The notes under the pieces: generated by a model
What the model was told of the DNA's origin: nothing
What the model saw: the letters and a program-made list of their open reading frames with translations, nothing else
Database searches by the model: none
Shown here: positions 1-64,000 of the stretch, piece after piece
How the letters are laid out: each line of letters begins with the position of its first letter
How positions within the stretch are numbered: position 1 is the stretch's first letter
Translations under genes and position numbers: made by a program
Origin: Myxococcota bacterium
GTDB lineage: Bacteria > Myxococcota > XYA12-FULL-58-9 > JABJBS01
Assembly: GCA_036339465.1 (NCBI GenBank)
Contig: JAYZAY010000030.1
Coordinates: 10,731 to 74,730 of the forward strand
Direction: 5' to 3'
Length of the DNA: 64,000 bases

Positions 1-2
1 CT

Positions 3-566
3 CTACGCTGGACCCTGGTCGATACAGCGGGGTTCAGACATCATGCTGGACGAATTGAAAAGGTCGGCATCGAATTGTCAACCCGTGCGCTCGCGGCAGC
101 CAATCTGGTTTTATGGTTAATGCCTGCTGACTTGGAGGAGGGCTGGCCTGAGGCGATTGATGGGGATTTATGGATCGTTGGGACTAAGGCAGATTTATGG
201 AGTCCAGAAAAACAAGCAGATTTTGAATCGCGAGTGGTGAAAAGAGGTTATCAATTTGCGGGATGGATTTCGAGCGTAGAAGTAATGGGGCATAGGGGGT
301 TGCGGTCTGAAGTAGTTGGGCATTTATCTTCGGGATATGGTGATATCGATGTTGCGGGTATCGTCAAAGAGAGACATTTCTCGTTACTGGTTCAGGCGAG
401 GGACGCGCTAGCCCAGTTTGAAATCGGCGTTAAGAATCAGATGTCGCTGGATGTTCTCTCTTATGAGTTAGAAGATGCGGCAAAAGCACTTGGTTGCATA
501 CTTGGTAACGATGTGGATCTTGAGGTCCTAGAGAAGATTTTCTCGGAATTTTGTATAGGTAAGTGA
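3..566 (+). CDS. mnmE: tRNA modification GTPase MnmE, C-terminal part (5' end outside window)
   Basis: Frame is open from base 3 ([13 protein letters not shown]3 motif DTAG); TKAD G4-like motif; diagnostic C-terminus IFSEFCIGK; directly upstream of mnmG. Confidence 0.95.
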
Positions 567-2416
567 GCATGGATACGTTGAATTTTGATGTGACGGTAAT
601 CGGCGCCGGCCATGCCGGTTGCGAGGCGGCGTTTGCGGTTAGCAGAATGGGAGGGCGCGTAGGTCTTGTGACACTACGCCTCGATCGTATTGCACAGATG
701 AGTTGCAACCCAGCGATTGGGGGAGTTGGTAAGGGGCACCTTGTTCGAGAAATCGACGCGTTGGGTGGGGTTATGGGGCAGGTGGCGGATGCTACCGGTA
801 TTCAGTTTCGGCGATTGAATTTGAGCAGAGGTCCCGCGGTTCGTTCTACCCGGTGTCAATCTGATGCCGATAAATATCGTGAGATAATGACCGGTTTGGT
901 TACGGACAATGATAGTATAACGTGTATCGAAGGTGAAGCAGTCAAAATTATTCATGATGGGAAACGTCTCAGCGGAGTTCAGTTAAAGGATGGGCGGACC
1001 ATTGTTTCGAATGCGATTATTATTACCACTGGGACGTTCTTGAATGGACTTTGTCATATTGGTGACGAGAACTTCGCGGGGGGGCGGATAGGCGACAGAC
1101 CAGCATCATTTCTGTCCGGTTCATTACGAGAGCTAGGTGTTGGCTTGGGTCGGTTTAAGACGGGGACAACGCCACGCTTGGATGCGGATACGATTCGTTG
1201 GAGTTCGTTGGATGTTCAATATGGTGATCCGGAAAATCCACGGTTTTCTTTTGACGATGTTGTGAATTCGCTTGAGCAGGTTCCCTGCCACATTACTCAT
1301 ACGAATAAAGCTACGCAAGAAGTTATCCATAAGAACCTCCACCGATCGCCATTATACCAGGGAATCATCAAGGGACACGGTCCTCGATATTGTCCATCAT
1401 TTGAGGATAAAATTGTTCGGTTTGCCGACAAGGACCGCCATCACGTTTTCCTCGAGCCAGAAGGTCTTTCCTCGAACCGGGTGTATCCGAATGGACTTTC
1501 TACGAGCCTGCCCCGGGATGTGCAGGAAGAATTTGTCCATACCATACCCGGATTGGAAAATGCGAAAATACTGCAATATGGCTATGCGGTTGAATATGAT
1601 TATTCTTATCCGACCCAACTCTATCCAACCTTAATGACGAAGGCTCTTGCTGGGCTATTCTTGGCGGGGCAAATTAATGGAACGAGTGGATACGAGGAGG
1701 CAGCGGCTCAGGGATTGATGGCAGGGATCAATGCGCTTCGTTTTGTAGGGGGCGATGCACCTGCGATTATGGGTCGTGAGCAGGGCTATATTGGTGTTTT
1801 AATCGACGATTTGGTTACGAAGGGGGTCGATGAGCCATACCGCGTTTTTACGTCTCGTGCGGAGCATAGGTTAACGCTCAGGGAGGCTAATGCGGAGGAA
1901 CGATTGTTCGGTCTTGCGACGAATTGGGGCTTATTAAGCGGTGAGAGACAGGAGAGGGCACGGGATCGGCAGGTTCAGCGTGAAAGACTTCGCGACCATC
2001 TAAAAGCAACCAAGGTGGGGGTTGAGCTGCGCCTGAAACTTGGAATTGATTCGGCCGGTGTGGTTGGCTCCAGCATCGAGGATTTGTTGAAGAGGCCTGA
2101 AGTTTCAATTGGTATGCTCTTATCTGATTCGGTGCGCTGGGACCCAATGGTGCAACGGCAGGTTCAGGAAGAGGTCAAGTATCATGGCTATATTGTGCGG
2201 GAGAAAAACGAAATTAAGAGGCTCGATCGACTGGAAAAGTTGCGGATGCCCAAAGGGATGAGCTATTTGGAGACGCCGGGATTATCAAACGAATTACAAG
2301 AAAAGTTAACGGAAATTCGACCTGAGACACTGGGCCAGGCGAGCCGAATTCCGGGGATGACGCCGGCAGCCATAGCGCTCTTGCGTGTACAAATCCAAAA
2401 ACATGCGTCGGATTAG
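563..2416 (+). CDS. mnmG: tRNA uridine 5-carboxymethylaminomethyl modification enzyme MnmG (GidA)
   Basis: GAGHAG FAD motif, [39 protein letters not shown]. Confidence 0.98.
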
Positions 2417-2418
2417 AT

Positions 2419-2434
2419 TGTTTCACGTGAAACA
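2419..2434. promoter_or_regulatory. parS: parS centromere site (perfect palindrome TGTTTCACGTGAAACA)
   Basis: Exact match to the chromosomal parS consensus, 3 nt after the mnmG stop and upstream of parAB. Confidence 0.95.
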
Positions 2435-2507
2435 GGAGGTCGCTCTTTCCCATCCGCGCCGCCAATCGGTGTTTTCGGCTTAACTGCCCCGTTCGTCTGG
2501 GGCCCAA

Positions 2508-2523
2508 TGTTTCACGTGAAACG
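2508..2523. promoter_or_regulatory. parS: parS site 2 (TGTTTCACGTGAAACG, 1 mismatch)
   Basis: 15/16 match to the parS consensus, 89 bp from the first site. Confidence 0.9.
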
Positions 2524-2539
2524 AGAAACTAGGAATATC

Positions 2540-3115
2540 ATGTTCGAGGAACTAACCACATTTCACGGCCACGGTGTCGCCCTCAAATGCTGGGCTCACT
2601 GGAAGGTCCTGTTGAAATGGAACCAAAAAATCAATCTTACTTCCATTACATCGGACCGGCAATCTGAGCAGCTCCACTATTTAGATTCACTGCAGGGGCT
2701 TCCCTACATAATCGGCGAGCGTGTTTTAGATATCGGTTCTGGCGCGGGATTTCCTGGTATTCCCCTAGCGATCGCCACTCCCACGATAAATTACACTTTA
2801 TTGGAGCCCCGGCGAAAACGAGTATCATTTCTCCGAACCGTCAAGAGTAGATTAGGCTTGTCAAATGTGGAAATTATAGAGGGTAGGTCCACCGACGAAG
2901 TGAAGGACCGCTACGATACCGTCGTGACTCGGGCAACCTTTGCCACGGACGATGACCTTACCAACTGTCTAAAATGGGTCAATGATTGTGGAAGCTTAGT
3001 CCTCTACCGTGCCATTGACGCAGAGACCCTGCCGGGTGCTGTGCGCAAGCGTTACACGCTAAACAAGCATGTACGAAGCCTCGACATAATAAATAAAGCG
3101 ATTCACTCTCCATAG
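2540..3115 (+). CDS. rsmG: 16S rRNA (guanine527-N7) methyltransferase RsmG (GidB)
   Basis: KWNQKINLTS, HYLDSL, LDIGSGAGFPG, RA motif. Start placed at ATG 2540 (AGGA upstream); ATG 2507 overlaps parS. Confidence 0.93.
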   Translation: MFEELTTFHGHGVALKCWAHWKVLLKWNQKINLTSITSDRQSEQLHYLDSLQGLPYIIGERVLDIGSGAGFPGIPLAIATPTINYTLLEPRRKRVSFLRTVKSRLGLSNVEIIEGRSTDEVKDRYDTVVTRATFATDDDLTNCLKWVNDCGSLVLYRAIDAETLPGAVRKRYTLNKHVRSLDIINKAIHSP

Positions 3116-3175
3116 TCTTTGCAGCACACCACGCTTTGCAGTAAAAGAAAGACTCATTCGACCTAGGAAGAGAAC

Positions 3176-4003
3176 ATGGCACACATCGTCGCGGTAGCTA
3201 ATCAAAAAGGCGGCGTAGGTAAAACGACCACCGCCGTTAATCTTTCCGCGGCCTTAGCGGCCGCCGAGGTAAAGACACTGATTATCGACATGGATGCGCA
3301 AGCGAATGCATCGAGCGGGCTTGGGATTTCCGCTCAGCCTCTGGAGTCAAGCGTCTACGCCGCCTTAGAAGGTACCCTGGATATATCACGGCTCATTCAT
3401 CCGACAGCGATGCCTAAACTTGATCTCATCCCATCGGGACCAGATCTTTATGGAATCGACATTCATCTCGCGGGAATAGAAGAGCCCCTGACACGATTAA
3501 CAAGATGCTTAGAGGATATTCAGACCGCCTATGACGTGATTCTTATCGATTGTCCGCCATCGCTCAGCCTTTTAACCCTCAATGGTTTGTCGGCCGCAAA
3601 CTCTGTGCTGATTCCTCTCCAGTGTGAATACTATGCGCTAGAAGGCCTGTCTCAGCTCCTACGCACAATCGAGTTGGTCAGAGCCGGTCCGAATCCAGGT
3701 CTGGCCATCGAGGGGCTATTATTGACCATGTTTGATGGTCGTAACAATCTCGCTAGGCAAGTGGAACTCGACGTTCGCAACAACTTCGGTGACCAAGTGT
3801 TTAGTACGATGATTCCTAGAAATGTCCGATTGTCAGAAGCACCTAGTTTCGGAAAACCAATCGTACTATATGACATCCATTCGCGTGGGTCGAAGAGTTA
3901 TCTGGAGTTAGCCCAAGAGTTTCTATCTAAATCGGGTCCGGCCACAACCCACTATACCATGCCAGCAAAAGCGGAGATAAATGAAAATGAATGTAGAGGG
4001 TGA
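3176..4003 (+). CDS. parA: Chromosome partitioning ATPase ParA/Soj
   Basis: Deviant Walker A NQKGGVGKTT, DCPPSL, QCEYYALEG, IPRNVRLSEAPSFG. Confidence 0.97.
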   Translation: MAHIVAVANQKGGVGKTTTAVNLSAALAAAEVKTLIIDMDAQANASSGLGISAQPLESSVYAALEGTLDISRLIHPTAMPKLDLIPSGPDLYGIDIHLAGIEEPLTRLTRCLEDIQTAYDVILIDCPPSLSLLTLNGLSAANSVLIPLQCEYYALEGLSQLLRTIELVRAGPNPGLAIEGLLLTMFDGRNNLARQVELDVRNNFGDQVFSTMIPRNVRLSEAPSFGKPIVLYDIHSRGSKSYLELAQEFLSKSGPATTHYTMPAKAEINENECRG

Positions 4004-4865
4004 GAACGGTAAACAGCGCAAGGTACTTGGGAGAGGCCTAGCAGCCTTAATCCAGCCGACAAACAATTCCCCAGCCCAAACCCATCGCCACAGTGGTCTC
4101 GAAACCCTACCTATCGAAAGGTTGTTTCCGAACCAGTCTCAGCCACGAAAGCATTTCGAGAAGGACGCACTGGAGGAGCTAGCAAATTCGATCAAGGCAC
4201 AAGGAATCCTCCAGCCTATTTTGGTACGAAAACTGGAAGCTGGTTACGAAATAATCGCCGGTGAGCGCCGATGGCGCGCCGCCGGCCTCGCAGGGCTTAA
4301 GTCGATTCCGGTAATCATCAAGGATTATAACGACCGAGATGCGCTGGCTGTAGCGCTGATCGAAAATATTCAGCGTGAAGACCTCGATGCGATCGAGGAA
4401 GCCCAAGCGTATTCCGGTCTCCTGAGCGAGCATGGTTTCACCCAAGAAGCGCTCGCCACGGCCCTCGGAAAGAATCGGGCGACCATCGCGAATAGCCTAC
4501 GCCTCTTAAAACTTCCGCAACCGGTACTCGACCTTCTCGGTTGCGGGGACCTCACGGCGGGACACGCACGTGCACTGATGACGGTTAAGGACGAAACTAA
4601 AGTTGAAAGATTGGCGCGGGATGTGGTTGACCGAAAAATGAGTGTGAGGGATACCGAGTCGAAAGCAAGGGCGCTTAACAAAGCGACTAAGCCCCAAGCG
4701 TCCGCGGAGCCGGAATCGCTTTCTGGACGTGCGGTTGAAGAAAAATTAATGCAGGCCCTAGGCACAAAGGTTCGGCTGGTTCAACGCAGGGGAAAGGGTC
4801 GTGTCGAAATTGTTTTTCACTCCCTCGACCAGCTCGACGACCTTATCGACCGGTTACTTAAATAA
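3981..4865 (+). CDS. parB: Chromosome partitioning protein ParB/Spo0J
   Basis: LGRGL N-terminal peptide, QPRKHF, GERRWRA, ENIQREDL, HTH, GHARAL. Confidence 0.97.
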   Translation: MKMNVEGENGKQRKVLGRGLAALIQPTNNSPAQTHRHSGLETLPIERLFPNQSQPRKHFEKDALEELANSIKAQGILQPILVRKLEAGYEIIAGERRWRAAGLAGLKSIPVIIKDYNDRDALAVALIENIQREDLDAIEEAQAYSGLLSEHGFTQEALATALGKNRATIANSLRLLKLPQPVLDLLGCGDLTAGHARALMTVKDETKVERLARDVVDRKMSVRDTESKARALNKATKPQASAEPESLSGRAVEEKLMQALGTKVRLVQRRGKGRVEIVFHSLDQLDDLIDRLLK

Positions 4866-4878
4866 AGTTGGCTCCTCT

Positions 4879-6349
4879 ATGAGCATTCAAAGTATTCAGA
4901 ATCCAAGTTAGACGCAACCACCACAAGTCAAGCAAAACCAGTAACAGAAAGAAGTGGTTCCGTAACCACCTTCGTGAAACCGCGCCGTCAGCTATTGGCG
5001 AGAAAGTCTTGAGGGCTCTCGAGCGAACGGATGGAGGTTCGCGGTGGGGCCCCAACTGCCTAACGAGGAACGGCCATTACATCGTGGGGGCGCATCGCCT
5101 TATGTTTGCAGGTGGTTTACGAAGTGGCGGAGACTCACATTGGGATCGAAGTTGGCTACGCTATCGTGAATTACAAGAAGTGTATCCAGGCGCCTACTTT
5201 GATGGCCTGTGGCATGATTTGGAATCGAAACTCGGCAGCCGTGATATTGGTATTTGGCTTTTTTAAACAGGCCTGGACGGCACTCCTTTGGTATTCTGGC
5301 TTTCACGCCCCAATGTTAGTCTTCAATGTTAGTCTCCTTGGAGCGTCCACTTCGCGGCGCCAAATATCGGAAAGGTTCCGATGAGAACCATGAGCGGACA
5401 GGACATCTAGCCATTTGTCATGGAAGATGGGGGGGCCTATAATACTTACCTAATCGCCCTTTTCGGGGACGTCTTATTGTTGTGGGAGGCATAAGAAACG
5501 GTTCTTGAAATGGTGGTGGCCATGATTTTTGGTCGCGTACCCGGTAAGAATAGAAGTTATATGTTAAAAGTTCTCAGTTCTATTACGGGTATCTATATTC
5601 CGTCTCGATTTGCGATGAGCTATGCTAGTTTTCGAATTAAGGCCTTAAATCCACTTGCGCGGTTCGTCGACGAACGCTTCAAAAGTAAGGACGGTCCCTC
5701 GCCTTACCCGCTCTAGATTCAAGGAGTCTCATTCTTCTGGCTATCCGTCGAAGCGAAGTGCGGCCACTGGCATGCCAATTCGTTCTCGTATCGCGCCGTA
5801 CACCCTCTGTGGGTGTTTGCTAACTTTGTTGTTTTCTCCAGGCTAGAATTATTACGCGAACCACGGGGGAAGGGAAGGACGGGCAAGGGGAAACTCGAAA
5901 CAGTTTTGGATATAACCGGTAAGGAGGCTGTAAATAACGGTAGCTCCACTATCGGATTAGCGGGCTTTTGAGAAGGTAACTTTGAATCTTGGAATTTTGT
6001 TTTAGAAGAGCTTGGTGATTGTTGTGGAGATGGCTATTGTTCTTTTCTCCTTCAGTTTGGACCGAAAGCATGAGTCCGAAATTACATAACGGCCGCAGAA
6101 GTATGTAAATCTGAATTGACCTTCACACCTGAGGCGCCTAGCGGAACAATGCGAGCGGGGCGAATTGATAACACCGACAGGGAAGAAGATTCAATCAGTG
6201 CCGTGGGAGCGGCCGTCAATACTCGTGGCTTCCATCCAAATTTTAAGAATCCCGATGAAATGATTTTCTCTCAGGGCTTCGGGCCCAGTTTTCACCCGAC
6301 AGCAATTGCGGATTTTACGTATTGTGACACTCTTTTGTTACGGGTTTAA
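4879..6349 (+). pseudogene. Probable degraded gene of unknown family
   Basis: Frame +2 from 4883 to 6349 (489 codons) has only 7 internal stops (5264, 5330, 5408, 5492, 5714, 5969, 6071). No recognisable motif. Confidence 0.3.
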
Positions 6350-6573
6350 CGCTTATCGCAGGTGTGAGGAAGACTGAGGGGCTTTTGCTACACAAATTGC
6401 GGACAGAATTGACCAATACGACTGACCGTTGTACTGAAAGTTGTGATGGTAATATTCTCGGGCCTTAGGTTGTTATGGAAATATACAATTATCGTAGTGG
6501 AGCCGCTGGCCAAAGAGGGCAACGTGCGGTGGTAACGTTTCCTTATTCGGACTAGTCATTTGAGATTTTTGTA

Positions 6574-7731
6574 ATGATTCACCAAAAGCTCTCAATCGTT
6601 ATGATCGCCCCCTGTGCATTTCCGACCAGACAAGGAACACAGATTTTTATTCGAGATCTTGCGAAGGCTTTAAGCCTTTCGGGGCATGAAATTCATCTAG
6701 TTACTTACGGACATGGTGAATACGAGGAAGACTCAGAGTTTTTTATACACCGGACGCCCCTAATTGATACTGGATTGCGGAGTGGGCCGCATCTACTAAA
6801 GCCAGTTGTAGATATCGCCCTCTATCTCTTGGCTCTTAAAGTGATCGCAGGTTACGATTGTGATATTATTCATGCACACAATGTAGAGGGATTAGCGATT
6901 GGTGCAATACTCAAAATCCACACCAAGAAGCCACTGGTATACCATTCCCATAATTGTTTGAGTCTTGAACTTCCTACCTACTATAAATTCACGCTGATGA
7001 AATTTCTTGCCTCTGCTGTTGGTGAGTTATTTGACCGTCTACTTCCCCGGATTGCGAACCGAGTCATCGTTTTTAATCCTGAAAGTGCGGAGCTTCTGAT
7101 GGACCAAGGAGTTCCGAGAGAAAGAGTCAAAGTGATTCCCCCCGGACTTTGGTTAGAAGATATCGTTGATTGTGAAAATCAATTATTGCTCTCTGTTTTG
7201 AGGCAGCAATGTGGCGAAGGCTTTCTCCTTTATGCAGGGAACCCTGATTGCTATCAAAACCTCGAACTGATGTATGAAGCGGTGAAGCATGTTTGTACAG
7301 AAATTCCAGCAAATTTGGTCATCGCTTCTTCGGAACCCAAAAGTACGTTTCTGAAGCTGTTTGCGAATTCATCCAAGGACCTAGAAATTAACTATGTGCA
7401 AACTTCGAGTTGGGATGAATTACGCTGTCTTTTCCATCTAGCCAAAGTTGGCTTATGTCCGAGAGTGCTTCGAGGCGGTTTTCCCATCAAAATCATTAAT
7501 TATTTAGGAGGAGGACTGCCCATTGTTGCTTGTAGAAAATCTCTCGACTCTTTGGACGGTTGGCCTGGGATTGAATTGGTAGAGGACTCGCCCTACGCCT
7601 TTGCAGCAGGAATTGTGAAACAATGGAATTCTGACCATGAACTAAACGAACACAACAAGATCCTTGCTATGTTTGATATCCGAAATCAGACGACGGCATA
7701 TGATGAGCTTTATAAGGAGCTTATAAATTAA
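6574..7731 (+). CDS. Glycosyltransferase family 4 (GT-B)
   Basis: GHEIHLVTY, DIIHAHN, VIPPG, LYAGN, FPIKIINYLGGGLPIV. Confidence 0.88.
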   Translation: MIHQKLSIVMIAPCAFPTRQGTQIFIRDLAKALSLSGHEIHLVTYGHGEYEEDSEFFIHRTPLIDTGLRSGPHLLKPVVDIALYLLALKVIAGYDCDIIHAHNVEGLAIGAILKIHTKKPLVYHSHNCLSLELPTYYKFTLMKFLASAVGELFDRLLPRIANRVIVFNPESAELLMDQGVPRERVKVIPPGLWLEDIVDCENQLLLSVLRQQCGEGFLLYAGNPDCYQNLELMYEAVKHVCTEIPANLVIASSEPKSTFLKLFANSSKDLEINYVQTSSWDELRCLFHLAKVGLCPRVLRGGFPIKIINYLGGGLPIVACRKSLDSLDGWPGIELVEDSPYAFAAGIVKQWNSDHELNEHNKILAMFDIRNQTTAYDELYKELIN

Positions 7732-7776
7732 AGTACTGAGATGTCTATTCTCGAAACCTGGTAGAAGAAAGGGGGA

Positions 7777-8607
7777 TTAGGAACGAATTTCCTTAAGCAG
7801 TGCTTCTCGCATTGTCTCTCTAGGTGGTTGGCGTCCCGTCCATATCTTGAGTGCGGCCACACCTTGTTCCAGAAGCATCTTCCATCCTTCAATGATTTGG
7901 CAGTCAGCCCTAACAGCTTCTTTCAAAAACGGCGTCTCAATGGGCTGATAAATCATATCAAATGCAATGGTGCCCGATTGTACTTTAGACCAATCGAGAT
8001 CGTGCTCCTCTCCGTTGCTCCCGACGGGAGTTGCTTGAATGATGAGCTTAGACGAACTCATTATGTCAGAAACTATCTTTTTGTCTGAGAGCGTGGCGGT
8101 TCGTCCGGGGAACTGTGGTTTAATGGAATCCAAAAAATCACGGGCTTTGTCTGGGTTGCGAGCGACAACGTTGATTGTTGCTCCTATGGAATCCAATGCT
8201 ACTGCGGCAGCTCGTGCCGCACCTCCGGCACCGATAATCAATGCAGAGCTTTCGCCTGCGTAACCAAGCTCTTCGAGGGGTTTAATGATGCCGTCGATAT
8301 CGGTCAATGCACCATGAATCTCGGAGCCATATCGCCATAGTGTATTTACCGCACCAGCCTTGGCGGCATGTTCACGTAGTTCCACGGCATCTAAGAACTC
8401 GGTCTTCAATGGGGTGGTAATATTAAGACCAGCCCATTTTCCGTGCCGAATCTCTGCGAGCAACAATTCCTTATCCTCAGGTTTTGTTGGCCGCAGGCGA
8501 TACTCTGCATTCATATTCAATTCTGCAAATGCCGCGTTATGCATGGCCGGCGATGGCGACTGATCGATCGGATCCCCCACAAGTGCATAAGCAATCTTTG
8601 GTGGCAT
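7777..8607 (-). CDS. aroE: Shikimate dehydrogenase
   Basis: SPSPAMHN, NITTPLK, GAVNT, GAGGAARA, DMIY, MLLEQG. Confidence 0.95.
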   Translation of the reverse strand: MPPKIAYALVGDPIDQSPSPAMHNAAFAELNMNAEYRLRPTKPEDKELLLAEIRHGKWAGLNITTPLKTEFLDAVELREHAAKAGAVNTLWRYGSEIHGALTDIDGIIKPLEELGYAGESSALIIGAGGAARAAAVALDSIGATINVVARNPDKARDFLDSIKPQFPGRTATLSDKKIVSDIMSSSKLIIQATPVGSNGEEHDLDWSKVQSGTIAFDMIYQPIETPFLKEAVRADCQIIEGWKMLLEQGVAALKIWTGRQPPRETMREALLKEIRS

Positions 8608-8650
8608 TCTATTTCTCCAAGTGTTTTCGGGTGGAACCTAAATATTGCTG

Positions 8651-9583
8651 CTATTGTTTCGTATTCTCGAAAATTTCTCGAGCACCCCTAATATCCTCTG
8701 AAATTTGGGAGCGCAACGAATCTACGTTGTCAAAACGCCTTTCTCCTCTTAACCGAGTCAAAATTTGTATGACCATGAACTCACCATAGAGATCTTTGCC
8801 CACGAAGTCTAGGATGTGAATCTCTGTTTTCAAACCACCTCGATTAAACGTAGGCGCGAATCCAATATTTACAACACTGGGCATTTTCCCGAAAGGTCCT
8901 AAGGCCCAGGCAGCATAAACACCAGCCGGCGGTAGTAGTTCATTGTCGGGCTGCAAGTTTGCCGTTGCAAAACCAATTGCTTTTCCCCGACCGTCGCCAG
9001 GGGAAATTGTACCAGCGAGTTCAGGAGGCCTGCCCAATAATAATCGAGCTCCCGGAATGTTGCCCTCTGCAATAAATTCTCTGATTTTAGTGGAAGAGAC
9101 GACAATTCCTTCTACGCGAACAACCGGTAGCGCGTGAACCTCAAAACCGAGTTTAGCTCCTGCCTGCCGAAGAGTCTCCACATTTCCACTTTGTCCCGCG
9201 CCAAAAACGAAGCCATCACCGACGACAACATGCCGCACGTTAAGTTGTTTGTAGAGAATCGTTTCAATAAAATCCTGTGGTTTTGTGCTTGAAAATTCCT
9301 TGGAAAAAGGAAGAATTTCGACTTTTGACAACCCACACGCCAATAGCCGTTTTTTTCTGGCCTCAATGGTTTCCAACATTTTTGGAGCGTAGCTAGGCGC
9401 CAAAATTTTCGCAGGATGTGGGTCAAAGGTGAGGCCTAGGGCAGAGAACGTGTGTTCCCGGGAGAGGTTGAGCGTTCGATTGAACAATACCTGGTGACCC
9501 AGGTGAACGCCGTCGAATACCCCGATCGCGACACAGCTAGGAGGGGGGGGAGGCATGGGAGGCTTTGGTAATATTTTGCTCAT
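8651..9583 (-). CDS. ribF: Bifunctional riboflavin kinase/FAD synthetase
   Basis: GVFDGVHLGH, TFDPHP, VSSTKIR, GRGKAIGFATAN, GVYA, EIHILDF. Start uncertain (GTG 9613 or ATG 9583). Confidence 0.95.
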   Translation of the reverse strand: MSKILPKPPMPPPPPSCVAIGVFDGVHLGHQVLFNRTLNLSREHTFSALGLTFDPHPAKILAPSYAPKMLETIEARKKRLLACGLSKVEILPFSKEFSSTKPQDFIETILYKQLNVRHVVVGDGFVFGAGQSGNVETLRQAGAKLGFEVHALPVVRVEGIVVSSTKIREFIAEGNIPGARLLLGRPPELAGTISPGDGRGKAIGFATANLQPDNELLPPAGVYAAWALGPFGKMPSVVNIGFAPTFNRGGLKTEIHILDFVGKDLYGEFMVIQILTRLRGERRFDNVDSLRSQISEDIRGAREIFENTKQ

Positions 9584-9609
9584 TTCTATATCTAAGGCCA
9601 CCAGAAAGG

Positions 9610-11004
9610 TCACATGTGAATGGGACTACCCATCGCTGCATGCGCCGCCTCCAGAAGCGCTTCGGGAAGCGTTGGGTGGGCATGGATGGTGTGGGCCAGT
9701 TCCTCAGTGGTGCATTCTAGTTGTAACGCGACCGTCGCCTCGGAAATCAGATCCGTAGCCCGTGGTCCAATAATATGTATTCCAAGAATCTCGTCGTATT
9801 TGGCGTCCGAGACGATCTTCACGAATCCCTCGGTATGGCCCATGATTCTTGCTTTACCTATCGCAGAAAAAGGAAATTTACCGACCCGGAGATTATAGCC
9901 CATTTTTTTGGCCGCGTTTTCAGTCAGGCCCACACTTGCGACCTCTGGCTCGGTATAAGTACAGTTAGGGTTCTTGAGGTAATCGATAGGTTTTACCGCT
10001 TTACCCTTGATGTGGTCGACGGCCAGTATCGCTTCTGCGCTCGCCGTGTGCGCTAGTTGAGGCGTCCTAACGATGTCTCCAATAGCGTAGATACCGGGAA
10101 CGTTTGTCTGCATAAGACCGTCAACTTTGACGAACCCGCCATCATCTATTTCCACTCCAGCTGCGTCGAGTCCGATTGACTTCGTGACTGGGGCCCTGCC
10201 CACGGCCACAAGAATAATTGAGGCTTCTAGTGTTTTTTTACCTTGTCCCATTTCGACTTCCGCCACGACCATCTCGTTTTTGACGGTTGCGGACGTAAGC
10301 TTTGCGCCTGTTATGACCTCTATGCCTCTCTTTTTATAGCATTTGGCCATTTCTGCACTAACTTCTTCATCTTCGATGGGAAGTACTCTATCCATCATTT
10401 CGACGACTGTGCACTTCGTCCCGAAGCGATGGTAAACGGAAGCGAATTCCATTCCCACGGCTCCAGCTCCCAAGATGATCATGGATTCGGGCGGTATTTT
10501 CAATTCAAGGACTTCGTCGGACGTTAGAAAATTCTTACCATCGATCTTCAAGAATGGGACCTGCCGAGGCACGCTACCGGTAGCCAATACAATATTTTCT
10601 GACTGTAGTTCCTCGGTGCCCTCGAGCCCTTTAACACTCACGATATTGCTAGATTTGAGGCTTCCGATTCCATGAAAGACATCAATCTTATTTTTTTTCA
10701 TTAAATAAGAGACACCTGCAGCACTCTTACTGACTATCTGTCGCCTGGATTTTTGCACCGCAGCGAAATTAAATTCGAAACTCCCCTTAATTAAGCCGTT
10801 CTTAAGAGCGTTCTTTGTTTCTTCCATGACGTCAGCGGAATGAAGAAGGCTCTTTGTGGGGATACATCCCCGCAGTAAACAAGTTCCTCCTAGTTTTTCG
10901 TCTTTTTCGACAATGGCTGTTTTCAAACCCAAATGTGCTCCGCGGATTGCTGCGACATATCCACCAGGCCCGGCCCCAATTATGATTAGATCATAGTTTT
11001 TCAT
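9610..11004 (-). CDS. lpdA: Dihydrolipoamide dehydrogenase
   Basis: GAGPGGY, GGTCLLRGCIPTK redox disulfide, GAGAVG, HAHPTLPE. Start placed at MKNYDL. Confidence 0.96.
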   Translation of the reverse strand: MKNYDLIIIGAGPGGYVAAIRGAHLGLKTAIVEKDEKLGGTCLLRGCIPTKSLLHSADVMEETKNALKNGLIKGSFEFNFAAVQKSRRQIVSKSAAGVSYLMKKNKIDVFHGIGSLKSSNIVSVKGLEGTEELQSENIVLATGSVPRQVPFLKIDGKNFLTSDEVLELKIPPESMIILGAGAVGMEFASVYHRFGTKCTVVEMMDRVLPIEDEEVSAEMAKCYKKRGIEVITGAKLTSATVKNEMVVAEVEMGQGKKTLEASIILVAVGRAPVTKSIGLDAAGVEIDDGGFVKVDGLMQTNVPGIYAIGDIVRTPQLAHTASAEAILAVDHIKGKAVKPIDYLKNPNCTYTEPEVASVGLTENAAKKMGYNLRVGKFPFSAIGKARIMGHTEGFVKIVSDAKYDEILGIHIIGPRATDLISEATVALQLECTTEELAHTIHAHPTLPEALLEAAHAAMGSPIHM

Positions 11005-11102
11005 TACTTCTGCTATTATATCGTTGCCTAATGTGAGGCAATCTCTTTGGTCAGCCTTTTCTCGGGAATTCACCGGGTAGGGAGGGGGTGAAGTGCTAAT
11101 GT

Positions 11103-12893
11103 TTATTGAAATTGGTAGACTAAGAGTGGGTATCCTTCTGCTAGAAGTTGGAAGTTGATGGCCTTTTGCTCGAGTTGCATCCGCTCGTTGGGAGCGAGAT
11201 TACTTAGGTCGAGCACTTGAGGGAGTCTAAATGATTTTTTTCCGATTTTCAGTTTACCTTTTCCTATGAGTAAACCGGCTTCCTGCCAGGCCGTGTTGGG
11301 TAGTCTAGAAAAGTCATTATGATTTTGGCTACTTTCAGCCATACGGAGGAAGCGTTTTGCTTTTGCCAGCAACTTCTTGTTTTTTTCTTCCGTAAAAATA
11401 TCAACCTTAGTTCGATAGATCTGAGGGTTAAATGGGTTTTGGCGTTCCGCATATGAGAGGTTTTTTAGTGCCTCGGAATTTTTGCCGCGCCGTTTGCTTA
11501 TCCGGGCAGCGAGCATTCGTAAGTCGTAATTTCGAGGGTAATTTAGCAGCCCCGTCGCAATTACCTGCTCTGCAAGCGAAATTCGCTTTTCTCGCAAAAG
11601 GATTCTCCCGTATCTGTAAGCCAAAATGGACGGACGCGATTGGGTTTGGGTCCATGCTTTGCCGTATTCAATCAGAGCGGCTTTATATCGTTTCTGTTCT
11701 TCGAGTAGTGCTCCTAACCGTGTGTATTTTTCGTTTCCACGATGCTTGAGTTCATATTTTTCTTGTTTCTGTGGAGTACGATCTCCATTTTGAAATATAA
11801 CTTTTTCGGGTTGCACACCCGGCGATCGCTGAAAGCTTCGAGTTTTAAGGTATTTTCTCCAGGCCTTCTCCAAGCCGGAAACCTTGAATGTCAACAATTC
11901 TGTTAGAACCCGATTTAGGTCCCCATGCTTACCGACCTCGGTTAACAACTGGGCAATAATTTGGGGGCCGTGAACTTTGTAGAGCCACTCGATCACTGTG
12001 AAGACTTCCGCAAAAGCCAAAGCAGCCGACTCTTGAGAGGGCAGCTTGGCCATGGAAGGGTGCATTGCATCGAAGGAGATTAATTCGTTTTTTTCAACGG
12101 CCGCAGCGAGTAGTTCTTCCGAGTAGGATTGGAGGCCCCGGCCAGGTGCGCCATTCCAAGCCGTTTCGAAAAACTTTGCTATACCTTCGTGAAGCCATAT
12201 GGGAATATTGTTGTGGGACTTTTTGGAAACTAGAAGATGGATGAATTCGTGAACGATGGTATCGGCCCAACCATAGCCCCCCTTGGTTGATAGGGGTGAA
12301 ATGATCATCAAACGGTGATACTTACAAACCGCTATGGTTCCGCTTGCTCTGATTTCCCCGACGCTTAATCCTGTTGCGCGAGCCAATCCTATTGGATTGG
12401 GATAGATATCCACTGCTATTTTAATCTTTTGTTCCGCAGGAAAAACATCGAGCAAGTTTCCCAACCGATGATATGCCTTTTCAAGGACATCGAGGGCCAA
12501 TTCTGCCACAATCTGGTCTTTTCCTATGAAATTAATCCTAAAATGTTTACTCTCGATTACTTGGAAATCTACAGCGTAATAATTTGGGCCAACAATGTTT
12601 GGGAATTCTAGGTGAAGCTCAGAGTCTGGGCTCATTGTCTGTGCGAGATGGAGCAGGCTATAGGCTTCTTGATGAAATCCTTGTGCGCTTTGTACGGCCG
12701 CCGTTGCCACGAGTATATTGGGGGTGATTACTTTTTCGGTCAGAAGCCTGAACGCGAGCTTTTCAGCTTTTTCGAGTTGCCACTGTGAAAGTTCCTTGAA
12801 TACTCCCCCCACTTCGCCGGATCCCGCGAGAATGCTGGAGGGGCTACTCAAGTAAAGAAAAAGACAAATGAAGGAACTCCTAAGTATAATCAT
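11103..12893 (-). CDS. Secreted peptidase MA-like zinc metalloprotease with TPR repeats
   Basis: Signal peptide; HEFIH (HExxH) followed by PIWLHEGIA (third ligand E); TPR-like helices flank the catalytic domain. Confidence 0.8.
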   Translation of the reverse strand: MIILRSSFICLFLYLSSPSSILAGSGEVGGVFKELSQWQLEKAEKLAFRLLTEKVITPNILVATAAVQSAQGFHQEAYSLLHLAQTMSPDSELHLEFPNIVGPNYYAVDFQVIESKHFRINFIGKDQIVAELALDVLEKAYHRLGNLLDVFPAEQKIKIAVDIYPNPIGLARATGLSVGEIRASGTIAVCKYHRLMIISPLSTKGGYGWADTIVHEFIHLLVSKKSHNNIPIWLHEGIAKFFETAWNGAPGRGLQSYSEELLAAAVEKNELISFDAMHPSMAKLPSQESAALAFAEVFTVIEWLYKVHGPQIIAQLLTEVGKHGDLNRVLTELLTFKVSGLEKAWRKYLKTRSFQRSPGVQPEKVIFQNGDRTPQKQEKYELKHRGNEKYTRLGALLEEQKRYKAALIEYGKAWTQTQSRPSILAYRYGRILLREKRISLAEQVIATGLLNYPRNYDLRMLAARISKRRGKNSEALKNLSYAERQNPFNPQIYRTKVDIFTEEKNKKLLAKAKRFLRMAESSQNHNDFSRLPNTAWQEAGLLIGKGKLKIGKKSFRLPQVLDLSNLAPNERMQLEQKAINFQLLAEGYPLLVYQFQ

Positions 12894-15800
12894 TCTACTA
12901 AGTCTCGGTAATATTCTCGAACACTGTCTTCATAGTCTTTAGGCGCCTTTTGCTTTGCTGCTTCCATCAATGCTTTTCTGAAGGCAGCAGTTTCTTGCTC
13001 TTGTATGGCTTTGGGAATTTCCACATCTGTTTTTTCCGAGGGATTGAAGCCTGAAGGTTGTCTACCGAAACTCGGGTTGTTCATAGCAAAGGGCATGGGC
13101 ATACCTTGCCCAGGTGTCTGAGAAAGTTTTTGTTGCAAGTTTTGTAGATGCTCAAGAGCTTGTCTTTGTTGGCGGTTTGCTTTCGCGAGATTCTTTTGTT
13201 CAAGAAACATATTGGCCTGGTTCATGGCTCTTTGAGCTTGTTCTAAGTTTCGCCTTTGCTCGTCGTTCATGATGGGTGCCTCTTGGTCGATTTGTCTCAA
13301 AGCTTGTCTTAGTTTTTGTAAATCAATCCCAAGTGATTTCTGATGATCCGCCGATTGACCAATTCTCTCGTTGGTTTTTGGGGGTAATAATTTTGAGGGG
13401 GGGGCAAAGAGCTCCTCTAACAATTGTATGAACTCTTTGAGCTTTTCATTCGCCTTCTTGATTACTTTTCCGAAGAGTTTTTGGTCCCGACTCGCCGGGA
13501 TTTTTTGAATGTGTCGCAAAATCTGTGGGAAAATCCCTTTAGCGTTTTGGGCAAGCTCAAGAGCATCGGAGTAATTGGTGGATTCCACTAGGAGTCGAAT
13601 ATCGACAGTGTATTGCCTTAACTTAAAAAGCTGCTCCAAAAGAGTTTGATTCATCCCGGGGATGGCACTGCTTTTTTCTACTTTTCTAAGTACCTCTTCT
13701 ATTAAATGCATTAATTTTTCTTTGAGCCCTTTTTCTGAACCGCCGGATTTTTCGAGCGCTGTTTTTCTGTACTCCTGGAGCAATTTTTTCGTGTTTTCTG
13801 AAATATTTTGCTGCTTCGTCTTAATATCGTTTAGATCTCGTCCTAAAGTATCTAAGGCTTGATTTAGGGCAGTATATCGCTCTGATGTCGGTTCTTCATG
13901 CATTTTTATAACCGCTTCAACCATCGATTCTAACGATTTTTCAATTTCTTCTAAGTGTTGCTTGGCGTCCTCAAACCTGCCTTCTTGCAAGGCTTTTTGA
14001 AAATCCTTGAAATGATTCGCCATCTCGTTGAGTTTCATGGCTTCTCGGTTTCTGTATTCGGTAGGTAGACTTTTCTGCAGTTCACCCATTCTCTTGAATA
14101 ATTCGACGATAGATTCTTGGATTTCATCCATTCGTTTTTCGAGTAGTTCTTTCGTGCGAGGATCCTTAGAGTTCGTGAATGACTCTAATAATGCTCTCAT
14201 ATCGTTTTGTCGCTGGAGCATACTTGTTGCTTGTTCTTTTAAGCGAGCTACCCGTTCGGTATTCAATAAATCTTCAAGATAGATGAGGTTGGTTTCGAGC
14301 TTAGAAATAGAGAAAATTTGTTGGTCACGTACTAAGTTCTCAAGCCCTCTGCCTTGATTGATATGGTAGTTCTTAAGGACTTTCTTGCGGGCGTTTTCGA
14401 TTCGCTTGAGGTTTTTCTGCGCATTGAAAAAAGCCTGGAGGGTCTGCGTTAACTCAGAGTCGATCAATTCTACGTTTTCAAGGAGTAAAGAGATATTTTC
14501 GTCGAGGCCTTTGAGTTTCTTTAATATCTGCTCTTGCTGATTGAGAATTTGTCGAATTTCATCCTGAGATAAGGTGGAATGAGATACCAGCTCGTCAGCA
14601 AGGAGTTCGACAATTTGGGTGACGAGCTGCCGTTGAGTTTGATGTATTTCGTCCTTTGTTTTATTGGGGTCAAATATCGTTATTTGGCGATGCATCGTTT
14701 GGGCTGATTTTGGGCCGCTGACCCGATCATTATCCAGCGCTTCGATATAAATAGAGACTGATTGCCCTGCGGTTAGCTCATATTCAATGGGGTTGAAATG
14801 GTAACGTCCGTTGAGTTCCTTTCGCGTTCGCCCACTTGTTAGTGGGACAGTTCTAAGTGGTTTATTTGGATTTTGAAGCTGAAAGAAAACATTTGATAGC
14901 CCAAAATCGTCCGATGTTTTCCATTCGATCCATAGCCCTTTTGGATCTCTCAATTCCACATCCGAGGTTGGGAAAGTCATTTTGATTTGAGGGGGCCGGT
15001 CCTCTTCGAGTCGAATGTTGTAGCGAGTCGAATCTTCGATGATTGTTCCGTCTAGCTTGTTGATAACGAACCGGTAGGTGCCAGCAGTTTTTACTTGGAA
15101 TCTTCCGGAAAGGTTCCGTCTTTTATGGACGGTTAATTTGATGATGTTCTTTTCGACCTGCCCTTCAGGCTGAACTTCAATCTGTGCATTCGCCATTGGA
15201 ACCATGGTGGTTGCTTTTAGTTCGACCATGGTTCCTCGAAGGGCAAAAATATTGCCGTCTGAGCTTTCAAGTCGCACCATCTTTTTCTGGGTGTACTGTG
15301 GGTAATTCAAGAGTATGGAGAGATCACTGATGAGGGGGCTGCGGCTAATCTGACGGGAACTCCCTGATAGAATATCTCCAGCAGAATCTCTGAGGTATTC
15401 CCCGTATTGTGTTGTGAAGCCGAGGCCAAGGGTCAAAGCGAGAAGGTTCCATGGGCGTTTAAATCGTGGAAAGGAGTTTACGTACTCTCGAAACCGGGTG
15501 TGCCAGTTCTGTTGCGCGATCCATTCGCAGGTGAGCTCAATGTGTCGCACCATGAGCTCCCTCGAACCCAGGCTTTCACCGATTGGAGTAAGGATATTTT
15601 CGGAGAATTCAATGGCCGAATAGAGTCTGGACTGAAAGGGATGGGCAGCGTTTGTAATGTTTCTTAGGAAAGACTTCCTATTGAATGTGTGCTTGAAAAC
15701 CCAAAGGATAATGCCAAAGAAGAGGAGGGTTCCAAGAGCCAGGAGGATTTGAGCCGATTGTGGGTACCCATTTTCACCTAGAAAACCGCATAACCCGAGC

Positions 15801-15928
15801 GATAACAAAAAAACAGGTGCGATATTTACAGTTGCAAATCGGATTAATTCAAGGAACCAGAGGCTGCGGAGAGCACTCAGAGAAGATTCTAGGCGAGAAC
15901 TTATGATTTCAAGACGTCCTTGGGGCAA
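12890..15928 (-). CDS. Large membrane-anchored coiled-coil protein (DUF4175-like)
   Basis: N-terminal TM helices, Ig-like middle region (YPQYT, DRPPQI, SDDFGL, DNDRVSGP), long Q/E/K coiled coil, end PKDYEDSVREYYRDL; overlaps the next gene by 4 nt. Confidence 0.75.
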   Translation of the reverse strand: MPQGRLEIISSRLESSLSALRSLWFLELIRFATVNIAPVFLLSLGLCGFLGENGYPQSAQILLALGTLLFFGIILWVFKHTFNRKSFLRNITNAAHPFQSRLYSAIEFSENILTPIGESLGSRELMVRHIELTCEWIAQQNWHTRFREYVNSFPRFKRPWNLLALTLGLGFTTQYGEYLRDSAGDILSGSSRQISRSPLISDLSILLNYPQYTQKKMVRLESSDGNIFALRGTMVELKATTMVPMANAQIEVQPEGQVEKNIIKLTVHKRRNLSGRFQVKTAGTYRFVINKLDGTIIEDSTRYNIRLEEDRPPQIKMTFPTSDVELRDPKGLWIEWKTSDDFGLSNVFFQLQNPNKPLRTVPLTSGRTRKELNGRYHFNPIEYELTAGQSVSIYIEALDNDRVSGPKSAQTMHRQITIFDPNKTKDEIHQTQRQLVTQIVELLADELVSHSTLSQDEIRQILNQQEQILKKLKGLDENISLLLENVELIDSELTQTLQAFFNAQKNLKRIENARKKVLKNYHINQGRGLENLVRDQQIFSISKLETNLIYLEDLLNTERVARLKEQATSMLQRQNDMRALLESFTNSKDPRTKELLEKRMDEIQESIVELFKRMGELQKSLPTEYRNREAMKLNEMANHFKDFQKALQEGRFEDAKQHLEEIEKSLESMVEAVIKMHEEPTSERYTALNQALDTLGRDLNDIKTKQQNISENTKKLLQEYRKTALEKSGGSEKGLKEKLMHLIEEVLRKVEKSSAIPGMNQTLLEQLFKLRQYTVDIRLLVESTNYSDALELAQNAKGIFPQILRHIQKIPASRDQKLFGKVIKKANEKLKEFIQLLEELFAPPSKLLPPKTNERIGQSADHQKSLGIDLQKLRQALRQIDQEAPIMNDEQRRNLEQAQRAMNQANMFLEQKNLAKANRQQRQALEHLQNLQQKLSQTPGQGMPMPFAMNNPSFGRQPSGFNPSEKTDVEIPKAIQEQETAAFRKALMEAAKQKAPKDYEDSVREYYRDLVE

Positions 15929-16056
15929 TTTTCCTTTCCTTTCTTTATGGCGGATATCAAAAGTTTTCCGAAGTTCCGAGAAAATCGGTCGATTTTCACT
16001 TTTAATTCATTTTTAGGAAAATTCCACAGTACTTTATGACAACTCGAAAATAGGGC

Positions 16057-18930
16057 ATGGTGCCTCTTCTGCGACACCCAATGGAAATCATATACGAGGC
16101 AAAATCGATTATGGAATTCGATGAACTGAAACGGGATATTTTCAAGGCTCTGGAGCGTGCTCAAGGCAATAGAAAGAACTTAGATGAATCTCTAACGGAA
16201 TTTTTAGGGACTCTTAAAACTCTCCTCTCTGTTGAAATTATTTTGGCTTACGTTGTGCCACCAGGGATTCGGGAGCTGCAACGTGCTCGGGTTGTGGCAG
16301 TGGCGGGTGCAAGTTTAAAGAGAGAGGAATACTCCTTTTTGCCCCCTGCATTGGCCGAAGCTCTCATGCAAAGTGCAGATACGCCCGTCCATATTGATGA
16401 GACAGGTCTTTCTATGAAGGATATCCTTCCGGTATTGGCCAACAGAGTATTCAAGGGCGTGGCTGTTACGATGCAAGTGGGTAAATGGGTAAATGGCGCC
16501 CTTTTCATCGCTGGGGATAATCTCGAACTCTCCGACTCTCTAAATGAGGTTCTAAGATCTGTTGCCAGGCGTCTCGCGGTAGCGATCAATCACCGAACAG
16601 CTTACGAGCTTTTGGCGACAAGTCGCCTGATTACTGCGGTTGAATATGCGGGCGAAGCAATTCAAATTACGGATGCAGACGGGTTTATCGAATATATCAA
16701 TCCTGCGTTTGAAACCATTACGGGGTTCACGGCTCTTGATGTCATTGGTCATCGCTATACCGAGTTTGTTCGCATGGAGGGTGAGGACAAGCTCACTTTC
16801 GCCGATTTGAGAGCGGCGCTTGAATTTAACAAGGTTTGGAGAGGGAAATTGGTTGGGTTTCGTAAGGGCGGTGCTCTCTGGTATCAGGGAGCCACGGTCT
16901 GCCCCGTTCTGAATGAAGCCCATGACGCGACACACTTCGTATTTATCTTGAGGAATATTTCGTCTCGAATTGAAGCCGAACAAGCCGTTCGACATCGTGA
17001 GCGAAGCCTATCTGCCACTTTCAACGCCCTAGGGGCAGCCGTCGTGGTAACGGACCGGGTGGGCAATATTCGAAGAATGAATCCCGCAGCGGAGGTTTTG
17101 ACGGAATGGAATTCTACACAAGCTGTGGGGAGACCTATTTCGAGGATTCTCGAAATGATAGAGGCCGATAGCCGTAAATCGATAGCGATCGAATGGGAGA
17201 TGCTATTCAAGGAAGTACAGGAAATCGAATTTGATGTTAGTGGCGTACTGGTCGGGAAAGAGGGTGGGGAAACGCCTCTTTTTATACATACGTCTCCGAT
17301 TTTGGACGCGGATGAGGGCCTATTGGGGATCGTCTTTATTGGTTATGATCTATCGAAGCAGCAGGCTACGATGCAGGTCTTGCAGGATTCAGAGAAGAAC
17401 TTTGCGGAGGTTATTGAGCGAAACCCAGATGGCGTTGTGATCACCAAAAATGGGATGATTACCTTCGCCAACAGAGCTTTTGCGCGTACTTTAGGCTACG
17501 AGGTTGCGCAGCTGGTGGGACAGACTCTAGAGCAATATGTCCTAGAAGAGGATATGGCACGCTTCGTTCAGTGGTTCTCAGACGATTCCGAAACCCTGTA
17601 CGAGATTCGGTTCATCGGATTTGATGGAGCACGTGTTAATTTTGAATGTTCGCAACCTCGAGAGGTTAATTTTCGAGGCCAGACCTCGATGATACACATG
17701 TTTCGAGATGTTACGGCTAGAAGAGAGATGGAAAATCAATTGATGCTGGCAGATCGAATGGTTTCGGTTGGAACCATGGCGGCAGGGGTTGCCCATGAAG
17801 TAAATAATCCTTTGGCATATCTCGCAGCGAATCTAAAATTTCTGGACGAATATATGCCACTTATCAAGCAAAAGCTTTCAGGGGAGGCCTATTCGAGCAT
17901 TGCTCAAGCCTTGGCGGAAGCTCAGGATGGTGCAGAACGCGTCGAGGGCATTGTGAGAGACCTGAAGCTATTTGCACGTGGGCACCAGGATGAATTCGAA
18001 GTTATTGATCTACAGCGCTGTATCGAAGCCGCGATCAAGATGGCTTGGAATGAAGTGCGACACCGCGGACGTTTGGTGAAGCAGTTTGGCGCACCGGTCA
18101 AAGTTCGGGGCAATCATGGTAAACTGGTGCAAGTTTTTCTTAATTTGATATTGAATGCGGCCCATGCTCTGCCCACAGGTGAGGCGAGAGCAAACCTTAT
18201 TAAGATTAGTTTAGTGCGTAAGGAATCGGGGATGGTCTCAATCGATGTATTCGACACGGGTTGCGGTATCCCTCAATCCAAGCTCGATCGGATCTTCGAC
18301 CCCTTTTATACCACCAAGGAGATCGGAAAGGGCACAGGACTTGGGTTGTCCATTTGTCACAATATCCTGAGTAGCATGGGAGGAACGATTTCAGCCGAAA
18401 GCTTGGAGCGACAGTGGACAAAAATCCACATCGAACTGCCCTTGGTGTTGTCGATAGTAGACGACGGTAGTACTGCGCACTTAATTATGCTTCCTAATTC
18501 AGAGGCCTTGCCCGAGGAAGCCGAAGACCAATCAAAGTTAAGAATCTTGATTGTGGATGATGAGCCAGTGGTAGCGAAGGCCCTAAAGCGCGCCCTTAGA
18601 AAACACGATGTGGAAGTGGTTGGGTCTGGGAAGCAAGCCATCGAAAAGTGGTTTGAGAATGAATATGATATTATGTTTTGTGATGTTATGATGCCAGGTC
18701 TTATGGGCTATGACGTTTATCAGGCGATAAAGGACAAGCTTCCTGGAGATGAAAGTCGTTTGCTCTTTATGACAGGAGGGGCTTTTACGCAGGAGTCAGA
18801 AAAGTTTCTTGGGTCTTTGGACGAGCACCAGATTATTCAGAAGCCCTTTGATTTTGGTCTAATTGAGAACTATTTGGCGCAAATTCAAGTAAGCCGCTTA
18901 AAGAAAGATGCGGTAAAAGATTCGCATTAG
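16057..18930 (+). CDS. Cytoplasmic hybrid sensor histidine kinase (GAF-like, 3x PAS, HisKA, HATPase, REC)
   Basis: YINPAFE/MNPAAE/FANRAF PAS starts, AHEVNNP H-box, DTGCG, FYTTKEIGKGTGLGL, C-terminal IVDDE..CDVMMP..KPF. Confidence 0.93.
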   Translation: MVPLLRHPMEIIYEAKSIMEFDELKRDIFKALERAQGNRKNLDESLTEFLGTLKTLLSVEIILAYVVPPGIRELQRARVVAVAGASLKREEYSFLPPALAEALMQSADTPVHIDETGLSMKDILPVLANRVFKGVAVTMQVGKWVNGALFIAGDNLELSDSLNEVLRSVARRLAVAINHRTAYELLATSRLITAVEYAGEAIQITDADGFIEYINPAFETITGFTALDVIGHRYTEFVRMEGEDKLTFADLRAALEFNKVWRGKLVGFRKGGALWYQGATVCPVLNEAHDATHFVFILRNISSRIEAEQAVRHRERSLSATFNALGAAVVVTDRVGNIRRMNPAAEVLTEWNSTQAVGRPISRILEMIEADSRKSIAIEWEMLFKEVQEIEFDVSGVLVGKEGGETPLFIHTSPILDADEGLLGIVFIGYDLSKQQATMQVLQDSEKNFAEVIERNPDGVVITKNGMITFANRAFARTLGYEVAQLVGQTLEQYVLEEDMARFVQWFSDDSETLYEIRFIGFDGARVNFECSQPREVNFRGQTSMIHMFRDVTARREMENQLMLADRMVSVGTMAAGVAHEVNNPLAYLAANLKFLDEYMPLIKQKLSGEAYSSIAQALAEAQDGAERVEGIVRDLKLFARGHQDEFEVIDLQRCIEAAIKMAWNEVRHRGRLVKQFGAPVKVRGNHGKLVQVFLNLILNAAHALPTGEARANLIKISLVRKESGMVSIDVFDTGCGIPQSKLDRIFDPFYTTKEIGKGTGLGLSICHNILSSMGGTISAESLERQWTKIHIELPLVLSIVDDGSTAHLIMLPNSEALPEEAEDQSKLRILIVDDEPVVAKALKRALRKHDVEVVGSGKQAIEKWFENEYDIMFCDVMMPGLMGYDVYQAIKDKLPGDESRLLFMTGGAFTQESEKFLGSLDEHQIIQKPFDFGLIENYLAQIQVSRLKKDAVKDSH

Positions 18931-18983
18931 CCTACTGTATTGATCCATAGGATGAATGCAGGTTGCTGGAAGTGAGGTTCGAC

Positions 18984-20324
18984 ATGGTCCGTTTTCTTGG
19001 GATATTTTTTATTGCAATGCCGTTGGTTTTGACGAGTTTTTCTCGGAAAAGTAATGCCGCTGAAACGACAAAAACGATGGTTTTAGTTCTTGTGGACGCT
19101 TTGCGCCCAGATCACTTAGGGAGCTACGGTTACTCGAAGGCGACATCACCTAATATCGATAGATTGGCGAGGGAAGGAAGCCGGTATACTCGGGTTTATG
19201 CCAATGCACCGTGGACTCGGCCTTCCACGGCCAGTTTCTTGACCGGCCTCAATGCATCTCGACATCGTGCAGAGAGCGCAAAATCAAAATTACCTAAGAA
19301 CGTTACAACCTTAGCCGAACGATTGAGAAAAAGAGGTTGGGTGACGGCAGGGTTTGTCGCAAATGGGAATGGTGGTTCCTTGGCGGGCCTGGAAAAGGGG
19401 TTCCATCTTTTTCGGGACCCAACAAACTATTATACGAAGTCGAAAAGAGGCAAGACATACAATGGCTTGCCAAGGGGAGAGCTGATTGTTGAGGACTCTC
19501 TTAAGTGGCTCAAGCGTCAAAAAAACAAGAACGTCTTTCTCTTTCTCTTTTTAGTTGATCCCCACGACCCATATCGGGCGCCGCGCCGCCTTGAAAAGGA
19601 GTTTCTTCCGAAAGGGTACAAAGGCAAGGTTCGCAGAACGGCTTTGTGGGAGTATAACAATGACTATTCTCCCCAAGAGCGGGAGGCGATGATTTCCGTA
19701 TACGATGCTTCAATTCGGTATGCCGATGAGGCTCTAGGGAAATTCTTCGATGGCCTTAAGACACAGGGGCGCTATGACGATTCGACAATCATGGTCTCGG
19801 CGGACCATGGAGAAGGTTTTGGGGAACACAACTTCTATCTTCATGCTCACCATTTCTGGGATGAAGTTGTAAGAATTCCCCTTGTTATTAAGGGGCCTCA
19901 ATTTAAGGCGGGAACAGTAAACAACATGCTTTGTGACTCCATCGATGTGACCCGAACGTTAGCCCAGCTTGGTGAAGCTGTTCATGCTGATCTACCGGGC
20001 AACAGCCTTTTAGGAGTTCATGCTCCCGGTAAGGTGGTGATTTCGGAATACAACGAGTTTGGTATCCGCCGTCAGGCGGCAGTCAATGATTCTTACAAGG
20101 TGATCTGGCAAAAACCGGTGGACCAGAAACGCTTCTTGGAGGCGGTGAAACGGCCAGAATATTTTCCCTCGGTTTCTATGGATAAAGAAGTCGTTCGGAT
20201 CTTCAATCTCAAGTCAGATCCGATGGAAAAAAACGATTTGTTGTCCGGTGCCCCAAAAGAAGCTCTGAAGTTATTAGATACATTAAGAGCTTTTGTAAAT
20301 CGCAGCCGGGAGCAGGGAAGTTAA
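18984..20324 (+). CDS. Secreted sulfatase-like hydrolase/transferase (alkaline phosphatase superfamily)
   Basis: VDALRPDHL, APWTRPSTAS, DPHDPY, SADHGEGFGEH; signal peptide; GAGG upstream of ATG 18984. Confidence 0.88.
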   Translation: MVRFLGIFFIAMPLVLTSFSRKSNAAETTKTMVLVLVDALRPDHLGSYGYSKATSPNIDRLAREGSRYTRVYANAPWTRPSTASFLTGLNASRHRAESAKSKLPKNVTTLAERLRKRGWVTAGFVANGNGGSLAGLEKGFHLFRDPTNYYTKSKRGKTYNGLPRGELIVEDSLKWLKRQKNKNVFLFLFLVDPHDPYRAPRRLEKEFLPKGYKGKVRRTALWEYNNDYSPQEREAMISVYDASIRYADEALGKFFDGLKTQGRYDDSTIMVSADHGEGFGEHNFYLHAHHFWDEVVRIPLVIKGPQFKAGTVNNMLCDSIDVTRTLAQLGEAVHADLPGNSLLGVHAPGKVVISEYNEFGIRRQAAVNDSYKVIWQKPVDQKRFLEAVKRPEYFPSVSMDKEVVRIFNLKSDPMEKNDLLSGAPKEALKLLDTLRAFVNRSREQGS

Positions 20325-20372
20325 TTCGAGCAATTGCTGTTCTCCCATGGGGATGTTAATTGCCTCCACGCA

Positions 20373-21335
20373 ATGAAGTCTTATTTCTATCAAAATGCTC
20401 TAATTTTGAGTTTAGCTCTAACCGGCTTTGCTTGCACGGACCGAGATCGGGCAGGCAGCGCGGAGCCGGTGGTAGGCCGTGTCAATGGTGAGCCAATTCT
20501 TGCGTCTGAATTGCAGTTAATGGTTCGAAAAAGGAGAGGAGGTTTAGGTGAAGCAGCGGACCTTTCAATTCCTCCTGACGCAGAACTCAATCGAATCCTC
20601 CAATCCATGGTGGATGAACGCCTGCTTGAGCAAGCAGCTCGACAGAAACAAATCGTAGTAGGGAATTCCGAAATCGACAGAGAGATTACTCGACTAAAGC
20701 GAGGATGGGCCAATGACGATTTCGATAGCATTATGGCTGGAATCTACGGCGATGAATTGGTGTTTCGAGCTCACCAGCGGAATCGATTGGTGGTCGACAA
20801 ATACCTACGTAGGCATATCTTTTCTAGGATAGCTGTCCGAGATGGGGAGATAGAGACTCATTTAGAGCAAAATCTAAGCCGCTACCTTTCTCCGGCACGC
20901 ATTCGTGTTCGTCAAATCCTTCTTGATACCCAGGAGAAAGCATCGAGAATTCACATGGAATTACGTCGTTCAAAGAAAACCTTTGAAGACTGGGCCATCG
21001 AAGTTTCGCTGGGGCCCGAGGCAAAAAACGGTGGAGATCTGGGATTTTTTGCCCTCGGGGAGATGCCAGACGTTTTCGAGCGCTGTTTTTCCATGTGGAA
21101 GGGACAAGTGAGTGGCGTTGTCAAAAGCGATTTCGGGTTCCATATTTTTAAATTGATAGAGAAACGCCCAGCTCAAACGGAGCCGACTCAAGGTGTACGT
21201 AAACGCATTGAGATAGAACTTCGTACTGAAAAAGAACGCACGGCGTTGGGGGAGCATTTATTGAAGCTTCGGGCAAAGGCGGAAATGGAATTACCTGAGG
21301 AAGGAAGTTTATATGTGTGGTTTAAGGATTCTTAG
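20373..21335 (+). CDS. PpiC/parvulin-type peptidyl-prolyl isomerase, probable lipoprotein
   Basis: Lipobox-like LTGFA-C, SurA-N-like region, GGDLGFF, SDFGFHIF. Confidence 0.88.
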   Translation: MKSYFYQNALILSLALTGFACTDRDRAGSAEPVVGRVNGEPILASELQLMVRKRRGGLGEAADLSIPPDAELNRILQSMVDERLLEQAARQKQIVVGNSEIDREITRLKRGWANDDFDSIMAGIYGDELVFRAHQRNRLVVDKYLRRHIFSRIAVRDGEIETHLEQNLSRYLSPARIRVRQILLDTQEKASRIHMELRRSKKTFEDWAIEVSLGPEAKNGGDLGFFALGEMPDVFERCFSMWKGQVSGVVKSDFGFHIFKLIEKRPAQTEPTQGVRKRIEIELRTEKERTALGEHLLKLRAKAEMELPEEGSLYVWFKDS

Positions 21336-22302
21336 GACTGGATTTTTCACCGCTATCACGCTTCTTGTGGGCAGTGGTGTGGGTTTTGCAGGGGAGGTCA
21401 TTGATCGTGTGGTTGCTGTTATTGAAGATCACATGATTACCTTGAGAGAGCTTGAAGCAAAAGCCGGGCCCTACTTCAATGAATTGAGTAAGGAACTGAC
21501 GCCGGCCGCTCGGGCAGCTCAGGAAAAAGTCATTTTGTCGAAGATTCTCGATATTGAAATCGGTGAAAAAATCGTCGACGCTGAATTGAAGAAATCACGT
21601 GAACGGCTCCGCGTGGGAGAGGAGGATATAGACCGAGCGGTTCAGGAAATCATGCGGATGAACAATCTAGATCGTGAACAATTACAAGCAGCGTTGTATG
21701 GCCAGGGGATGACTTGGGCCGAATATCGCAAAAAGTTACGACTTCAAATTGAACGTAGTCGACTCATCCAGGCCAATGTTTCCGGCAACGTAGAGGTTAA
21801 AGCCCAAGAGGTGCGCCAAACTTGCTTGGACTCACAAAAAACGATTGTGAAAGAACCCCTTGTTTGTGCTGCCCATATTTTGCTTAGAGTTCCAGACAAG
21901 GATTCAGCTCAATTAGTGAAAGAGACCCACGCTCGTGCCTTGGCTCTTCAGTCAGAACTGCGTTCTGGAGCAGATTTTTCAGCGTACGCACTCAAATATT
22001 CTGATGATAAAAGCACGCCGGATGGTGATTTAGGATGCTTTGGTAAAGGGGAGATGGTGGGAGAATTTGAGTTGGTGGCTTTGAGTACGTCGGTGGGAGA
22101 GATTTCCGAGGTTGTGAAAACCATGTTTGGTTTCCACATTATTAAGGTTCGCGACAGGAAGATACCACAAGGCTCTAATTGTATTTCTGAAGCGGAACTG
22201 GCCCCTTACAAAAATAAGCTACAACAAAAGAAATTTGAAGAAGAAATGGGACGCTGGGTGAAGAAGCTTCGGAATAAATTGTATGTAGAAGTTCGATTAT
22301 AG
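21313..22302 (+). CDS. surA: SurA-like chaperone/PPIase
   Basis: IDRVVAVI N-domain, HILL, YSDD..GDLG.F, FGFHIIK. Confidence 0.8.
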   Translation: MCGLRILRTGFFTAITLLVGSGVGFAGEVIDRVVAVIEDHMITLRELEAKAGPYFNELSKELTPAARAAQEKVILSKILDIEIGEKIVDAELKKSRERLRVGEEDIDRAVQEIMRMNNLDREQLQAALYGQGMTWAEYRKKLRLQIERSRLIQANVSGNVEVKAQEVRQTCLDSQKTIVKEPLVCAAHILLRVPDKDSAQLVKETHARALALQSELRSGADFSAYALKYSDDKSTPDGDLGCFGKGEMVGEFELVALSTSVGEISEVVKTMFGFHIIKVRDRKIPQGSNCISEAELAPYKNKLQQKKFEEEMGRWVKKLRNKLYVEVRL

Positions 22303-22342
22303 CTCTTTTCTTCTCTCTTTTTCGGGGAGTGTTTGTCAGCTC

Positions 22343-22640
22343 ATGGCATTCATCTCATTCGAAGGAATTGATATGTGGAAGAAAAACCATCTTGGTCAGG
22401 TCGATTTCCAAAAGATTCGTCACAAAATATAGCATGTGAAATCCCGCACTGATTTCGGGTAGCATTCTATGCTTTGCGTGGGGAGTATCTGGAGATTCGC
22501 ATGAGGTTTTCGGGCAACGAGTCTATGGCCTTAAGCATTGGTTTTCTTGAGGCAATGGTTACTGATGTAAGCTGACTTATACCCTATCCAGCCAGTCTAG
22601 GACCCTCTAAAACAGCGACCCTTGCAGTCATTGGATTTTA
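22343..22640 (+). pseudogene. Degraded thymidylate kinase (tmk)-like remnant
   Basis: ATG 22343 gives MAFISFEGID; after one stray base (22373) the next frame reads CGRKTILVRSISKRF, i.e. a frameshifted FxxFEGIDGxGKT P-loop. Downstream similarity is faint and the end is approximate. Confidence 0.5.
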
Positions 22641-23169
22641 GGCAGGGTAATTCTAAGCCCTTGGTAACCAGCAGTGGGGAACGAACCCTGGCTGACACGT
22701 TGTCTGAAAAAGTAGCTTAGCGATGTCGGCGGCGGGATTGCTCCTACAGGCTCTGGAGGTGGCGATGGCCGAATAGAGTCCTGCAATATTCTTACCCCAA
22801 TGCTTTAAAGGATAGCCTCAGAGTTTCTTCAGGACTTTTGGGTTTAGGCAAAAAAGAGGTGAGCTAAACGGGCAATATCGTGCGTTCACAGTTTGTGAAT
22901 TTAATCGGCGTGATTTTTTTGTTTGCCATGATGAGCTTCGGGGATACGTCGTTTAATGGAGATTGCACAGCTTGTGGGCTTGGCGTCTTCTTTGCTCGTT
23001 GTTCCCATGCGGGCACTTCTCAATCGTTGGGAACCCGGGAGAAATGTTTTTTCGTTGAAACTCATGAACCGGCTGGATAAAGCAGTTTTCCATAAAAACC
23101 TCCCTTCGAGCATTCGAGGGGGTAAGAACGATGTCAAGTGTTTCTGGTGATCATTCGGAGAAGTGAAAC

Positions 23170-23688
23170 ATGAAAAAAAAGTCAAAAAGACTGACTCATC
23201 TAAGAGCCAGCGGCGAAGTCTCCATGGTTGATATCGCACATAAATCAAATACTGAACGAATGGCAATTGCGGAAGCAATCATTAAGTTGAAGAGTACAAC
23301 GCTACAAATGATTCAAAATAATACAATTGCAAAAGGGAGTGTATTAAGTACGGCAAGGATTGCTGGTATTATGGGGGCCAAGCATACGGGACAACTGATT
23401 CCCCTCTGTCACCCCATCAACTTGTCTCATGTTGGAATTCTATTTGAATTTTTACCCAGCGGCATTCGAATTTTGGCGAGGGCTTCAACGGTAGGGCCAA
23501 CAGGAGTTGAAATGGAAGCAATGGCCGCAGTTTCGGTGGCAGCTTTGACCATCTACGATATGGTAAAAGGGGTGGAGCGCGGGGCTTCGATCTCAACCGC
23601 GAGGCTATTGGAAAAATCGGGTGGTAAATCGGGAAGGTGGTTTCGTCGAGGTGTTAAGTGGGACTCTGCCGATTTTGAAAGTCCTTGA
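23170..23688 (+). CDS. moaC: Cyclic pyranopterin monophosphate synthase MoaC
   Basis: LTH..MVDI, LIPLCHP, TGVEMEA, LTIYDMVK, KSGGKSG. Confidence 0.97.
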   Translation: MKKKSKRLTHLRASGEVSMVDIAHKSNTERMAIAEAIIKLKSTTLQMIQNNTIAKGSVLSTARIAGIMGAKHTGQLIPLCHPINLSHVGILFEFLPSGIRILARASTVGPTGVEMEAMAAVSVAALTIYDMVKGVERGASISTARLLEKSGGKSGRWFRRGVKWDSADFESP

Positions 23689-24460
23689 TTGCCTTGATGA
23701 GTCCATTGATGGATGGTTCTCGGGCAACGGCAGAAACAGTATAGCCGAGTCTTTTTGCTTCTTTCGAAGTCGTATCGCCGATACACGCAAGTTTTTGGGC
23801 GCTTAGTTTTAGGTTCCATTGGTCAAGAGCTCGAATTGCCGAGGGGCTCCAAAGAAGAATCCATGTTGATCGCTTAAGTGTCTCGGTATCTTTTGGTTTC
23901 GGGAGCGGAGCAGGGCGATAGAGCGGAAACGAAAAGACTTTTGCTTCTTGTTTTGCCAGTCTGGTAGGCAAATGCTTTCGAGCTTCGGTGGAGGAAGGGA
24001 AGAGAAAGATTTTGTTTCTGAGTTGTCCTTTGAAAAAACCGACGATATGTTCACCGAGTGCGCAGGCGTTGGCACTGTCTGAAATTGAAATCGGCAGGTT
24101 GAATTTTCTGCAGTGTTCTGCGATTTTCTTGGACGGGAATGTAAAAATAGTCGGTTTCGAATCCAATAAAGCCTTTATCTTTGTCTTTCGATTTAAGGCA
24201 TTTTCAAAGAATTGCGCAGCTCGAAAACTCGAAAAAATAATCCCGTCTAAATTGGAGGATGAGGCCTGAATTTTCTCTATCGCTGACATGTCTGGCTCTT
24301 TAATTCCTGTGAATTCGATAACGGGTTGGGAGATGATGGTTGCATGTGTTTGCTCAAGTAGGTGATCGTCGTGACCCGTTGGGCTGGGTGGACGAGTATT
24401 CCAAATAATTTCCGTACTTAGCTCAGGGATGGGATTGATTTTAACCATTGACCTATTCAT
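23654..24460 (-). CDS. hemD: Uroporphyrinogen-III synthase (divergent, standalone)
   Basis: NTRP, IFSS, WSPSAI, CIGDTT, P...GL pattern; near hemA; converges on moaC with a 35-nt overlap. Confidence 0.8.
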   Translation of the reverse strand: MNRSMVKINPIPELSTEIIWNTRPPSPTGHDDHLLEQTHATIISQPVIEFTGIKEPDMSAIEKIQASSSNLDGIIFSSFRAAQFFENALNRKTKIKALLDSKPTIFTFPSKKIAEHCRKFNLPISISDSANACALGEHIVGFFKGQLRNKIFLFPSSTEARKHLPTRLAKQEAKVFSFPLYRPAPLPKPKDTETLKRSTWILLWSPSAIRALDQWNLKLSAQKLACIGDTTSKEAKRLGYTVSAVAREPSINGLIKAIKDFQNRQSPT

Positions 24461-24508
24461 ATAAGCTATGAATGCTGAGCGACAGTATTACCAACAAAGG
24501 ACCCAGCG

Positions 24509-25501
24509 ATGTTACCACTTTTTTTTGTTGGCTTGGTATTGGCCGCAACACCAACAGCGTCAGACTGGCCGGATTACCTAAAACAATATCGTTATGATTG
24601 CCCTGGCCCCCTCGATGCAACGATGAAGCCCAGAAAGCTTACGATTGCAAAGAGAGTGTATACCCATCAAGGCTATAAGTTAGTTCTTGACGACAAGCAG
24701 GCGGGTAAAGGTGCAAAGGTAGGCGTGATCAGCGCGAGCAAAGAGATGGTGGCTTCAACCTTAGAGAATATTAAAGCAGCTCTTGCCTGGTTTAAGAAAG
24801 AGCAAGTTCATTGGATTATTGTGAATGGAGACATGACGACTGACGCTTTCGATATTGAAACGCTTTTTGGGCTCTTGGGCGATACCGAGGTGGGAGTCCT
24901 TGTAAATATGGGAAATGGTGATAGTTTTGGGGTATGGAATCGAATTTTCCGAAGAAAATCTGGCCAATATCCGAACGTGATAAATGCTTCTTATATTCGA
25001 CATATTGTTGCCGATGGCGTCGAGTTTTGGATCCTACCTGGTTACTACGACAAACGATTCCTGCATCAAACAGGTGCATGTCGGTACAATAAGAAAGATG
25101 TCCGAGAGATGAAAGTGAAACTCCGAAAAGCCGGAGATAAGCCCACGGTGTTGGTTTCACACGGTCCTCCGCGTGGTTATGGTAGGGAGGCAATTGATTG
25201 GATTTCTGAGGGAGAGAATATTGGAGATATTGCTATTAACAAATTGCTCCAAAAACACGATATTAAATTTGGCCTTTTTAGTCATATTCTCGAGGCAGGG
25301 GGCAAGGCGGTTGGCAGTGATTTTAAGACAGCCGTTGGAGAAAGAAAAGGCGTTCAGAGCCTGTATGTCAACACAGGTTCAATCTCCGGTGATCCATGGC
25401 CTATGAATTCAGGGAAAACATCCTATGGAATGGCAGCAATTGTCGAATACAAGAATGAAAATTCGAAATTTTGGCTGAAAAGGTTTCCATCTAGACATTA
25501 A
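24509..25501 (+). CDS. Secreted calcineurin-like metallophosphoesterase family protein
   Basis: Signal peptide; VNGD, MGNGD, VSHGPP, FSHILE, VNTGS motifs. Confidence 0.72.
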   Translation: MLPLFFVGLVLAATPTASDWPDYLKQYRYDCPGPLDATMKPRKLTIAKRVYTHQGYKLVLDDKQAGKGAKVGVISASKEMVASTLENIKAALAWFKKEQVHWIIVNGDMTTDAFDIETLFGLLGDTEVGVLVNMGNGDSFGVWNRIFRRKSGQYPNVINASYIRHIVADGVEFWILPGYYDKRFLHQTGACRYNKKDVREMKVKLRKAGDKPTVLVSHGPPRGYGREAIDWISEGENIGDIAINKLLQKHDIKFGLFSHILEAGGKAVGSDFKTAVGERKGVQSLYVNTGSISGDPWPMNSGKTSYGMAAIVEYKNENSKFWLKRFPSRH

Positions 25502-25581
25502 GAGTGTGCAAAAATGAAACATCGTTTGTTGTACGATACACTTCCATGGGGGGCACCTGTTGAAATAGCACGGTTTATTGC

Positions 25582-25597
25582 TGGCATGTTTTTTGAA
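25582..25597 (+). promoter_or_regulatory. Candidate sigma54 (-24/-12) promoter TGGCATGTTTTTTGAA
   Basis: GG-N10-GA spacing (consensus GG-N10-GC), about 40 nt upstream of an RBS-preceded small ORF. Confidence 0.35.
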
Positions 25598-25635
25598 CAC
25601 TAAATTGTCTAATTTAGTTTTATAGGAGATACCCA

Positions 25636-25851
25636 GTGAAAACGACTCAGCCAAAACCAGTATTTACAATTATTGAAGCCCCAAATCTTGAGAAAGATAT
25701 TTTCCGTAGAATAGGGACAGCCTTCGTAAACCGAGATGAAAGCATTACGGTTCTCCTGGATGCGCTGCCACTCGGAGGAAAATTGCATATTAGAGAGCCA
25801 CTTCCTGAACTAACGGTAAGTCGTGAAAGCGGGGACAACCTCCCCACGTAG
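25636..25851 (+). CDS. Small conserved hypothetical protein (RIGTAFVNRD..TVLLDALP motif)
   Basis: AGGAGA RBS before the GTG start; beta-strand pattern resembling a small myxobacterial protein family (recalled, not searched). Confidence 0.75.
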   Translation: MKTTQPKPVFTIIEAPNLEKDIFRRIGTAFVNRDESITVLLDALPLGGKLHIREPLPELTVSRESGDNLPT

Positions 25852-25946
25852 AAAAATAGCTTATTTTGCGAACTCTTAGGTTGTTTGGGGTTAACACAGG
25901 ATAAAAGAGTTGACCGCGTTATTAAACCAAGCGTAAGAGCTTAGCT

Positions 25947-26780
25947 ATGAGTATTTTGGTGGACTTCATGCCCATTGTACTGCCCATGCTCTATGGGCTG
26001 GTGAGCGTTAACTATTTGGTCTATTTCTTTCGGGCTGACCCTTTTGCGGAGCGGACAGCGACGCCTTCTTTGGTGGTGGTAGGCTTTCTTCATGCCCTTT
26101 TTCTCTTGAGTCGAGCGGTATTGTATCAACGGCATCCAGTCGGAACTTTACCTGAGGCTACCTCTGTCGTCGCGTTTACCGTTGTGCTTGTCTACCTTTA
26201 CCTTGAGCAGGTTCAGAGAACCAAAACCACGGGTGTTTTTATTATTCCGTTGGTAGTGCTTTTACACATTGGCGCCTCGGTTTTTTTCCCCCATAGCGAC
26301 TCTGAATCAGCAGCGACTGCTTTTATCAATAATCCGGTTTTCGGGTTTCATGCTGTTTTATCGGTTTGTGGTTACTCGGCTTTTGCGCTTGGGGCAGTTT
26401 ATGGTGTGATGTTCCTACTCCTCTATCGAAATCTTAAAAGGAAGAAATTTGGCCTTGTTTTTGAGCGATTCCCCTCTTTGGATATTTTATCCCGCATGGT
26501 CGTTGGGTCGTCGATTTTTGGTTGGTTTTTCCTTACCGGAACAATCTTTCTGGGTGTTGTGATGTCTCTGGAGAAGTTTCCCGATTTCTATAAAGATCTG
26601 AAGTTCATGACCACCGTCATTGTTTGGGTTGTCTATGGCTTAAGCATAGGGAGTTACTATCTGTTGAATTGGCGTGGGGCACGGGCAGTGTACTTGTCGC
26701 TTATTGGGTTTGCTTTTGCTGTATTTACTGCTCTTGGCTCGGTTTTTTGGTGGTCATCGTTCCACGCGTTCTTAGTATGA
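25947..26780 (+). CDS. ccsA: Cytochrome c assembly protein CcsA/HemX-like membrane protein
   Basis: About 8 TM helices, conserved His residues, FPSLDIL, DLKF..T..W..Y, WRG; directly upstream of hemA. Confidence 0.8.
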   Translation: MSILVDFMPIVLPMLYGLVSVNYLVYFFRADPFAERTATPSLVVVGFLHALFLLSRAVLYQRHPVGTLPEATSVVAFTVVLVYLYLEQVQRTKTTGVFIIPLVVLLHIGASVFFPHSDSESAATAFINNPVFGFHAVLSVCGYSAFALGAVYGVMFLLLYRNLKRKKFGLVFERFPSLDILSRMVVGSSIFGWFFLTGTIFLGVVMSLEKFPDFYKDLKFMTTVIVWVVYGLSIGSYYLLNWRGARAVYLSLIGFAFAVFTALGSVFWWSSFHAFLV

Positions 26781-26793
26781 GGTACGGTGATTC

Positions 26794-28077
26794 ATGGTGT
26801 TAACAAATCCAGAAAATTTCCAGGCCATAGGAATCAGTGTTCAGAATGCTCCTATCGCGACATTGGAGTCGATTGCCTTGGCCTCCGAAGAGGTGCGGAA
26901 AGTTCACCAAGTTTTACGGTCTAATTCTAGAGTATCTGGTGCCGTTGTTTTATCAACCTGTAATCGTACCGAGCTCTATATAGAGGGTGACAGCCGTGGG
27001 TCTTTAAGCCTCTTAGGCTATGAAGCACTCCAAAACGTCGTTGGTTACCGCGGCGCGCATCTTCGCGAGAATAAGTTCTACCATTATCAAGGAAGGGATG
27101 GTTGTCGGCACCTGTTAAAGGTGGCTTGTGGATTGGATTCGATGATGCTTGGGGAAACTCAAATATTAGGACAGCTCAAGCAAGCCTTCGAAATTTCAAG
27201 AGAGTTCTGGAAGCCGAGGACTTTGGATAAAGTGTTTGAGGGAGCGCTGCGGGTGGCTGCTAAAAGTCGTAGTGATACCAAAATTGGCTTGGGTGCTGTA
27301 TCTGTGGCAAGTGTGGCTGTTCACTTAGCATCCCGGGTATTTTCTGACATTGAAGAGCAGCGGATTTTGGTTGTGGGAGCCGGGGAAACCGGCAAACTTG
27401 TTGCTCAGCATTTTGCGAAACGTGGGCCGAAGACTCTGAAAGTACTGAACCGTACCATTCATCGTGCTGAAGCTGTAGCGAATGTCTGTGGAGCGAAATT
27501 TGGCGGACTCGAAGAGATCGTCTCGAGTCTTCAGGAGGCTGATGTCGCTGTTTTCGCCCTTAGTAGTCCGAGTCCAGTCTTAAGCCGAAAAGATTTTCAC
27601 GATTTATTGGCGATGCGGGCCGGGCGCCCCCTTCTGTTGATTGATTTGGGGATACCTCGTAATTTGGGGTCGGGTCCGGAGAGTTTTCTGAATGTATTTG
27701 TACACAATATTGAAGATTTACGTCACGTGGTCGACGCGAACTACAAGGAGCGAAAGAAGGCAATTCCTCAGGTTGAAGATTTGATTGAAATCGAGCTCAA
27801 CCACCTTGAACGGATGGGGCGAGCGATTTCGGCAGGGCCAGCAATTCGGGCTTTAAGGACCTCCATTGAACGCACCGGGCAAGCGGAATTAATGCGCTAC
27901 CGCGAGGAACTCTCAGCAAAGGAACTAGAAACCGTGGAGCGGATTATCAAATCCATAAGCAATAAACTACTTCATGGTCCCTCCATGGCTCTAAAAGACT
28001 ACGCGGAGAAGACGAATGAGGCCACGGACGTCTTGGAAGCCATCCGAGTTATGTTTGAGGACACAGAAGACAGGTAA
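26794..28077 (+). CDS. hemA: Glutamyl-tRNA reductase
   Basis: STCNRTE catalytic Cys, GLDSMMLGETQILGQ, GAGE, DLGIPRN, NKLLHGP. Confidence 0.96.
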   Translation: MVLTNPENFQAIGISVQNAPIATLESIALASEEVRKVHQVLRSNSRVSGAVVLSTCNRTELYIEGDSRGSLSLLGYEALQNVVGYRGAHLRENKFYHYQGRDGCRHLLKVACGLDSMMLGETQILGQLKQAFEISREFWKPRTLDKVFEGALRVAAKSRSDTKIGLGAVSVASVAVHLASRVFSDIEEQRILVVGAGETGKLVAQHFAKRGPKTLKVLNRTIHRAEAVANVCGAKFGGLEEIVSSLQEADVAVFALSSPSPVLSRKDFHDLLAMRAGRPLLLIDLGIPRNLGSGPESFLNVFVHNIEDLRHVVDANYKERKKAIPQVEDLIEIELNHLERMGRAISAGPAIRALRTSIERTGQAELMRYREELSAKELETVERIIKSISNKLLHGPSMALKDYAEKTNEATDVLEAIRVMFEDTEDR

Positions 28078-28276
28078 GACTGATCCCATTGACGATATAA
28101 TGAATTGAAGGGATCGCTGCCCGGCTTGACGGCAATGTTTGCGCTTTTTATAAGCCCTCCCCAACTGGCAGTTTATCATCTGCAGTCACGGGATTGCCCG
28201 GTGTTAACATCAGTGACATAGTGACTGGCAAATGGGTAAATAGTGGTGCTAGATAGAGTAGCGATGAGGTTATTGA

Positions 28277-29170
28277 GTGTCGTTTATAAGTGATTCGACC
28301 GTCCAGCCAGGGCGGTTCATTGGGCTGGCCAAGGATTATGCGGCCTTAGCCAAACCGCGATTATCTTCGTTGGTGTTTTTTACTGCACTAAGTGGCTTGG
28401 TGATTGCCCCTGGAGAAACTCTTGGGGGTGTTGACTCAATTGTGTTTCTTTTTGCGACTGCCCTTATCATCGGGGCAGCAAATGCCATTAATTGTTATAT
28501 TGAACGAGACCAAGATGCCTTAATGGAAAGGACTGAAATGCGGCCACTGGCTACTGGTCGTGTTCAGCCAGAAATTGCTTTGGCCGTTTGGAGCGCTTTG
28601 GGGTGCTTAGCGGCCCTTCTCTTGGTGTTATCTACGAACCTTTTGACGATGCTTTTGGGCGTCCTCGCTTTGGTGCTTTACACTGGGGTTTATACGCCCC
28701 TAAAATACGTTTCGCCATTGGCCCTCTATATTGGAGCGATACCCGGGGCGATTCCACCGCTCATGGGGTGCACGGCTGTCACCAATAGTTTGAATTCGGA
28801 AGGACTGATTCTCTTTGCTCTTATGCTGGTATGGCAGATACCGCATTTTCTCGCGATCTCTGTTTATCTCAAAAAGGATTACGAAAAAGCAGGGGTTAAG
28901 ATGTATGCCTCCAAGTATGAATTTTCCAGAATCCAAAACTGGATAATTTTGACATCAATTTTGGTCGGTCTTGTTTCGCTCTTGCCCGTGCTCTTCGGGA
29001 TGACTTCATGGTTCTACGCCCTTTTTGCTCTCGTAGCAGGTACCTGGTTGGTGGTTCGAGCGATGGAAAAGAAGGAAAGTGATCCGGCAAGATGGAGTCG
29101 GCGCTACTTTCTTGCGACGGTCATCTATATTCCGCTAGTCTTTGGAGCATTGGTAGTGGGGGTGTATTAG
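28277..29170 (+). CDS. cyoE: Protoheme IX farnesyltransferase (heme o synthase)
   Basis: KPRL, NCYIERDQDALMERTEMRPL, YTPLK, GAIPGAIPPLMG, WQIPHF, DY..AG. Confidence 0.95.
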   Translation: MSFISDSTVQPGRFIGLAKDYAALAKPRLSSLVFFTALSGLVIAPGETLGGVDSIVFLFATALIIGAANAINCYIERDQDALMERTEMRPLATGRVQPEIALAVWSALGCLAALLLVLSTNLLTMLLGVLALVLYTGVYTPLKYVSPLALYIGAIPGAIPPLMGCTAVTNSLNSEGLILFALMLVWQIPHFLAISVYLKKDYEKAGVKMYASKYEFSRIQNWIILTSILVGLVSLLPVLFGMTSWFYALFALVAGTWLVVRAMEKKESDPARWSRRYFLATVIYIPLVFGALVVGVY

Positions 29171-29172
29171 AC

Positions 29173-30174
29173 TTGTACTTGGAACGTGAGAAAAACGATG
29201 CGAATCTTTCCCGCCCGGTATTGATAACGGAGGCGGAAGGCCCTCCCTCGAAGCTCGCAATCAGAGGCCTTTCTTTAACGCGAAATGGACGCGTCATTCT
29301 CGACGACATTTTTCTTGAGGTTGGAACTGGTGAGACCCTTGGAGTTCTTGGCGCTGCGGGTTCTGGTAAGAGTACGCTCGTTCACTGCGTTACAGGGTTG
29401 TGTAAAGCGGATATGGGTACTCTTTGGCTAGAGGGGAGCCCGAAGTCTCCCAGTGATTTTTTGTTTCGCTCCAAAGCAGGTGTTGTTTATCAGGATTCGA
29501 GTCTAGAGCCAACGCTTACTGCCTTTGATAATTTGGTTTTTGGGGGACAACTATTTGGTTTAGGGCGAAGTGAAGTTAGAAAACGCGCGGATGAATTGTT
29601 GGGATTCATGGATTTACGGGAGCAGAGAAATCTAAGGGTAGAAAACCTATCATTATCTATGCAGCGTCGTTTAGAAATTGCACGAACTCTAATCCATTCA
29701 CCGGAAATTCTTGTTTTGGACGAACCAACGGTGGGCTTAGAAAGCGGCGATTTTGATAAAATTTGGCAGCTTCTAGGCTACCTTCAGGAGCAAGAAAACC
29801 TAAGTATTTTGGTGACAACGGATTGGGCGGCGGAGGCGGCTAAGTGCCATCGCTTGGTGATTTTTGATCGAGGGCATGTTGTTTGTATCGAAGAGCCCAG
29901 TTCCTTAATGGACAATGTCAGTGGTGAAGTTCTCAGCATAAAAACAAGGCAGCCGAGTTTTCTGAAGACATACCTGGAAGAAGCCACTGGTATGTATCCT
30001 CAGATTATTGATGGAGCGGTCGAATTACAAATCGAGAATGCTCACCAATGGCTCGAAAGAGTTGTCGACTTCTTGCCCGATGGCAGCTTTGATTCTCTAC
30101 TGGTTCGCAAAGCGAATTTGGCCGATGCATTTCTGAATTTAACGGGACGTGGACTTAATTACAGGGGAAGTTAA
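29173..30174 (+). CDS. ABC-2 type ATP-binding protein with degenerate signature and switch motifs
   Basis: Walker A GAAGSGKST, Q-loop VYQ, Walker B ILVLDEP; signature LSLSM and switch TTDW are atypical. Start uncertain (TTG 29173; ORF open from 29092). Confidence 0.85.
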   Translation: MYLEREKNDANLSRPVLITEAEGPPSKLAIRGLSLTRNGRVILDDIFLEVGTGETLGVLGAAGSGKSTLVHCVTGLCKADMGTLWLEGSPKSPSDFLFRSKAGVVYQDSSLEPTLTAFDNLVFGGQLFGLGRSEVRKRADELLGFMDLREQRNLRVENLSLSMQRRLEIARTLIHSPEILVLDEPTVGLESGDFDKIWQLLGYLQEQENLSILVTTDWAAEAAKCHRLVIFDRGHVVCIEEPSSLMDNVSGEVLSIKTRQPSFLKTYLEEATGMYPQIIDGAVELQIENAHQWLERVVDFLPDGSFDSLLVRKANLADAFLNLTGRGLNYRGS

Positions 30175-30181
30175 GGGATTT

Positions 30182-30988
30182 ATGAGTCGGATATCATATC
30201 AAATTGCAACGATACGCGTCTTACTTAAACGGGAAGTCCTTAAATATCGTCGGATGCCTTTAACCCTCTTGAGTATTATGGGTTTTTCGGTCGGGGTGTG
30301 GCTTTTAATGGGCTTAGGGTTTGGGCCTCTTTTTGAGACGACAAATCTTCCCTTTTCTTTCGACGAGTTTATGTTTCCAGGTTTGGTTTTGATGGTTATG
30401 ATTCTCTCGGCTATTTTTTTGAACGAAGACGTTGTGACCGATAGGTACAGTGGTTTCATGCGAACTCTATTGAATGCGCCTGGTGGGGTTGGCGCTCTAA
30501 TTGTTGGTAAATGTTTAGGCGTGAGTGTCGTCACCTTAGTTCAAGCGGGATTCATTTTTCTTCTTTTTCCTTTATTGGGTGGTTCTTTTGGAGAGATTGA
30601 TTGGCTGATTGTGGTCAGTGTCTTTTTATGTGCCTCCACCGCCCTAACGGCATTCTGCTTTTCATGTGCGTGGTTGAGTAAGAGTCTCGACGCATATCGA
30701 ACTCTTCTTTTCAGCGTCTTAGTCTCCGTCTGGTTTCTGTCGGGGGCTCTTTTTCCAATGCTTTTAACGCGTCCTTGGGTGGAGCAGCTTTCGCGTTGGA
30801 ATCCGATGGCGCATACTTTCTTTCTACTTCGACATGCCCTCTACACGGAAAAAACACCCATGTTCTCAGGTAGCAGGGGAGTAGATACAGACTTTTCTTT
30901 ACTCTTTATCGGCGGCTTTACGCTGGTAACAATCCTAGCGGCGGCGTTTTTGAGGCGGGAAAATGTGGGGGAAGATTTGCGGTCTTAG
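30182..30988 (+). CDS. ABC-2 type transporter permease
   Basis: About 6 TM helices, FMFPG, DR..GF, GK..G, FLSGALFP, WNPM. Confidence 0.88.
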   Translation: MSRISYQIATIRVLLKREVLKYRRMPLTLLSIMGFSVGVWLLMGLGFGPLFETTNLPFSFDEFMFPGLVLMVMILSAIFLNEDVVTDRYSGFMRTLLNAPGGVGALIVGKCLGVSVVTLVQAGFIFLLFPLLGGSFGEIDWLIVVSVFLCASTALTAFCFSCAWLSKSLDAYRTLLFSVLVSVWFLSGALFPMLLTRPWVEQLSRWNPMAHTFFLLRHALYTEKTPMFSGSRGVDTDFSLLFIGGFTLVTILAAAFLRRENVGEDLRS

Positions 30989-30995
30989 GTGAATT

Positions 30996-31379
30996 TCATC
31001 CGTTGTCTCTTGGCTTCAGACCTATGTGGCTACCGAACTCTGCTTCAACTTTGTCAATATCATCGGTATTATAGCGAATGAGGTTTCGAAGATGCTCAAG
31101 GTCATCCAAGGCGACGCCTGTGAATTCTATGCCCAAACCTTTTTCTGTATCCCGGCTGACTTGGCCGCTGATGTCAAGTTTGATTCCGCCTCCGTCCAAT
31201 TCGAGTTGAACTTCACAGCTCGTTCCAAGTGGGAGTTTTCCCGTGCACTCGAGATAGACGCCATTGAGACTAAGGTTTTCTGCAATGCCACAAATCGAGG
31301 TTTTGTCTTCCGCACTGAGTTCCACTTTAAGGCTCACCAAAACCCTTGTAAATTCCCGACGATTTTCATCATTGCTCAT
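30996..31379 (-). CDS. Single-domain PilZ (c-di-GMP-binding) protein
   Basis: RREFTR (RxxxR) and NLSLNG ([D/N]xSxxG); AGGAGA RBS before ATG 31379. Confidence 0.88.
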   Translation of the reverse strand: MSNDENRREFTRVLVSLKVELSAEDKTSICGIAENLSLNGVYLECTGKLPLGTSCEVQLELDGGGIKLDISGQVSRDTEKGLGIEFTGVALDDLEHLRNLIRYNTDDIDKVEAEFGSHIGLKPRDNG

Positions 31380-31421
31380 CCACGGTCTCCTGCGATAGGT
31401 TAGAGTGTCCTCTAACCTCCA

Positions 31422-32960
31422 ATGAAGCACAACACCATGTTTGGGTCCAGAAATAAATGCCGAATGAGATTTGAGCCTACCCTTCAAAGTGGCGCTCTTT
31501 TGATTGCGATTGTTTTGAGCCTTTCCTCTCTTTCATGGGCCCAAGAAGAACCGGGAGGACCTGCCGGTCCAACAGGAAGGATTCCTGTCGAGCAGGCCGA
31601 AACACTTGAAGAACCCTTGATGTTTTGGGCCGACGCAGTGGCTTTTGATGAACATGGCGGTGGCAGCTCAAAGATATACGAGGTGGAAATCGGTGGTACT
31701 ATCGATTTGGGACTGGCGGCTTTTGTGGAGAGAGTAGCCCTTCGTGCGACCAAAGAAGATTTGATATTGTTGAGGATTAAGACATTTGGAGGGCGTGTCG
31801 ATGCTGCGGTTCGTATCCGCGATGCGCTGCTGAATGCCGACGCCGTGTCCGTTGCTTTTGTCGATATGAGAGCGATAAGTGCGGGTGCCCTCATTTCTTT
31901 GGCATGTCATACGATAATTATGAGTCCCGGAGGTTCGATTGGTGCGGCGACACCGGTTCAGGGCGGAGGGGCCGATCAAGCATCTCGGCCTTCCTCGGAA
32001 AAAGTGGTTAGTTACATGCGTGCCGAAATGCGCGCCACAGCAGAGGCGAGGGATAGGCGAGGAGATTTAGCTGAAGCCATGGTGGATGCGGATATTGTTG
32101 TTGAAGGGGTGACAGAGAAAGGGAAGCTCCTAACGCTCACCACACAAAAAGCTTTTGCGCTTAAACTCGTCGATGGAATTTTGGATGACTATGAAAAAAT
32201 TCCCGCCGCCCTCAATCGAGGAAAGTCTGAGCGGGTTTCCATGGAAGCCCATTGGGGAGAGAAAATCGCGCGCTTTCTTACGGACCCGTCCGTGAGCAGT
32301 TTGTTGATGACTTTTGGTATGCTGGGGTTGTTACTGGAGTTTTATACTCCGGGTTTTGGGGTGGGGGGCGCCATTGGGGCACTTTGCTTATCACTCTTTT
32401 TCTTTGGGCAATATGCGGCCAATCTGGTCGGCTTCGAAGAAGTGGGCTTATTGGTTTTTGGGCTTATTCTTGTTTTGATTGAAATATTTGCGATTCCGGG
32501 ATTTGGGTTAGTTGGACTATTGGGATTCTTATTCATTTGCGCTGCTTTTGTCATGTCCCTTCTGGAGACCACCATTCCTGTCGATGTGGCTTTGGACTTG
32601 GGCTATCTTCAAGATGCCTTAGAAAGTGCGAGTTTAAGGATTGCGATTTTGTTGGTGGTGGCCACGGTTGCATCCATCACCTTCATGTCTCGTTTCTCTA
32701 AGCTGCGAGGGACGAAGGCCATGATTTTGGAAGCTCCTCCATCCGAAGAAGGCCCAAAATCCACGAGTACAGATTTTCGAGGTATGAAAGGTAAGGGCGG
32801 AGTTGCCATGACGGACCTTCGTCCATCTGGATTTGTTAGAATTGAGGGCGAGCGAATCAACGCTCTTACGGAAGGGGAATTTATTCCCGCAGGTTCCGAT
32901 ATTATCGTTCTCGAAGGCAAGGGGGCTGAGGTGGTTGTGGCTTTGGGGGATGGGAAATAA
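31422..32960 (+). CDS. nfeD: NfeD-family membrane serine protease (long form)
   Basis: ClpP-like domain (TFGG, AISAGA, SEK, AEAMVD), TM region with PGFG, C-terminal OB fold TDLRPSG; precedes floA. Start could be 31464. Confidence 0.9.
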   Translation: MKHNTMFGSRNKCRMRFEPTLQSGALLIAIVLSLSSLSWAQEEPGGPAGPTGRIPVEQAETLEEPLMFWADAVAFDEHGGGSSKIYEVEIGGTIDLGLAAFVERVALRATKEDLILLRIKTFGGRVDAAVRIRDALLNADAVSVAFVDMRAISAGALISLACHTIIMSPGGSIGAATPVQGGGADQASRPSSEKVVSYMRAEMRATAEARDRRGDLAEAMVDADIVVEGVTEKGKLLTLTTQKAFALKLVDGILDDYEKIPAALNRGKSERVSMEAHWGEKIARFLTDPSVSSLLMTFGMLGLLLEFYTPGFGVGGAIGALCLSLFFFGQYAANLVGFEEVGLLVFGLILVLIEIFAIPGFGLVGLLGFLFICAAFVMSLLETTIPVDVALDLGYLQDALESASLRIAILLVVATVASITFMSRFSKLRGTKAMILEAPPSEEGPKSTSTDFRGMKGKGGVAMTDLRPSGFVRIEGERINALTEGEFIPAGSDIIVLEGKGAEVVVALGDGK

Positions 32961-33030
32961 GCGAGCCCAGAGGTTTGGGGCCCCGGACCGTGGTAACGTA
33001 TAAATAGTATTAATTTGGAGGTTTTTGAAT

Positions 33031-34032
33031 ATGACTGGAATCTTTTCGGCAGCAACGATTACGACGCTTGTCGTTATTATTATCGCGCTCTTGTATCTTG
33101 TTCCTGTTGGGCTGTGGCTGCAGGCACAAAAGTCTGGGGCGCCTGTGGGAATCGTTGACCTCATAGGAATGCGCTTTCGAAAAGTGCCTCCGTCTACGAT
33201 TGTCCAAGCAAGAATCATGGCTCACCAAGCCGTGGTACCGCTTAATCTTAAATCGCTGGAAGCGCATTATATGGCAGGTGGTCATGTTACTTTGGTTGTT
33301 CAGGCCCTCGTTTCTGCAGATCGCGCAGGCATTGGTCTTAACTTTCAAAGGGCCGCAGCCATCGATCTTGCGGGTCGGAATGTTTTGGAAGCGGTCAAAA
33401 TGAGTGTGTTGCCAAGGGTTATTACTACGCCTAAAATTACTGCGATGGCAAAAGATGGCATCCAAGTAAGCGCCTATGTCAAGGTAACCGTGCGTGCGAA
33501 CCTTGACCGATTGGTGGGGGGAGCGACCGAGGAAACCATTTTGGCTCGGGTCGGTGAAGGTGTGGTGACCACCATTGGCTCTGCCGATAGCCACAAAAAG
33601 GTTCTCGAAAACCCCGACGACATTTCCAAGAATGTTTTGACAAAAGGATTAGACCAAGGAACCGCATTTGAAATCCAGTCAATCGATATTGCAGATGTTG
33701 ATGTTGGGGCCAACATTGGGGCCAAACTTCAAATTGAGCAAGCTGAAGCGGATAAACAAATAGCCCAGGCCAGGGCAGAATCCCGTCGAGCACTTGCGGT
33801 GGCAGAAGAACAGGAAATGCTCGCGAAAATTAACGAGATGCGCGCCAAGGTCGTTGCAGCAGAGGCTTTAGTACCCAAGGGTTTAGCCAATGCCCTTGAG
33901 TCTGGAAATTTAGGTGCCTTCGATTATTTTCAAATGAAGAATGTCGTTGCAGATACCTCCATGCGGAGTTCCATTGGAAAGAGCATGGGTGGAAGTGCTG
34001 GCGGTGGGGGTGAGGATGAAGAGCAAGTCTGA
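33031..34032 (+). CDS. floA: Flotillin-like protein FloA (YqfA/UPF0365)
   Basis: [56 protein letters not shown]. Confidence 0.95.
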
Positions 34033-34201
34033 TAAAATACAGAGCTCTTCCGAGGGCACCACTGAGGGAATGGTTCAACGAGTTTTGATGGACAAGAAAC
34101 GTCTGGCTCTTCTGGTCGCTATGGATGGCTTACCTCCGGTTCTGACTCGAAAGTTGAATAGGAATTCAGACTCGCGGCGTTTGGGCAAAATTTATGGATG
34201 A
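34016..34201 (+). CDS. Possible small hypothetical protein (61 aa) in the nfeD-floA operon
   Basis: ATG 34016 overlaps the floA end, follows a G-rich RBS-like stretch, and its stop overlaps the next start; fills the gap exactly. Confidence 0.35.
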
Positions 34202-34694
34202 TGGTCTCCTCCAGATTCTAGCCTTTATTGGCTATTTGATTCTGGCCAATGTGTTTCGGACATTTAGGAATCGCGGTACTCAGGGGGCCACTTCCACCAA
34301 CAATCGGCCCACAGCGGAGACAGAGACTACCTACCGGGATTTTCGGGACCCGGAGTCCAATTGTTTGGATGAGCATTGGGTTGAGGACGACGATGTTGAC
34401 TCCGAAGTGTTCAAGCCACCAATCATTGATGAAGACAAGGTTTATGTTTATCGGGGTGCCCCCAAGGAAAGAAGTTTAAGGGAGTCTGTGGAGGTTGATG
34501 CTCGGAACTCAATGGCGGAGACAGGGAGTGTCGGTGATCTAGCAATGGCTTTTTTGGAGCATCAAGCGCATGGAGGGGCGGCGGGGGCTGGCAACGCAAC
34601 GGTCATTGGCCGGGAACACAAAGGTTTTTCTTGTCCGCGTGAGGAGATAAAAGACGTGATTGTGACTGCCGAACTGTTTAAGAGACTTGTCTGA
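34194..34694 (+). CDS. Hypothetical protein, YqfB-like third gene of nfeD-floA operons
   Basis: N-terminal TM helix, charged linker, C-terminal EEIKDVIVTAELF motif; operon position. Confidence 0.6.
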   Translation: MDDGLLQILAFIGYLILANVFRTFRNRGTQGATSTNNRPTAETETTYRDFRDPESNCLDEHWVEDDDVDSEVFKPPIIDEDKVYVYRGAPKERSLRESVEVDARNSMAETGSVGDLAMAFLEHQAHGGAAGAGNATVIGREHKGFSCPREEIKDVIVTAELFKRLV

Positions 34695-34872
34695 CTTTAT
34701 CGGTTTTTCTGTCCAAACCGACTCGACAACACGATTCGCCTTTTTTAGACTTAGCTTCAACTGGCAAGACAATGGACAAAAACTTGGGACAGGGTGGCTT
34801 TCCGATTACACTTTCTTACCTGCCCTTCTGCCGGCGCGAAGGCCGGGAATAAGATGCTCGGCAAGGGGTTCT

Positions 34873-35490
34873 ATGAATGAATATAGAGTAAATGAGATGG
34901 ACTTAGGGGGCACAAAGGATGGTGTGAGGGCGCCTAGCTCGGCAGGTTTTACGCTTGTAGATTCATTTCTCGGTATGGCTATTTTTTTGATTGCTATCGC
35001 AACCACTATTGGGGTTCAGTCTTCTGCTTCGGATGCGTTCTTGAAGAACCGCAACGCATCTTTTGCTGCCACGATCGCTCAAAGCGTGATTGAAGAAAAT
35101 TTTGTCGTGGATCGGTCAGGATTAAGTGGGGGCGGAGTATCGCCTCGGTTTTATGATAAATCTGGCTTTGAATTGACGGGAACACATACGGTAAGTGCCC
35201 ATTACCGGGTTGATGTTACGACCTCTACTCCAGAAATCGGCAGCTTGGATGGCCAAGAATATGATCAAGGAGCGGGAGGAGGCGCAGACAAGCAATTTTC
35301 CATGGATTATTTACGAAGGTTGGAAGTTGTGGTTTGTTTTGGAACTCTATCTCGTCTAGAGGCCAGCATTATCAACAGCGCCAATGCATCTATCTGTCAG
35401 ACCACCATTGAAGCCGCGGTGAATTCGAGTCAGGCTCCCAATTTAAAACTGTATCGTACCTTTACGAATTTACTTGCGGGTGATTCATGA
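34873..35490 (+). CDS. pilV: Type IV minor pilin, PilV-like
   Basis: Prepilin motif AG|FTLVD plus hydrophobic helix; first gene of a translationally coupled pilin operon. Confidence 0.7.
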   Translation: MNEYRVNEMDLGGTKDGVRAPSSAGFTLVDSFLGMAIFLIAIATTIGVQSSASDAFLKNRNASFAATIAQSVIEENFVVDRSGLSGGGVSPRFYDKSGFELTGTHTVSAHYRVDVTTSTPEIGSLDGQEYDQGAGGGADKQFSMDYLRRLEVVVCFGTLSRLEASIINSANASICQTTIEAAVNSSQAPNLKLYRTFTNLLAGDS

Positions 35491-36986
35491 GGTGTTCGCA
35501 TATGAAGGTGGGCGGTTTCACCTTAGTAGAGCTCATGGTGACTCTCGGGGTTACAGGTATCGCGATGACTGTTATCTTGACCGGTGTCGGTGGCATTTTT
35601 CGTGGTTATGAAAAGCAGTTAAGTGGTGTTCATGCCCTGGAAAATGGACGAACTGCAATGCGTGTTATTCGACAACACCTTCAAAATGCAGGGTATGGTT
35701 TTTCAATGTATGGAAATAGCGCGGGTTTTTTTCCACTGGGACAATGTTGGCGCTCAAGCAATACAGAAAGCTGCAATAACATCGATGAAATTCCTGTGAG
35801 CAGTGGGCTTTTTCACGACCGCCTGAGAGTGCTCTACGGCCGAGCGGATGGCCTGGATTTTTTTAGGGAATCCTGTGGTGTGACGAGCAGTTCAGAAATC
35901 AAAGTTTTTAACTATGCTTCGACCACACCAGTTTTGAATGACCAAGGGGAAAAATTCGCGATTCTTTCCGGGGAGTGTGTTGTAGCCGCTGCGGGTAAGG
36001 ACAGCAGTACGGTTCTTATGAAATTAACGTCAGAGAGCGCGCAGGGCGAATCTCAAAGTGGACCAACGGTCGATTGCTCTACGGGTCCGGGTGGCCTGGG
36101 GTGTTCATGTCTTGATGATAGTGATTGCACGACATCAGGGCAGAGGTGCCGCGCTGATTACAATTATTGCACGAAAGCTTGTAGCAGCAAGGGTGACTGT
36201 GCACCAGGGCAGCTCTGCGAAGACGGGGAATGCTTTTTTGGATGCGATGACCCATCAAATATCAAGAGAGCCCATAGAATATATGGCTACACGCCATACA
36301 CCGATGCGAAAATGAGTGAAGGTGATACCTGTGTGGGGGCATCTTATCAAAACTTCAATTTGTTGATGGCGGAATTGGTGGATTTTCGAATCCAACAATC
36401 GAATGGTTTTCCCGTTTTGAAAATGGTCAAGAATATTCTCGCTAAGGAGGAATCCAATAATCGTTTCAGTTGGGATACCGATGCCGTTACCGTAGCATCC
36501 GGGATCGAAACGCTTCAGGTTCGCTATGGTCTAGATTTGGGGGTTGACGGGAATTGTGCTGCTCAAGGTAATGAGACTGATTGTAAGAAATACCGAAATT
36601 GCTCATGGGATACGACCAAGGGTTGTAGTTCATCGGAGAATGCCACAGGAAATTATGAGGTTGATTGTTGGTGTGATGATCCCATTGATTTGAGCACCTG
36701 TTTTCGCAAGGACTGCGCAGATACAACCATTGATTGTCAGAGTATAACCGGCCTTGACAATGCGGCAAAGCTGAGCCGCGTCGTTGCGGCGAAGGTGGGT
36801 ATTATTGCGAGGAGTCGGTTGCCTCTGAATAAAGAGGCAACGGAGGATTTGGTGCCCTTACCGAGACGACTGTTTCCAAAGAGATGTGACGGTGAACCAG
36901 ATGGTTCGGTGGTGGTCAGTAATATCCACGATGGGTATACCCGGTGGGTCTTTTATTCGACGGTGGGTCTGAGGAATCGACGATGA
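35487..36986 (+). CDS. pilW: Type IV minor pilin, PilW-like, with Cys-rich insertions
   Basis: GG|FTLVE, LQNAGYG, VASGIETLQVRYGLD, C-terminal STVGLRN. Confidence 0.85.
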   Translation: MRCSHMKVGGFTLVELMVTLGVTGIAMTVILTGVGGIFRGYEKQLSGVHALENGRTAMRVIRQHLQNAGYGFSMYGNSAGFFPLGQCWRSSNTESCNNIDEIPVSSGLFHDRLRVLYGRADGLDFFRESCGVTSSSEIKVFNYASTTPVLNDQGEKFAILSGECVVAAAGKDSSTVLMKLTSESAQGESQSGPTVDCSTGPGGLGCSCLDDSDCTTSGQRCRADYNYCTKACSSKGDCAPGQLCEDGECFFGCDDPSNIKRAHRIYGYTPYTDAKMSEGDTCVGASYQNFNLLMAELVDFRIQQSNGFPVLKMVKNILAKEESNNRFSWDTDAVTVASGIETLQVRYGLDLGVDGNCAAQGNETDCKKYRNCSWDTTKGCSSSENATGNYEVDCWCDDPIDLSTCFRKDCADTTIDCQSITGLDNAAKLSRVVAAKVGIIARSRLPLNKEATEDLVPLPRRLFPKRCDGEPDGSVVVSNIHDGYTRWVFYSTVGLRNRR

Positions 36987-37654
36987 GTAAGGCACACGAG
37001 AGGGGGTATGTTATGATAGTCGCGCTCGTTTTTGGGGCGACGCTAGGTATTATGGGTGTTATTCTCATCAACTCCTTGATGTCTGATGCGAAGTTAATGG
37101 GAGCAGAAAGAAGCACGCTTGAGGCTCAACAGTTGGCTGAAATGGGTATTGCGTGGGCTTATGATTTTATCAATCGAAAAATTGAGATCGACCAATCCGA
37201 TACCAGCAATGAAGGATTGAACGGCTATACTAATTATACGCCTTTGCTAAAATTCCGACCAGTGGCGGATTATGGCTATGGTTATACCACCAGTGATAGT
37301 TCGGTGGTCCAGGGGTCGCGGACCAAGATTCTGGCCACAAATGATAATGTCTGCGCGGTGAAGGCTATTTATCGGGCTCAGGGGGGAGCCTGCTACCCAA
37401 AAGAGTTCTTAGGGACGAGCAATTCCCGCCAATGGCGGCGGCTGCACAAAGATGAGGAGCGCGTGCTGGTGCGCAATTCAGAGAATGCGACGAAGGGCAG
37501 TTATCGTGTGGCCATAAGAGATGACGATGATGGTGATGGCAATTATGAATTGGATACCAACCAGTCAATTTTGGTCCGTTCATACGGAGTATCTTTAGGC
37601 GGAGCCCGGAAACTCATTGAAGTTAGGTTTAGTTGGGGATGTGATAGATTTTAA
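36983..37654 (+). CDS. pilX: Type IV minor pilin, PilX-like
   Basis: RG|YVMIV (no E5, as expected for PilX), AQQLAEMGI, DDDDGDG..D.N, VRSYG; ATGA overlap with pilW. Confidence 0.8.
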   Translation: MSKAHERGYVMIVALVFGATLGIMGVILINSLMSDAKLMGAERSTLEAQQLAEMGIAWAYDFINRKIEIDQSDTSNEGLNGYTNYTPLLKFRPVADYGYGYTTSDSSVVQGSRTKILATNDNVCAVKAIYRAQGGACYPKEFLGTSNSRQWRRLHKDEERVLVRNSENATKGSYRVAIRDDDDGDGNYELDTNQSILVRSYGVSLGGARKLIEVRFSWGCDRF

Positions 37655-37667
37655 AAAGAGCGGCGAA

Positions 37668-40600
37668 ATGAAAGAGAGTCAGCGTCGAAAATATTATATT
37701 CTTGCTTTGAGCCTGGCGACTCTTGGGGGCGCGGAGGCTTTTGCTGGCTATACCACACTTACCGTTGCTGACTTAACTTTTGAAAATGAGTTTTTTCGGC
37801 ACATTGCCCCTGAAGTTGAGTGCCCTTGGCTGGATGCCTCGGTTCAGCAGTGTGACAACAGCTTTGGATGGGGACATGGGGAACTGACGCTCCCGAGGGT
37901 TGCGGATCCCACATCGGAGGGAGATTATAATCGGTTTAGTACAGAGTGGCGCGGCACCATCACCGATCTTGCTCCCGGAAATTTTGTAAGCTCTATCTGG
38001 GCCGCTTCCGGGGACTCCACGTCGCCGACCATCAATCAACCGAAACCACGGCAACTTCTTTTGGTCCTCACCAAAGAGATAAATGAGGTGGCGGGAGGGA
38101 ATAATTGCGGCCTTTTGATACAGGTCGCCAACAATCTCGGCTTTGGCACGGCCAATCGATTTATGGGGGTCCAGCGCCACAAGGGGTGGCAAGGTAACCA
38201 AACGGAGTGTCTCATTGAAACATCGACATCCTCCTCAGCACCTGCATGCGAGGCTATGGCCAGCAGTGAATGGAGCTCTTTTTCAGAGGCGAACCCTAAT
38301 TTTACCTGTAACCATATTGATAGTTATCGCTATGCTCTGGATGTGGGGGATTTCAATGGTGATGGGTATGAAGATTTTGTCTATTTACGCTCGGGGCAAA
38401 ATGGACAATTAGATTCTCATTCACGTTTCATTGTGGGAGAGAATGTTACCAGTGGCAGTTGCAATGCTGGTCAGGAGCTCTCCCTAAGTACGGTTAAGGA
38501 GATCAACAAAGATACCAGTGGTAATGAAATAGAGGAATTTGGCAGTAACCGTTCGTTATGTGTCAAACAACTAAGTACGTCCGACTGGCTTCAGGCCCAA
38601 TTACCCAGCTCTGCATGTTGGCAAATTCCCATGAATGGTGACACAGCGGTTTCCGGTGACTTGCAGAATACGGGGGGCCAAGATGAATTCGTGCTTGGGG
38701 TTTCCGGCTGTGACTCTAATATCGGCTCCAATGCAATTCTCGTCTATAAAGATCTTCTGGATAGCAGCACTCGGAGCACATACAATATCCTATTCTCGGA
38801 CCACGGTTTCCAGGCAGTTGCTCTAGAAACAGGCTCCATAGAAATGAGTCCCAATCTTCTTACATGTGAAGCAGGGTCAGTGGCGGCTGCTTCTTATGCC
38901 TACGTTTCAGTCGCGGCCAATGGAGTGACGGATTCACCGAGCAATGTACTTAAGAAGCTAGATATTTCAGAAGGTTCTTCGGGGACAATGGTGACGGTAC
39001 CACTTACGGGGCTGGGTGAGACTGAATCTATAGACAGATTGGTTTACCGAGACTTAACTGGAAACAACGAGGGGGATTTTATTGTTGCTACGAGTAACTC
39101 CAGCGATAGCATTGCGAGGGTCCGCGTTTCTTCTACGGATGATGGTGGTAATTACAAGGTTGAGGGTATTGAGGCGACTTTTCCCGAGCGCGTTTCATTC
39201 ATGGCCTCTCTGGATATGGATGGTGATCCAGAGAATCTCATGGATTTTATGGTGGGTCGAAATTTTGGTTGGGGGGCTCGTTACTATTATGCGATTAATC
39301 GGAGGTCGAACCTCTATCACACTGAAGGTTTTGTGGTTTCGAGAGATTTACTCGCAGGGAATAACGCGAATGGTAAGTTGGTGGTTGATCTCTCTCTCAG
39401 CCCAACCTTTGACAATAGTGGGGGCCCCCTAGCGGAGTTGGATATTTATATCAGTAACAATGGATCAGACTGGCAGACCTATTTCCAATGTACGGGTATT
39501 GCGTGCGCCTACGACGCCATCACCACGAGTTTGGCAGGTAAGCGAGAGAGCTTTCAGAGTTTTGGCAAGGGAGTGTTTGTGGGGATCCGCATGAAAGGTA
39601 TTTCCACCACGACCCTTGGGACCCAAGAACAGGCTTTAACCGAAAAATATGCTACGGCGGAAAAGGAACTGACGAAAAACTCACCGATTCTAAGAAACAT
39701 TCAAGTGACGCCAAGGGTGGTCGACAGTGCTGTCTTTTCCCGCTCTGCATTGGCTCAGCGGGTGAGTGGTAATGATTTCTGGGTCTACTCTTCCTTTTTT
39801 AACTTTCCATGTTTCGAAGGTGGGTTGAAGGCTTACAAGATGTCGGAACGAGTGACCAGCGCAGGGGTTGATCCCAATCAAGCTTGTGGCAACTCTGAAG
39901 AGTTTGACTGTGGTTGGACATCAGGAGCAGTTTCCGGCTGGTTTGACAATGACAGCGGGGAGCCGACGTGGTCTGCAGTGATCAGTGCTAGTTCGGGAAG
40001 TGGTATTGCAGGATTAAAAGAGCTTGTGGCCAGTGACGCGGCTGTCCGAACTGAGGTGTTGGGCAACTCGGCCACTCAAAGCACTGTTTCCACCCTGCTG
40101 ACACGTTTAAAAAGCGGCTATAAGGATCTTACCTCTGGTAACAACTCGACCGCCGAAAGCTGTTTAGAGAAGCCCCCGATGGGGGATGGTGATTGGACGA
40201 TTCGAGATCCGGGACATCAATCGCCCTTGGTCGTGGCGGGTAATTATGCCAAGAGTGCCTCAGGGGTTGAGCTAGAAATTCCTTACTACATCGATAAGCT
40301 TTACCCCACTCTCAAGTCATCTTATATCAGTCACCAAGAAAATCTGAAAAACAATCCTCGAGTTTATCTTGGTACCAACGGGGGGGCCATCTATTCGTTT
40401 GACGCAGCATTAGGAGGAGAGCCAAAGTGGGCATATGTTCCTGAAAACCTTTTATCGAAACTCCAGGAACAAACTGCGGATTACCACAAGCAGTGCAGTG
40501 CCAATTTTGATAATAGTACAGGGAAGCTAACTCTCGCAGATGGCCCAATAGAAACGCGTTATCGCCATCAATACTTCATCGACGGAAATATTACGCAAGT

Positions 40601-43190
40601 GACTCTCCCCACTGGGAGTCGTAATGAATGGAAAACTCTAGCCTTGGTTTCCCAGGGCCAAGGACTTGGGAAGGATAAGCGCAATGGCTCAGAAACTGTT
40701 GATAGTTACTGGTTGTTTGCCCTTGATGTAACTCAGGACGGTGGCGCTGGGACGGAAGCGCCTAAGCCCTTATGGGAATTCACCGATTCTGCAGGTGTTG
40801 TTACCACGTGTGATCCGAATGGTTTGAAACCGGCGAGCTGTACGTCTGATTGCGACATGGATTGCACAAAATCGAAAACATTTATGCAAACCTGCGAGGG
40901 AAGTGCCTGTTCGAAGTACGGTAATGTAGTGATGATGGATGTTTCTATTTCTCCGAACCATACTCTAACCTCCGTACAACGGCTTGAAATGGATATCGCT
41001 AGCGACGCGGATGGGGGCTACGTTGAAATGAGGGTTCCTAATCCGGGAGTTGCGCCGGATTGGTGTGTCAAGGCCAAGAAACCGAAACCGACTTTGAGCA
41101 TCGTCGAAAGCTCCGCCCTGACGCCACCGAAATTGAAGGATGGCTCGACCGTGTTCGAAGCCCCGGTTGTGGAATATAGTTTTGAGGCAGCCCCCAGGGC
41201 AGGGAATCCAAATCATACAGTTTGGTTTTTGTTGGATATTGAGGCCAGTATCAACAATGCGTCAGATTTATGTTACTATCACAGCAATGGCGAACTGCCA
41301 TTTCTTTGGTATTCTATTGATTCCTCCAGTCTCTATGCTGATGACGCTGCGGGTGGAGTGGTTATGTATGAGGTACCGGACCTGAGCACCAGTACCTCTG
41401 GATATATAAGGGTTTGGCTCCGCTCCAAAGTGGAATCCCTATTTGGCAACGGTCTTCATACCTTGCAGGTGTGGCCTTTGAATCCAAGATTCAAGCTTCG
41501 CGCCGTGATGATTTCCGATGATTCCTTAGATGGTCCGGATGCGGGTGGTATCAACGATTTGGCGAAAACAGAAAACGGCACCCCCGCTTGGAAATCGCTT
41601 ACAGAGTGTTCACCAGAATGCACTGTTAGCTGTGTTGAAGGTGCCCCTGACCCAAACAATACTGGTTGTACTGGCAACACCCAAAACTGCGAAGTTCCGA
41701 AATATGTCGACAGCGGCATATATGGACTCGAAGGGGTAAGAACAGAGGACGACACCCTGGGTAACTTCAATTATTGCGAGGAGTCGGTGCGTTCCCCTGC
41801 GGATAGGGTCGAACAGTTTACCGCCTTTGGACAAACCTTCTCAAAACCAGCAGTAGGACCAGTTGAAGTTGGTGGCAGTACGAAGTGGCTTGCTTTTATG
41901 GGAAGTGGCACCAATCGAGGTATTCGGACTGCGACTGCTACGATAGGGCGCTCCATTTATGCGATCGATATTTGTTCTTCTGATGATTGTAAGACGACTC
42001 CTACTAAAATAGGCCAATGGCTGATTCCTGATTTGCCAGAGAAGAGCGAAGAAGAGTCTGTCACGAGTCTTCCCACGATACCAACCGCGTCAATATGTGA
42101 AACAGGAGATGGCAATCAATGTCAGATTACCAATTACCGGATAGGGACAGGTTTGAGTACGGGCAAGGTCAATATTGAAAATGCTGTCCCGGGCGCACCT
42201 TCTCTGGTGGATGTTGATGGTGACGGCATCGTAGACAGGGCCTATTTCGGAGACCTCGAGGGGCGTTTGTGGCGATTAAAGTTCGATCCCACAGCGACCT
42301 GGGCAACTTTTGGTGCGAAGTCACAGCTCTGTGTGATCTTTGATGCAGGGGATCACGACGGTGACTGTTATTCAAACGGTGTATACAATGGCAATTTAGA
42401 CACTTGTGCGAGAAATTGGGCGCCCATTGTAACTCGGCCAGCTGTGGCGGTGATTGAGCGCAGTAAGCCCAATGTTTATTTTGGGACAGGTGCAGATGAT
42501 AGGGCACCTGACGAACCGGTGCTTTACCGATTTTATTCGGTTCAAGACAACGAAAAGATCGTGTCTGGAAGTGACTGTCCCCGTGTAAAAACCACCAAAG
42601 ATTTGAGGTTTTCGAAACCAGAGTATGAATGGGTGGTTGGGGATGGTTTTGAGAATACCTACCCTCTTCGCCCATTGAAATGTGAGTTGTCCGAAGGGGC
42701 GGGTGGGGAACGGTATTGGTCAGACCCTGTTATATTGGATAACGCACAAATATTTTTTGCTTCTCTTTATGGTGACATAGACACCGTGGATCCCTTTTCG
42801 AGTGCTCAAGTTAGTCCGGATCGGACTGAGAGCAGGGCTTGCAGTCCAAACGAATTAGCCGGTGGAGCGTCTGCCATTTATGGCTATGCAACGAGACCTC
42901 TCAGTTTAGCTGGTGGCCGAAGGGTAAAAGCAGGCGAGTCATTATTCGACGAGTCCTACTATGCGACGGGGGCAAAAATACGAAAGCAGATTACGATTTT
43001 GGGAGAGACTGCGGGCGGTTCCGGTTGGGCATCGAATCAATCGAGAAAAGTGGTGGGAGCGAAGACTCTTCTTTTCCAGCGGTTCTCCAAGGCTGAAAGT
43101 AATCAAGCCCCTCTGATTCAGACGGCGGCAACCAGTAGTGTGGAAAGTAAGATTTGTTTAGAGCAATGGCGCGAAGTACCTCTTGATTAA
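37668..43190 (+). CDS. pilY1: PilY1/PilC-like pilus adhesin (about 1840 aa)
   Basis: Signal peptide; FG-GAP-like repeats; PilY1 propeller motifs YLGTNGG, WAYVP, YFIDG, FALDVT, PLWEF, T.SKP, DVDGDGIVDRAYFGDLEGRLWR, YFGTG; ends QWREV. Confidence 0.9.
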   Translation: MKESQRRKYYILALSLATLGGAEAFAGYTTLTVADLTFENEFFRHIAPEVECPWLDASVQQCDNSFGWGHGELTLPRVADPTSEGDYNRFSTEWRGTITDLAPGNFVSSIWAASGDSTSPTINQPKPRQLLLVLTKEINEVAGGNNCGLLIQVANNLGFGTANRFMGVQRHKGWQGNQTECLIETSTSSSAPACEAMASSEWSSFSEANPNFTCNHIDSYRYALDVGDFNGDGYEDFVYLRSGQNGQLDSHSRFIVGENVTSGSCNAGQELSLSTVKEINKDTSGNEIEEFGSNRSLCVKQLSTSDWLQAQLPSSACWQIPMNGDTAVSGDLQNTGGQDEFVLGVSGCDSNIGSNAILVYKDLLDSSTRSTYNILFSDHGFQAVALETGSIEMSPNLLTCEAGSVAAASYAYVSVAANGVTDSPSNVLKKLDISEGSSGTMVTVPLTGLGETESIDRLVYRDLTGNNEGDFIVATSNSSDSIARVRVSSTDDGGNYKVEGIEATFPERVSFMASLDMDGDPENLMDFMVGRNFGWGARYYYAINRRSNLYHTEGFVVSRDLLAGNNANGKLVVDLSLSPTFDNSGGPLAELDIYISNNGSDWQTYFQCTGIACAYDAITTSLAGKRESFQSFGKGVFVGIRMKGISTTTLGTQEQALTEKYATAEKELTKNSPILRNIQVTPRVVDSAVFSRSALAQRVSGNDFWVYSSFFNFPCFEGGLKAYKMSERVTSAGVDPNQACGNSEEFDCGWTSGAVSGWFDNDSGEPTWSAVISASSGSGIAGLKELVASDAAVRTEVLGNSATQSTVSTLLTRLKSGYKDLTSGNNSTAESCLEKPPMGDGDWTIRDPGHQSPLVVAGNYAKSASGVELEIPYYIDKLYPTLKSSYISHQENLKNNPRVYLGTNGGAIYSFDAALGGEPKWAYVPENLLSKLQEQTADYHKQCSANFDNSTGKLTLADGPIETRYRHQYFIDGNITQVTLPTGSRNEWKTLALVSQGQGLGKDKRNGSETVDSYWLFALDVTQDGGAGTEAPKPLWEFTDSAGVVTTCDPNGLKPASCTSDCDMDCTKSKTFMQTCEGSACSKYGNVVMMDVSISPNHTLTSVQRLEMDIASDADGGYVEMRVPNPGVAPDWCVKAKKPKPTLSIVESSALTPPKLKDGSTVFEAPVVEYSFEAAPRAGNPNHTVWFLLDIEASINNASDLCYYHSNGELPFLWYSIDSSSLYADDAAGGVVMYEVPDLSTSTSGYIRVWLRSKVESLFGNGLHTLQVWPLNPRFKLRAVMISDDSLDGPDAGGINDLAKTENGTPAWKSLTECSPECTVSCVEGAPDPNNTGCTGNTQNCEVPKYVDSGIYGLEGVRTEDDTLGNFNYCEESVRSPADRVEQFTAFGQTFSKPAVGPVEVGGSTKWLAFMGSGTNRGIRTATATIGRSIYAIDICSSDDCKTTPTKIGQWLIPDLPEKSEEESVTSLPTIPTASICETGDGNQCQITNYRIGTGLSTGKVNIENAVPGAPSLVDVDGDGIVDRAYFGDLEGRLWRLKFDPTATWATFGAKSQLCVIFDAGDHDGDCYSNGVYNGNLDTCARNWAPIVTRPAVAVIERSKPNVYFGTGADDRAPDEPVLYRFYSVQDNEKIVSGSDCPRVKTTKDLRFSKPEYEWVVGDGFENTYPLRPLKCELSEGAGGERYWSDPVILDNAQIFFASLYGDIDTVDPFSSAQVSPDRTESRACSPNELAGGASAIYGYATRPLSLAGGRRVKAGESLFDESYYATGAKIRKQITILGETAGGSGWASNQSRKVVGAKTLLFQRFSKAESNQAPLIQTAATSSVESKICLEQWREVPLD

Positions 43191-43208
43191 TTGAAACGAA
43201 AGAATTGA

Positions 43209-43778
43209 GTGATGGCCCCTAGAGAGAGAATTCAAAAGGAATCCGGTTTTACCCTTGTTGAGGTGATGACGGTCCTTGGGATCGTCGCCATATTATCAGC
43301 TTTAGCGTACCCTAATTTCATGAAAAGCCGCCAAAAGAGTGTTGCCAGGTCCATTACATATAATTTCTATAATGCTCTCCAGTCAGCGAAGGCGGAAGCA
43401 ATGAAGAAGGGACTCTCGGTGGGAGTCGAGGTGAATTCCGCGAATCGTGAGGTGGTTTCATTTATTAATGATGGTACGGATTTAGCGTTTGATGAAGCGG
43501 AAGACATCGTTTTAGCTCGGTTTTGGTACCAGGCTGACTACGGGTTTTCCTATTTCTCTAATGCCACTACCTGGACAACAGCTTCTCAAGAGCTCCGGGT
43601 TTTTTTCAATTCAAAGGGTGAGGCGGCCGTTGATTTGGGGAATGGGAAAAACTCTATCTGTGATTTAGGAGGTGGCGAGGCGTTGTTTCGTGTTGGAAGT
43701 GATAATGGTACCTCTGCCGGCCAATCCTTTTGGTATGAGATGGTGGTTACATGTATGGGAACCGCGCGAATAAAATAG
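43209..43778 (+). CDS. fimU: FimU/FimT (GspH-like) minor pilin
   Basis: SG|FTLVEVM, AYP, LQSAKAEAMK, FNSKG, C-terminal G.ARIK. Confidence 0.82.
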   Translation: MMAPRERIQKESGFTLVEVMTVLGIVAILSALAYPNFMKSRQKSVARSITYNFYNALQSAKAEAMKKGLSVGVEVNSANREVVSFINDGTDLAFDEAEDIVLARFWYQADYGFSYFSNATTWTTASQELRVFFNSKGEAAVDLGNGKNSICDLGGGEALFRVGSDNGTSAGQSFWYEMVVTCMGTARIK

Positions 43779-43834
43779 GAGGGGTGTCAATCGTCTTTTG
43801 CTCGAGTTACTGGATCTTGAGTAGAATAAGCATC

Positions 43835-45532
43835 ATGAGCGATTCTCAATTATATCGTTTGTTGAAGTTCCGAGCCAGTGTCATTTGTTGGATCCCAATG
43901 CTCCTATGTTTAGGCTCTGTCTCGGCTTATGCAGCACAAAAAGCAAAAATTGCAGTGATCACCATCCCTAAAAAAAATGCGGGTAGCAGTGTATCCCTGT
44001 TTTCTGGAGGTCTTAGAAAGAGACTGGGTAATGATTTCCGCTTTGTTAGTGAGACGAACGTTTTGGAGGCGTATCAGGGGCTTGGTGATAAGGATGAGGT
44101 TGCGCGTGCGAGCAAGGTGCTGGTGGCTTGGAGCCTCAACGGTCTTGTGATTATCGAACCTTCGGTGCGGACAGTTAGGCGTGGAAGAAGGGGCGCAAAA
44201 CGAATCACAACCATTAATTTGATGGTATTTGGGGGCAGTCCCGCTAAGAGTCTTTTACAAGATAAGTTTAGATTGATGGCAGGTAGCCTAGAGGATTCTA
44301 CGTTGAGCTCGAAAGCTCAAGCTATCAAGGCTTTGATTATTCGGTCTCGGGAGAACCAAAATAGGTCGGAGTCCAAGTGGGGTGTTTCTGCACCTGCTAT
44401 CCTTAAGAAACAGGAGTCTGATGTAGTTGAAATAGCTAGAAGCAAAGAGAGTGCTAATAAGATGGCTCGAGAAGTCTCGGAGGTGATTTGGGACTCGGCA
44501 ACCCAGAACAACAATGAAAAATCACAAGCTGGCAGGGTGTCGGAGGCGGATCCATTAGAAGGTAGAGTGGGCTCACAAGGGATTTCTGACAGTAGGAGTG
44601 TTCGTTCGCAACGTCGGGGCGAAGAGAGCAATCGTCAACTTGTTGGTTTTTGGACACCCAAGTCAGCTAAGACTGAAGTGAGCGAACCGGTAGAAAAAAA
44701 AGAAAACGAGTCAGCGACGACTGGCACGCAGAGTCTCTACCGAAAAAAAGAGGTGGAGGGGGCGACTAAAGGGTTCTATTTGGGGCTGTCCCTCTCGTCT
44801 TTAGGCCGAAAGACGGACTTATCAGGAGAAGTGAAGGGTATTTCGCGAGGTCTGTTGAGTCTTAATCGAGATGGTGGCTTGGCGACATTTTCTCCAGGAT
44901 TGGCTCTTACATTGGACCTTTTACCAAGCGCTTTTTTTTCGGGGCAGGAAAGGCGACTAGAGCCCCTTCGACTCCACTTCGGGTTGGAAGCTCATTGGCA
45001 AATGACGTGCGTTGTGAGTAGCAACTCTGCATGTGGGGATACGGGTACTACCGGCGTACTGTCCCACTCATTTTCGGTTTTGTATGAGTTTGAGGTCTTG
45101 CGTAACCGGTCTCTGCTCTTGACTCCGTGGTTGGGATATTTTGGTTCTCACTATCCCCTGCCGGAGAATATTTTTCCAGATACAAACTATGTTGGTGGAA
45201 GTGTGGGGCTGTCTATTGGTTCCGAGTTAACCGAAATGATTTCGATAGATTCGTATCTGGAATTTCTCTTTCCAGTTGTCATATCGGGCAGATTGAAGAC
45301 GATTACAAACACGGTAGCGTCTAGTGGGAATGGTCTAGGGATTGGATTTTCGCTGGGAATTAAAATGCCGGAGGTCTTGGGGGTGCCTGGGACTTTCAAT
45401 GTTGGCTTGGAGCATAGGAGTATTAAGCTTGCCACGGAAAGTGATATTGTGGTGGGAGAAACTTCCGTAAAGGAAGCGACAATTTTGGAACGCCATCTTC
45501 GGGTTCATATGGGGTTAATCAGGGAGTTTTAA
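43835..45532 (+). CDS. Hypothetical exported protein, probable C-terminal outer-membrane beta-barrel
   Basis: Signal peptide (..SAYA|AQ), basic N-domain, S/E/K-rich linker, alternating amphipathic strands, terminal Phe (..GLIREF). Confidence 0.6.
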   Translation: MSDSQLYRLLKFRASVICWIPMLLCLGSVSAYAAQKAKIAVITIPKKNAGSSVSLFSGGLRKRLGNDFRFVSETNVLEAYQGLGDKDEVARASKVLVAWSLNGLVIIEPSVRTVRRGRRGAKRITTINLMVFGGSPAKSLLQDKFRLMAGSLEDSTLSSKAQAIKALIIRSRENQNRSESKWGVSAPAILKKQESDVVEIARSKESANKMAREVSEVIWDSATQNNNEKSQAGRVSEADPLEGRVGSQGISDSRSVRSQRRGEESNRQLVGFWTPKSAKTEVSEPVEKKENESATTGTQSLYRKKEVEGATKGFYLGLSLSSLGRKTDLSGEVKGISRGLLSLNRDGGLATFSPGLALTLDLLPSAFFSGQERRLEPLRLHFGLEAHWQMTCVVSSNSACGDTGTTGVLSHSFSVLYEFEVLRNRSLLLTPWLGYFGSHYPLPENIFPDTNYVGGSVGLSIGSELTEMISIDSYLEFLFPVVISGRLKTITNTVASSGNGLGIGFSLGIKMPEVLGVPGTFNVGLEHRSIKLATESDIVVGETSVKEATILERHLRVHMGLIREF

Positions 45533-45717
45533 CCCCTAACCCAGCATTTTTGTTAGTGTTGGCGCTTCAGTTTTTCTGGGCCAGCTGTGGGCTACGCTTA
45601 AAGTTATGATAAGATAGAGTTGAAGCGATTTTCTTGGTGATAGGGCTCTCTCTTCGTGCCGGTTTAGAGTAGCCAATGAGGGCATGAACCTTGTAGATCC
45701 AGTCAGGAGAAAGACCA

Positions 45718-46401
45718 ATGGTAACAAAAGGTGTGGATGGCGGTGTTGATCCGCGAATTATTAATCAGGGATTGCAAAAGCAAACAACTCAGGAGGCAAA
45801 GAAATCAGACAAACTTTCTGGGGCTGATGCCGCTCGAATTGCAGAGCAGGCCGGATTTCAAAAAGAAAAGAAAAAACGAGGACTTAACCTCGGAGACTCC
45901 TCCCAAGCTCCCATCCCGTTACCAGAGGATGAAGTCAATCTGGAATTATGGGATCAAAGGCGCTTAGAGGCCCTTCACGAGTCCCTAGGCAACATTGGTT
46001 CCGAGCTCGGAGAGGCTAAGGCAGGTGAATCCGATGAGATAGGTGGCGCCATTTTAGAGGGGGTATTTTTGCCTACAGAAGCTTCGAATCAGAAACTTGA
46101 GAAAATAACGGCCAGAGTCAAGGAGCGCCAGGATTTTTCTATGGATGATGAAGCTGTGAGTGCAAGTCTAGGGGCAATGGGAATTGAGGTAAAAGATGCT
46201 GGGGCGGGTGAAAACTTACTTCGCGCCGGCCTTTTGGTATCGGGACAAGCAGATAAAGCGTCACTTTCAGGTAATGAGTTGCTGAACGCCGCTCGGCAGG
46301 TTGTTGAAGACGCTAATGGCGCTGTTGGTCAGGCCCAGAAAATGAATAAAGGTATTGATTTACAACTTAATATGAATCGAACTTTTATGTTTAATCGCTA
46401 G
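45718..46401 (+). CDS. Hypothetical protein (227 aa), candidate T3S substrate
   Basis: AGGAGA RBS, long ORF, no Sec signal, polar N-terminus; next to a SycD-type chaperone. Function inferred. Confidence 0.8.
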   Translation: MVTKGVDGGVDPRIINQGLQKQTTQEAKKSDKLSGADAARIAEQAGFQKEKKKRGLNLGDSSQAPIPLPEDEVNLELWDQRRLEALHESLGNIGSELGEAKAGESDEIGGAILEGVFLPTEASNQKLEKITARVKERQDFSMDDEAVSASLGAMGIEVKDAGAGENLLRAGLLVSGQADKASLSGNELLNAARQVVEDANGAVGQAQKMNKGIDLQLNMNRTFMFNR

Positions 46402-46436
46402 TACTGATTGAGTCTATTATTTGAAGTGAGGAAGTT

Positions 46437-48740
46437 ATGGCGGTTGAAAAAGTTGATGCAAATCTCCCTCGGATGACCCCGGTGGGGCAGGAGTCCGCTC
46501 AGGAAGTTGCCCAAGAGGCATCAGCGGATGACGCGAAGCGGCGTAAACAAGTTAAGAAAGAAGTAGGAAAGGCCCAAACCCAGGAACTTGAAGTCTACGA
46601 AGAAACCTTCAACCGAACTGAGTCAAAATCCCAACGGAAACTACAAAATGTGCTCGGTAAAAGTGCCCCAGAGACACAGCAGGCCCTTAATACGCTCAAT
46701 CAGCTTCAGGGCAATAGGAAGCTGAATAATGCCCAGCGTCAGCTCTTTGAAAATGCCTTGACCAAGAATCCTGAGAAAGCCGCAAAGAGTGTGCAGGTTT
46801 TTGAGCGATTGTCGCAAACCGAAGGCTTTAATACCGCAGTGACGGACCGAGCCATGGTCACCACTTTGGCACAGGAAGTGATTGAAGAGCCCTCAATTGA
46901 AGAGGCAGCAAATGAGCTTTTTGAGCAGTCGTTTCTGCGTGAGAAGAAAAACGATAGCAAAACCCAAAAGGACGCGTTTAAGCATTATCTCAGTCAATTT
47001 AAGAAAGGTGGGACGGAAAAACTCGGTATGAAAGCCGAGTTTGATATGCTCCAATCGGTGAGTCAGTCAGGGGTATCGAAGGAGGCAGTTAGGGCTTCTT
47101 ATGAGGTAGCGAGAAGCCCCAGTGGTGGGGAGAGTGGGCTCGAAAACATTGACTCCTTTGTGAAGTCGGTAGCACCGAAGCTAACGAAACCAGTTGCAAG
47201 TGAAGGTGTTATTACTCTTTCCAAGGCGCGGGGTGATGGAGAAGTAAAAGCATCGCTTAATTCGATGGCAGATAACGCAACTTTTCAGAAGCAGTCGCCA
47301 TCTGTGCAGGTCACGGCCTTTAAGAATTCATCAATAGGCAAAACGACCAGCGATATTCGGGCTATGACCGACCTAAATCTAAAGGTTATGCAGAATGGCA
47401 ATTTGCCGGACCAGCAATCGCAAGTGAAAAACCTCCTCAACCGTGTGGCGGATAAAGCAAGAAAAGAGGGGGCGAGTCAGGTTGACGTAGGCGCGGAAGT
47501 TAAGCGAGCTAAGCGGGAGAGTCCCTTGGAGGGATTGGACGGTCCACTTGATTTGGAATCAACTGAAGGTTTATCTGAAGAGCAAGCGAGACGCGTTCGC
47601 TCCCGAAACCGAGCGAAGATCATTAGTCGATACCAGGCTATTCAAGGGAAGTTGGATGGCCTCAAAAAGAATGTTGGAAAAGCGAAGTGTCGGGAGGATA
47701 TTTCTGAAGCTTCAACCGATCACCGAAAGCTGAAAAACCTTAAAACAGTTTTGGAAGGCCATCACTTGGAAATGACCGAGCCCGATGATCTTGCCTTGGT
47801 AGAAGGTAAGCAGCAAAAGCTTTTAGGGGATTATGAGGCCCTTGGAAAAGAGATACGTAAGAAGAATAGAAGCTTAAAAGGGTCGAAGCGCCGAAGACAA
47901 TCTTCGCGTGCTGCGGGGACAGAGACCAAGACGGCTAAACAAGGTAAAGCATATTTTAAGGCGAATGCTTCCGAAACGAACCAACTTAAGGCATTCATGA
48001 GCGGCGCCCCAGTTTCAGGAGGGTCGGGTGGTGAGACTGGCCCAGCTTTTCGCGGAGAGGCAGATATTGCCTCACAAGTAGCTGAAGCAATGGCCAAGTT
48101 GAAAGGGGGGCCTGTGACTCAAGAGGTCGCCTCACAAGTCGCCACGGCGATTGCGTCAAAGGTGGCTGAGCAAGTTGCTGGAGAAGTGGCACGACAATTG
48201 ATGGAGGGAGCCGCACCGACGGGCGCTCGGCAATCAAAGCCGGAACCGGATTCGGCCTCAAAGTCAACGGTTCAGGGGAAAACAAATGACTGGGGGATGC
48301 CCCTGGGCGGCGGACAAAAGGATTTAGGTGGAGGCCGTCCTGGTGGCACGGAGCAGAAGTCATTCCAAGAGGCCTGGGAGCATCCCGCCGCGACTGACCG
48401 AGCTGTCGCAAACACCCTGCCGGTTTCCGGTAAGAGCTGGGTTGACCCCAGTGATCCACCGCGCTCACTGATGGGGATCATGGATTGTAGTTGGAAAGCT
48501 CTAAAACCCGCTGAACGTCAGATGCTGCGGATGCTGGGATGGGAACTCCAGCGGTGGAATGCCCGTGAAAGTGTTGATTGGCCTCCTGCGATGAAGACTC
48601 AATGGGAAGATCTCTCCGAGAATGAGCAGCAGGCTGTTGGTCAGCTTGGGGTTAGTCGTTCCGATTGGAACATGCGGGCTCGAAGTCTAGAGTCGGCAGG
48701 CAAGAAAATTGGTGCGATGTCCATGGGGCGGAATGCTTAG
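46437..48740 (+). CDS. Hypothetical helical/coiled-coil protein (767 aa), candidate T3S substrate
   Basis: GAGG RBS, long ORF, no Sec signal; internal PKLTKP, basic patch, tetrad repeat, C-terminal duplicated W..L...E.Q....LG.....WN motif. Confidence 0.85.
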   Translation: MAVEKVDANLPRMTPVGQESAQEVAQEASADDAKRRKQVKKEVGKAQTQELEVYEETFNRTESKSQRKLQNVLGKSAPETQQALNTLNQLQGNRKLNNAQRQLFENALTKNPEKAAKSVQVFERLSQTEGFNTAVTDRAMVTTLAQEVIEEPSIEEAANELFEQSFLREKKNDSKTQKDAFKHYLSQFKKGGTEKLGMKAEFDMLQSVSQSGVSKEAVRASYEVARSPSGGESGLENIDSFVKSVAPKLTKPVASEGVITLSKARGDGEVKASLNSMADNATFQKQSPSVQVTAFKNSSIGKTTSDIRAMTDLNLKVMQNGNLPDQQSQVKNLLNRVADKARKEGASQVDVGAEVKRAKRESPLEGLDGPLDLESTEGLSEEQARRVRSRNRAKIISRYQAIQGKLDGLKKNVGKAKCREDISEASTDHRKLKNLKTVLEGHHLEMTEPDDLALVEGKQQKLLGDYEALGKEIRKKNRSLKGSKRRRQSSRAAGTETKTAKQGKAYFKANASETNQLKAFMSGAPVSGGSGGETGPAFRGEADIASQVAEAMAKLKGGPVTQEVASQVATAIASKVAEQVAGEVARQLMEGAAPTGARQSKPEPDSASKSTVQGKTNDWGMPLGGGQKDLGGGRPGGTEQKSFQEAWEHPAATDRAVANTLPVSGKSWVDPSDPPRSLMGIMDCSWKALKPAERQMLRMLGWELQRWNARESVDWPPAMKTQWEDLSENEQQAVGQLGVSRSDWNMRARSLESAGKKIGAMSMGRNA

Positions 48741-48757
48741 GGCGCAGAAATCTTGAA

Positions 48758-49246
48758 TCAGACGCTCTGGGTGTGAAGACTCAAAAGCAATTCTGCTCGT
48801 TGTACCCAAGGTCCGTACTCTGGAACCTCGCCGGCGATTTGAAGGACCACTCTAAGGTCTTCTAAGCCGGAATCAGCATTTTTCGATAAAATATGAGATT
48901 CGCCGCGATAGACGTAACTTACTACGTCATATTCATCGTTGGCTATGGCCATGTCGTACGCCGCTATGGCTTCATGATAGTCTTTGAGTTGTTGATTTAC
49001 GGCTCCCAACGCACGCCAGTAGTGTGCGGTATAGGGGGCATAAGCTGTTAGCCCCGTGAAAATATCTTTGGCAGCATCATATTTTCCATAGGTGAAAAAA
49101 TTATATCCCAATGCATATATGGTCTCCATTTCCTCATCGCTAATGCCTTCAAGTTCTTGGAGCGTAATGAGACCGTTCATAAATCCATGAATCATGAATT
49201 CCAGGTATTGCGCCGCCGTTGTTTCTATTTCAGTCGCTTGAACCAT
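48758..49246 (-). CDS. SycD/LcrH/CesD-family type III secretion class II chaperone (3 TPR)
   Basis: TLQELEGISDEEMETIYALGYNFFTYGKYDAAKDIF..L......YW.ALGAV.Q..K.Y.EAI.AY matches the family pattern; small and acidic. Confidence 0.85.
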   Translation of the reverse strand: MVQATEIETTAAQYLEFMIHGFMNGLITLQELEGISDEEMETIYALGYNFFTYGKYDAAKDIFTGLTAYAPYTAHYWRALGAVNQQLKDYHEAIAAYDMAIANDEYDVVSYVYRGESHILSKNADSGLEDLRVVLQIAGEVPEYGPWVQRAELLLSLHTQSV

Positions 49247-49354
49247 AGACAAGTTATACCCAACACGGGGCTACGGCGCCAGTCTCTAGAATAGTTTCGA
49301 AGTCCTTTTGAGTCTGCATTTCCGGGGGAAGGGGGAATGCCATACTAAAAATCC

Positions 49355-50083
49355 CTATGGTTCGAAATGTGTTGCGTGGAGCATGGGGAGAGAGGCGGCA
49401 AGAAGCGCAGCGGTTTCGACGCGAAGGGTGGTTTCAGTAAGGCGCAGTGAAGTGAAGCCCTTTTGGCCAAACTGTTCTAATTCATCATCGGTGAATCCGC
49501 CCTCTGGTCCAATAGCAATAAGGATGGAATCGAGTTTTCCTATTTCCTGGAGCTTAAGTGAGATATCATGAGGCTCCGGGTGACAGAAGACCGATGTCAC
49601 GTTTGGATATTTCGTCAGTAATGAATTGAAACTAACGGGTGTGTCAAGAATAGGAACACGGCAATGGCCGGATTGTTCGGTGGCGGAGCGCGCGATCTTT
49701 AGGAGCCGTTCCCGTTTACCTCGGATTTTTTCTAGTGATGTTACCGTCCGATGCGTTTCCATAAAAATAATTTCGTGACAGCCCAACTCGGCCAGTTTTT
49801 GAACGATCCATTCAAGCCTGTCGTTTTTAGGGGGCGGCAAAGCGATTCGAACCAGGCACTGAGGCTCCCGAACCAGTTGGATCGGGCCGACGTGCGCAGT
49901 TGTTTCGTTTTTCTTAACTTCGAACAGCTTTGCAGTTCCGATGCGTCTCTGGTCATCAAAGACTTCGATTTCCTCCCCTGGGGAAAGTCTGAGAACCCGA
50001 GTCAGATAGTGGCTTTGCTCTCGCGGCAAGACAATTTTTCCCGTCTGAATTTCAGGTAGCCATAAGTATCTTTTTTTGGACAT
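49355..50083 (-). CDS. rsmE: 16S rRNA (uracil1498-N3) methyltransferase RsmE
   Basis: HYLTRVLRL, QKLAELG, ATEQS, IGPEGGF, LRVETAA. Confidence 0.96.
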   Translation of the reverse strand: MSKKRYLWLPEIQTGKIVLPREQSHYLTRVLRLSPGEEIEVFDDQRRIGTAKLFEVKKNETTAHVGPIQLVREPQCLVRIALPPPKNDRLEWIVQKLAELGCHEIIFMETHRTVTSLEKIRGKRERLLKIARSATEQSGHCRVPILDTPVSFNSLLTKYPNVTSVFCHPEPHDISLKLQEIGKLDSILIAIGPEGGFTDDELEQFGQKGFTSLRLTETTLRVETAALLAASLPMLHATHFEP

Positions 50084-50164
50084 ATCTAACTCTTTGAACT
50101 CCAGGGTTTCTTAGGCCAATGAAGAGGCAGTTGACAATAGAATAGGAGCATTCTAGTTCGAAGC

Positions 50165-51562
50165 ATGAGTGAAAAATTGGCTGTTGTAATTTTGGCGGGT
50201 GGTGAGGGGAAAAGAATGAAATCCTCTTTACCGAAAGTTTTACACCCCTGCGCGGGGCTTCCCCTCCTGGAGCATGTGATTCGAATAGGTAAGGGGCTGA
50301 AGGCGGAAAGAGTGGAAGTTGTGGTGTCTCCCGGTATTAAGGAGCAATGTGACTTTTTGGCCGATCGGTACCCTGACCTGGCGATTGGTTTCCAGGTTCA
50401 GGACCAACCCCTGGGTACAGGCGACGCTCTGAGGGTTGGACTCGAAGGGCTCAAAGGCTTTCGAGGGAACATTTTGGTACTGATGGGGGATGCCCCTCTT
50501 TTTAGCAAGCAGACTTTGAGTGAATTGACAAAACTTCGACGAAAACACGACCTTGTTTTTCTGTCTACTCGTTTGGGTGACCCTACGGGCTATGGTCGTG
50601 TGGTGCGGAATGAAAATGGATGTATCACTGAGATAATTGAAGAGCGTGATGCGAGCGCGACTATTCGAGATATTCACGAAGTGAATGCGGGAATCTATTA
50701 TGCTTGTTCGGAGTTATTCAGGAAGGGACTCAAAAAACTTAAAACAAACAATGCACAAGGGGAATATTATTTAACAGATATCGTCCCATATGCAGCTTCA
50801 GGGGGACAAGTGGGCGCGTTTTGTGTGCCGAATTCGGATGAATGTTTAGGGGTTAATTCTCAGGAGGACCTGGCGAGGGTGGAAAGACTTTATCGCGCTA
50901 GGTTTATACAGGGGCTTCAAGGTAAGGGGGTCCGATTCCTGGATCCCGAAGGTACTTTTATCGATGCCGATGTGAATATTGCGAAAGATGTTGTTATTGG
51001 TGTGGGGGTTCAACTTCGGGCCGGAACTCGGATTAAGGTAGGTGCGGTCATTGAAGGACCCACGGTTTTGGAGGATACGACCGTTGGTCAAGGGGCCTAT
51101 ATATATCCTTTTACCCACGCTTTGGGGGCGGTTTTAGAGGCAGGTGTTAGCGTGGGGCCATTTGCCCGATTGCGGCCCGGTACCGTTTTGAAGAGAAACT
51201 CGAAAGTGGGTAACTTTGTCGAATTAAAGAATACCACGCTGGGGAGGGAAGCCAAAGCAGGGCACCTTGCTTATCTTGGTGACGCTGAGATTGGCAGCTC
51301 CTGCAACATTGGTGCGGGAACCATCACCTGCAATTACGATGGTACCCATAAGCATAAGACGATTATGGGAAGAGGCGCTTTTGTGGGGTCGAATTCAACG
51401 TTGGTTGCACCGGTAGTGCTAGGAAAGAAATCCTATATTGCCGCGGGATCGGTTATTACCAAGGATGTTGGGGATGAATCGCTGGCATTTGGGCGTACGC
51501 GCCAGGTCGAGCGGCTAAACTATGCTCGAAAATATCAAAAGACGAAGAAAATCAAGGAATGA
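50165..51562 (+). CDS. glmU: Bifunctional UDP-GlcNAc pyrophosphorylase/GlcN-1-P acetyltransferase
   Basis: LAGGEGKRMKSSLPKVLH, LGTG, GEYYLTD, hexapeptide repeats, GNFVELK, NYDG. Confidence 0.97.
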   Translation: MSEKLAVVILAGGEGKRMKSSLPKVLHPCAGLPLLEHVIRIGKGLKAERVEVVVSPGIKEQCDFLADRYPDLAIGFQVQDQPLGTGDALRVGLEGLKGFRGNILVLMGDAPLFSKQTLSELTKLRRKHDLVFLSTRLGDPTGYGRVVRNENGCITEIIEERDASATIRDIHEVNAGIYYACSELFRKGLKKLKTNNAQGEYYLTDIVPYAASGGQVGAFCVPNSDECLGVNSQEDLARVERLYRARFIQGLQGKGVRFLDPEGTFIDADVNIAKDVVIGVGVQLRAGTRIKVGAVIEGPTVLEDTTVGQGAYIYPFTHALGAVLEAGVSVGPFARLRPGTVLKRNSKVGNFVELKNTTLGREAKAGHLAYLGDAEIGSSCNIGAGTITCNYDGTHKHKTIMGRGAFVGSNSTLVAPVVLGKKSYIAAGSVITKDVGDESLAFGRTRQVERLNYARKYQKTKKIKE

Positions 51563-51565
51563 GAT

Positions 51566-53380
51566 ATGTGTGGTATTGTTGGATACGTGGGGTCTGAGTT
51601 TTCTGTGGATTATGTGGTTGAGGGGCTTAAAAAGTTAGAGTATCGGGGTTATGATTCGGCTGGTGTGGCTGTCAATTGTGGTTCGGAAATTACAATCAGG
51701 CGTAAAGCCGGAAAACTTATCGAATTATGCGACCATTTAAGGGTTGAGCCCATTAAAGGGCGCTGCGCCATTGGGCATACCAGATGGGCGACTCACGGCG
51801 CTCCAACCGACGTGAATGCCCACCCTCATATGGCCGATGACGTCGTGTTGGTCCACAACGGAATAATTGAGAATTACCGAGAGCTAAAAATGCAGCTGGA
51901 ATCAGCCGGGCGTGTTTTTACAAGTCAGACCGACACTGAACTCTTGGCCCATCTTGTTGCGATTACTGAAGGAGAGACCTTGGAAGTACGCCTTTCTAAG
52001 GCCCTTACGAAAGTGCGCGGTGCCTATGCTCTGGCGGTTATGTCAATTCGAGATCCCGGAAAAATTGTGGCAGCGAAAAATGCATCGCCTCTGATCTTGG
52101 GGCTTATGGAGAATGCGACCATGCTGGCATCAGATATTCCCGCTCTCCTTTCCCATACTCGGGAAATCATTGTTTTGGAGGAAGGGGAGATGGCAGTGAT
52201 AGAGGCAGGGGAGATCGCTATTTCCTCTTTGGAATCTGGTGAGTCTGTGAAACGAAGTCCCACTCATATTGAGTGGTCTCCTGCGATGGCTGAGAAAGGT
52301 GGGTATAAACACTTTATGCTCAAGGAGATTTTTGAACAGCCTAGGGCGATCTCTGATACTTTGAGGGGGCGTCTTGGCGAGGTGGGGCCGTCTATAGAGT
52401 TGGAAGCGAACCTCCATCTTCCTGAGGATATACGTCGCGTTTTTATTACCGGTTGTGGGACGAGCTGGCATGCGGGGCTCTGGGGCCGTTTGTTAATCGA
52501 AGAGTTTTTCGGCTTGGGGTGTGAGGTGGAGCTGGCGAGTGAGTTACGTGACCGGGCTCCGTTGATAGGTAAAGATACTGTTCTTTTGGCCATTAGTCAG
52601 TCTGGTGAAACCGCGGACACGCTGGCTGCGGTTAAAGAGGCGAAACGAATGGGGGCCACCATTTTTTCAATCGTAAATGTGCTTGGAAGTTCTATCGCGC
52701 GGGAATCTGATGCTGTCATGTATACGAATGCTGGTCCCGAAATCAGCGTCGCTTCTACCAAGGCGTTTATGACGCAAGTCGGCGCACTTACTCTTTTGGC
52801 ACTTGCCTGGTCGAAACAGAGAAGAGGCAATTCAGATGCGATTTCAGAGCTACTCCAAGGGTTGAGACAAATGCCCCGGCTATTGGAAGCTATGTTGGGG
52901 GATTCAGAGAAGCTCAAATCCATTGCCCAGGTATTGGCTCGAAAAAAATCGGTTCTCTATTTGGGTAGAGGCTTCAGTTACCCAATTGCATTGGAAGGAG
53001 CCCTTAAGCTTAAGGAGATTTCTTATATTCATGCAGAGGGCTATGCTGCGGGAGAGCTGAAGCACGGTCCAATTGCATTGGTTGAACCAGGATTACCGGT
53101 GGTTTGTGTATGTCTTGAGGGGCTACTTCACGAAAAGACTCTTTCCAATATTGAAGCAGTCTTAGCCAGAGGGGCAACTGTGGTGGGGGTTGGAGTCGAG
53201 GGCGATGAAGAGCTATCTCGAATATGTAGTTGGATGATTCCTGTACCACGTACGCACCCGATCATCATGTCCGTATTGGCAGGAGTCCCATTACAGCTAT
53301 TAGCTTATTATTGCGCGGACTTTTTGGGCACAGATATCGATCAACCTCGTAATTTGGCGAAGAGTGTTACGGTTGAATAG
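51566..53380 (+). CDS. glmS: Glutamine--fructose-6-phosphate aminotransferase
   Basis: MCGIVG, GHTRWATHG, SQSGETADT, LKLKEISY, PRNLAKSVTVE. Confidence 0.98.
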   Translation: MCGIVGYVGSEFSVDYVVEGLKKLEYRGYDSAGVAVNCGSEITIRRKAGKLIELCDHLRVEPIKGRCAIGHTRWATHGAPTDVNAHPHMADDVVLVHNGIIENYRELKMQLESAGRVFTSQTDTELLAHLVAITEGETLEVRLSKALTKVRGAYALAVMSIRDPGKIVAAKNASPLILGLMENATMLASDIPALLSHTREIIVLEEGEMAVIEAGEIAISSLESGESVKRSPTHIEWSPAMAEKGGYKHFMLKEIFEQPRAISDTLRGRLGEVGPSIELEANLHLPEDIRRVFITGCGTSWHAGLWGRLLIEEFFGLGCEVELASELRDRAPLIGKDTVLLAISQSGETADTLAAVKEAKRMGATIFSIVNVLGSSIARESDAVMYTNAGPEISVASTKAFMTQVGALTLLALAWSKQRRGNSDAISELLQGLRQMPRLLEAMLGDSEKLKSIAQVLARKKSVLYLGRGFSYPIALEGALKLKEISYIHAEGYAAGELKHGPIALVEPGLPVVCVCLEGLLHEKTLSNIEAVLARGATVVGVGVEGDEELSRICSWMIPVPRTHPIIMSVLAGVPLQLLAYYCADFLGTDIDQPRNLAKSVTVE

Positions 53381-53494
53381 CGGACCTTTTCGAAGATAAA
53401 ATACCAGAAAGAACAGCGCGGGATTGCTTGGCCCATTGGTTTTTTATACCTTAAAACAGATGGGTTTAAGTTACTGATCCATCACGGGGAATAT

Positions 53495-54313
53495 ATGCCA
53501 CTGACTCAATCAGAATATGAAACGATCAGAAAGTTAGTGCTGAACCGATCCGGGATTGTACTTGATACGCATAAGCAGGCTTTTACGGAGCAGAAACTCG
53601 GCCCGCTAGCAGAAGAGCATGGTTTGACGACGCTTTCTGACGTGGTCCAGAAGGTTGCTTCGAATCCGACTGGTCCGCTTATGCAGAAGGTCGTCGAGGC
53701 GATTACGACTCCAGAAACGGGTTTTTTTCGCGACAACCGTGCATTCAAAGCATTGAAAGAGGCAGTTTTTCCAAAATTGATTGAGAAGCGTGGTATGGAG
53801 CGAGCTCTAAATATTTGGTCGGGTGCGTGTTCAACAGGCCAAGAACCATACAGTATATTGATGCAGATTCATGAAAATTTTCCAGAGCTAAAAGGATGGA
53901 CGATTCGTTTTATTGCCACAGACATTTCATCGAAGGTCTTAGCCCAAGCTAAAGAAGGGGTTTTTAGTCAATTGGAAATGAACCGCGGGTTACCCGCTCC
54001 GCTTCTACTTAAATATTTTCAAAAGAATGGCTTGCAATGGCAGGTTAAACCAGTGATTCGAAGTCTGGTTGATTTTCGAGTATTAAATTTAATTGAGCAA
54101 TGGCCCCCACTTCCGAAAATGGACATTATCTTTATGAGGAATGTTTTGGTTTATTTTGAAACAGAGACAAAGCGAAAGATCCTCAATAAGGTTGCCGACT
54201 CCCTAAAGCCCGGGGGGCATTTGTTTCTGGGGATGGCTGAAATTCCGATGACCAGTGAGAATCGTTTTGATAAGCTCGAATACGAGCGTTCAGGGTGCTT
54301 TGTCCTAAAATAG
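53495..54313 (+). CDS. cheR: Chemotaxis methyltransferase CheR (copy 1)
   Basis: ETGFFRD, IWSGACSTGQEPYS, ATDIS, RNVLVYF, GGHLFLG. Confidence 0.93.
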   Translation: MPLTQSEYETIRKLVLNRSGIVLDTHKQAFTEQKLGPLAEEHGLTTLSDVVQKVASNPTGPLMQKVVEAITTPETGFFRDNRAFKALKEAVFPKLIEKRGMERALNIWSGACSTGQEPYSILMQIHENFPELKGWTIRFIATDISSKVLAQAKEGVFSQLEMNRGLPAPLLLKYFQKNGLQWQVKPVIRSLVDFRVLNLIEQWPPLPKMDIIFMRNVLVYFETETKRKILNKVADSLKPGGHLFLGMAEIPMTSENRFDKLEYERSGCFVLK

Positions 54314-54649
54314 CTTGGGTTGCCGAGTTGAGCTGTTTCTTCGCCGCGATCGGGGCACTGCCATTTCATTCCCTTCTTGGAACAAAGCTCCAGAACCAAG
54401 TCAGCATCTAGAGCTCGAGCGTCCTGTTTTCTAACCGCCAAAAAGACCTACGACCTTCTGACTTACGAGAAAGATGCCTTTGTGTTGGCCTATTGGGGCA
54501 ACGGAAGTTCAAGTAATTTTCATATATGTTCTCTTTTATGGAATGGCACAAAAGATTTTGGGTTTGTTGGCGAGTTGAAGGAATCGAAGGAGGGGGCCTC
54601 ACAAAGACCATCTATAGTAGCGGAAGAGGTCTCTGAAGTGGCGCCTAAG

Positions 54650-55185
54650 AGGAGATCGAGGAGATTCGAAGCCCTGGGTCAACCTAGGCTCCAAAGACAG
54701 CTGGCGAACCCGTATTCAATTACAAGGAGCTAGGGAAATGAACGGAGTTTAGGAGATTGTCGAGACCACCCTCTATGGCTGCAACCGCCAAAGAGTCCCA
54801 TGGGTAAAACTATCCAGTCCATCCTCAATCACTGAGAGTCGCTAAGTCGGTTCACAGAAGATCAGATAGCCTGAGTTGACAACAACGGTGCAGAAAAAGC
54901 ACTCCGGACCGTTGCGCTCGGTGGTAAGAACGACGTTTTTGTCGAGACGAAGCAGAGCGCTAAGAATCTTGGGGACTCTACTCGGTCATTTCCATCTGCG
55001 AAGCCAGCCGAGTCAATGCCAGCGATGGTCTCGCGGAACTTCTTTTTCGGGTAATGAGTCACCCAGCGTCAAAGCTCGATCCGTTAGTGCTCCAGCACAG
55101 GCAGTCGCCGGCTTAAAGTTATGTCACCTAAAATCCCGTTATTACAGCGGTCGTTGCGAGGCAATGGCCTCGGCGGGACGGCTAC
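54650..55185 (+). mobile_element. IS66-family remnant: degraded tnpC 3' end plus putative right terminal repeat
   Basis: From 54782: PPKSPMGKTIQSILNH*ESLSRFTEDQIA*VDNNGAEKALRTVALGGKN; after a frameshift near 54971: GLYSVISICEASRVN..LAELLFRVMSHPASKLD. End ..CGGGACGGCTAC (55185) resembles IS66 termini. Confidence 0.85.
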
Positions 55186-55336
55186 TTAACCTGAAGCTCG
55201 AACGAATTGTTAGCCTTTGGGCAGAAGGGCCTATGCTTCGCACAGAGGTACATTTAAGGAACGCAGAAAATGCTAAGCCTAATCAAACGAAGGGGTATCA
55301 ACGTTATGTAAAATGAATCGGGACCGTGATGTCTGG

Positions 55337-55813
55337 CTAATAATCGCTGACGATGGCTGTGTCATTAGAGTAGGAGAGTAGTAACGTGAAATTGTCGCCA
55401 CAGAGATCAATGTGCTGCCATCTAGTATCCGTTAAGCTTGTTGCAAATTCCACTTGAGTAAATACTTTAGGGAGGCCAAGATTTTGGCTTAGATTCAACA
55501 ATCCTTTGATTTGACCGGCTAACATATTTGCTAATTCTGCGGTCGTGTCTTGGATCATATCCAGTTCAACATCAGTTAGTTCTGTGGCGAACAATGCAGC
55601 CGCCAATGTAGAGGAACCAGCCAGATCTGAGGAGATTGCTACGGTGATTGGATGAGGCCCTGGCATTGCTAGCACCCCTGTGCAGTAAAGCATTTTTTTG
55701 CGTTGTTCTGGGAGATGTACGACCGGCGACTGTCGGACGTCCATTCCAAGCATTGTTGAGGTGATATTGTTGAATATTTCAACAAAGGTTTGGTCATCTG
55801 GAAGCGCTAGCAT
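55337..55813 (-). CDS. cheX: CheX-like phosphatase (copy 2)
   Basis: D..AELANMLAGQIK (ExxN motif), LGLP; last gene of the che run. Confidence 0.8.
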   Translation of the reverse strand: MLALPDDQTFVEIFNNITSTMLGMDVRQSPVVHLPEQRKKMLYCTGVLAMPGPHPITVAISSDLAGSSTLAAALFATELTDVELDMIQDTTAELANMLAGQIKGLLNLSQNLGLPKVFTQVEFATSLTDTRWQHIDLCGDNFTLLLSYSNDTAIVSDY

Positions 55814-55840
55814 ATGGCGTCAACTCCATCTGAGACTGGC

Positions 55841-56677
55841 TCAAGTTAGTTTAAATTTGGTCTGATAACACTCCGAGTGCTTCAGTGGAATTCGTGCAAA
55901 CCTATCGGCAACATTCATTGGCATTTCAGTAGCCCCTAAGAAGATAAATCCGCCGGGGCGCATTTGCTTCCTAGCTTTTGAAATAATTTTCTCTTTCGTG
56001 GGGCCATCCAAATAAATTAAGGCGTTTCCCAGGAAGATGATATCCATTTGTTCAAAAGGGGGCCAATTTTCAACTAAATTGAGTTGTCTGAATTCTATTT
56101 GTTTGCGGATTTCAGGTTTAACTTGCCACTGCAAGTCGTGTTTTACGAAATATTTACTCAACAGTTGGGCCGGTAGTCCTCGGTTAATTTCTAATTGGCT
56201 GAACTTTCCTTCTTTGGCTTTCTCTAGGAGCTTACCCGAAATATCGGTTGCAACAAATCGAAGTTTCCATTTCAATAATAGTTGAGGGAATTTTTCGTAG
56301 AGAAGCATCAGTATTGTGTATGGGTCTTGTCCGCTGAAAGAGCCCCCACACCACAGGGACAGCTTCTTTTCGCCTGCGCGAGCCCATAGCATCCAGGGAA
56401 TGACGTGATCTTGAAGCGCTCTCAAGGAAGGAATATGTCGGAAAAAACTTGATTCATGAATCGTGATTGCTTCTGTTACTTTTTGATGAAGTTGGCTGCT
56501 GGCTGGAACCTTTCGTAGTTGCAAAACGACCTCAGCAGGGGACTTAAGTCCCAATTCATCCCCTATCGCACCCAGTCGAGATTCAACGAAATACTGCTTA
56601 TTCGTATCCAGGACAATTGATGTTTTTTCTGCTATCAGATCTCGAATATAGTCGAAATCACTATCTTTGAGAGCCAT
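55841..56677 (-). CDS. cheR: Chemotaxis methyltransferase CheR (copy 2, divergent SAM-binding motifs)
   Basis: ESSFFR, ATDIS, NRGLP, GGFIFLG; GGSFSGQD and GNALIY are atypical. Confidence 0.88.
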   Translation of the reverse strand: MALKDSDFDYIRDLIAEKTSIVLDTNKQYFVESRLGAIGDELGLKSPAEVVLQLRKVPASSQLHQKVTEAITIHESSFFRHIPSLRALQDHVIPWMLWARAGEKKLSLWCGGSFSGQDPYTILMLLYEKFPQLLLKWKLRFVATDISGKLLEKAKEGKFSQLEINRGLPAQLLSKYFVKHDLQWQVKPEIRKQIEFRQLNLVENWPPFEQMDIIFLGNALIYLDGPTKEKIISKARKQMRPGGFIFLGATEMPMNVADRFARIPLKHSECYQTKFKLT

Positions 56678-56722
56678 TCGTCACCTACCATCACTTGTGT
56701 GGACACAGGAAGCAACCATTTG

Positions 56723-57799
56723 TTATTTGAGCCGCCTTACGATTTCTTGATACAGGCTTCCTAAGGGCCTGACAGCATCCGCTAACCCTGCTTTCGCAAC
56801 ATAACCCGGCATACCCCACACCACAGACGACTGTTCATCTTGCACAACGACGCTCCCCCCCATATCCACTATCTTACGACATCCCTTGAGTCCATCGCTA
56901 CCCATTCCTGTCAAAATAATCGCCAAAACACCATTACGGTAGACATCGGCGGCGGACCTAAACAAGACATCTACAGCAGGTCGACACGAATTTTCAGGAT
57001 CCCCCTTGTGGGTTTGGAGTCTGGGGCCAGTGGGTGCCTTGGTTACGACCATATGAAAGTCGCCGGGAGCGATCCAAACCTTACCAGATTCAATGTGAGT
57101 ATCATTTCCACATTCGAATACGTCATGCCCGGTGTTTGCGGCTAGCCTCTCGGCGAATATGCTTGTAAAAATGGGGGGCATATGTTGGACGATCAAAATG
57201 GGAAGAGGAAATGGCTTTGGAAGTTGCGCCAGAACTTCTGTGAGTGCATTTGGGCCCCCCGTTGATGTTCCCATGACTAAGAGTTTTGGAGGGAGGGCGT
57301 GCTTTTTCGGGGTCACTCTTACGACTGGCCCAACCGTTGCGCCATCATTTAGTGAGAGCAACGCATTGGAAGTTCTAAGTTCCTTACTGGCTCGTCCGAA
57401 TAGCCTCAGTTTCGGCAAAAGCTCATCTCGGATGATCTCTAGAGCGCTTTTTCCGCCTGCCACTGACGAAGGTTTGGTAACATAATCTGATGCGCCCTTG
57501 GCGAGTGCGTCGAGCGTAGCCCTAGCTCCCCTTAGAGTTATTGTGCTAAACGCAATAACCGCTAATTTCTGGTCTTCGTTACGAAGTCGAACGAGGGTTT
57601 CCAACCCGTCCATTTGTGGCATATCGAGATCTAGTACAACGACGTCTGGTTTAAGGGCCGCCACTTTTTCTAGCGCAAGACGTCCGTTTGAAGCTGTACC
57701 GATAACAGTAAGCTCCGGATCTCGTTCGATGCATTCCGACAACATTGTCCTGGACACGACTGAATCATCGACGATTAAGACACGGACTGGGTCGTGCAT
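56723..57799 (-). CDS. cheB: Chemotaxis response regulator methylesterase CheB
   Basis: REC domain (VDDS, LDLDMP) plus catalytic GTSTGG, QHMP, LTGMGSDG. Confidence 0.96.
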   Translation of the reverse strand: MHDPVRVLIVDDSVVSRTMLSECIERDPELTVIGTASNGRLALEKVAALKPDVVVLDLDMPQMDGLETLVRLRNEDQKLAVIAFSTITLRGARATLDALAKGASDYVTKPSSVAGGKSALEIIRDELLPKLRLFGRASKELRTSNALLSLNDGATVGPVVRVTPKKHALPPKLLVMGTSTGGPNALTEVLAQLPKPFPLPILIVQHMPPIFTSIFAERLAANTGHDVFECGNDTHIESGKVWIAPGDFHMVVTKAPTGPRLQTHKGDPENSCRPAVDVLFRSAADVYRNGVLAIILTGMGSDGLKGCRKIVDMGGSVVVQDEQSSVVWGMPGYVAKAGLADAVRPLGSLYQEIVRRLK

Positions 57800-57806
57800 A
57801 TCCTAT

Positions 57807-58175
57807 TCAGTCGGTAAGGCCGAGAATTTCGAGTTTTTCTGCGATCATTTCCTTCGTGAATGGCTTCATTAAGTACTCGTTCGCACCTGCTTCGAGCGCT
57901 TTTGCCATTTGAGAAATTTCACTCTCGGTTGTAACCATCATCACGTTAAGACCATTATACTTTGGATCAGCTCTGATATTACACAGGAACTCGTAACCAT
58001 TCATTTCTGGCATGTTCCAGTCAACCAGAGCTAAATCCGGCACACCGGTTTCGCCTAGCTTCGTGAGAGCTTGTTTTCCATCGCCAGCCTCAAATACTTC
58101 GAAACCCAGGTCTTTGAGGATTTTACCGATGATGCGTCGAATCGCCTTTGAATCATCAACTACTAAAGCACGCAT
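57807..58175 (-). CDS. cheY: CheY-like single-domain response regulator
   Basis: VVDDS, VDWNMP, VTTE, KPF; 122 aa; within the che cluster. Confidence 0.9.
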   Translation of the reverse strand: MRALVVDDSKAIRRIIGKILKDLGFEVFEAGDGKQALTKLGETGVPDLALVDWNMPEMNGYEFLCNIRADPKYNGLNVMMVTTESEISQMAKALEAGANEYLMKPFTKEMIAEKLEILGLTD

Positions 58176-58228
58176 ACGAACATCCGCCCCAAATGTTTTT
58201 CACATAGTTTGAAATTAATTTACTCTAA

Positions 58229-58257
58229 ACGTTATTGTTTTCCCTAGGTCGGGTCAA
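58229..58257 (-). promoter_or_regulatory. Candidate sigma70 promoter for cheY-cheB-cheR-cheX
   Basis: Minus strand TTGACC-N17-TAACGT in an AT-rich gap about 55 nt upstream of cheY. Confidence 0.4.
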
Positions 58258-58373
58258 TAATTTTCAGCGAATCCTAATCGCAACCATCTGCCTTCTGGCC
58301 GGAAAAATTGAATTAAACATCCACCAAAACTCATTACCACTCCCAGCAACTCTCTTTTTATACCTTTAACTTC

Positions 58374-58841
58374 TTATGTCTCCGGTATATATTTCCATAC
58401 TTCGATTCTTAGAAACGCACCCTCAGATTCCATTGTTGTGGTCCCTATTTTTTGACAGTGTGGTATGTCCACGCTCAACTCCCTGCCCTCGGTAATCGTT
58501 GGCAGGGATAATAGACTCTTGGGAGCAAGCTTTCCCTTTATGAGTCCACCCACTTGGTTCGCCAACTCCCCCACAGCGTCGTGCACATCTTCGGCTTCTA
58601 CCTCTTCCCGATCCATTCCAAAAATGTGCCCAGCGGCTAACTTCGCTAACGTGTTCTCGAAATGTAGCGTGACACCACCCTTCCAATCTCCCTCCAAAAG
58701 GATTGAGCCAATGACAGATCTACCTTCAGGGCCCTCCGCAGCTGCGACATCTGGCTTCTTGACCAAACTAAACCCAAGCATTGGGCTCCAAACTTGACCT
58801 GTTATTCGAAAAATTTCGTCTGTTGCAATGCTGTCCGACAT
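58374..58841 (-). CDS. cheX: CheX-like phosphatase (copy 1)
   Basis: DAVGELANQVGGLIK (ExxN), LSLPTITEG; AGGAG RBS before ATG 58841. Confidence 0.85.
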   Translation of the reverse strand: MSDSIATDEIFRITGQVWSPMLGFSLVKKPDVAAAEGPEGRSVIGSILLEGDWKGGVTLHFENTLAKLAAGHIFGMDREEVEAEDVHDAVGELANQVGGLIKGKLAPKSLLSLPTITEGRELSVDIPHCQKIGTTTMESEGAFLRIEVWKYIPET

Positions 58842-59075
58842 TTTCCAATGGCTCCTGGCGTGGACGCGGAGTTTTGCTGCCTTGCCCCGGGACAAGCCCG
58901 AACTCAAGTCTCCCTACTAGATTGGCGCAATTGCGATTAAATTGCAAACGACGTGATTGGCAAGCTCTTAATCGTAGACTTAGTGAGTCGGAAAAAAGCG
59001 CGTTACTTTAGTGGTTATGCCAGGGCACGACGTCGGGTTTGGTGAGTGGATACAGTTAACTTGGCTTCTGGCACC

Positions 59076-59103
59076 ATCTTTTTGGGCTTTGATCTTTTTG
59101 GGC
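59076..59103. repeat. Perfect 12-bp direct repeat ATCTTTTTGGGC x2 (16-bp period)
   Basis: Copies at 59076-59087 and 59092-59103 in the gap upstream of cheX. Confidence 0.7.
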
Positions 59104-59121
59104 CTTTCTTTCTTTTAAGAG

Positions 59122-59209
59122 AAAAAAAATTGAGATTTCTGGGGTGTCTTGACGGGCGTTTCGATTGAATTTCGGTTCAAATGAGTAGAGATGAACCCGA
59201 TAATCTCAA
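59122..59209 (-). terminator. Candidate stem-loop followed by a U8 tract downstream of the kinase operon
   Basis: TTGAGATT (59130-59137) is complementary to AATCTCAA (59202-59209); A8 at 59122-59129 reads U8 on the minus strand. The loop is long for a canonical terminator. Confidence 0.3.
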
Positions 59210-59266
59210 ATATGGTTTTTCCCCAAAAAAAACTCCTATCTTTGGTTTTTCCGGCTTCATAGCAAT

Positions 59267-60568
59267 TTAGCTGAATCGTTGAATAACAAAGTCGAAATAC
59301 GCCGAAGTTCCTTGTCCGATATTACTTTCCAATCGGATATTTCCATCAAGTAGTTCCACGATCTGCTTGGCCACCGTTAGGCCGAGGCCTGCTCCACCGA
59401 ACTTACGCGTGAGCGAACCGTCTACCTGACGAAATGGTTCGAACATCTGGGATACCTTTTCCGGTGGGATCCCAACTCCCGTGTCGCGAACACAGAAAAA
59501 GAGGTGCAGGAGATCTCCGTTTACTTCGATTTTCTCGGTGAAAACATCGATCGATCCATCTTGGGTAAACTTAATCGAATTTTCAATAATGCAGTGTAAG
59601 AGTTGTTTGATTCTGCGCCGATCCCCGTAGCCAAATTCCGGCAAGTCGTCGCATTCAACACGCCATTCTAGATTTTTCTTTTCAGGAAATTGAGACTGAA
59701 TGTTTTCGACAACTTCGTGAATGGGACCCAGCAGGGAAAACTTCTCCCAGACGCTTTCCACCTGTCCTTCTTGGGCTTGGGCGACGTCAAGAATTTGACT
59801 AATGAGGGCCATTAAAGCATCGGCGCTTTCTTTGATTATTGAGATCGAATCTCGGTGGTCCATCGAAAGGGTATCATCCATGAGAAGGATATCGATAAAA
59901 CCCAAAATACCATTCATAGGAGTCCGCATTTCGTGACTCATATTGGCGAGAAATTCATCTTTAACTTGTGTGGCGGTGATGAGCTCGTCTTTTGTCTTTC
60001 TGATCTCCCTTGTCCGCTCATTGACCATGGCTTCAAGATGTTCGAGTTTGAGAAGCGCCAATTGGCTTAAGTTCCATTTTTGTCCAAGTGCTGTCGCAAG
60101 TTGGGTCACCTCAATCGGGTCGAATGGTTTTTTGAGAATGAGAATTCGGTCTGAATGGCCGAGATTCTCAAGGATTTCGTGCCAGGTATAATCCGCAAAT
60201 GCGGTACAAATGACGATCTGAATGTCATCTTCTACTTCGAATATTTTATGGATAGTTTCAAGCCCGTCCCAGCCAGGCGGCATCCGCATATCGACAAACG
60301 CGACTGAATAGGGGACACCTTGTTGACGCGCTTTGAGGATCTTATTGAAACCCTCTTCTCCCTGAGAGGCAAACGACAGCTCAAAATCGGGTCCTTCCCT
60401 GGCGGGAGGGCTGCTTGTTTCACTTTCTCCGAAAATACTGGCTTCTAGGGCTTCTAAACCCGATTGAGGTTTCTCGTGAAAAAAGATCTTCCTGAAATCT
60501 TCATGAATTGCGTCATTATCATCGATAATGATGAGCTTTAACCGCTTATTTTCATGGGGTTGCATCAT
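59267..60568 (-). CDS. Hybrid REC-HisKA-HATPase histidine kinase
   Basis: IIDDN..VDMRMPPGWDG..KPF, MSHEMRTP, DTGVG, GGAGLGL; ATGA overlap with the upstream kinase. Confidence 0.92.
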   Translation of the reverse strand: MMQPHENKRLKLIIIDDNDAIHEDFRKIFFHEKPQSGLEALEASIFGESETSSPPAREGPDFELSFASQGEEGFNKILKARQQGVPYSVAFVDMRMPPGWDGLETIHKIFEVEDDIQIVICTAFADYTWHEILENLGHSDRILILKKPFDPIEVTQLATALGQKWNLSQLALLKLEHLEAMVNERTREIRKTKDELITATQVKDEFLANMSHEMRTPMNGILGFIDILLMDDTLSMDHRDSISIIKESADALMALISQILDVAQAQEGQVESVWEKFSLLGPIHEVVENIQSQFPEKKNLEWRVECDDLPEFGYGDRRRIKQLLHCIIENSIKFTQDGSIDVFTEKIEVNGDLLHLFFCVRDTGVGIPPEKVSQMFEPFRQVDGSLTRKFGGAGLGLTVAKQIVELLDGNIRLESNIGQGTSAYFDFVIQRFS

Positions 60569-62430
60569 TGTTTTATTGCCCATTTAACTGGAATTTCCAG
60601 AGAAAAAACAGCACCATGTCCAAGTCCTTCGCTACTCGCTGAAAGATTTCCGCCCATTTCCTTTGCCGCGAGTGCTCCAGTATGAAGTCCGAAACCATGG
60701 CCAGATTTTTTCGTTGTAAAACCGTGAGCAAATATTCTTGTAAGGTTTTCCGCGCTGATCCCAACTCCATTATCTCCGATGTCAATGACCAGCCGATTTG
60801 ACCCGCGTACCCGGTTTTTGATCGTAATTGCCTTTTCATCGATGCCCGATTCAGCCAAGGAATCAGCGGCGTTCTTAACCAAATTGACAAGAATTTGAAG
60901 TACTTTTTGACGATCCATAAGGACTTCCGTTATTTTTGAAAGTTCGAATGATATCCCGATCTCGTTTTTTTGCAAGACGGATTCGTTGATATTTACCGCG
61001 TCTTCGACCAATTCGTCGATCGCGACTGGTTCAGATGGCCCGGACACTTTCGCGAACGATTGCTGAAGGCTGATGATGTCTTTAATATGATTGATGTTTT
61101 TTGTTAGACGAAGGATTTCAGTACTCATTAATTCTCGTTCTTGTTCCAGTATTCCAGAGAGAACTGACAAGTATTGTGGCAGTTTTTGTGCTCGATCATC
61201 GTGTGTGAAGAATTCTCCTAACTGCTTGCCATTTTGCTCTAGAAGTTCTGAGACTTTCTTGATGCCCATAAATTGCAGTTTTCGAACTTTTTCTTGCAAG
61301 AGGGTGGCCGAGACGTTCACGCTATTTAACACATTGCCCACATTATGGAGTACACCTGTGGCGACCTCTGCCATTCCGGCCTGCCTCGAAGCATCCACCA
61401 GTTGTCGCTGAGTTTCTGCTAGTTTGGCCTGGGCCATTTTTCTTTCTTGGATTTCGTCCGTGAGGCTTTCATTGGTATTACGTAGAGCGATGGCTTGCAT
61501 TTCAAGGCTTTGGACGTTGTTCTCGATGGCTGCTTGGTTGGCTTTTAGATTGTAGACCATGGTATTCATGGCTTCTCCCAGGGTGTCGTATCCAGAGGCT
61601 AGTTCAACCTTTACGGTTAGATCGCCTCCAGCAATGTTTTCAGCCAAGCGTACTTTTTTGAGTAGGTTGTCCGCAAATTCGTCCATTGCTCGGGCCATCT
61701 GGCCGATTTCATCCGTCGTTTCGATACGCAGTCTGCGACCTAATTTTCCTTTGCGTAGTTCATCTAGCATTTCGACGGTGCGAGCCAACGGTTTGGTGAT
61801 CATTTTCCTTATAGAAAATTGGACAAGGATAATGGACGAAAACATGGCGATGACAAAAACGAGGACCAGTAATTCTGCACGTCGCTTCGTTGAATCGATA
61901 ACTGTCTTTAGACTCGTTTTAAGGTCTTCTGAATATCGCCAGGAAAGTTTATCTAGGGCAGCTAAGATCTCGTTCTTTTGTGAGTCCAATTTGCCTAGTA
62001 GCTTTTGTTCGTTTTCTGTTAGCACGCTGTTTAATACTAGGGGCTGGTAGGTCGAAGTGGCGATTTCGGTAAAGGTTTTCAGGCTCAATTTTATTTTCCT
62101 AGCCTCATTTCTCTCTTCTTGAGGCAATTGCCTCAGTGTTATAATTCTATTAAGTGCGTTGAGCGCGTCCTCCGCTTCACGACTGGCCTGATTTATGTAG
62201 CCAGCTTCGCCGAACACAAAGGCATCTTCGTACAGTTTGGTTTGAGTTTCAAAGGCGGAGAGGGCGCTCTGGCTTTGCTGAGTGGCAGGGAAGATTGCAT
62301 TTGAAGTCTGATTGAGCTGCGCTTCGTTTTGGCGACCAGAATAGACACTAAGAATCATTGAAAGCATATAGCCCACGACAATGAAGCTAATACTGAGCCA
62401 AATTTTTCCGCTAATCTTCAAGGAGTTCAT
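60565..62430 (-). CDS. Membrane sensor histidine kinase with periplasmic helical domain and tandem HAMP
   Basis: 2 TM helices, DEIGQMARAMD and DTLGEAMNTM HAMPs, GMAEVATGVLHNVGN H-box, DNGVG, GHGFGL. Confidence 0.92.
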   Translation of the reverse strand: MNSLKISGKIWLSISFIVVGYMLSMILSVYSGRQNEAQLNQTSNAIFPATQQSQSALSAFETQTKLYEDAFVFGEAGYINQASREAEDALNALNRIITLRQLPQEERNEARKIKLSLKTFTEIATSTYQPLVLNSVLTENEQKLLGKLDSQKNEILAALDKLSWRYSEDLKTSLKTVIDSTKRRAELLVLVFVIAMFSSIILVQFSIRKMITKPLARTVEMLDELRKGKLGRRLRIETTDEIGQMARAMDEFADNLLKKVRLAENIAGGDLTVKVELASGYDTLGEAMNTMVYNLKANQAAIENNVQSLEMQAIALRNTNESLTDEIQERKMAQAKLAETQRQLVDASRQAGMAEVATGVLHNVGNVLNSVNVSATLLQEKVRKLQFMGIKKVSELLEQNGKQLGEFFTHDDRAQKLPQYLSVLSGILEQERELMSTEILRLTKNINHIKDIISLQQSFAKVSGPSEPVAIDELVEDAVNINESVLQKNEIGISFELSKITEVLMDRQKVLQILVNLVKNAADSLAESGIDEKAITIKNRVRGSNRLVIDIGDNGVGISAENLTRIFAHGFTTKKSGHGFGLHTGALAAKEMGGNLSASSEGLGHGAVFSLEIPVKWAIKQ

Positions 62431-62442
62431 TTTATTTCTAGC

Positions 62443-63816
62443 TTAGATACCGCTAATGGTCACGTCTCTCATCCGAATGGCCGGAGTCGAAGAGGAGCCA
62501 AACCACTGAGCTTTGGAGCCGAGAGCATCAATGCGTTGCAACATTTCCAAGAAGTTTCCGGCAATCGTAACTTCTTGAACTGGATGGACCAATTCACCAT
62601 TTTCAAACCATAGACCGTTGATTCCACGAGAATAGTCACCAGTGATTGGGTCGAGACCACGCCCCAGTCCTCGGGTAATCAGCAGAGTTCCACCGCTGTT
62701 TTGGAGTAGCTCTTCTTCTGAAATTGTGCCGGGAGCCAGAGTAAGATTGAAGCAGCCGATGTAGGGAAGGCCTCCAACTCCGCGCTGTCCGTTTGCAGTG
62801 CTTTTCCTGCCGGCCTTTTTGGCAGTGTAGTGATCATATAAATAGGTGTTCAAGATGCCTTTAGTCAAAAGTTCTTTTTTTTCGGCAGTATAGCCTTCGC
62901 CATCATAGTGTGAACTGCCGGGTTTGCGCTTTTGATAGGGGTCATCGGTAACCGTTAGTAGGGGAGAGCATATCTCTTCACCTATCTTATCACAAAGAAA
63001 GCTAGCCTTTTTGTATACAAGGTCCCCATCTAGGCCGCTGATTAGGCTCCCTACGACTCCGGTTGCCATTCTTGGTTCAAAAACAATTGTCGCATTTTGA
63101 GACTTAATGGCTCTGGCACCCAACATACGCGCGGCCCGATTTGCAGCTTTCTGTCCCACCGAGATATGAGGCTCTAAATCATCCAGCTGACAACCAGAAC
63201 TATACCAGAATTCTGTTTGAAGTTCGTTTTCTTTGACTGCCAGCGGCGTACACCAGGCGCTAATGCCTGTTCCGGCAGCTGTTTGTACGCTGCCCCCACT
63301 GGTTACCAAGACAGAATGGGATTGGCCACTTGAGATTCCACTGTCTCTAAATTTTGTTATGTGAGGATCCGTGGCTCTAGCGGCTTCTTCTATTTCAAAG
63401 GCCCATCGAATCTTTTCCGAGGTTTCGAGTTCAACGATCCGAGGATCGTAGAGTTCCAGATCCTTAACAGTGTCTTTGTTCCCCGTAGGTGATGGCGCAA
63501 TGCCGTGGTTAGGATCGGCTTCCATTTCTTTTGCCAAGCTTACGGCGCGTTCTGCAAGCTCTGCAAGGCTGGTCGAAGAGAAATCGCTGGTACTACATAC
63601 GGCTTGTCGGTGTTGTGATATAACCCTTAAACCAAGTGATTTTGATGTTGCTTGCGTTAGATTTATTATTTTTCCGTCCGCAACTTTGACCTCAAACTCG
63701 GTTCCATATGAAACGACGGCATCTGCTTCGTCTGCTCCGAATCCTTTTGCTTTGGCAAGGGCTGTTTCGGCCATTTTAATCAGTTGGTCCGTGTTTTGAA
63801 GAGAATGTTCTGACAT
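62443..63816 (-). CDS. pmbA: TldE/PmbA peptidase subunit
   Basis: DDP...GS..YDGEG, STAN, DPITGDYSRG, EVTIAGN; downstream of tldD. Confidence 0.92.
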   Translation of the reverse strand: MSEHSLQNTDQLIKMAETALAKAKGFGADEADAVVSYGTEFEVKVADGKIINLTQATSKSLGLRVISQHRQAVCSTSDFSSTSLAELAERAVSLAKEMEADPNHGIAPSPTGNKDTVKDLELYDPRIVELETSEKIRWAFEIEEAARATDPHITKFRDSGISSGQSHSVLVTSGGSVQTAAGTGISAWCTPLAVKENELQTEFWYSSGCQLDDLEPHISVGQKAANRAARMLGARAIKSQNATIVFEPRMATGVVGSLISGLDGDLVYKKASFLCDKIGEEICSPLLTVTDDPYQKRKPGSSHYDGEGYTAEKKELLTKGILNTYLYDHYTAKKAGRKSTANGQRGVGGLPYIGCFNLTLAPGTISEEELLQNSGGTLLITRGLGRGLDPITGDYSRGINGLWFENGELVHPVQEVTIAGNFLEMLQRIDALGSKAQWFGSSSTPAIRMRDVTISGI

Positions 63817-63826
63817 GGTTGTTCCG

Positions 63827-64000
63827 TTAGCTTAGGTTTGTCCCGCCCACTGTAATATTATCAATTCGAATCGTTGGCATACCGACGCCGACTGGAACGG
63901 ACTGGCCATCTTTACCGCAAGTCCCGATACCAGGATCGAGTTCTGGATTGTCTGCAACCATGGTTACATTCTTCAAGGTCTCTGGACCCAAGCCAATCAG
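63827..64000 (-). CDS. tldD: TldD metalloprotease, C-terminal 57 aa (rest outside window)
   Basis: Manual translation LIGLGPETL..DPGIGTCGKDGQSVPVGVGMPTIRIDNITVGGT; not in the ORF track. Confidence 0.93.
   Translation of the reverse strand: MIGLGPETLKNVTMVADNPELDPGIGTCGKDGQSVPVGVGMPTIRIDNITVGGTNLS

Follow-up and report, generated by a model that had tools for sequence, protein, structure and literature searches.

The window examined here, a 64,000-nucleotide stretch of a Myxococcota genome, carries what is best explained, at a probability of roughly 0.6, as a reduced version of an order-wide satellite locus belonging to a non-flagellar secretion system of type III (T3SS), where two proteins, P2 and P3, are likely soluble substrates that SycD-type chaperones would bind before export, and not parts of a pore. 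The features of the locus are as follows.

45718..46401, plus strand: P2, 227 aa, unnamed order-specific family, likely T3SS substrate
45907..45924, plus strand: APIPLP, P2 residues 64-69, anchor-like x-x-[LIV]-x-x-P motif kept in 32 of 33 homologues
46437..48740, plus strand: P3, 767 aa, unnamed order-specific all-helical family, likely T3SS substrate, effector-like
46668..47516, plus strand: P3 residues 78-360, helical solenoid predicted at a pLDDT of mostly 85-95
47832..47954, plus strand: P3 residues 466-506, conserved basic patch, net charge +11 here
48438..48692, plus strand: P3 residues 668-752, unnamed two-repeat Trp-rich domain
48758..49246, minus strand: SycD-B, 162-aa SycD/LcrH (class II) TPR chaperone
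49253..49258, minus strand: TATAAC, -10-like box ahead of SycD-B, 6 nt before the ATG

Layout of the locus

The first-pass annotation had described the three open reading frames, whose coordinates and sizes hold (227 and 767 aa on the plus strand, 162 aa on the minus strand), as do the 17 nt between the convergent stops of P3 and SycD-B and the good ribosome binding sites credited to the other two genes: AGGAG lies 8 nt before the P2 ATG and GAGG 5 nt before the P3 ATG. P2 and P3 are spaced by 35 nt, and the 162 aa of SycD-B are counted from an ATG, with a TTG two codons upstream. The region is close to dnaA, a neighbourhood in which gene order is usually conserved, and the flanking pilin/PilY1 and rsmE-glmU blocks are likewise conserved. 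As had been remarked of the window, no injectisome gene was seen among the open reading frames of its contig, whose N-termini were read by eye, and tblastn placed all nine core T3SS genes on other contigs.

The relatives' locus comprises six genes, namely sycD-A, P2, a coiled-coil gene, a paralogue of a tip gene, P3 and the convergent sycD-B. The window form has lost three of these (sycD-A, which was not found in the source genome, the coiled-coil gene and the EspA/LcrV-like tip paralogue). In all 21 relatives sycD-A lies immediately upstream of P2 in the same orientation, and this lost, co-oriented chaperone is a likelier partner of P2 than SycD-B. Synteny across the relatives showed that the three window genes co-occur and remain neighbours: in 16 of 20 relatives sycD-B converges on P3 from no more than 7 kb away, and in 11 from no more than 1 kb; because all three are conserved in the same layout across the order, their association is more than chance. 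In genome G017, sycD-B is apart from P3 and still beside its rsmE-side neighbours, which, together with the location near dnaA, means that the adjacency of P2/P3 and sycD-B may be inherited gene order.

In relatives, the tip paralogue occupies the interval between P2 and P3 and shows homology to the tip gene belonging to a translocator operon encoded elsewhere in these genomes (hhalign 99.8%, E 2e-27). This homology to the tip gene of a tip-chaperone-translocator operon places it with the SctA tip/filament proteins, defined here by long N- and C-terminal helices, a variable middle and homology to the operon tip gene. Among the Atlas clusters closest to it are ones with EspA (score 0.94, 12% of members) and LcrV (score 0.92, 12%), and it had no direct Pfam or PDB sequence match. 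A reading of the locus as a copy, gene for gene, of the translocator operon was rejected by hhalign for P2, P3 and the coiled-coil gene.

The SycD-B chaperone

SycD-B was correctly recognized as a SycD/LcrH-type protein. It scored 116.7 bits on TIGR02552 (LcrH_SycD; cut-off, 104.8), matching model positions 4-134 of 136 (131/136 covered), and the cut-off was exceeded in none of 14 control genomes. Among solved structures, PcrH, AcrH and IpgC are its best matches, and it weakly matches the SscA and SscB models. SycD-B, SycD-A and both halves of the tandem chaperone of the translocator operon form one clade (98/98), outside which the SctY-like TPR proteins fall. Identity to SycD-B is 76-89% across 21 of 21 relatives in the order.

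No Shine-Dalgarno sequence precedes SycD-B, which has the TATAAC box instead. A box of this kind stands 5-10 nt before the sycD-B start in 14 of the 17 upstream regions listed, the remaining three being mis-set starts, and this arrangement suggests that sycD-B likely has its own leaderless sigma-70 transcript. A consensus promoter scan of 45400-49500 gave one promoter-like site versus 3.2 expected, a scan of the same interval found no terminator between P3 and sycD-B, and no shared sigma-28-type promoter was seen by eye in the upstream regions.

Both chaperones (SycD-B at 81% identity) are also present, with the same T3SS type, in G025, a 100% complete genome of another order in which the P2 and P3 profiles had no match. 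The initial picture of a module of one chaperone with two partners keeps the support of co-occurrence and adjacency and is weakened by the six genes and two chaperones of the full locus, by the likely separate promoter of sycD-B and by the presence of SycD-B without the partners in G025. Unlike the usual class II chaperone gene, which adjoins the hydrophobic translocators bound by its product, sycD-B has neighbours, P2 and P3, without transmembrane segments, and the translocators are encoded on another contig beside a tandem SycD. SycD-B is likely a general chaperone of the T3SS, serving the tip family, the translocators and P2/P3, and not one dedicated to P2/P3.

An unlinked T3SS with a translocator operon

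A scan of the genome for T3SS versus flagellar genes bore out the expectation of an unlinked non-flagellar T3SS. SctV, SctR and SctS scored above their family cut-offs, SctN (602.1 versus 604.75) and SctU (350.1 versus 358) fell just below, and SctJ, SctT, SctQ and SctL were assigned by best-matching family with scores under cut-off. SctV scored 835.6 on TIGR01399 (cut-off, 692) versus 675.9 on FlhA (cut-off, 772), and an orthologue with 77-87% identity is present in 21 of 21 relatives. A separate contig of the source genome (C33) carries a tip-SycD-SctE-SctB-like operon with hydrophobic segments and a tandem SycD, and such an operon was found in 19 of the 20 relatives' loci examined. No T3SS secretin was found; the one secretin of the source genome is PilQ, and the second secretins of two relatives are GspD. 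A search for SctD with PF16697 matched many FHA proteins.

P2 and P3 as candidate substrates

The two proteins belong to no recognizable family, as first stated, with no Pfam or NCBIfam match at E<=0.1. Profiles of P2, P3 and the tip family brought up no meaningful sequence match in the PDB, Foldseek returned no match at E<=0.001 for either model, and VIA-align matched nothing but coiled coils, bundles of three helices and designed repeats (top Z, 8.3 with P2 and 13.9 with P3). P2 is found in 22 of 22 genomes of the order (the source genome and 21/21 relatives) and in none of 279 further genomes from the phylum. P3 is found in 21 of the 22 (20/21 relatives) and in 0 of 229 genomes outside the order, apart from a match to the Trp domain in one genome. 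Each is a core gene present in one copy, and its product has a conserved extreme C-terminus. Retention in one copy throughout an order is unusual for an effector.

The predicted structure of P2 consists of a disordered N-terminus (pLDDT <50 for residues 1-34), a conserved helix (residues 35-47) and a coiled-coil hairpin of helices 80-102 and 185-210 that encloses a small insert, itself helical. The strict P/VxLxxP motif, as defined for class II chaperone cargo in PMC13466201, is not conserved in P2 or P3, and the real translocators of the order mostly do without it as well; the looser motif of P2 falls where the anchors of class II chaperones are located.

P3 begins with 14 residues of pLDDT <50, and its solenoid had no significant fold match. 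The best natural Foldseek rows were TAL effectors (E 0.018, TM 0.13), which were set aside as generic helical repeats. The basic patch carries a charge of +4 to +16 in 31 of 31 homologues and, judged from its sequence, resembles a nuclear-localization or nucleic-acid-binding stretch. The Trp-rich domain is repeated in algal and protist proteins and also forms 79-aa stand-alone bacterial proteins; of ten clusters looked up, four held MMETSP and EukProt proteins and six were unnamed metagenome records. A single-sequence search with P3 recovered itself alone among 7,995 scored candidates, a profile search gave 260 matches at E<=0.001, and none of ten homologues looked up was named. In G012, a 777-aa open reading frame between P2 and sycD-B was rejected as a P3 homologue, having no HMM match and a positional resemblance only.

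Neither protein has a transmembrane segment or Sec signal, in agreement with the initial description, since the highest 19-residue Kyte-Doolittle means are 0.71 and 0.79. An N-terminal composition classifier gave the P2 family an AUC of 0.90, the P3 family 0.82 and three chaperone families 0.20-0.50, with the window proteins at the 94th and 92nd percentiles. The classifier recovers held-out substrate families at an AUC of 0.92-0.97 and is weak in that it mostly reads polar, disordered N-termini, its positives are related and its negatives come from the source genome alone; cytoplasmic SctN also reaches its 92nd percentile. In this weak test, P2 and P3 have the polar, unstructured N-termini without a Sec signal that are expected of an export signal, and they are likely soluble type III cargo of the machine encoded elsewhere in the genome.

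Alternative explanations

It is improbable, though this is the best-placed alternative, that P3, P2 or both are control parts of the T3SS, either a gatekeeper analogue that sets the order of secretion by binding a class II chaperone, in the manner of CopN with Scc3, or an exported or RNA-binding regulator. TIGR02568 detected no SctW in 26 of 27 genomes (the one match had E 0.009), although tip and translocators are present, nor did PF07201 in the source genome, and these models matched nothing in any control genome either. The single-copy status and conserved C-termini of P2 and P3, a conservation of SycD-B equal to that of SctV, and the binding of Scc3 to SctW described in PMC13466201 also speak for a control role. 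Against it, no SctW chain is among the listed fold or sequence matches of P2 and P3, for a long P3 model whose solenoid was barely searched alone; G025 combines a T3SS of this type with both chaperones in the absence of P2/P3; and the Trp-rich domain has no obvious gating role.

P2 and P3 might also be cytoplasmic bystanders unrelated to secretion, in a conserved near-origin block, with SycD-B serving other T3SS cargo. The opposite strand and own promoter of sycD-B, its presence without P2/P3 in G025 and the conservation of the neighbouring pilin/PilY1 and rsmE-glmU blocks are consistent with this, whereas the co-orientation of P2 and P3 with sycD-A and the tip paralogue in relatives and their substrate-like N-termini make it quite unlikely.

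A pore formed by P2 and P3, chaperoned by SycD-B, is very unlikely. The first-pass annotation had proposed a non-canonical translocon or effector pair of an unlinked T3SS, of which the substrate half is favoured by the N-termini and the T3SS itself. One large and one small partner adjoin a class II chaperone, the tip paralogue sits between them in relatives, and P2 combines an anchor-like motif with a coiled-coil hairpin. However, maximum 19-residue hydropathy across the order is 0.65-1.61 for P2 and 0.42-1.19 for P3, versus 1.83-3.49 for complete SctE-like proteins; hhalign gave P2/P3 at most 2.0% probability against the order's SctE-/SctB-like families and 5.2% against the operon; there was no Pfam or NCBIfam match to the SseC/IpaB/YopB or SseD/YopD families; and a translocator operon is already present elsewhere. 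The absence of transmembrane segments and of profile similarity to these separately encoded translocators argues that P2 and P3 are not the translocon.

There is only a slim chance that they belong to the partly encoded flagellar export system, for which the flagellin, rod/hook and FliI genes of the source genome and the axial-protein-like outline of the P2 hairpin could be cited, since P2 persists in genomes with an SctV-type export gate only, such as the 100% complete G012, and more generally where no FlhA-type gene was found (G006, G009, G012, G014 and G017), no flagellar family matched P2 or P3, and SycD-type chaperones are not known to be flagellar.

Proposed mechanism and significance

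If P2 and P3 are chaperoned soluble substrates, the xPIPLP motif of P2 would sit in the TPR groove of a chaperone, normally SycD-A and here probably SycD-B, and P2 would go out as a middle substrate alongside the tip proteins. P3 would pass through the SctE/SctB pore and enter a target cell, most likely that of a protist or alga, in which its solenoid, basic patch and Trp-rich domain could act on proteins or nucleic acid of the host. SycD-B, expressed from a promoter of its own, would serve the tip family, the translocators and P2/P3. The first-pass annotation had raised predation of the Myxococcus kind; because tip and translocator genes are present, the T3SS of this order points at least as much to eukaryotic targets.

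A broader and more tentative proposal, which we consider doubtful as a whole, is that an early-branching T3SS without a secretin, with a translocon and a polymorphic multi-copy tip/filament family, extends across this uncultured order, that P2 and P3 are its invariant core cargo and the first candidate substrates of the branch, that P3 is directed at the nucleus or nucleic acid of protists or algae, and that an ultra-conserved pair of class II chaperones takes soluble cargo.

The locus supplies two concrete, order-wide candidate substrates for the myxobacterial T3SS branch, whose substrates were unnamed before, and ties them to tip and translocator genes of the same branch, which bears on the origin of injectisomes from flagella before secretin recruitment. 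It suggests that widespread uncultured bacteria of the order inject eukaryotic microbes and offers a testable example of soluble cargo handled by class II chaperones. No paper on the locus or on a translocon in uncultured Myxococcota was found in a literature search that lay mostly outside subscription papers.

Comparison with known systems

The locus resembles operons of the lcrV-sycD-yopB-yopD type (SycD/LcrH, PcrH, IpgC, AcrH) in its TPR chaperone above the TIGR02552 cut-off, in the anchor-like motif near residue 65 of P2 and, in relatives, in a tip paralogue and second SycD. It differs in that P2 and P3 lack transmembrane segments and SctE/SctB similarity, and in that sycD-B is convergent with its own promoter while the true translocator operon, with a tandem SycD, is elsewhere.

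The SPI-2 region of Salmonella has the gene order sseB-sscA-sseCD-sseE-sscB-sseFG. Like the relatives' locus, it arranges a pair of TPR chaperones around a gene for a filament/tip protein and additional cargo, SscB being the chaperone of the effectors SseF and SseG according to PMC9993115. SseF and SseG are transmembrane effectors, whereas P2 and P3 are soluble and unrelated, and the P2/P3 locus is far from the apparatus genes.

In Chlamydia, Scc3 and CopN pair a class II chaperone with a soluble helical partner, as is putative here for P2/P3, and T3SS genes are similarly spread across several loci. Unlike CopN, P3 is twice as long and has extra domains, and neither P2 nor P3 had a sequence or fold match to SctW among the matches listed.

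The needle-less T3SS* of Myxococcus xanthus (MXAN_2434-2464) belongs by gene content to the same branch and shares an in-cluster FliO-like gene, several LcrH-like genes and the lack of a detected secretin. SctV is 59% identical to the SctV of 10-Mb genomes of the phylum, versus 48% for the best SctV encoded on a plasmid. None of 115 genomes of the T3SS* family yielded P2. PMC3459982, PMC10433427 and PMC12075869 describe the Myxococcus T3SS* as having no needle, tip or translocon; in contrast, the order studied here has tip and SctE/SctB-like genes.

Conservation of the chaperone locus

The window contains three neighboring genes whose coordinates, 17-nt gap between convergent stop codons, and Shine-Dalgarno-like sites before both plus-strand genes were correctly described in the first-pass annotation, which had also called the chaperone:

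45718..46401, plus strand, P2, 227 aa, unnamed family
46437..48740, plus strand, P3, 767 aa, unnamed family
48758..49246, minus strand, SycD-B, 162 aa, SycD/LcrH chaperone

SycD-B scored 116.7 against the TIGR02552 cut-off of 104.8, and its nearest solved structures are PcrH, AcrH, IpgC, and SycD; it belongs to a known family and stands in an unusual setting. P2 and P3 matched no family in Pfam or NCBIfam, neither contains a hydrophobic segment, and no paper on this locus was found. Both are undescribed families.

The window genome is treated here as belonging to an uncultured order of the Myxococcota branch. P2 is present, as a single copy, in all 22 genomes of this order and in 0 of 279 other genomes, P3 occurs in 21 of the 22 and in 1 of 229 others (its Trp domain only), and SycD-B is present in 21/21 relatives (76 to 89% identity). 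The locus belongs to the core of the whole order, and the relatives have a longer form of it than the window. In all 21 relatives a second chaperone gene, sycD-A, lies immediately upstream of P2 (product 40 to 46% identical to SycD-B), and P2 and P3 are usually separated by genes for a coiled-coil protein and a homolog of the translocator operon's tip gene (hhalign 99.8%, E 2e-27), whose Atlas neighbors include carriers of EspA and LcrV (12% of members each). Neither sycD-A nor the coiled-coil gene was found in the window genome (4.17 Mb, 92.8% complete) by tblastn; two tip paralogs are kept on other contigs, and the expected place of sycD-A is taken by a 593-aa gene that matched nothing in the relatives' loci. 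The product of that gene (43751-45532, plus strand) has a likely signal peptide and a beta-barrel-like C-terminal half, with no Pfam or NCBIfam match. P3 also directly follows P2 in one metagenome locus (L073). The window's P3 averages 30% identity to those of relatives, which share 36 to 57% among themselves; SycD-B holds at 83%.

P3 is split in two in G008 (L037), as is P2 in G006 (L051), through either assembly error or a genuine break, and in G012 a 777-aa helical ORF with no detectable P3 homology (L052:9508-11838) occupies the usual P3 place between P2 and sycD-B. Upstream on the same strand (35487-43778, plus) are type IV minor pilin genes and a gene for a 1,857-aa PilY1-like adhesin, families found in 16 and 12 of the 21 loci compared, respectively. 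Downstream (53495-63816) are two CheR-like genes, CheB, CheY, CheX-like genes, and a sensor pair, named from their sequences and with no link to the finding. Genes for dnaA and parAB-like proteins, named by reading sequences rather than by family scan, share the contig.

An unlinked T3SS

The first-pass annotation had postulated an unlinked T3SS, and a non-flagellar one is indeed present in the window genome:

C64, 36-51 kb, cluster of SctI-, J, K-, L, N, O, P, Q, FliO-like, R, S, T, U, FliA-like sigma factor, and two TPR genes
C59, solitary sctV, scoring as SctV and not FlhA

SctV orthologs (77 to 87% identity) occur in 21/21 relatives. The only secretin of the window genome is PilQ; additional secretins occur in each of five relatives searched, both of those classified being GspD. 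No dedicated T3SS secretin was identified within this set. PilQ might conceivably serve as a shared outer membrane route. The cluster retains its FliO-like and FliA-like genes, and within it genes for a 109-aa protein, a 159-aa protein, and a TPR protein stand in a row (L010:1712-3203; C64:36211-37705) that recalls the YscE-YscF-YscG order. The end of the 159-aa protein resembles a needle subunit, and no needle model matched.

Putative export signals and predicted structures of P2 and P3

A logistic model of residues 2-31 took the tip and translocator families of the order as positives and 399 ORFs of the window genome, split in halves, as negatives; it recovered held-out families at an AUC of 0.92 to 0.97. 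It scored P2 at 0.90, P3 at 0.82, the coiled-coil gene at 0.96, and the chaperones at 0.20 to 0.50. Because it missed SctP (72nd percentile) and ranked SctN wrongly high (92nd percentile), the apparently T3S-like N termini of P2 and P3 are support, not proof. Five unannotated ORFs of the window genome with strongly T3S-like N termini are further candidate effectors:

C4:23050-25323
C50:13915-14604
C75:24567-26153
C82:13227-14804
C89:5712-6974

The P2 model (33 sequences, pLDDT 61) has a disordered stretch (1-34), a helix (35-44), and a coiled-coil hairpin (helices 80-102 and 185-210) enclosing a small insert. Conserved blocks are DAARxAQQAGF, GDSSxAPIPLP, and a C-terminal QRTFxxxR. Residues 64-69, xx[LIV]xxP, are kept in 32/33 sequences and stand where translocators carry the P/VxLxxP anchor (PMC13466201); the strict first residue is absent. 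The P3 model (20 sequences, pLDDT 72, pTM 0.48) comprises a long N-terminal helix, a helical solenoid (78-360), a three-helix bundle (381-500), a flexible linker, and a two-repeat Trp-rich domain, with a basic patch (466-506) conserved in 31/31 homologs. Neither model had a significant fold match. The Trp-rich domain also occurs in proteins with calpain, EF-hand, DCD, or EGF domains and, for 4 of 10 clusters looked up, in records from MMETSP and EukProt; it is not confined to eukaryotes, because it also exists as 79-aa bacterial stand-alone proteins (TM 0.62/0.82).

Proposed role and alternatives

We propose, with a probability of roughly 0.6, that P2 and P3 are soluble T3SS substrates. Gene content aside, we infer every step: P2 would be held by a chaperone through its anchor-like motif and then exported with the tip proteins, and P3 would act as a translocated effector, with a protist or alga the probable target because an SctE/SctB translocon is present and because of P3's domains. 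The main rival, that P2/P3 form a gatekeeper or regulator, gains from the failure to find SctW, with models that matched nothing in control genomes either; we consider it a minority possibility.

SycD-B and P3 converge at a distance of up to 7 kb in 16/20 relatives (up to 1 kb in 11); the two are on different contigs in 4/20, one pair clearly more than 25 kb apart. G025, which belongs to a different order, shares the SctV type (78%) and carries SycD-B (81%) and SycD-A, the last in the company of further SycD genes and of one tip-like and one SctB-like gene; P2 and P3 were not found there, which speaks against a dedicated trio. Its sycD-A locus (C102, L180-L181) also holds very large substrate-like ORFs (995 and 1,518 aa), and its sycD-B lies 28 kb away, past an apparent polyketide cluster. 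The chaperones therefore always accompany P2/P3, but the reverse fails because G025 has both chaperones without them. Bystander synteny is improbable. We put the odds that P2 or P3 is a binding partner of SycD-B itself at slightly under even. SycD-A, SycD-B, and both halves of the translocator chaperone form one group in the tree (98/98; long branches flagged). Because -10-like boxes lie immediately 5' of both chaperone ATGs, the sequence suggests separate leaderless transcripts. In relatives (L033-L094), TTGACA-like and -10-like boxes upstream of sycD-A and sycD-B end 5-10 nt before the ATG.

The first-pass annotation had also offered a non-canonical translocon. A translocator operon lies elsewhere:

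C33, 93-98 kb, tip-like gene, tandem SycD, 391-aa protein, 281-aa protein

Its tandem SycD exceeds the cut-off (124.9 bits), and the 391-aa protein combines a strongly hydrophobic segment with an SseC match (E 2.8e-4). Among 20 relatives' loci (one genome was not fetched), tandem SycD and an SctE-like gene were present in 19, and tip-like and SctB-like genes in 16 each; most of the absences fall at contig ends. SseC matched 4 of 7 SctE-like proteins scanned (E<=0.006) and SseD 3 of 7 SctB-like proteins (E<=0.003), all under cut-off. P2 and P3 profiles matched none of the operon's tip, SycD, SctE-like, or SctB-like families (probability <=5.2%); with a translocon elsewhere, the translocon reading is therefore quite unlikely on present profiles. 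The SctE-like gene of this order-wide operon (L011; C33:90749-97674) is doubled in four loci. The tip-like family is multicopy and polymorphic in 22/22 genomes of the order (e.g., C1:68052-69611 and C3:24776-26551 of the window genome; L122, L123), with as many as 9 matching segments in one genome where at most 9 candidates were scored; its ORFs span about 280 to 1,400 aa, with near-invariant terminal helices and variable inserts, and look like interchangeable tip or filament subunits. Export of P2/P3 as flagellar cargo is very improbable. The window genome also has flagellar genes; its flagellar export genes were not found.

Comparison with known systems

There are precedents for class II-type chaperones whose cargo is not a translocator: SscB with SseF/G (PMC9993115) and Scc3 with SctW (PMC13466201). 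A 2026 preprint finds T3SS in its MAGs mostly limited to class Myxococcia (10.64898/2026.07.10.737566); its supplements may list these systems. Family f17 has 74-aa ORFs (genomes G131, G139, and G161; L114:6678-8190, minus; L115:6625-8167, plus; L119:6838-7059, minus), which in two 10-Mb genomes lie inside the T3SS cluster as four near-identical tandem copies between sctU-TPR and TPR-sctV. Their top Pfam match is T3SS_needle_F (E 0.014-0.018; single copy in G161, 0.0018; all under cut-off), and they may be the needle subunit of a system described as needle-less. Published accounts (PMC3459982, PMC10433427, and PMC12075869) describe the myxobacterial T3SS branch as without secretin, needle, tip, or translocon, its effectors unknown. 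In contrast, the order's T3SS has tip and translocator genes, and the L011 operon places a translocon within a branch reported to lack one.
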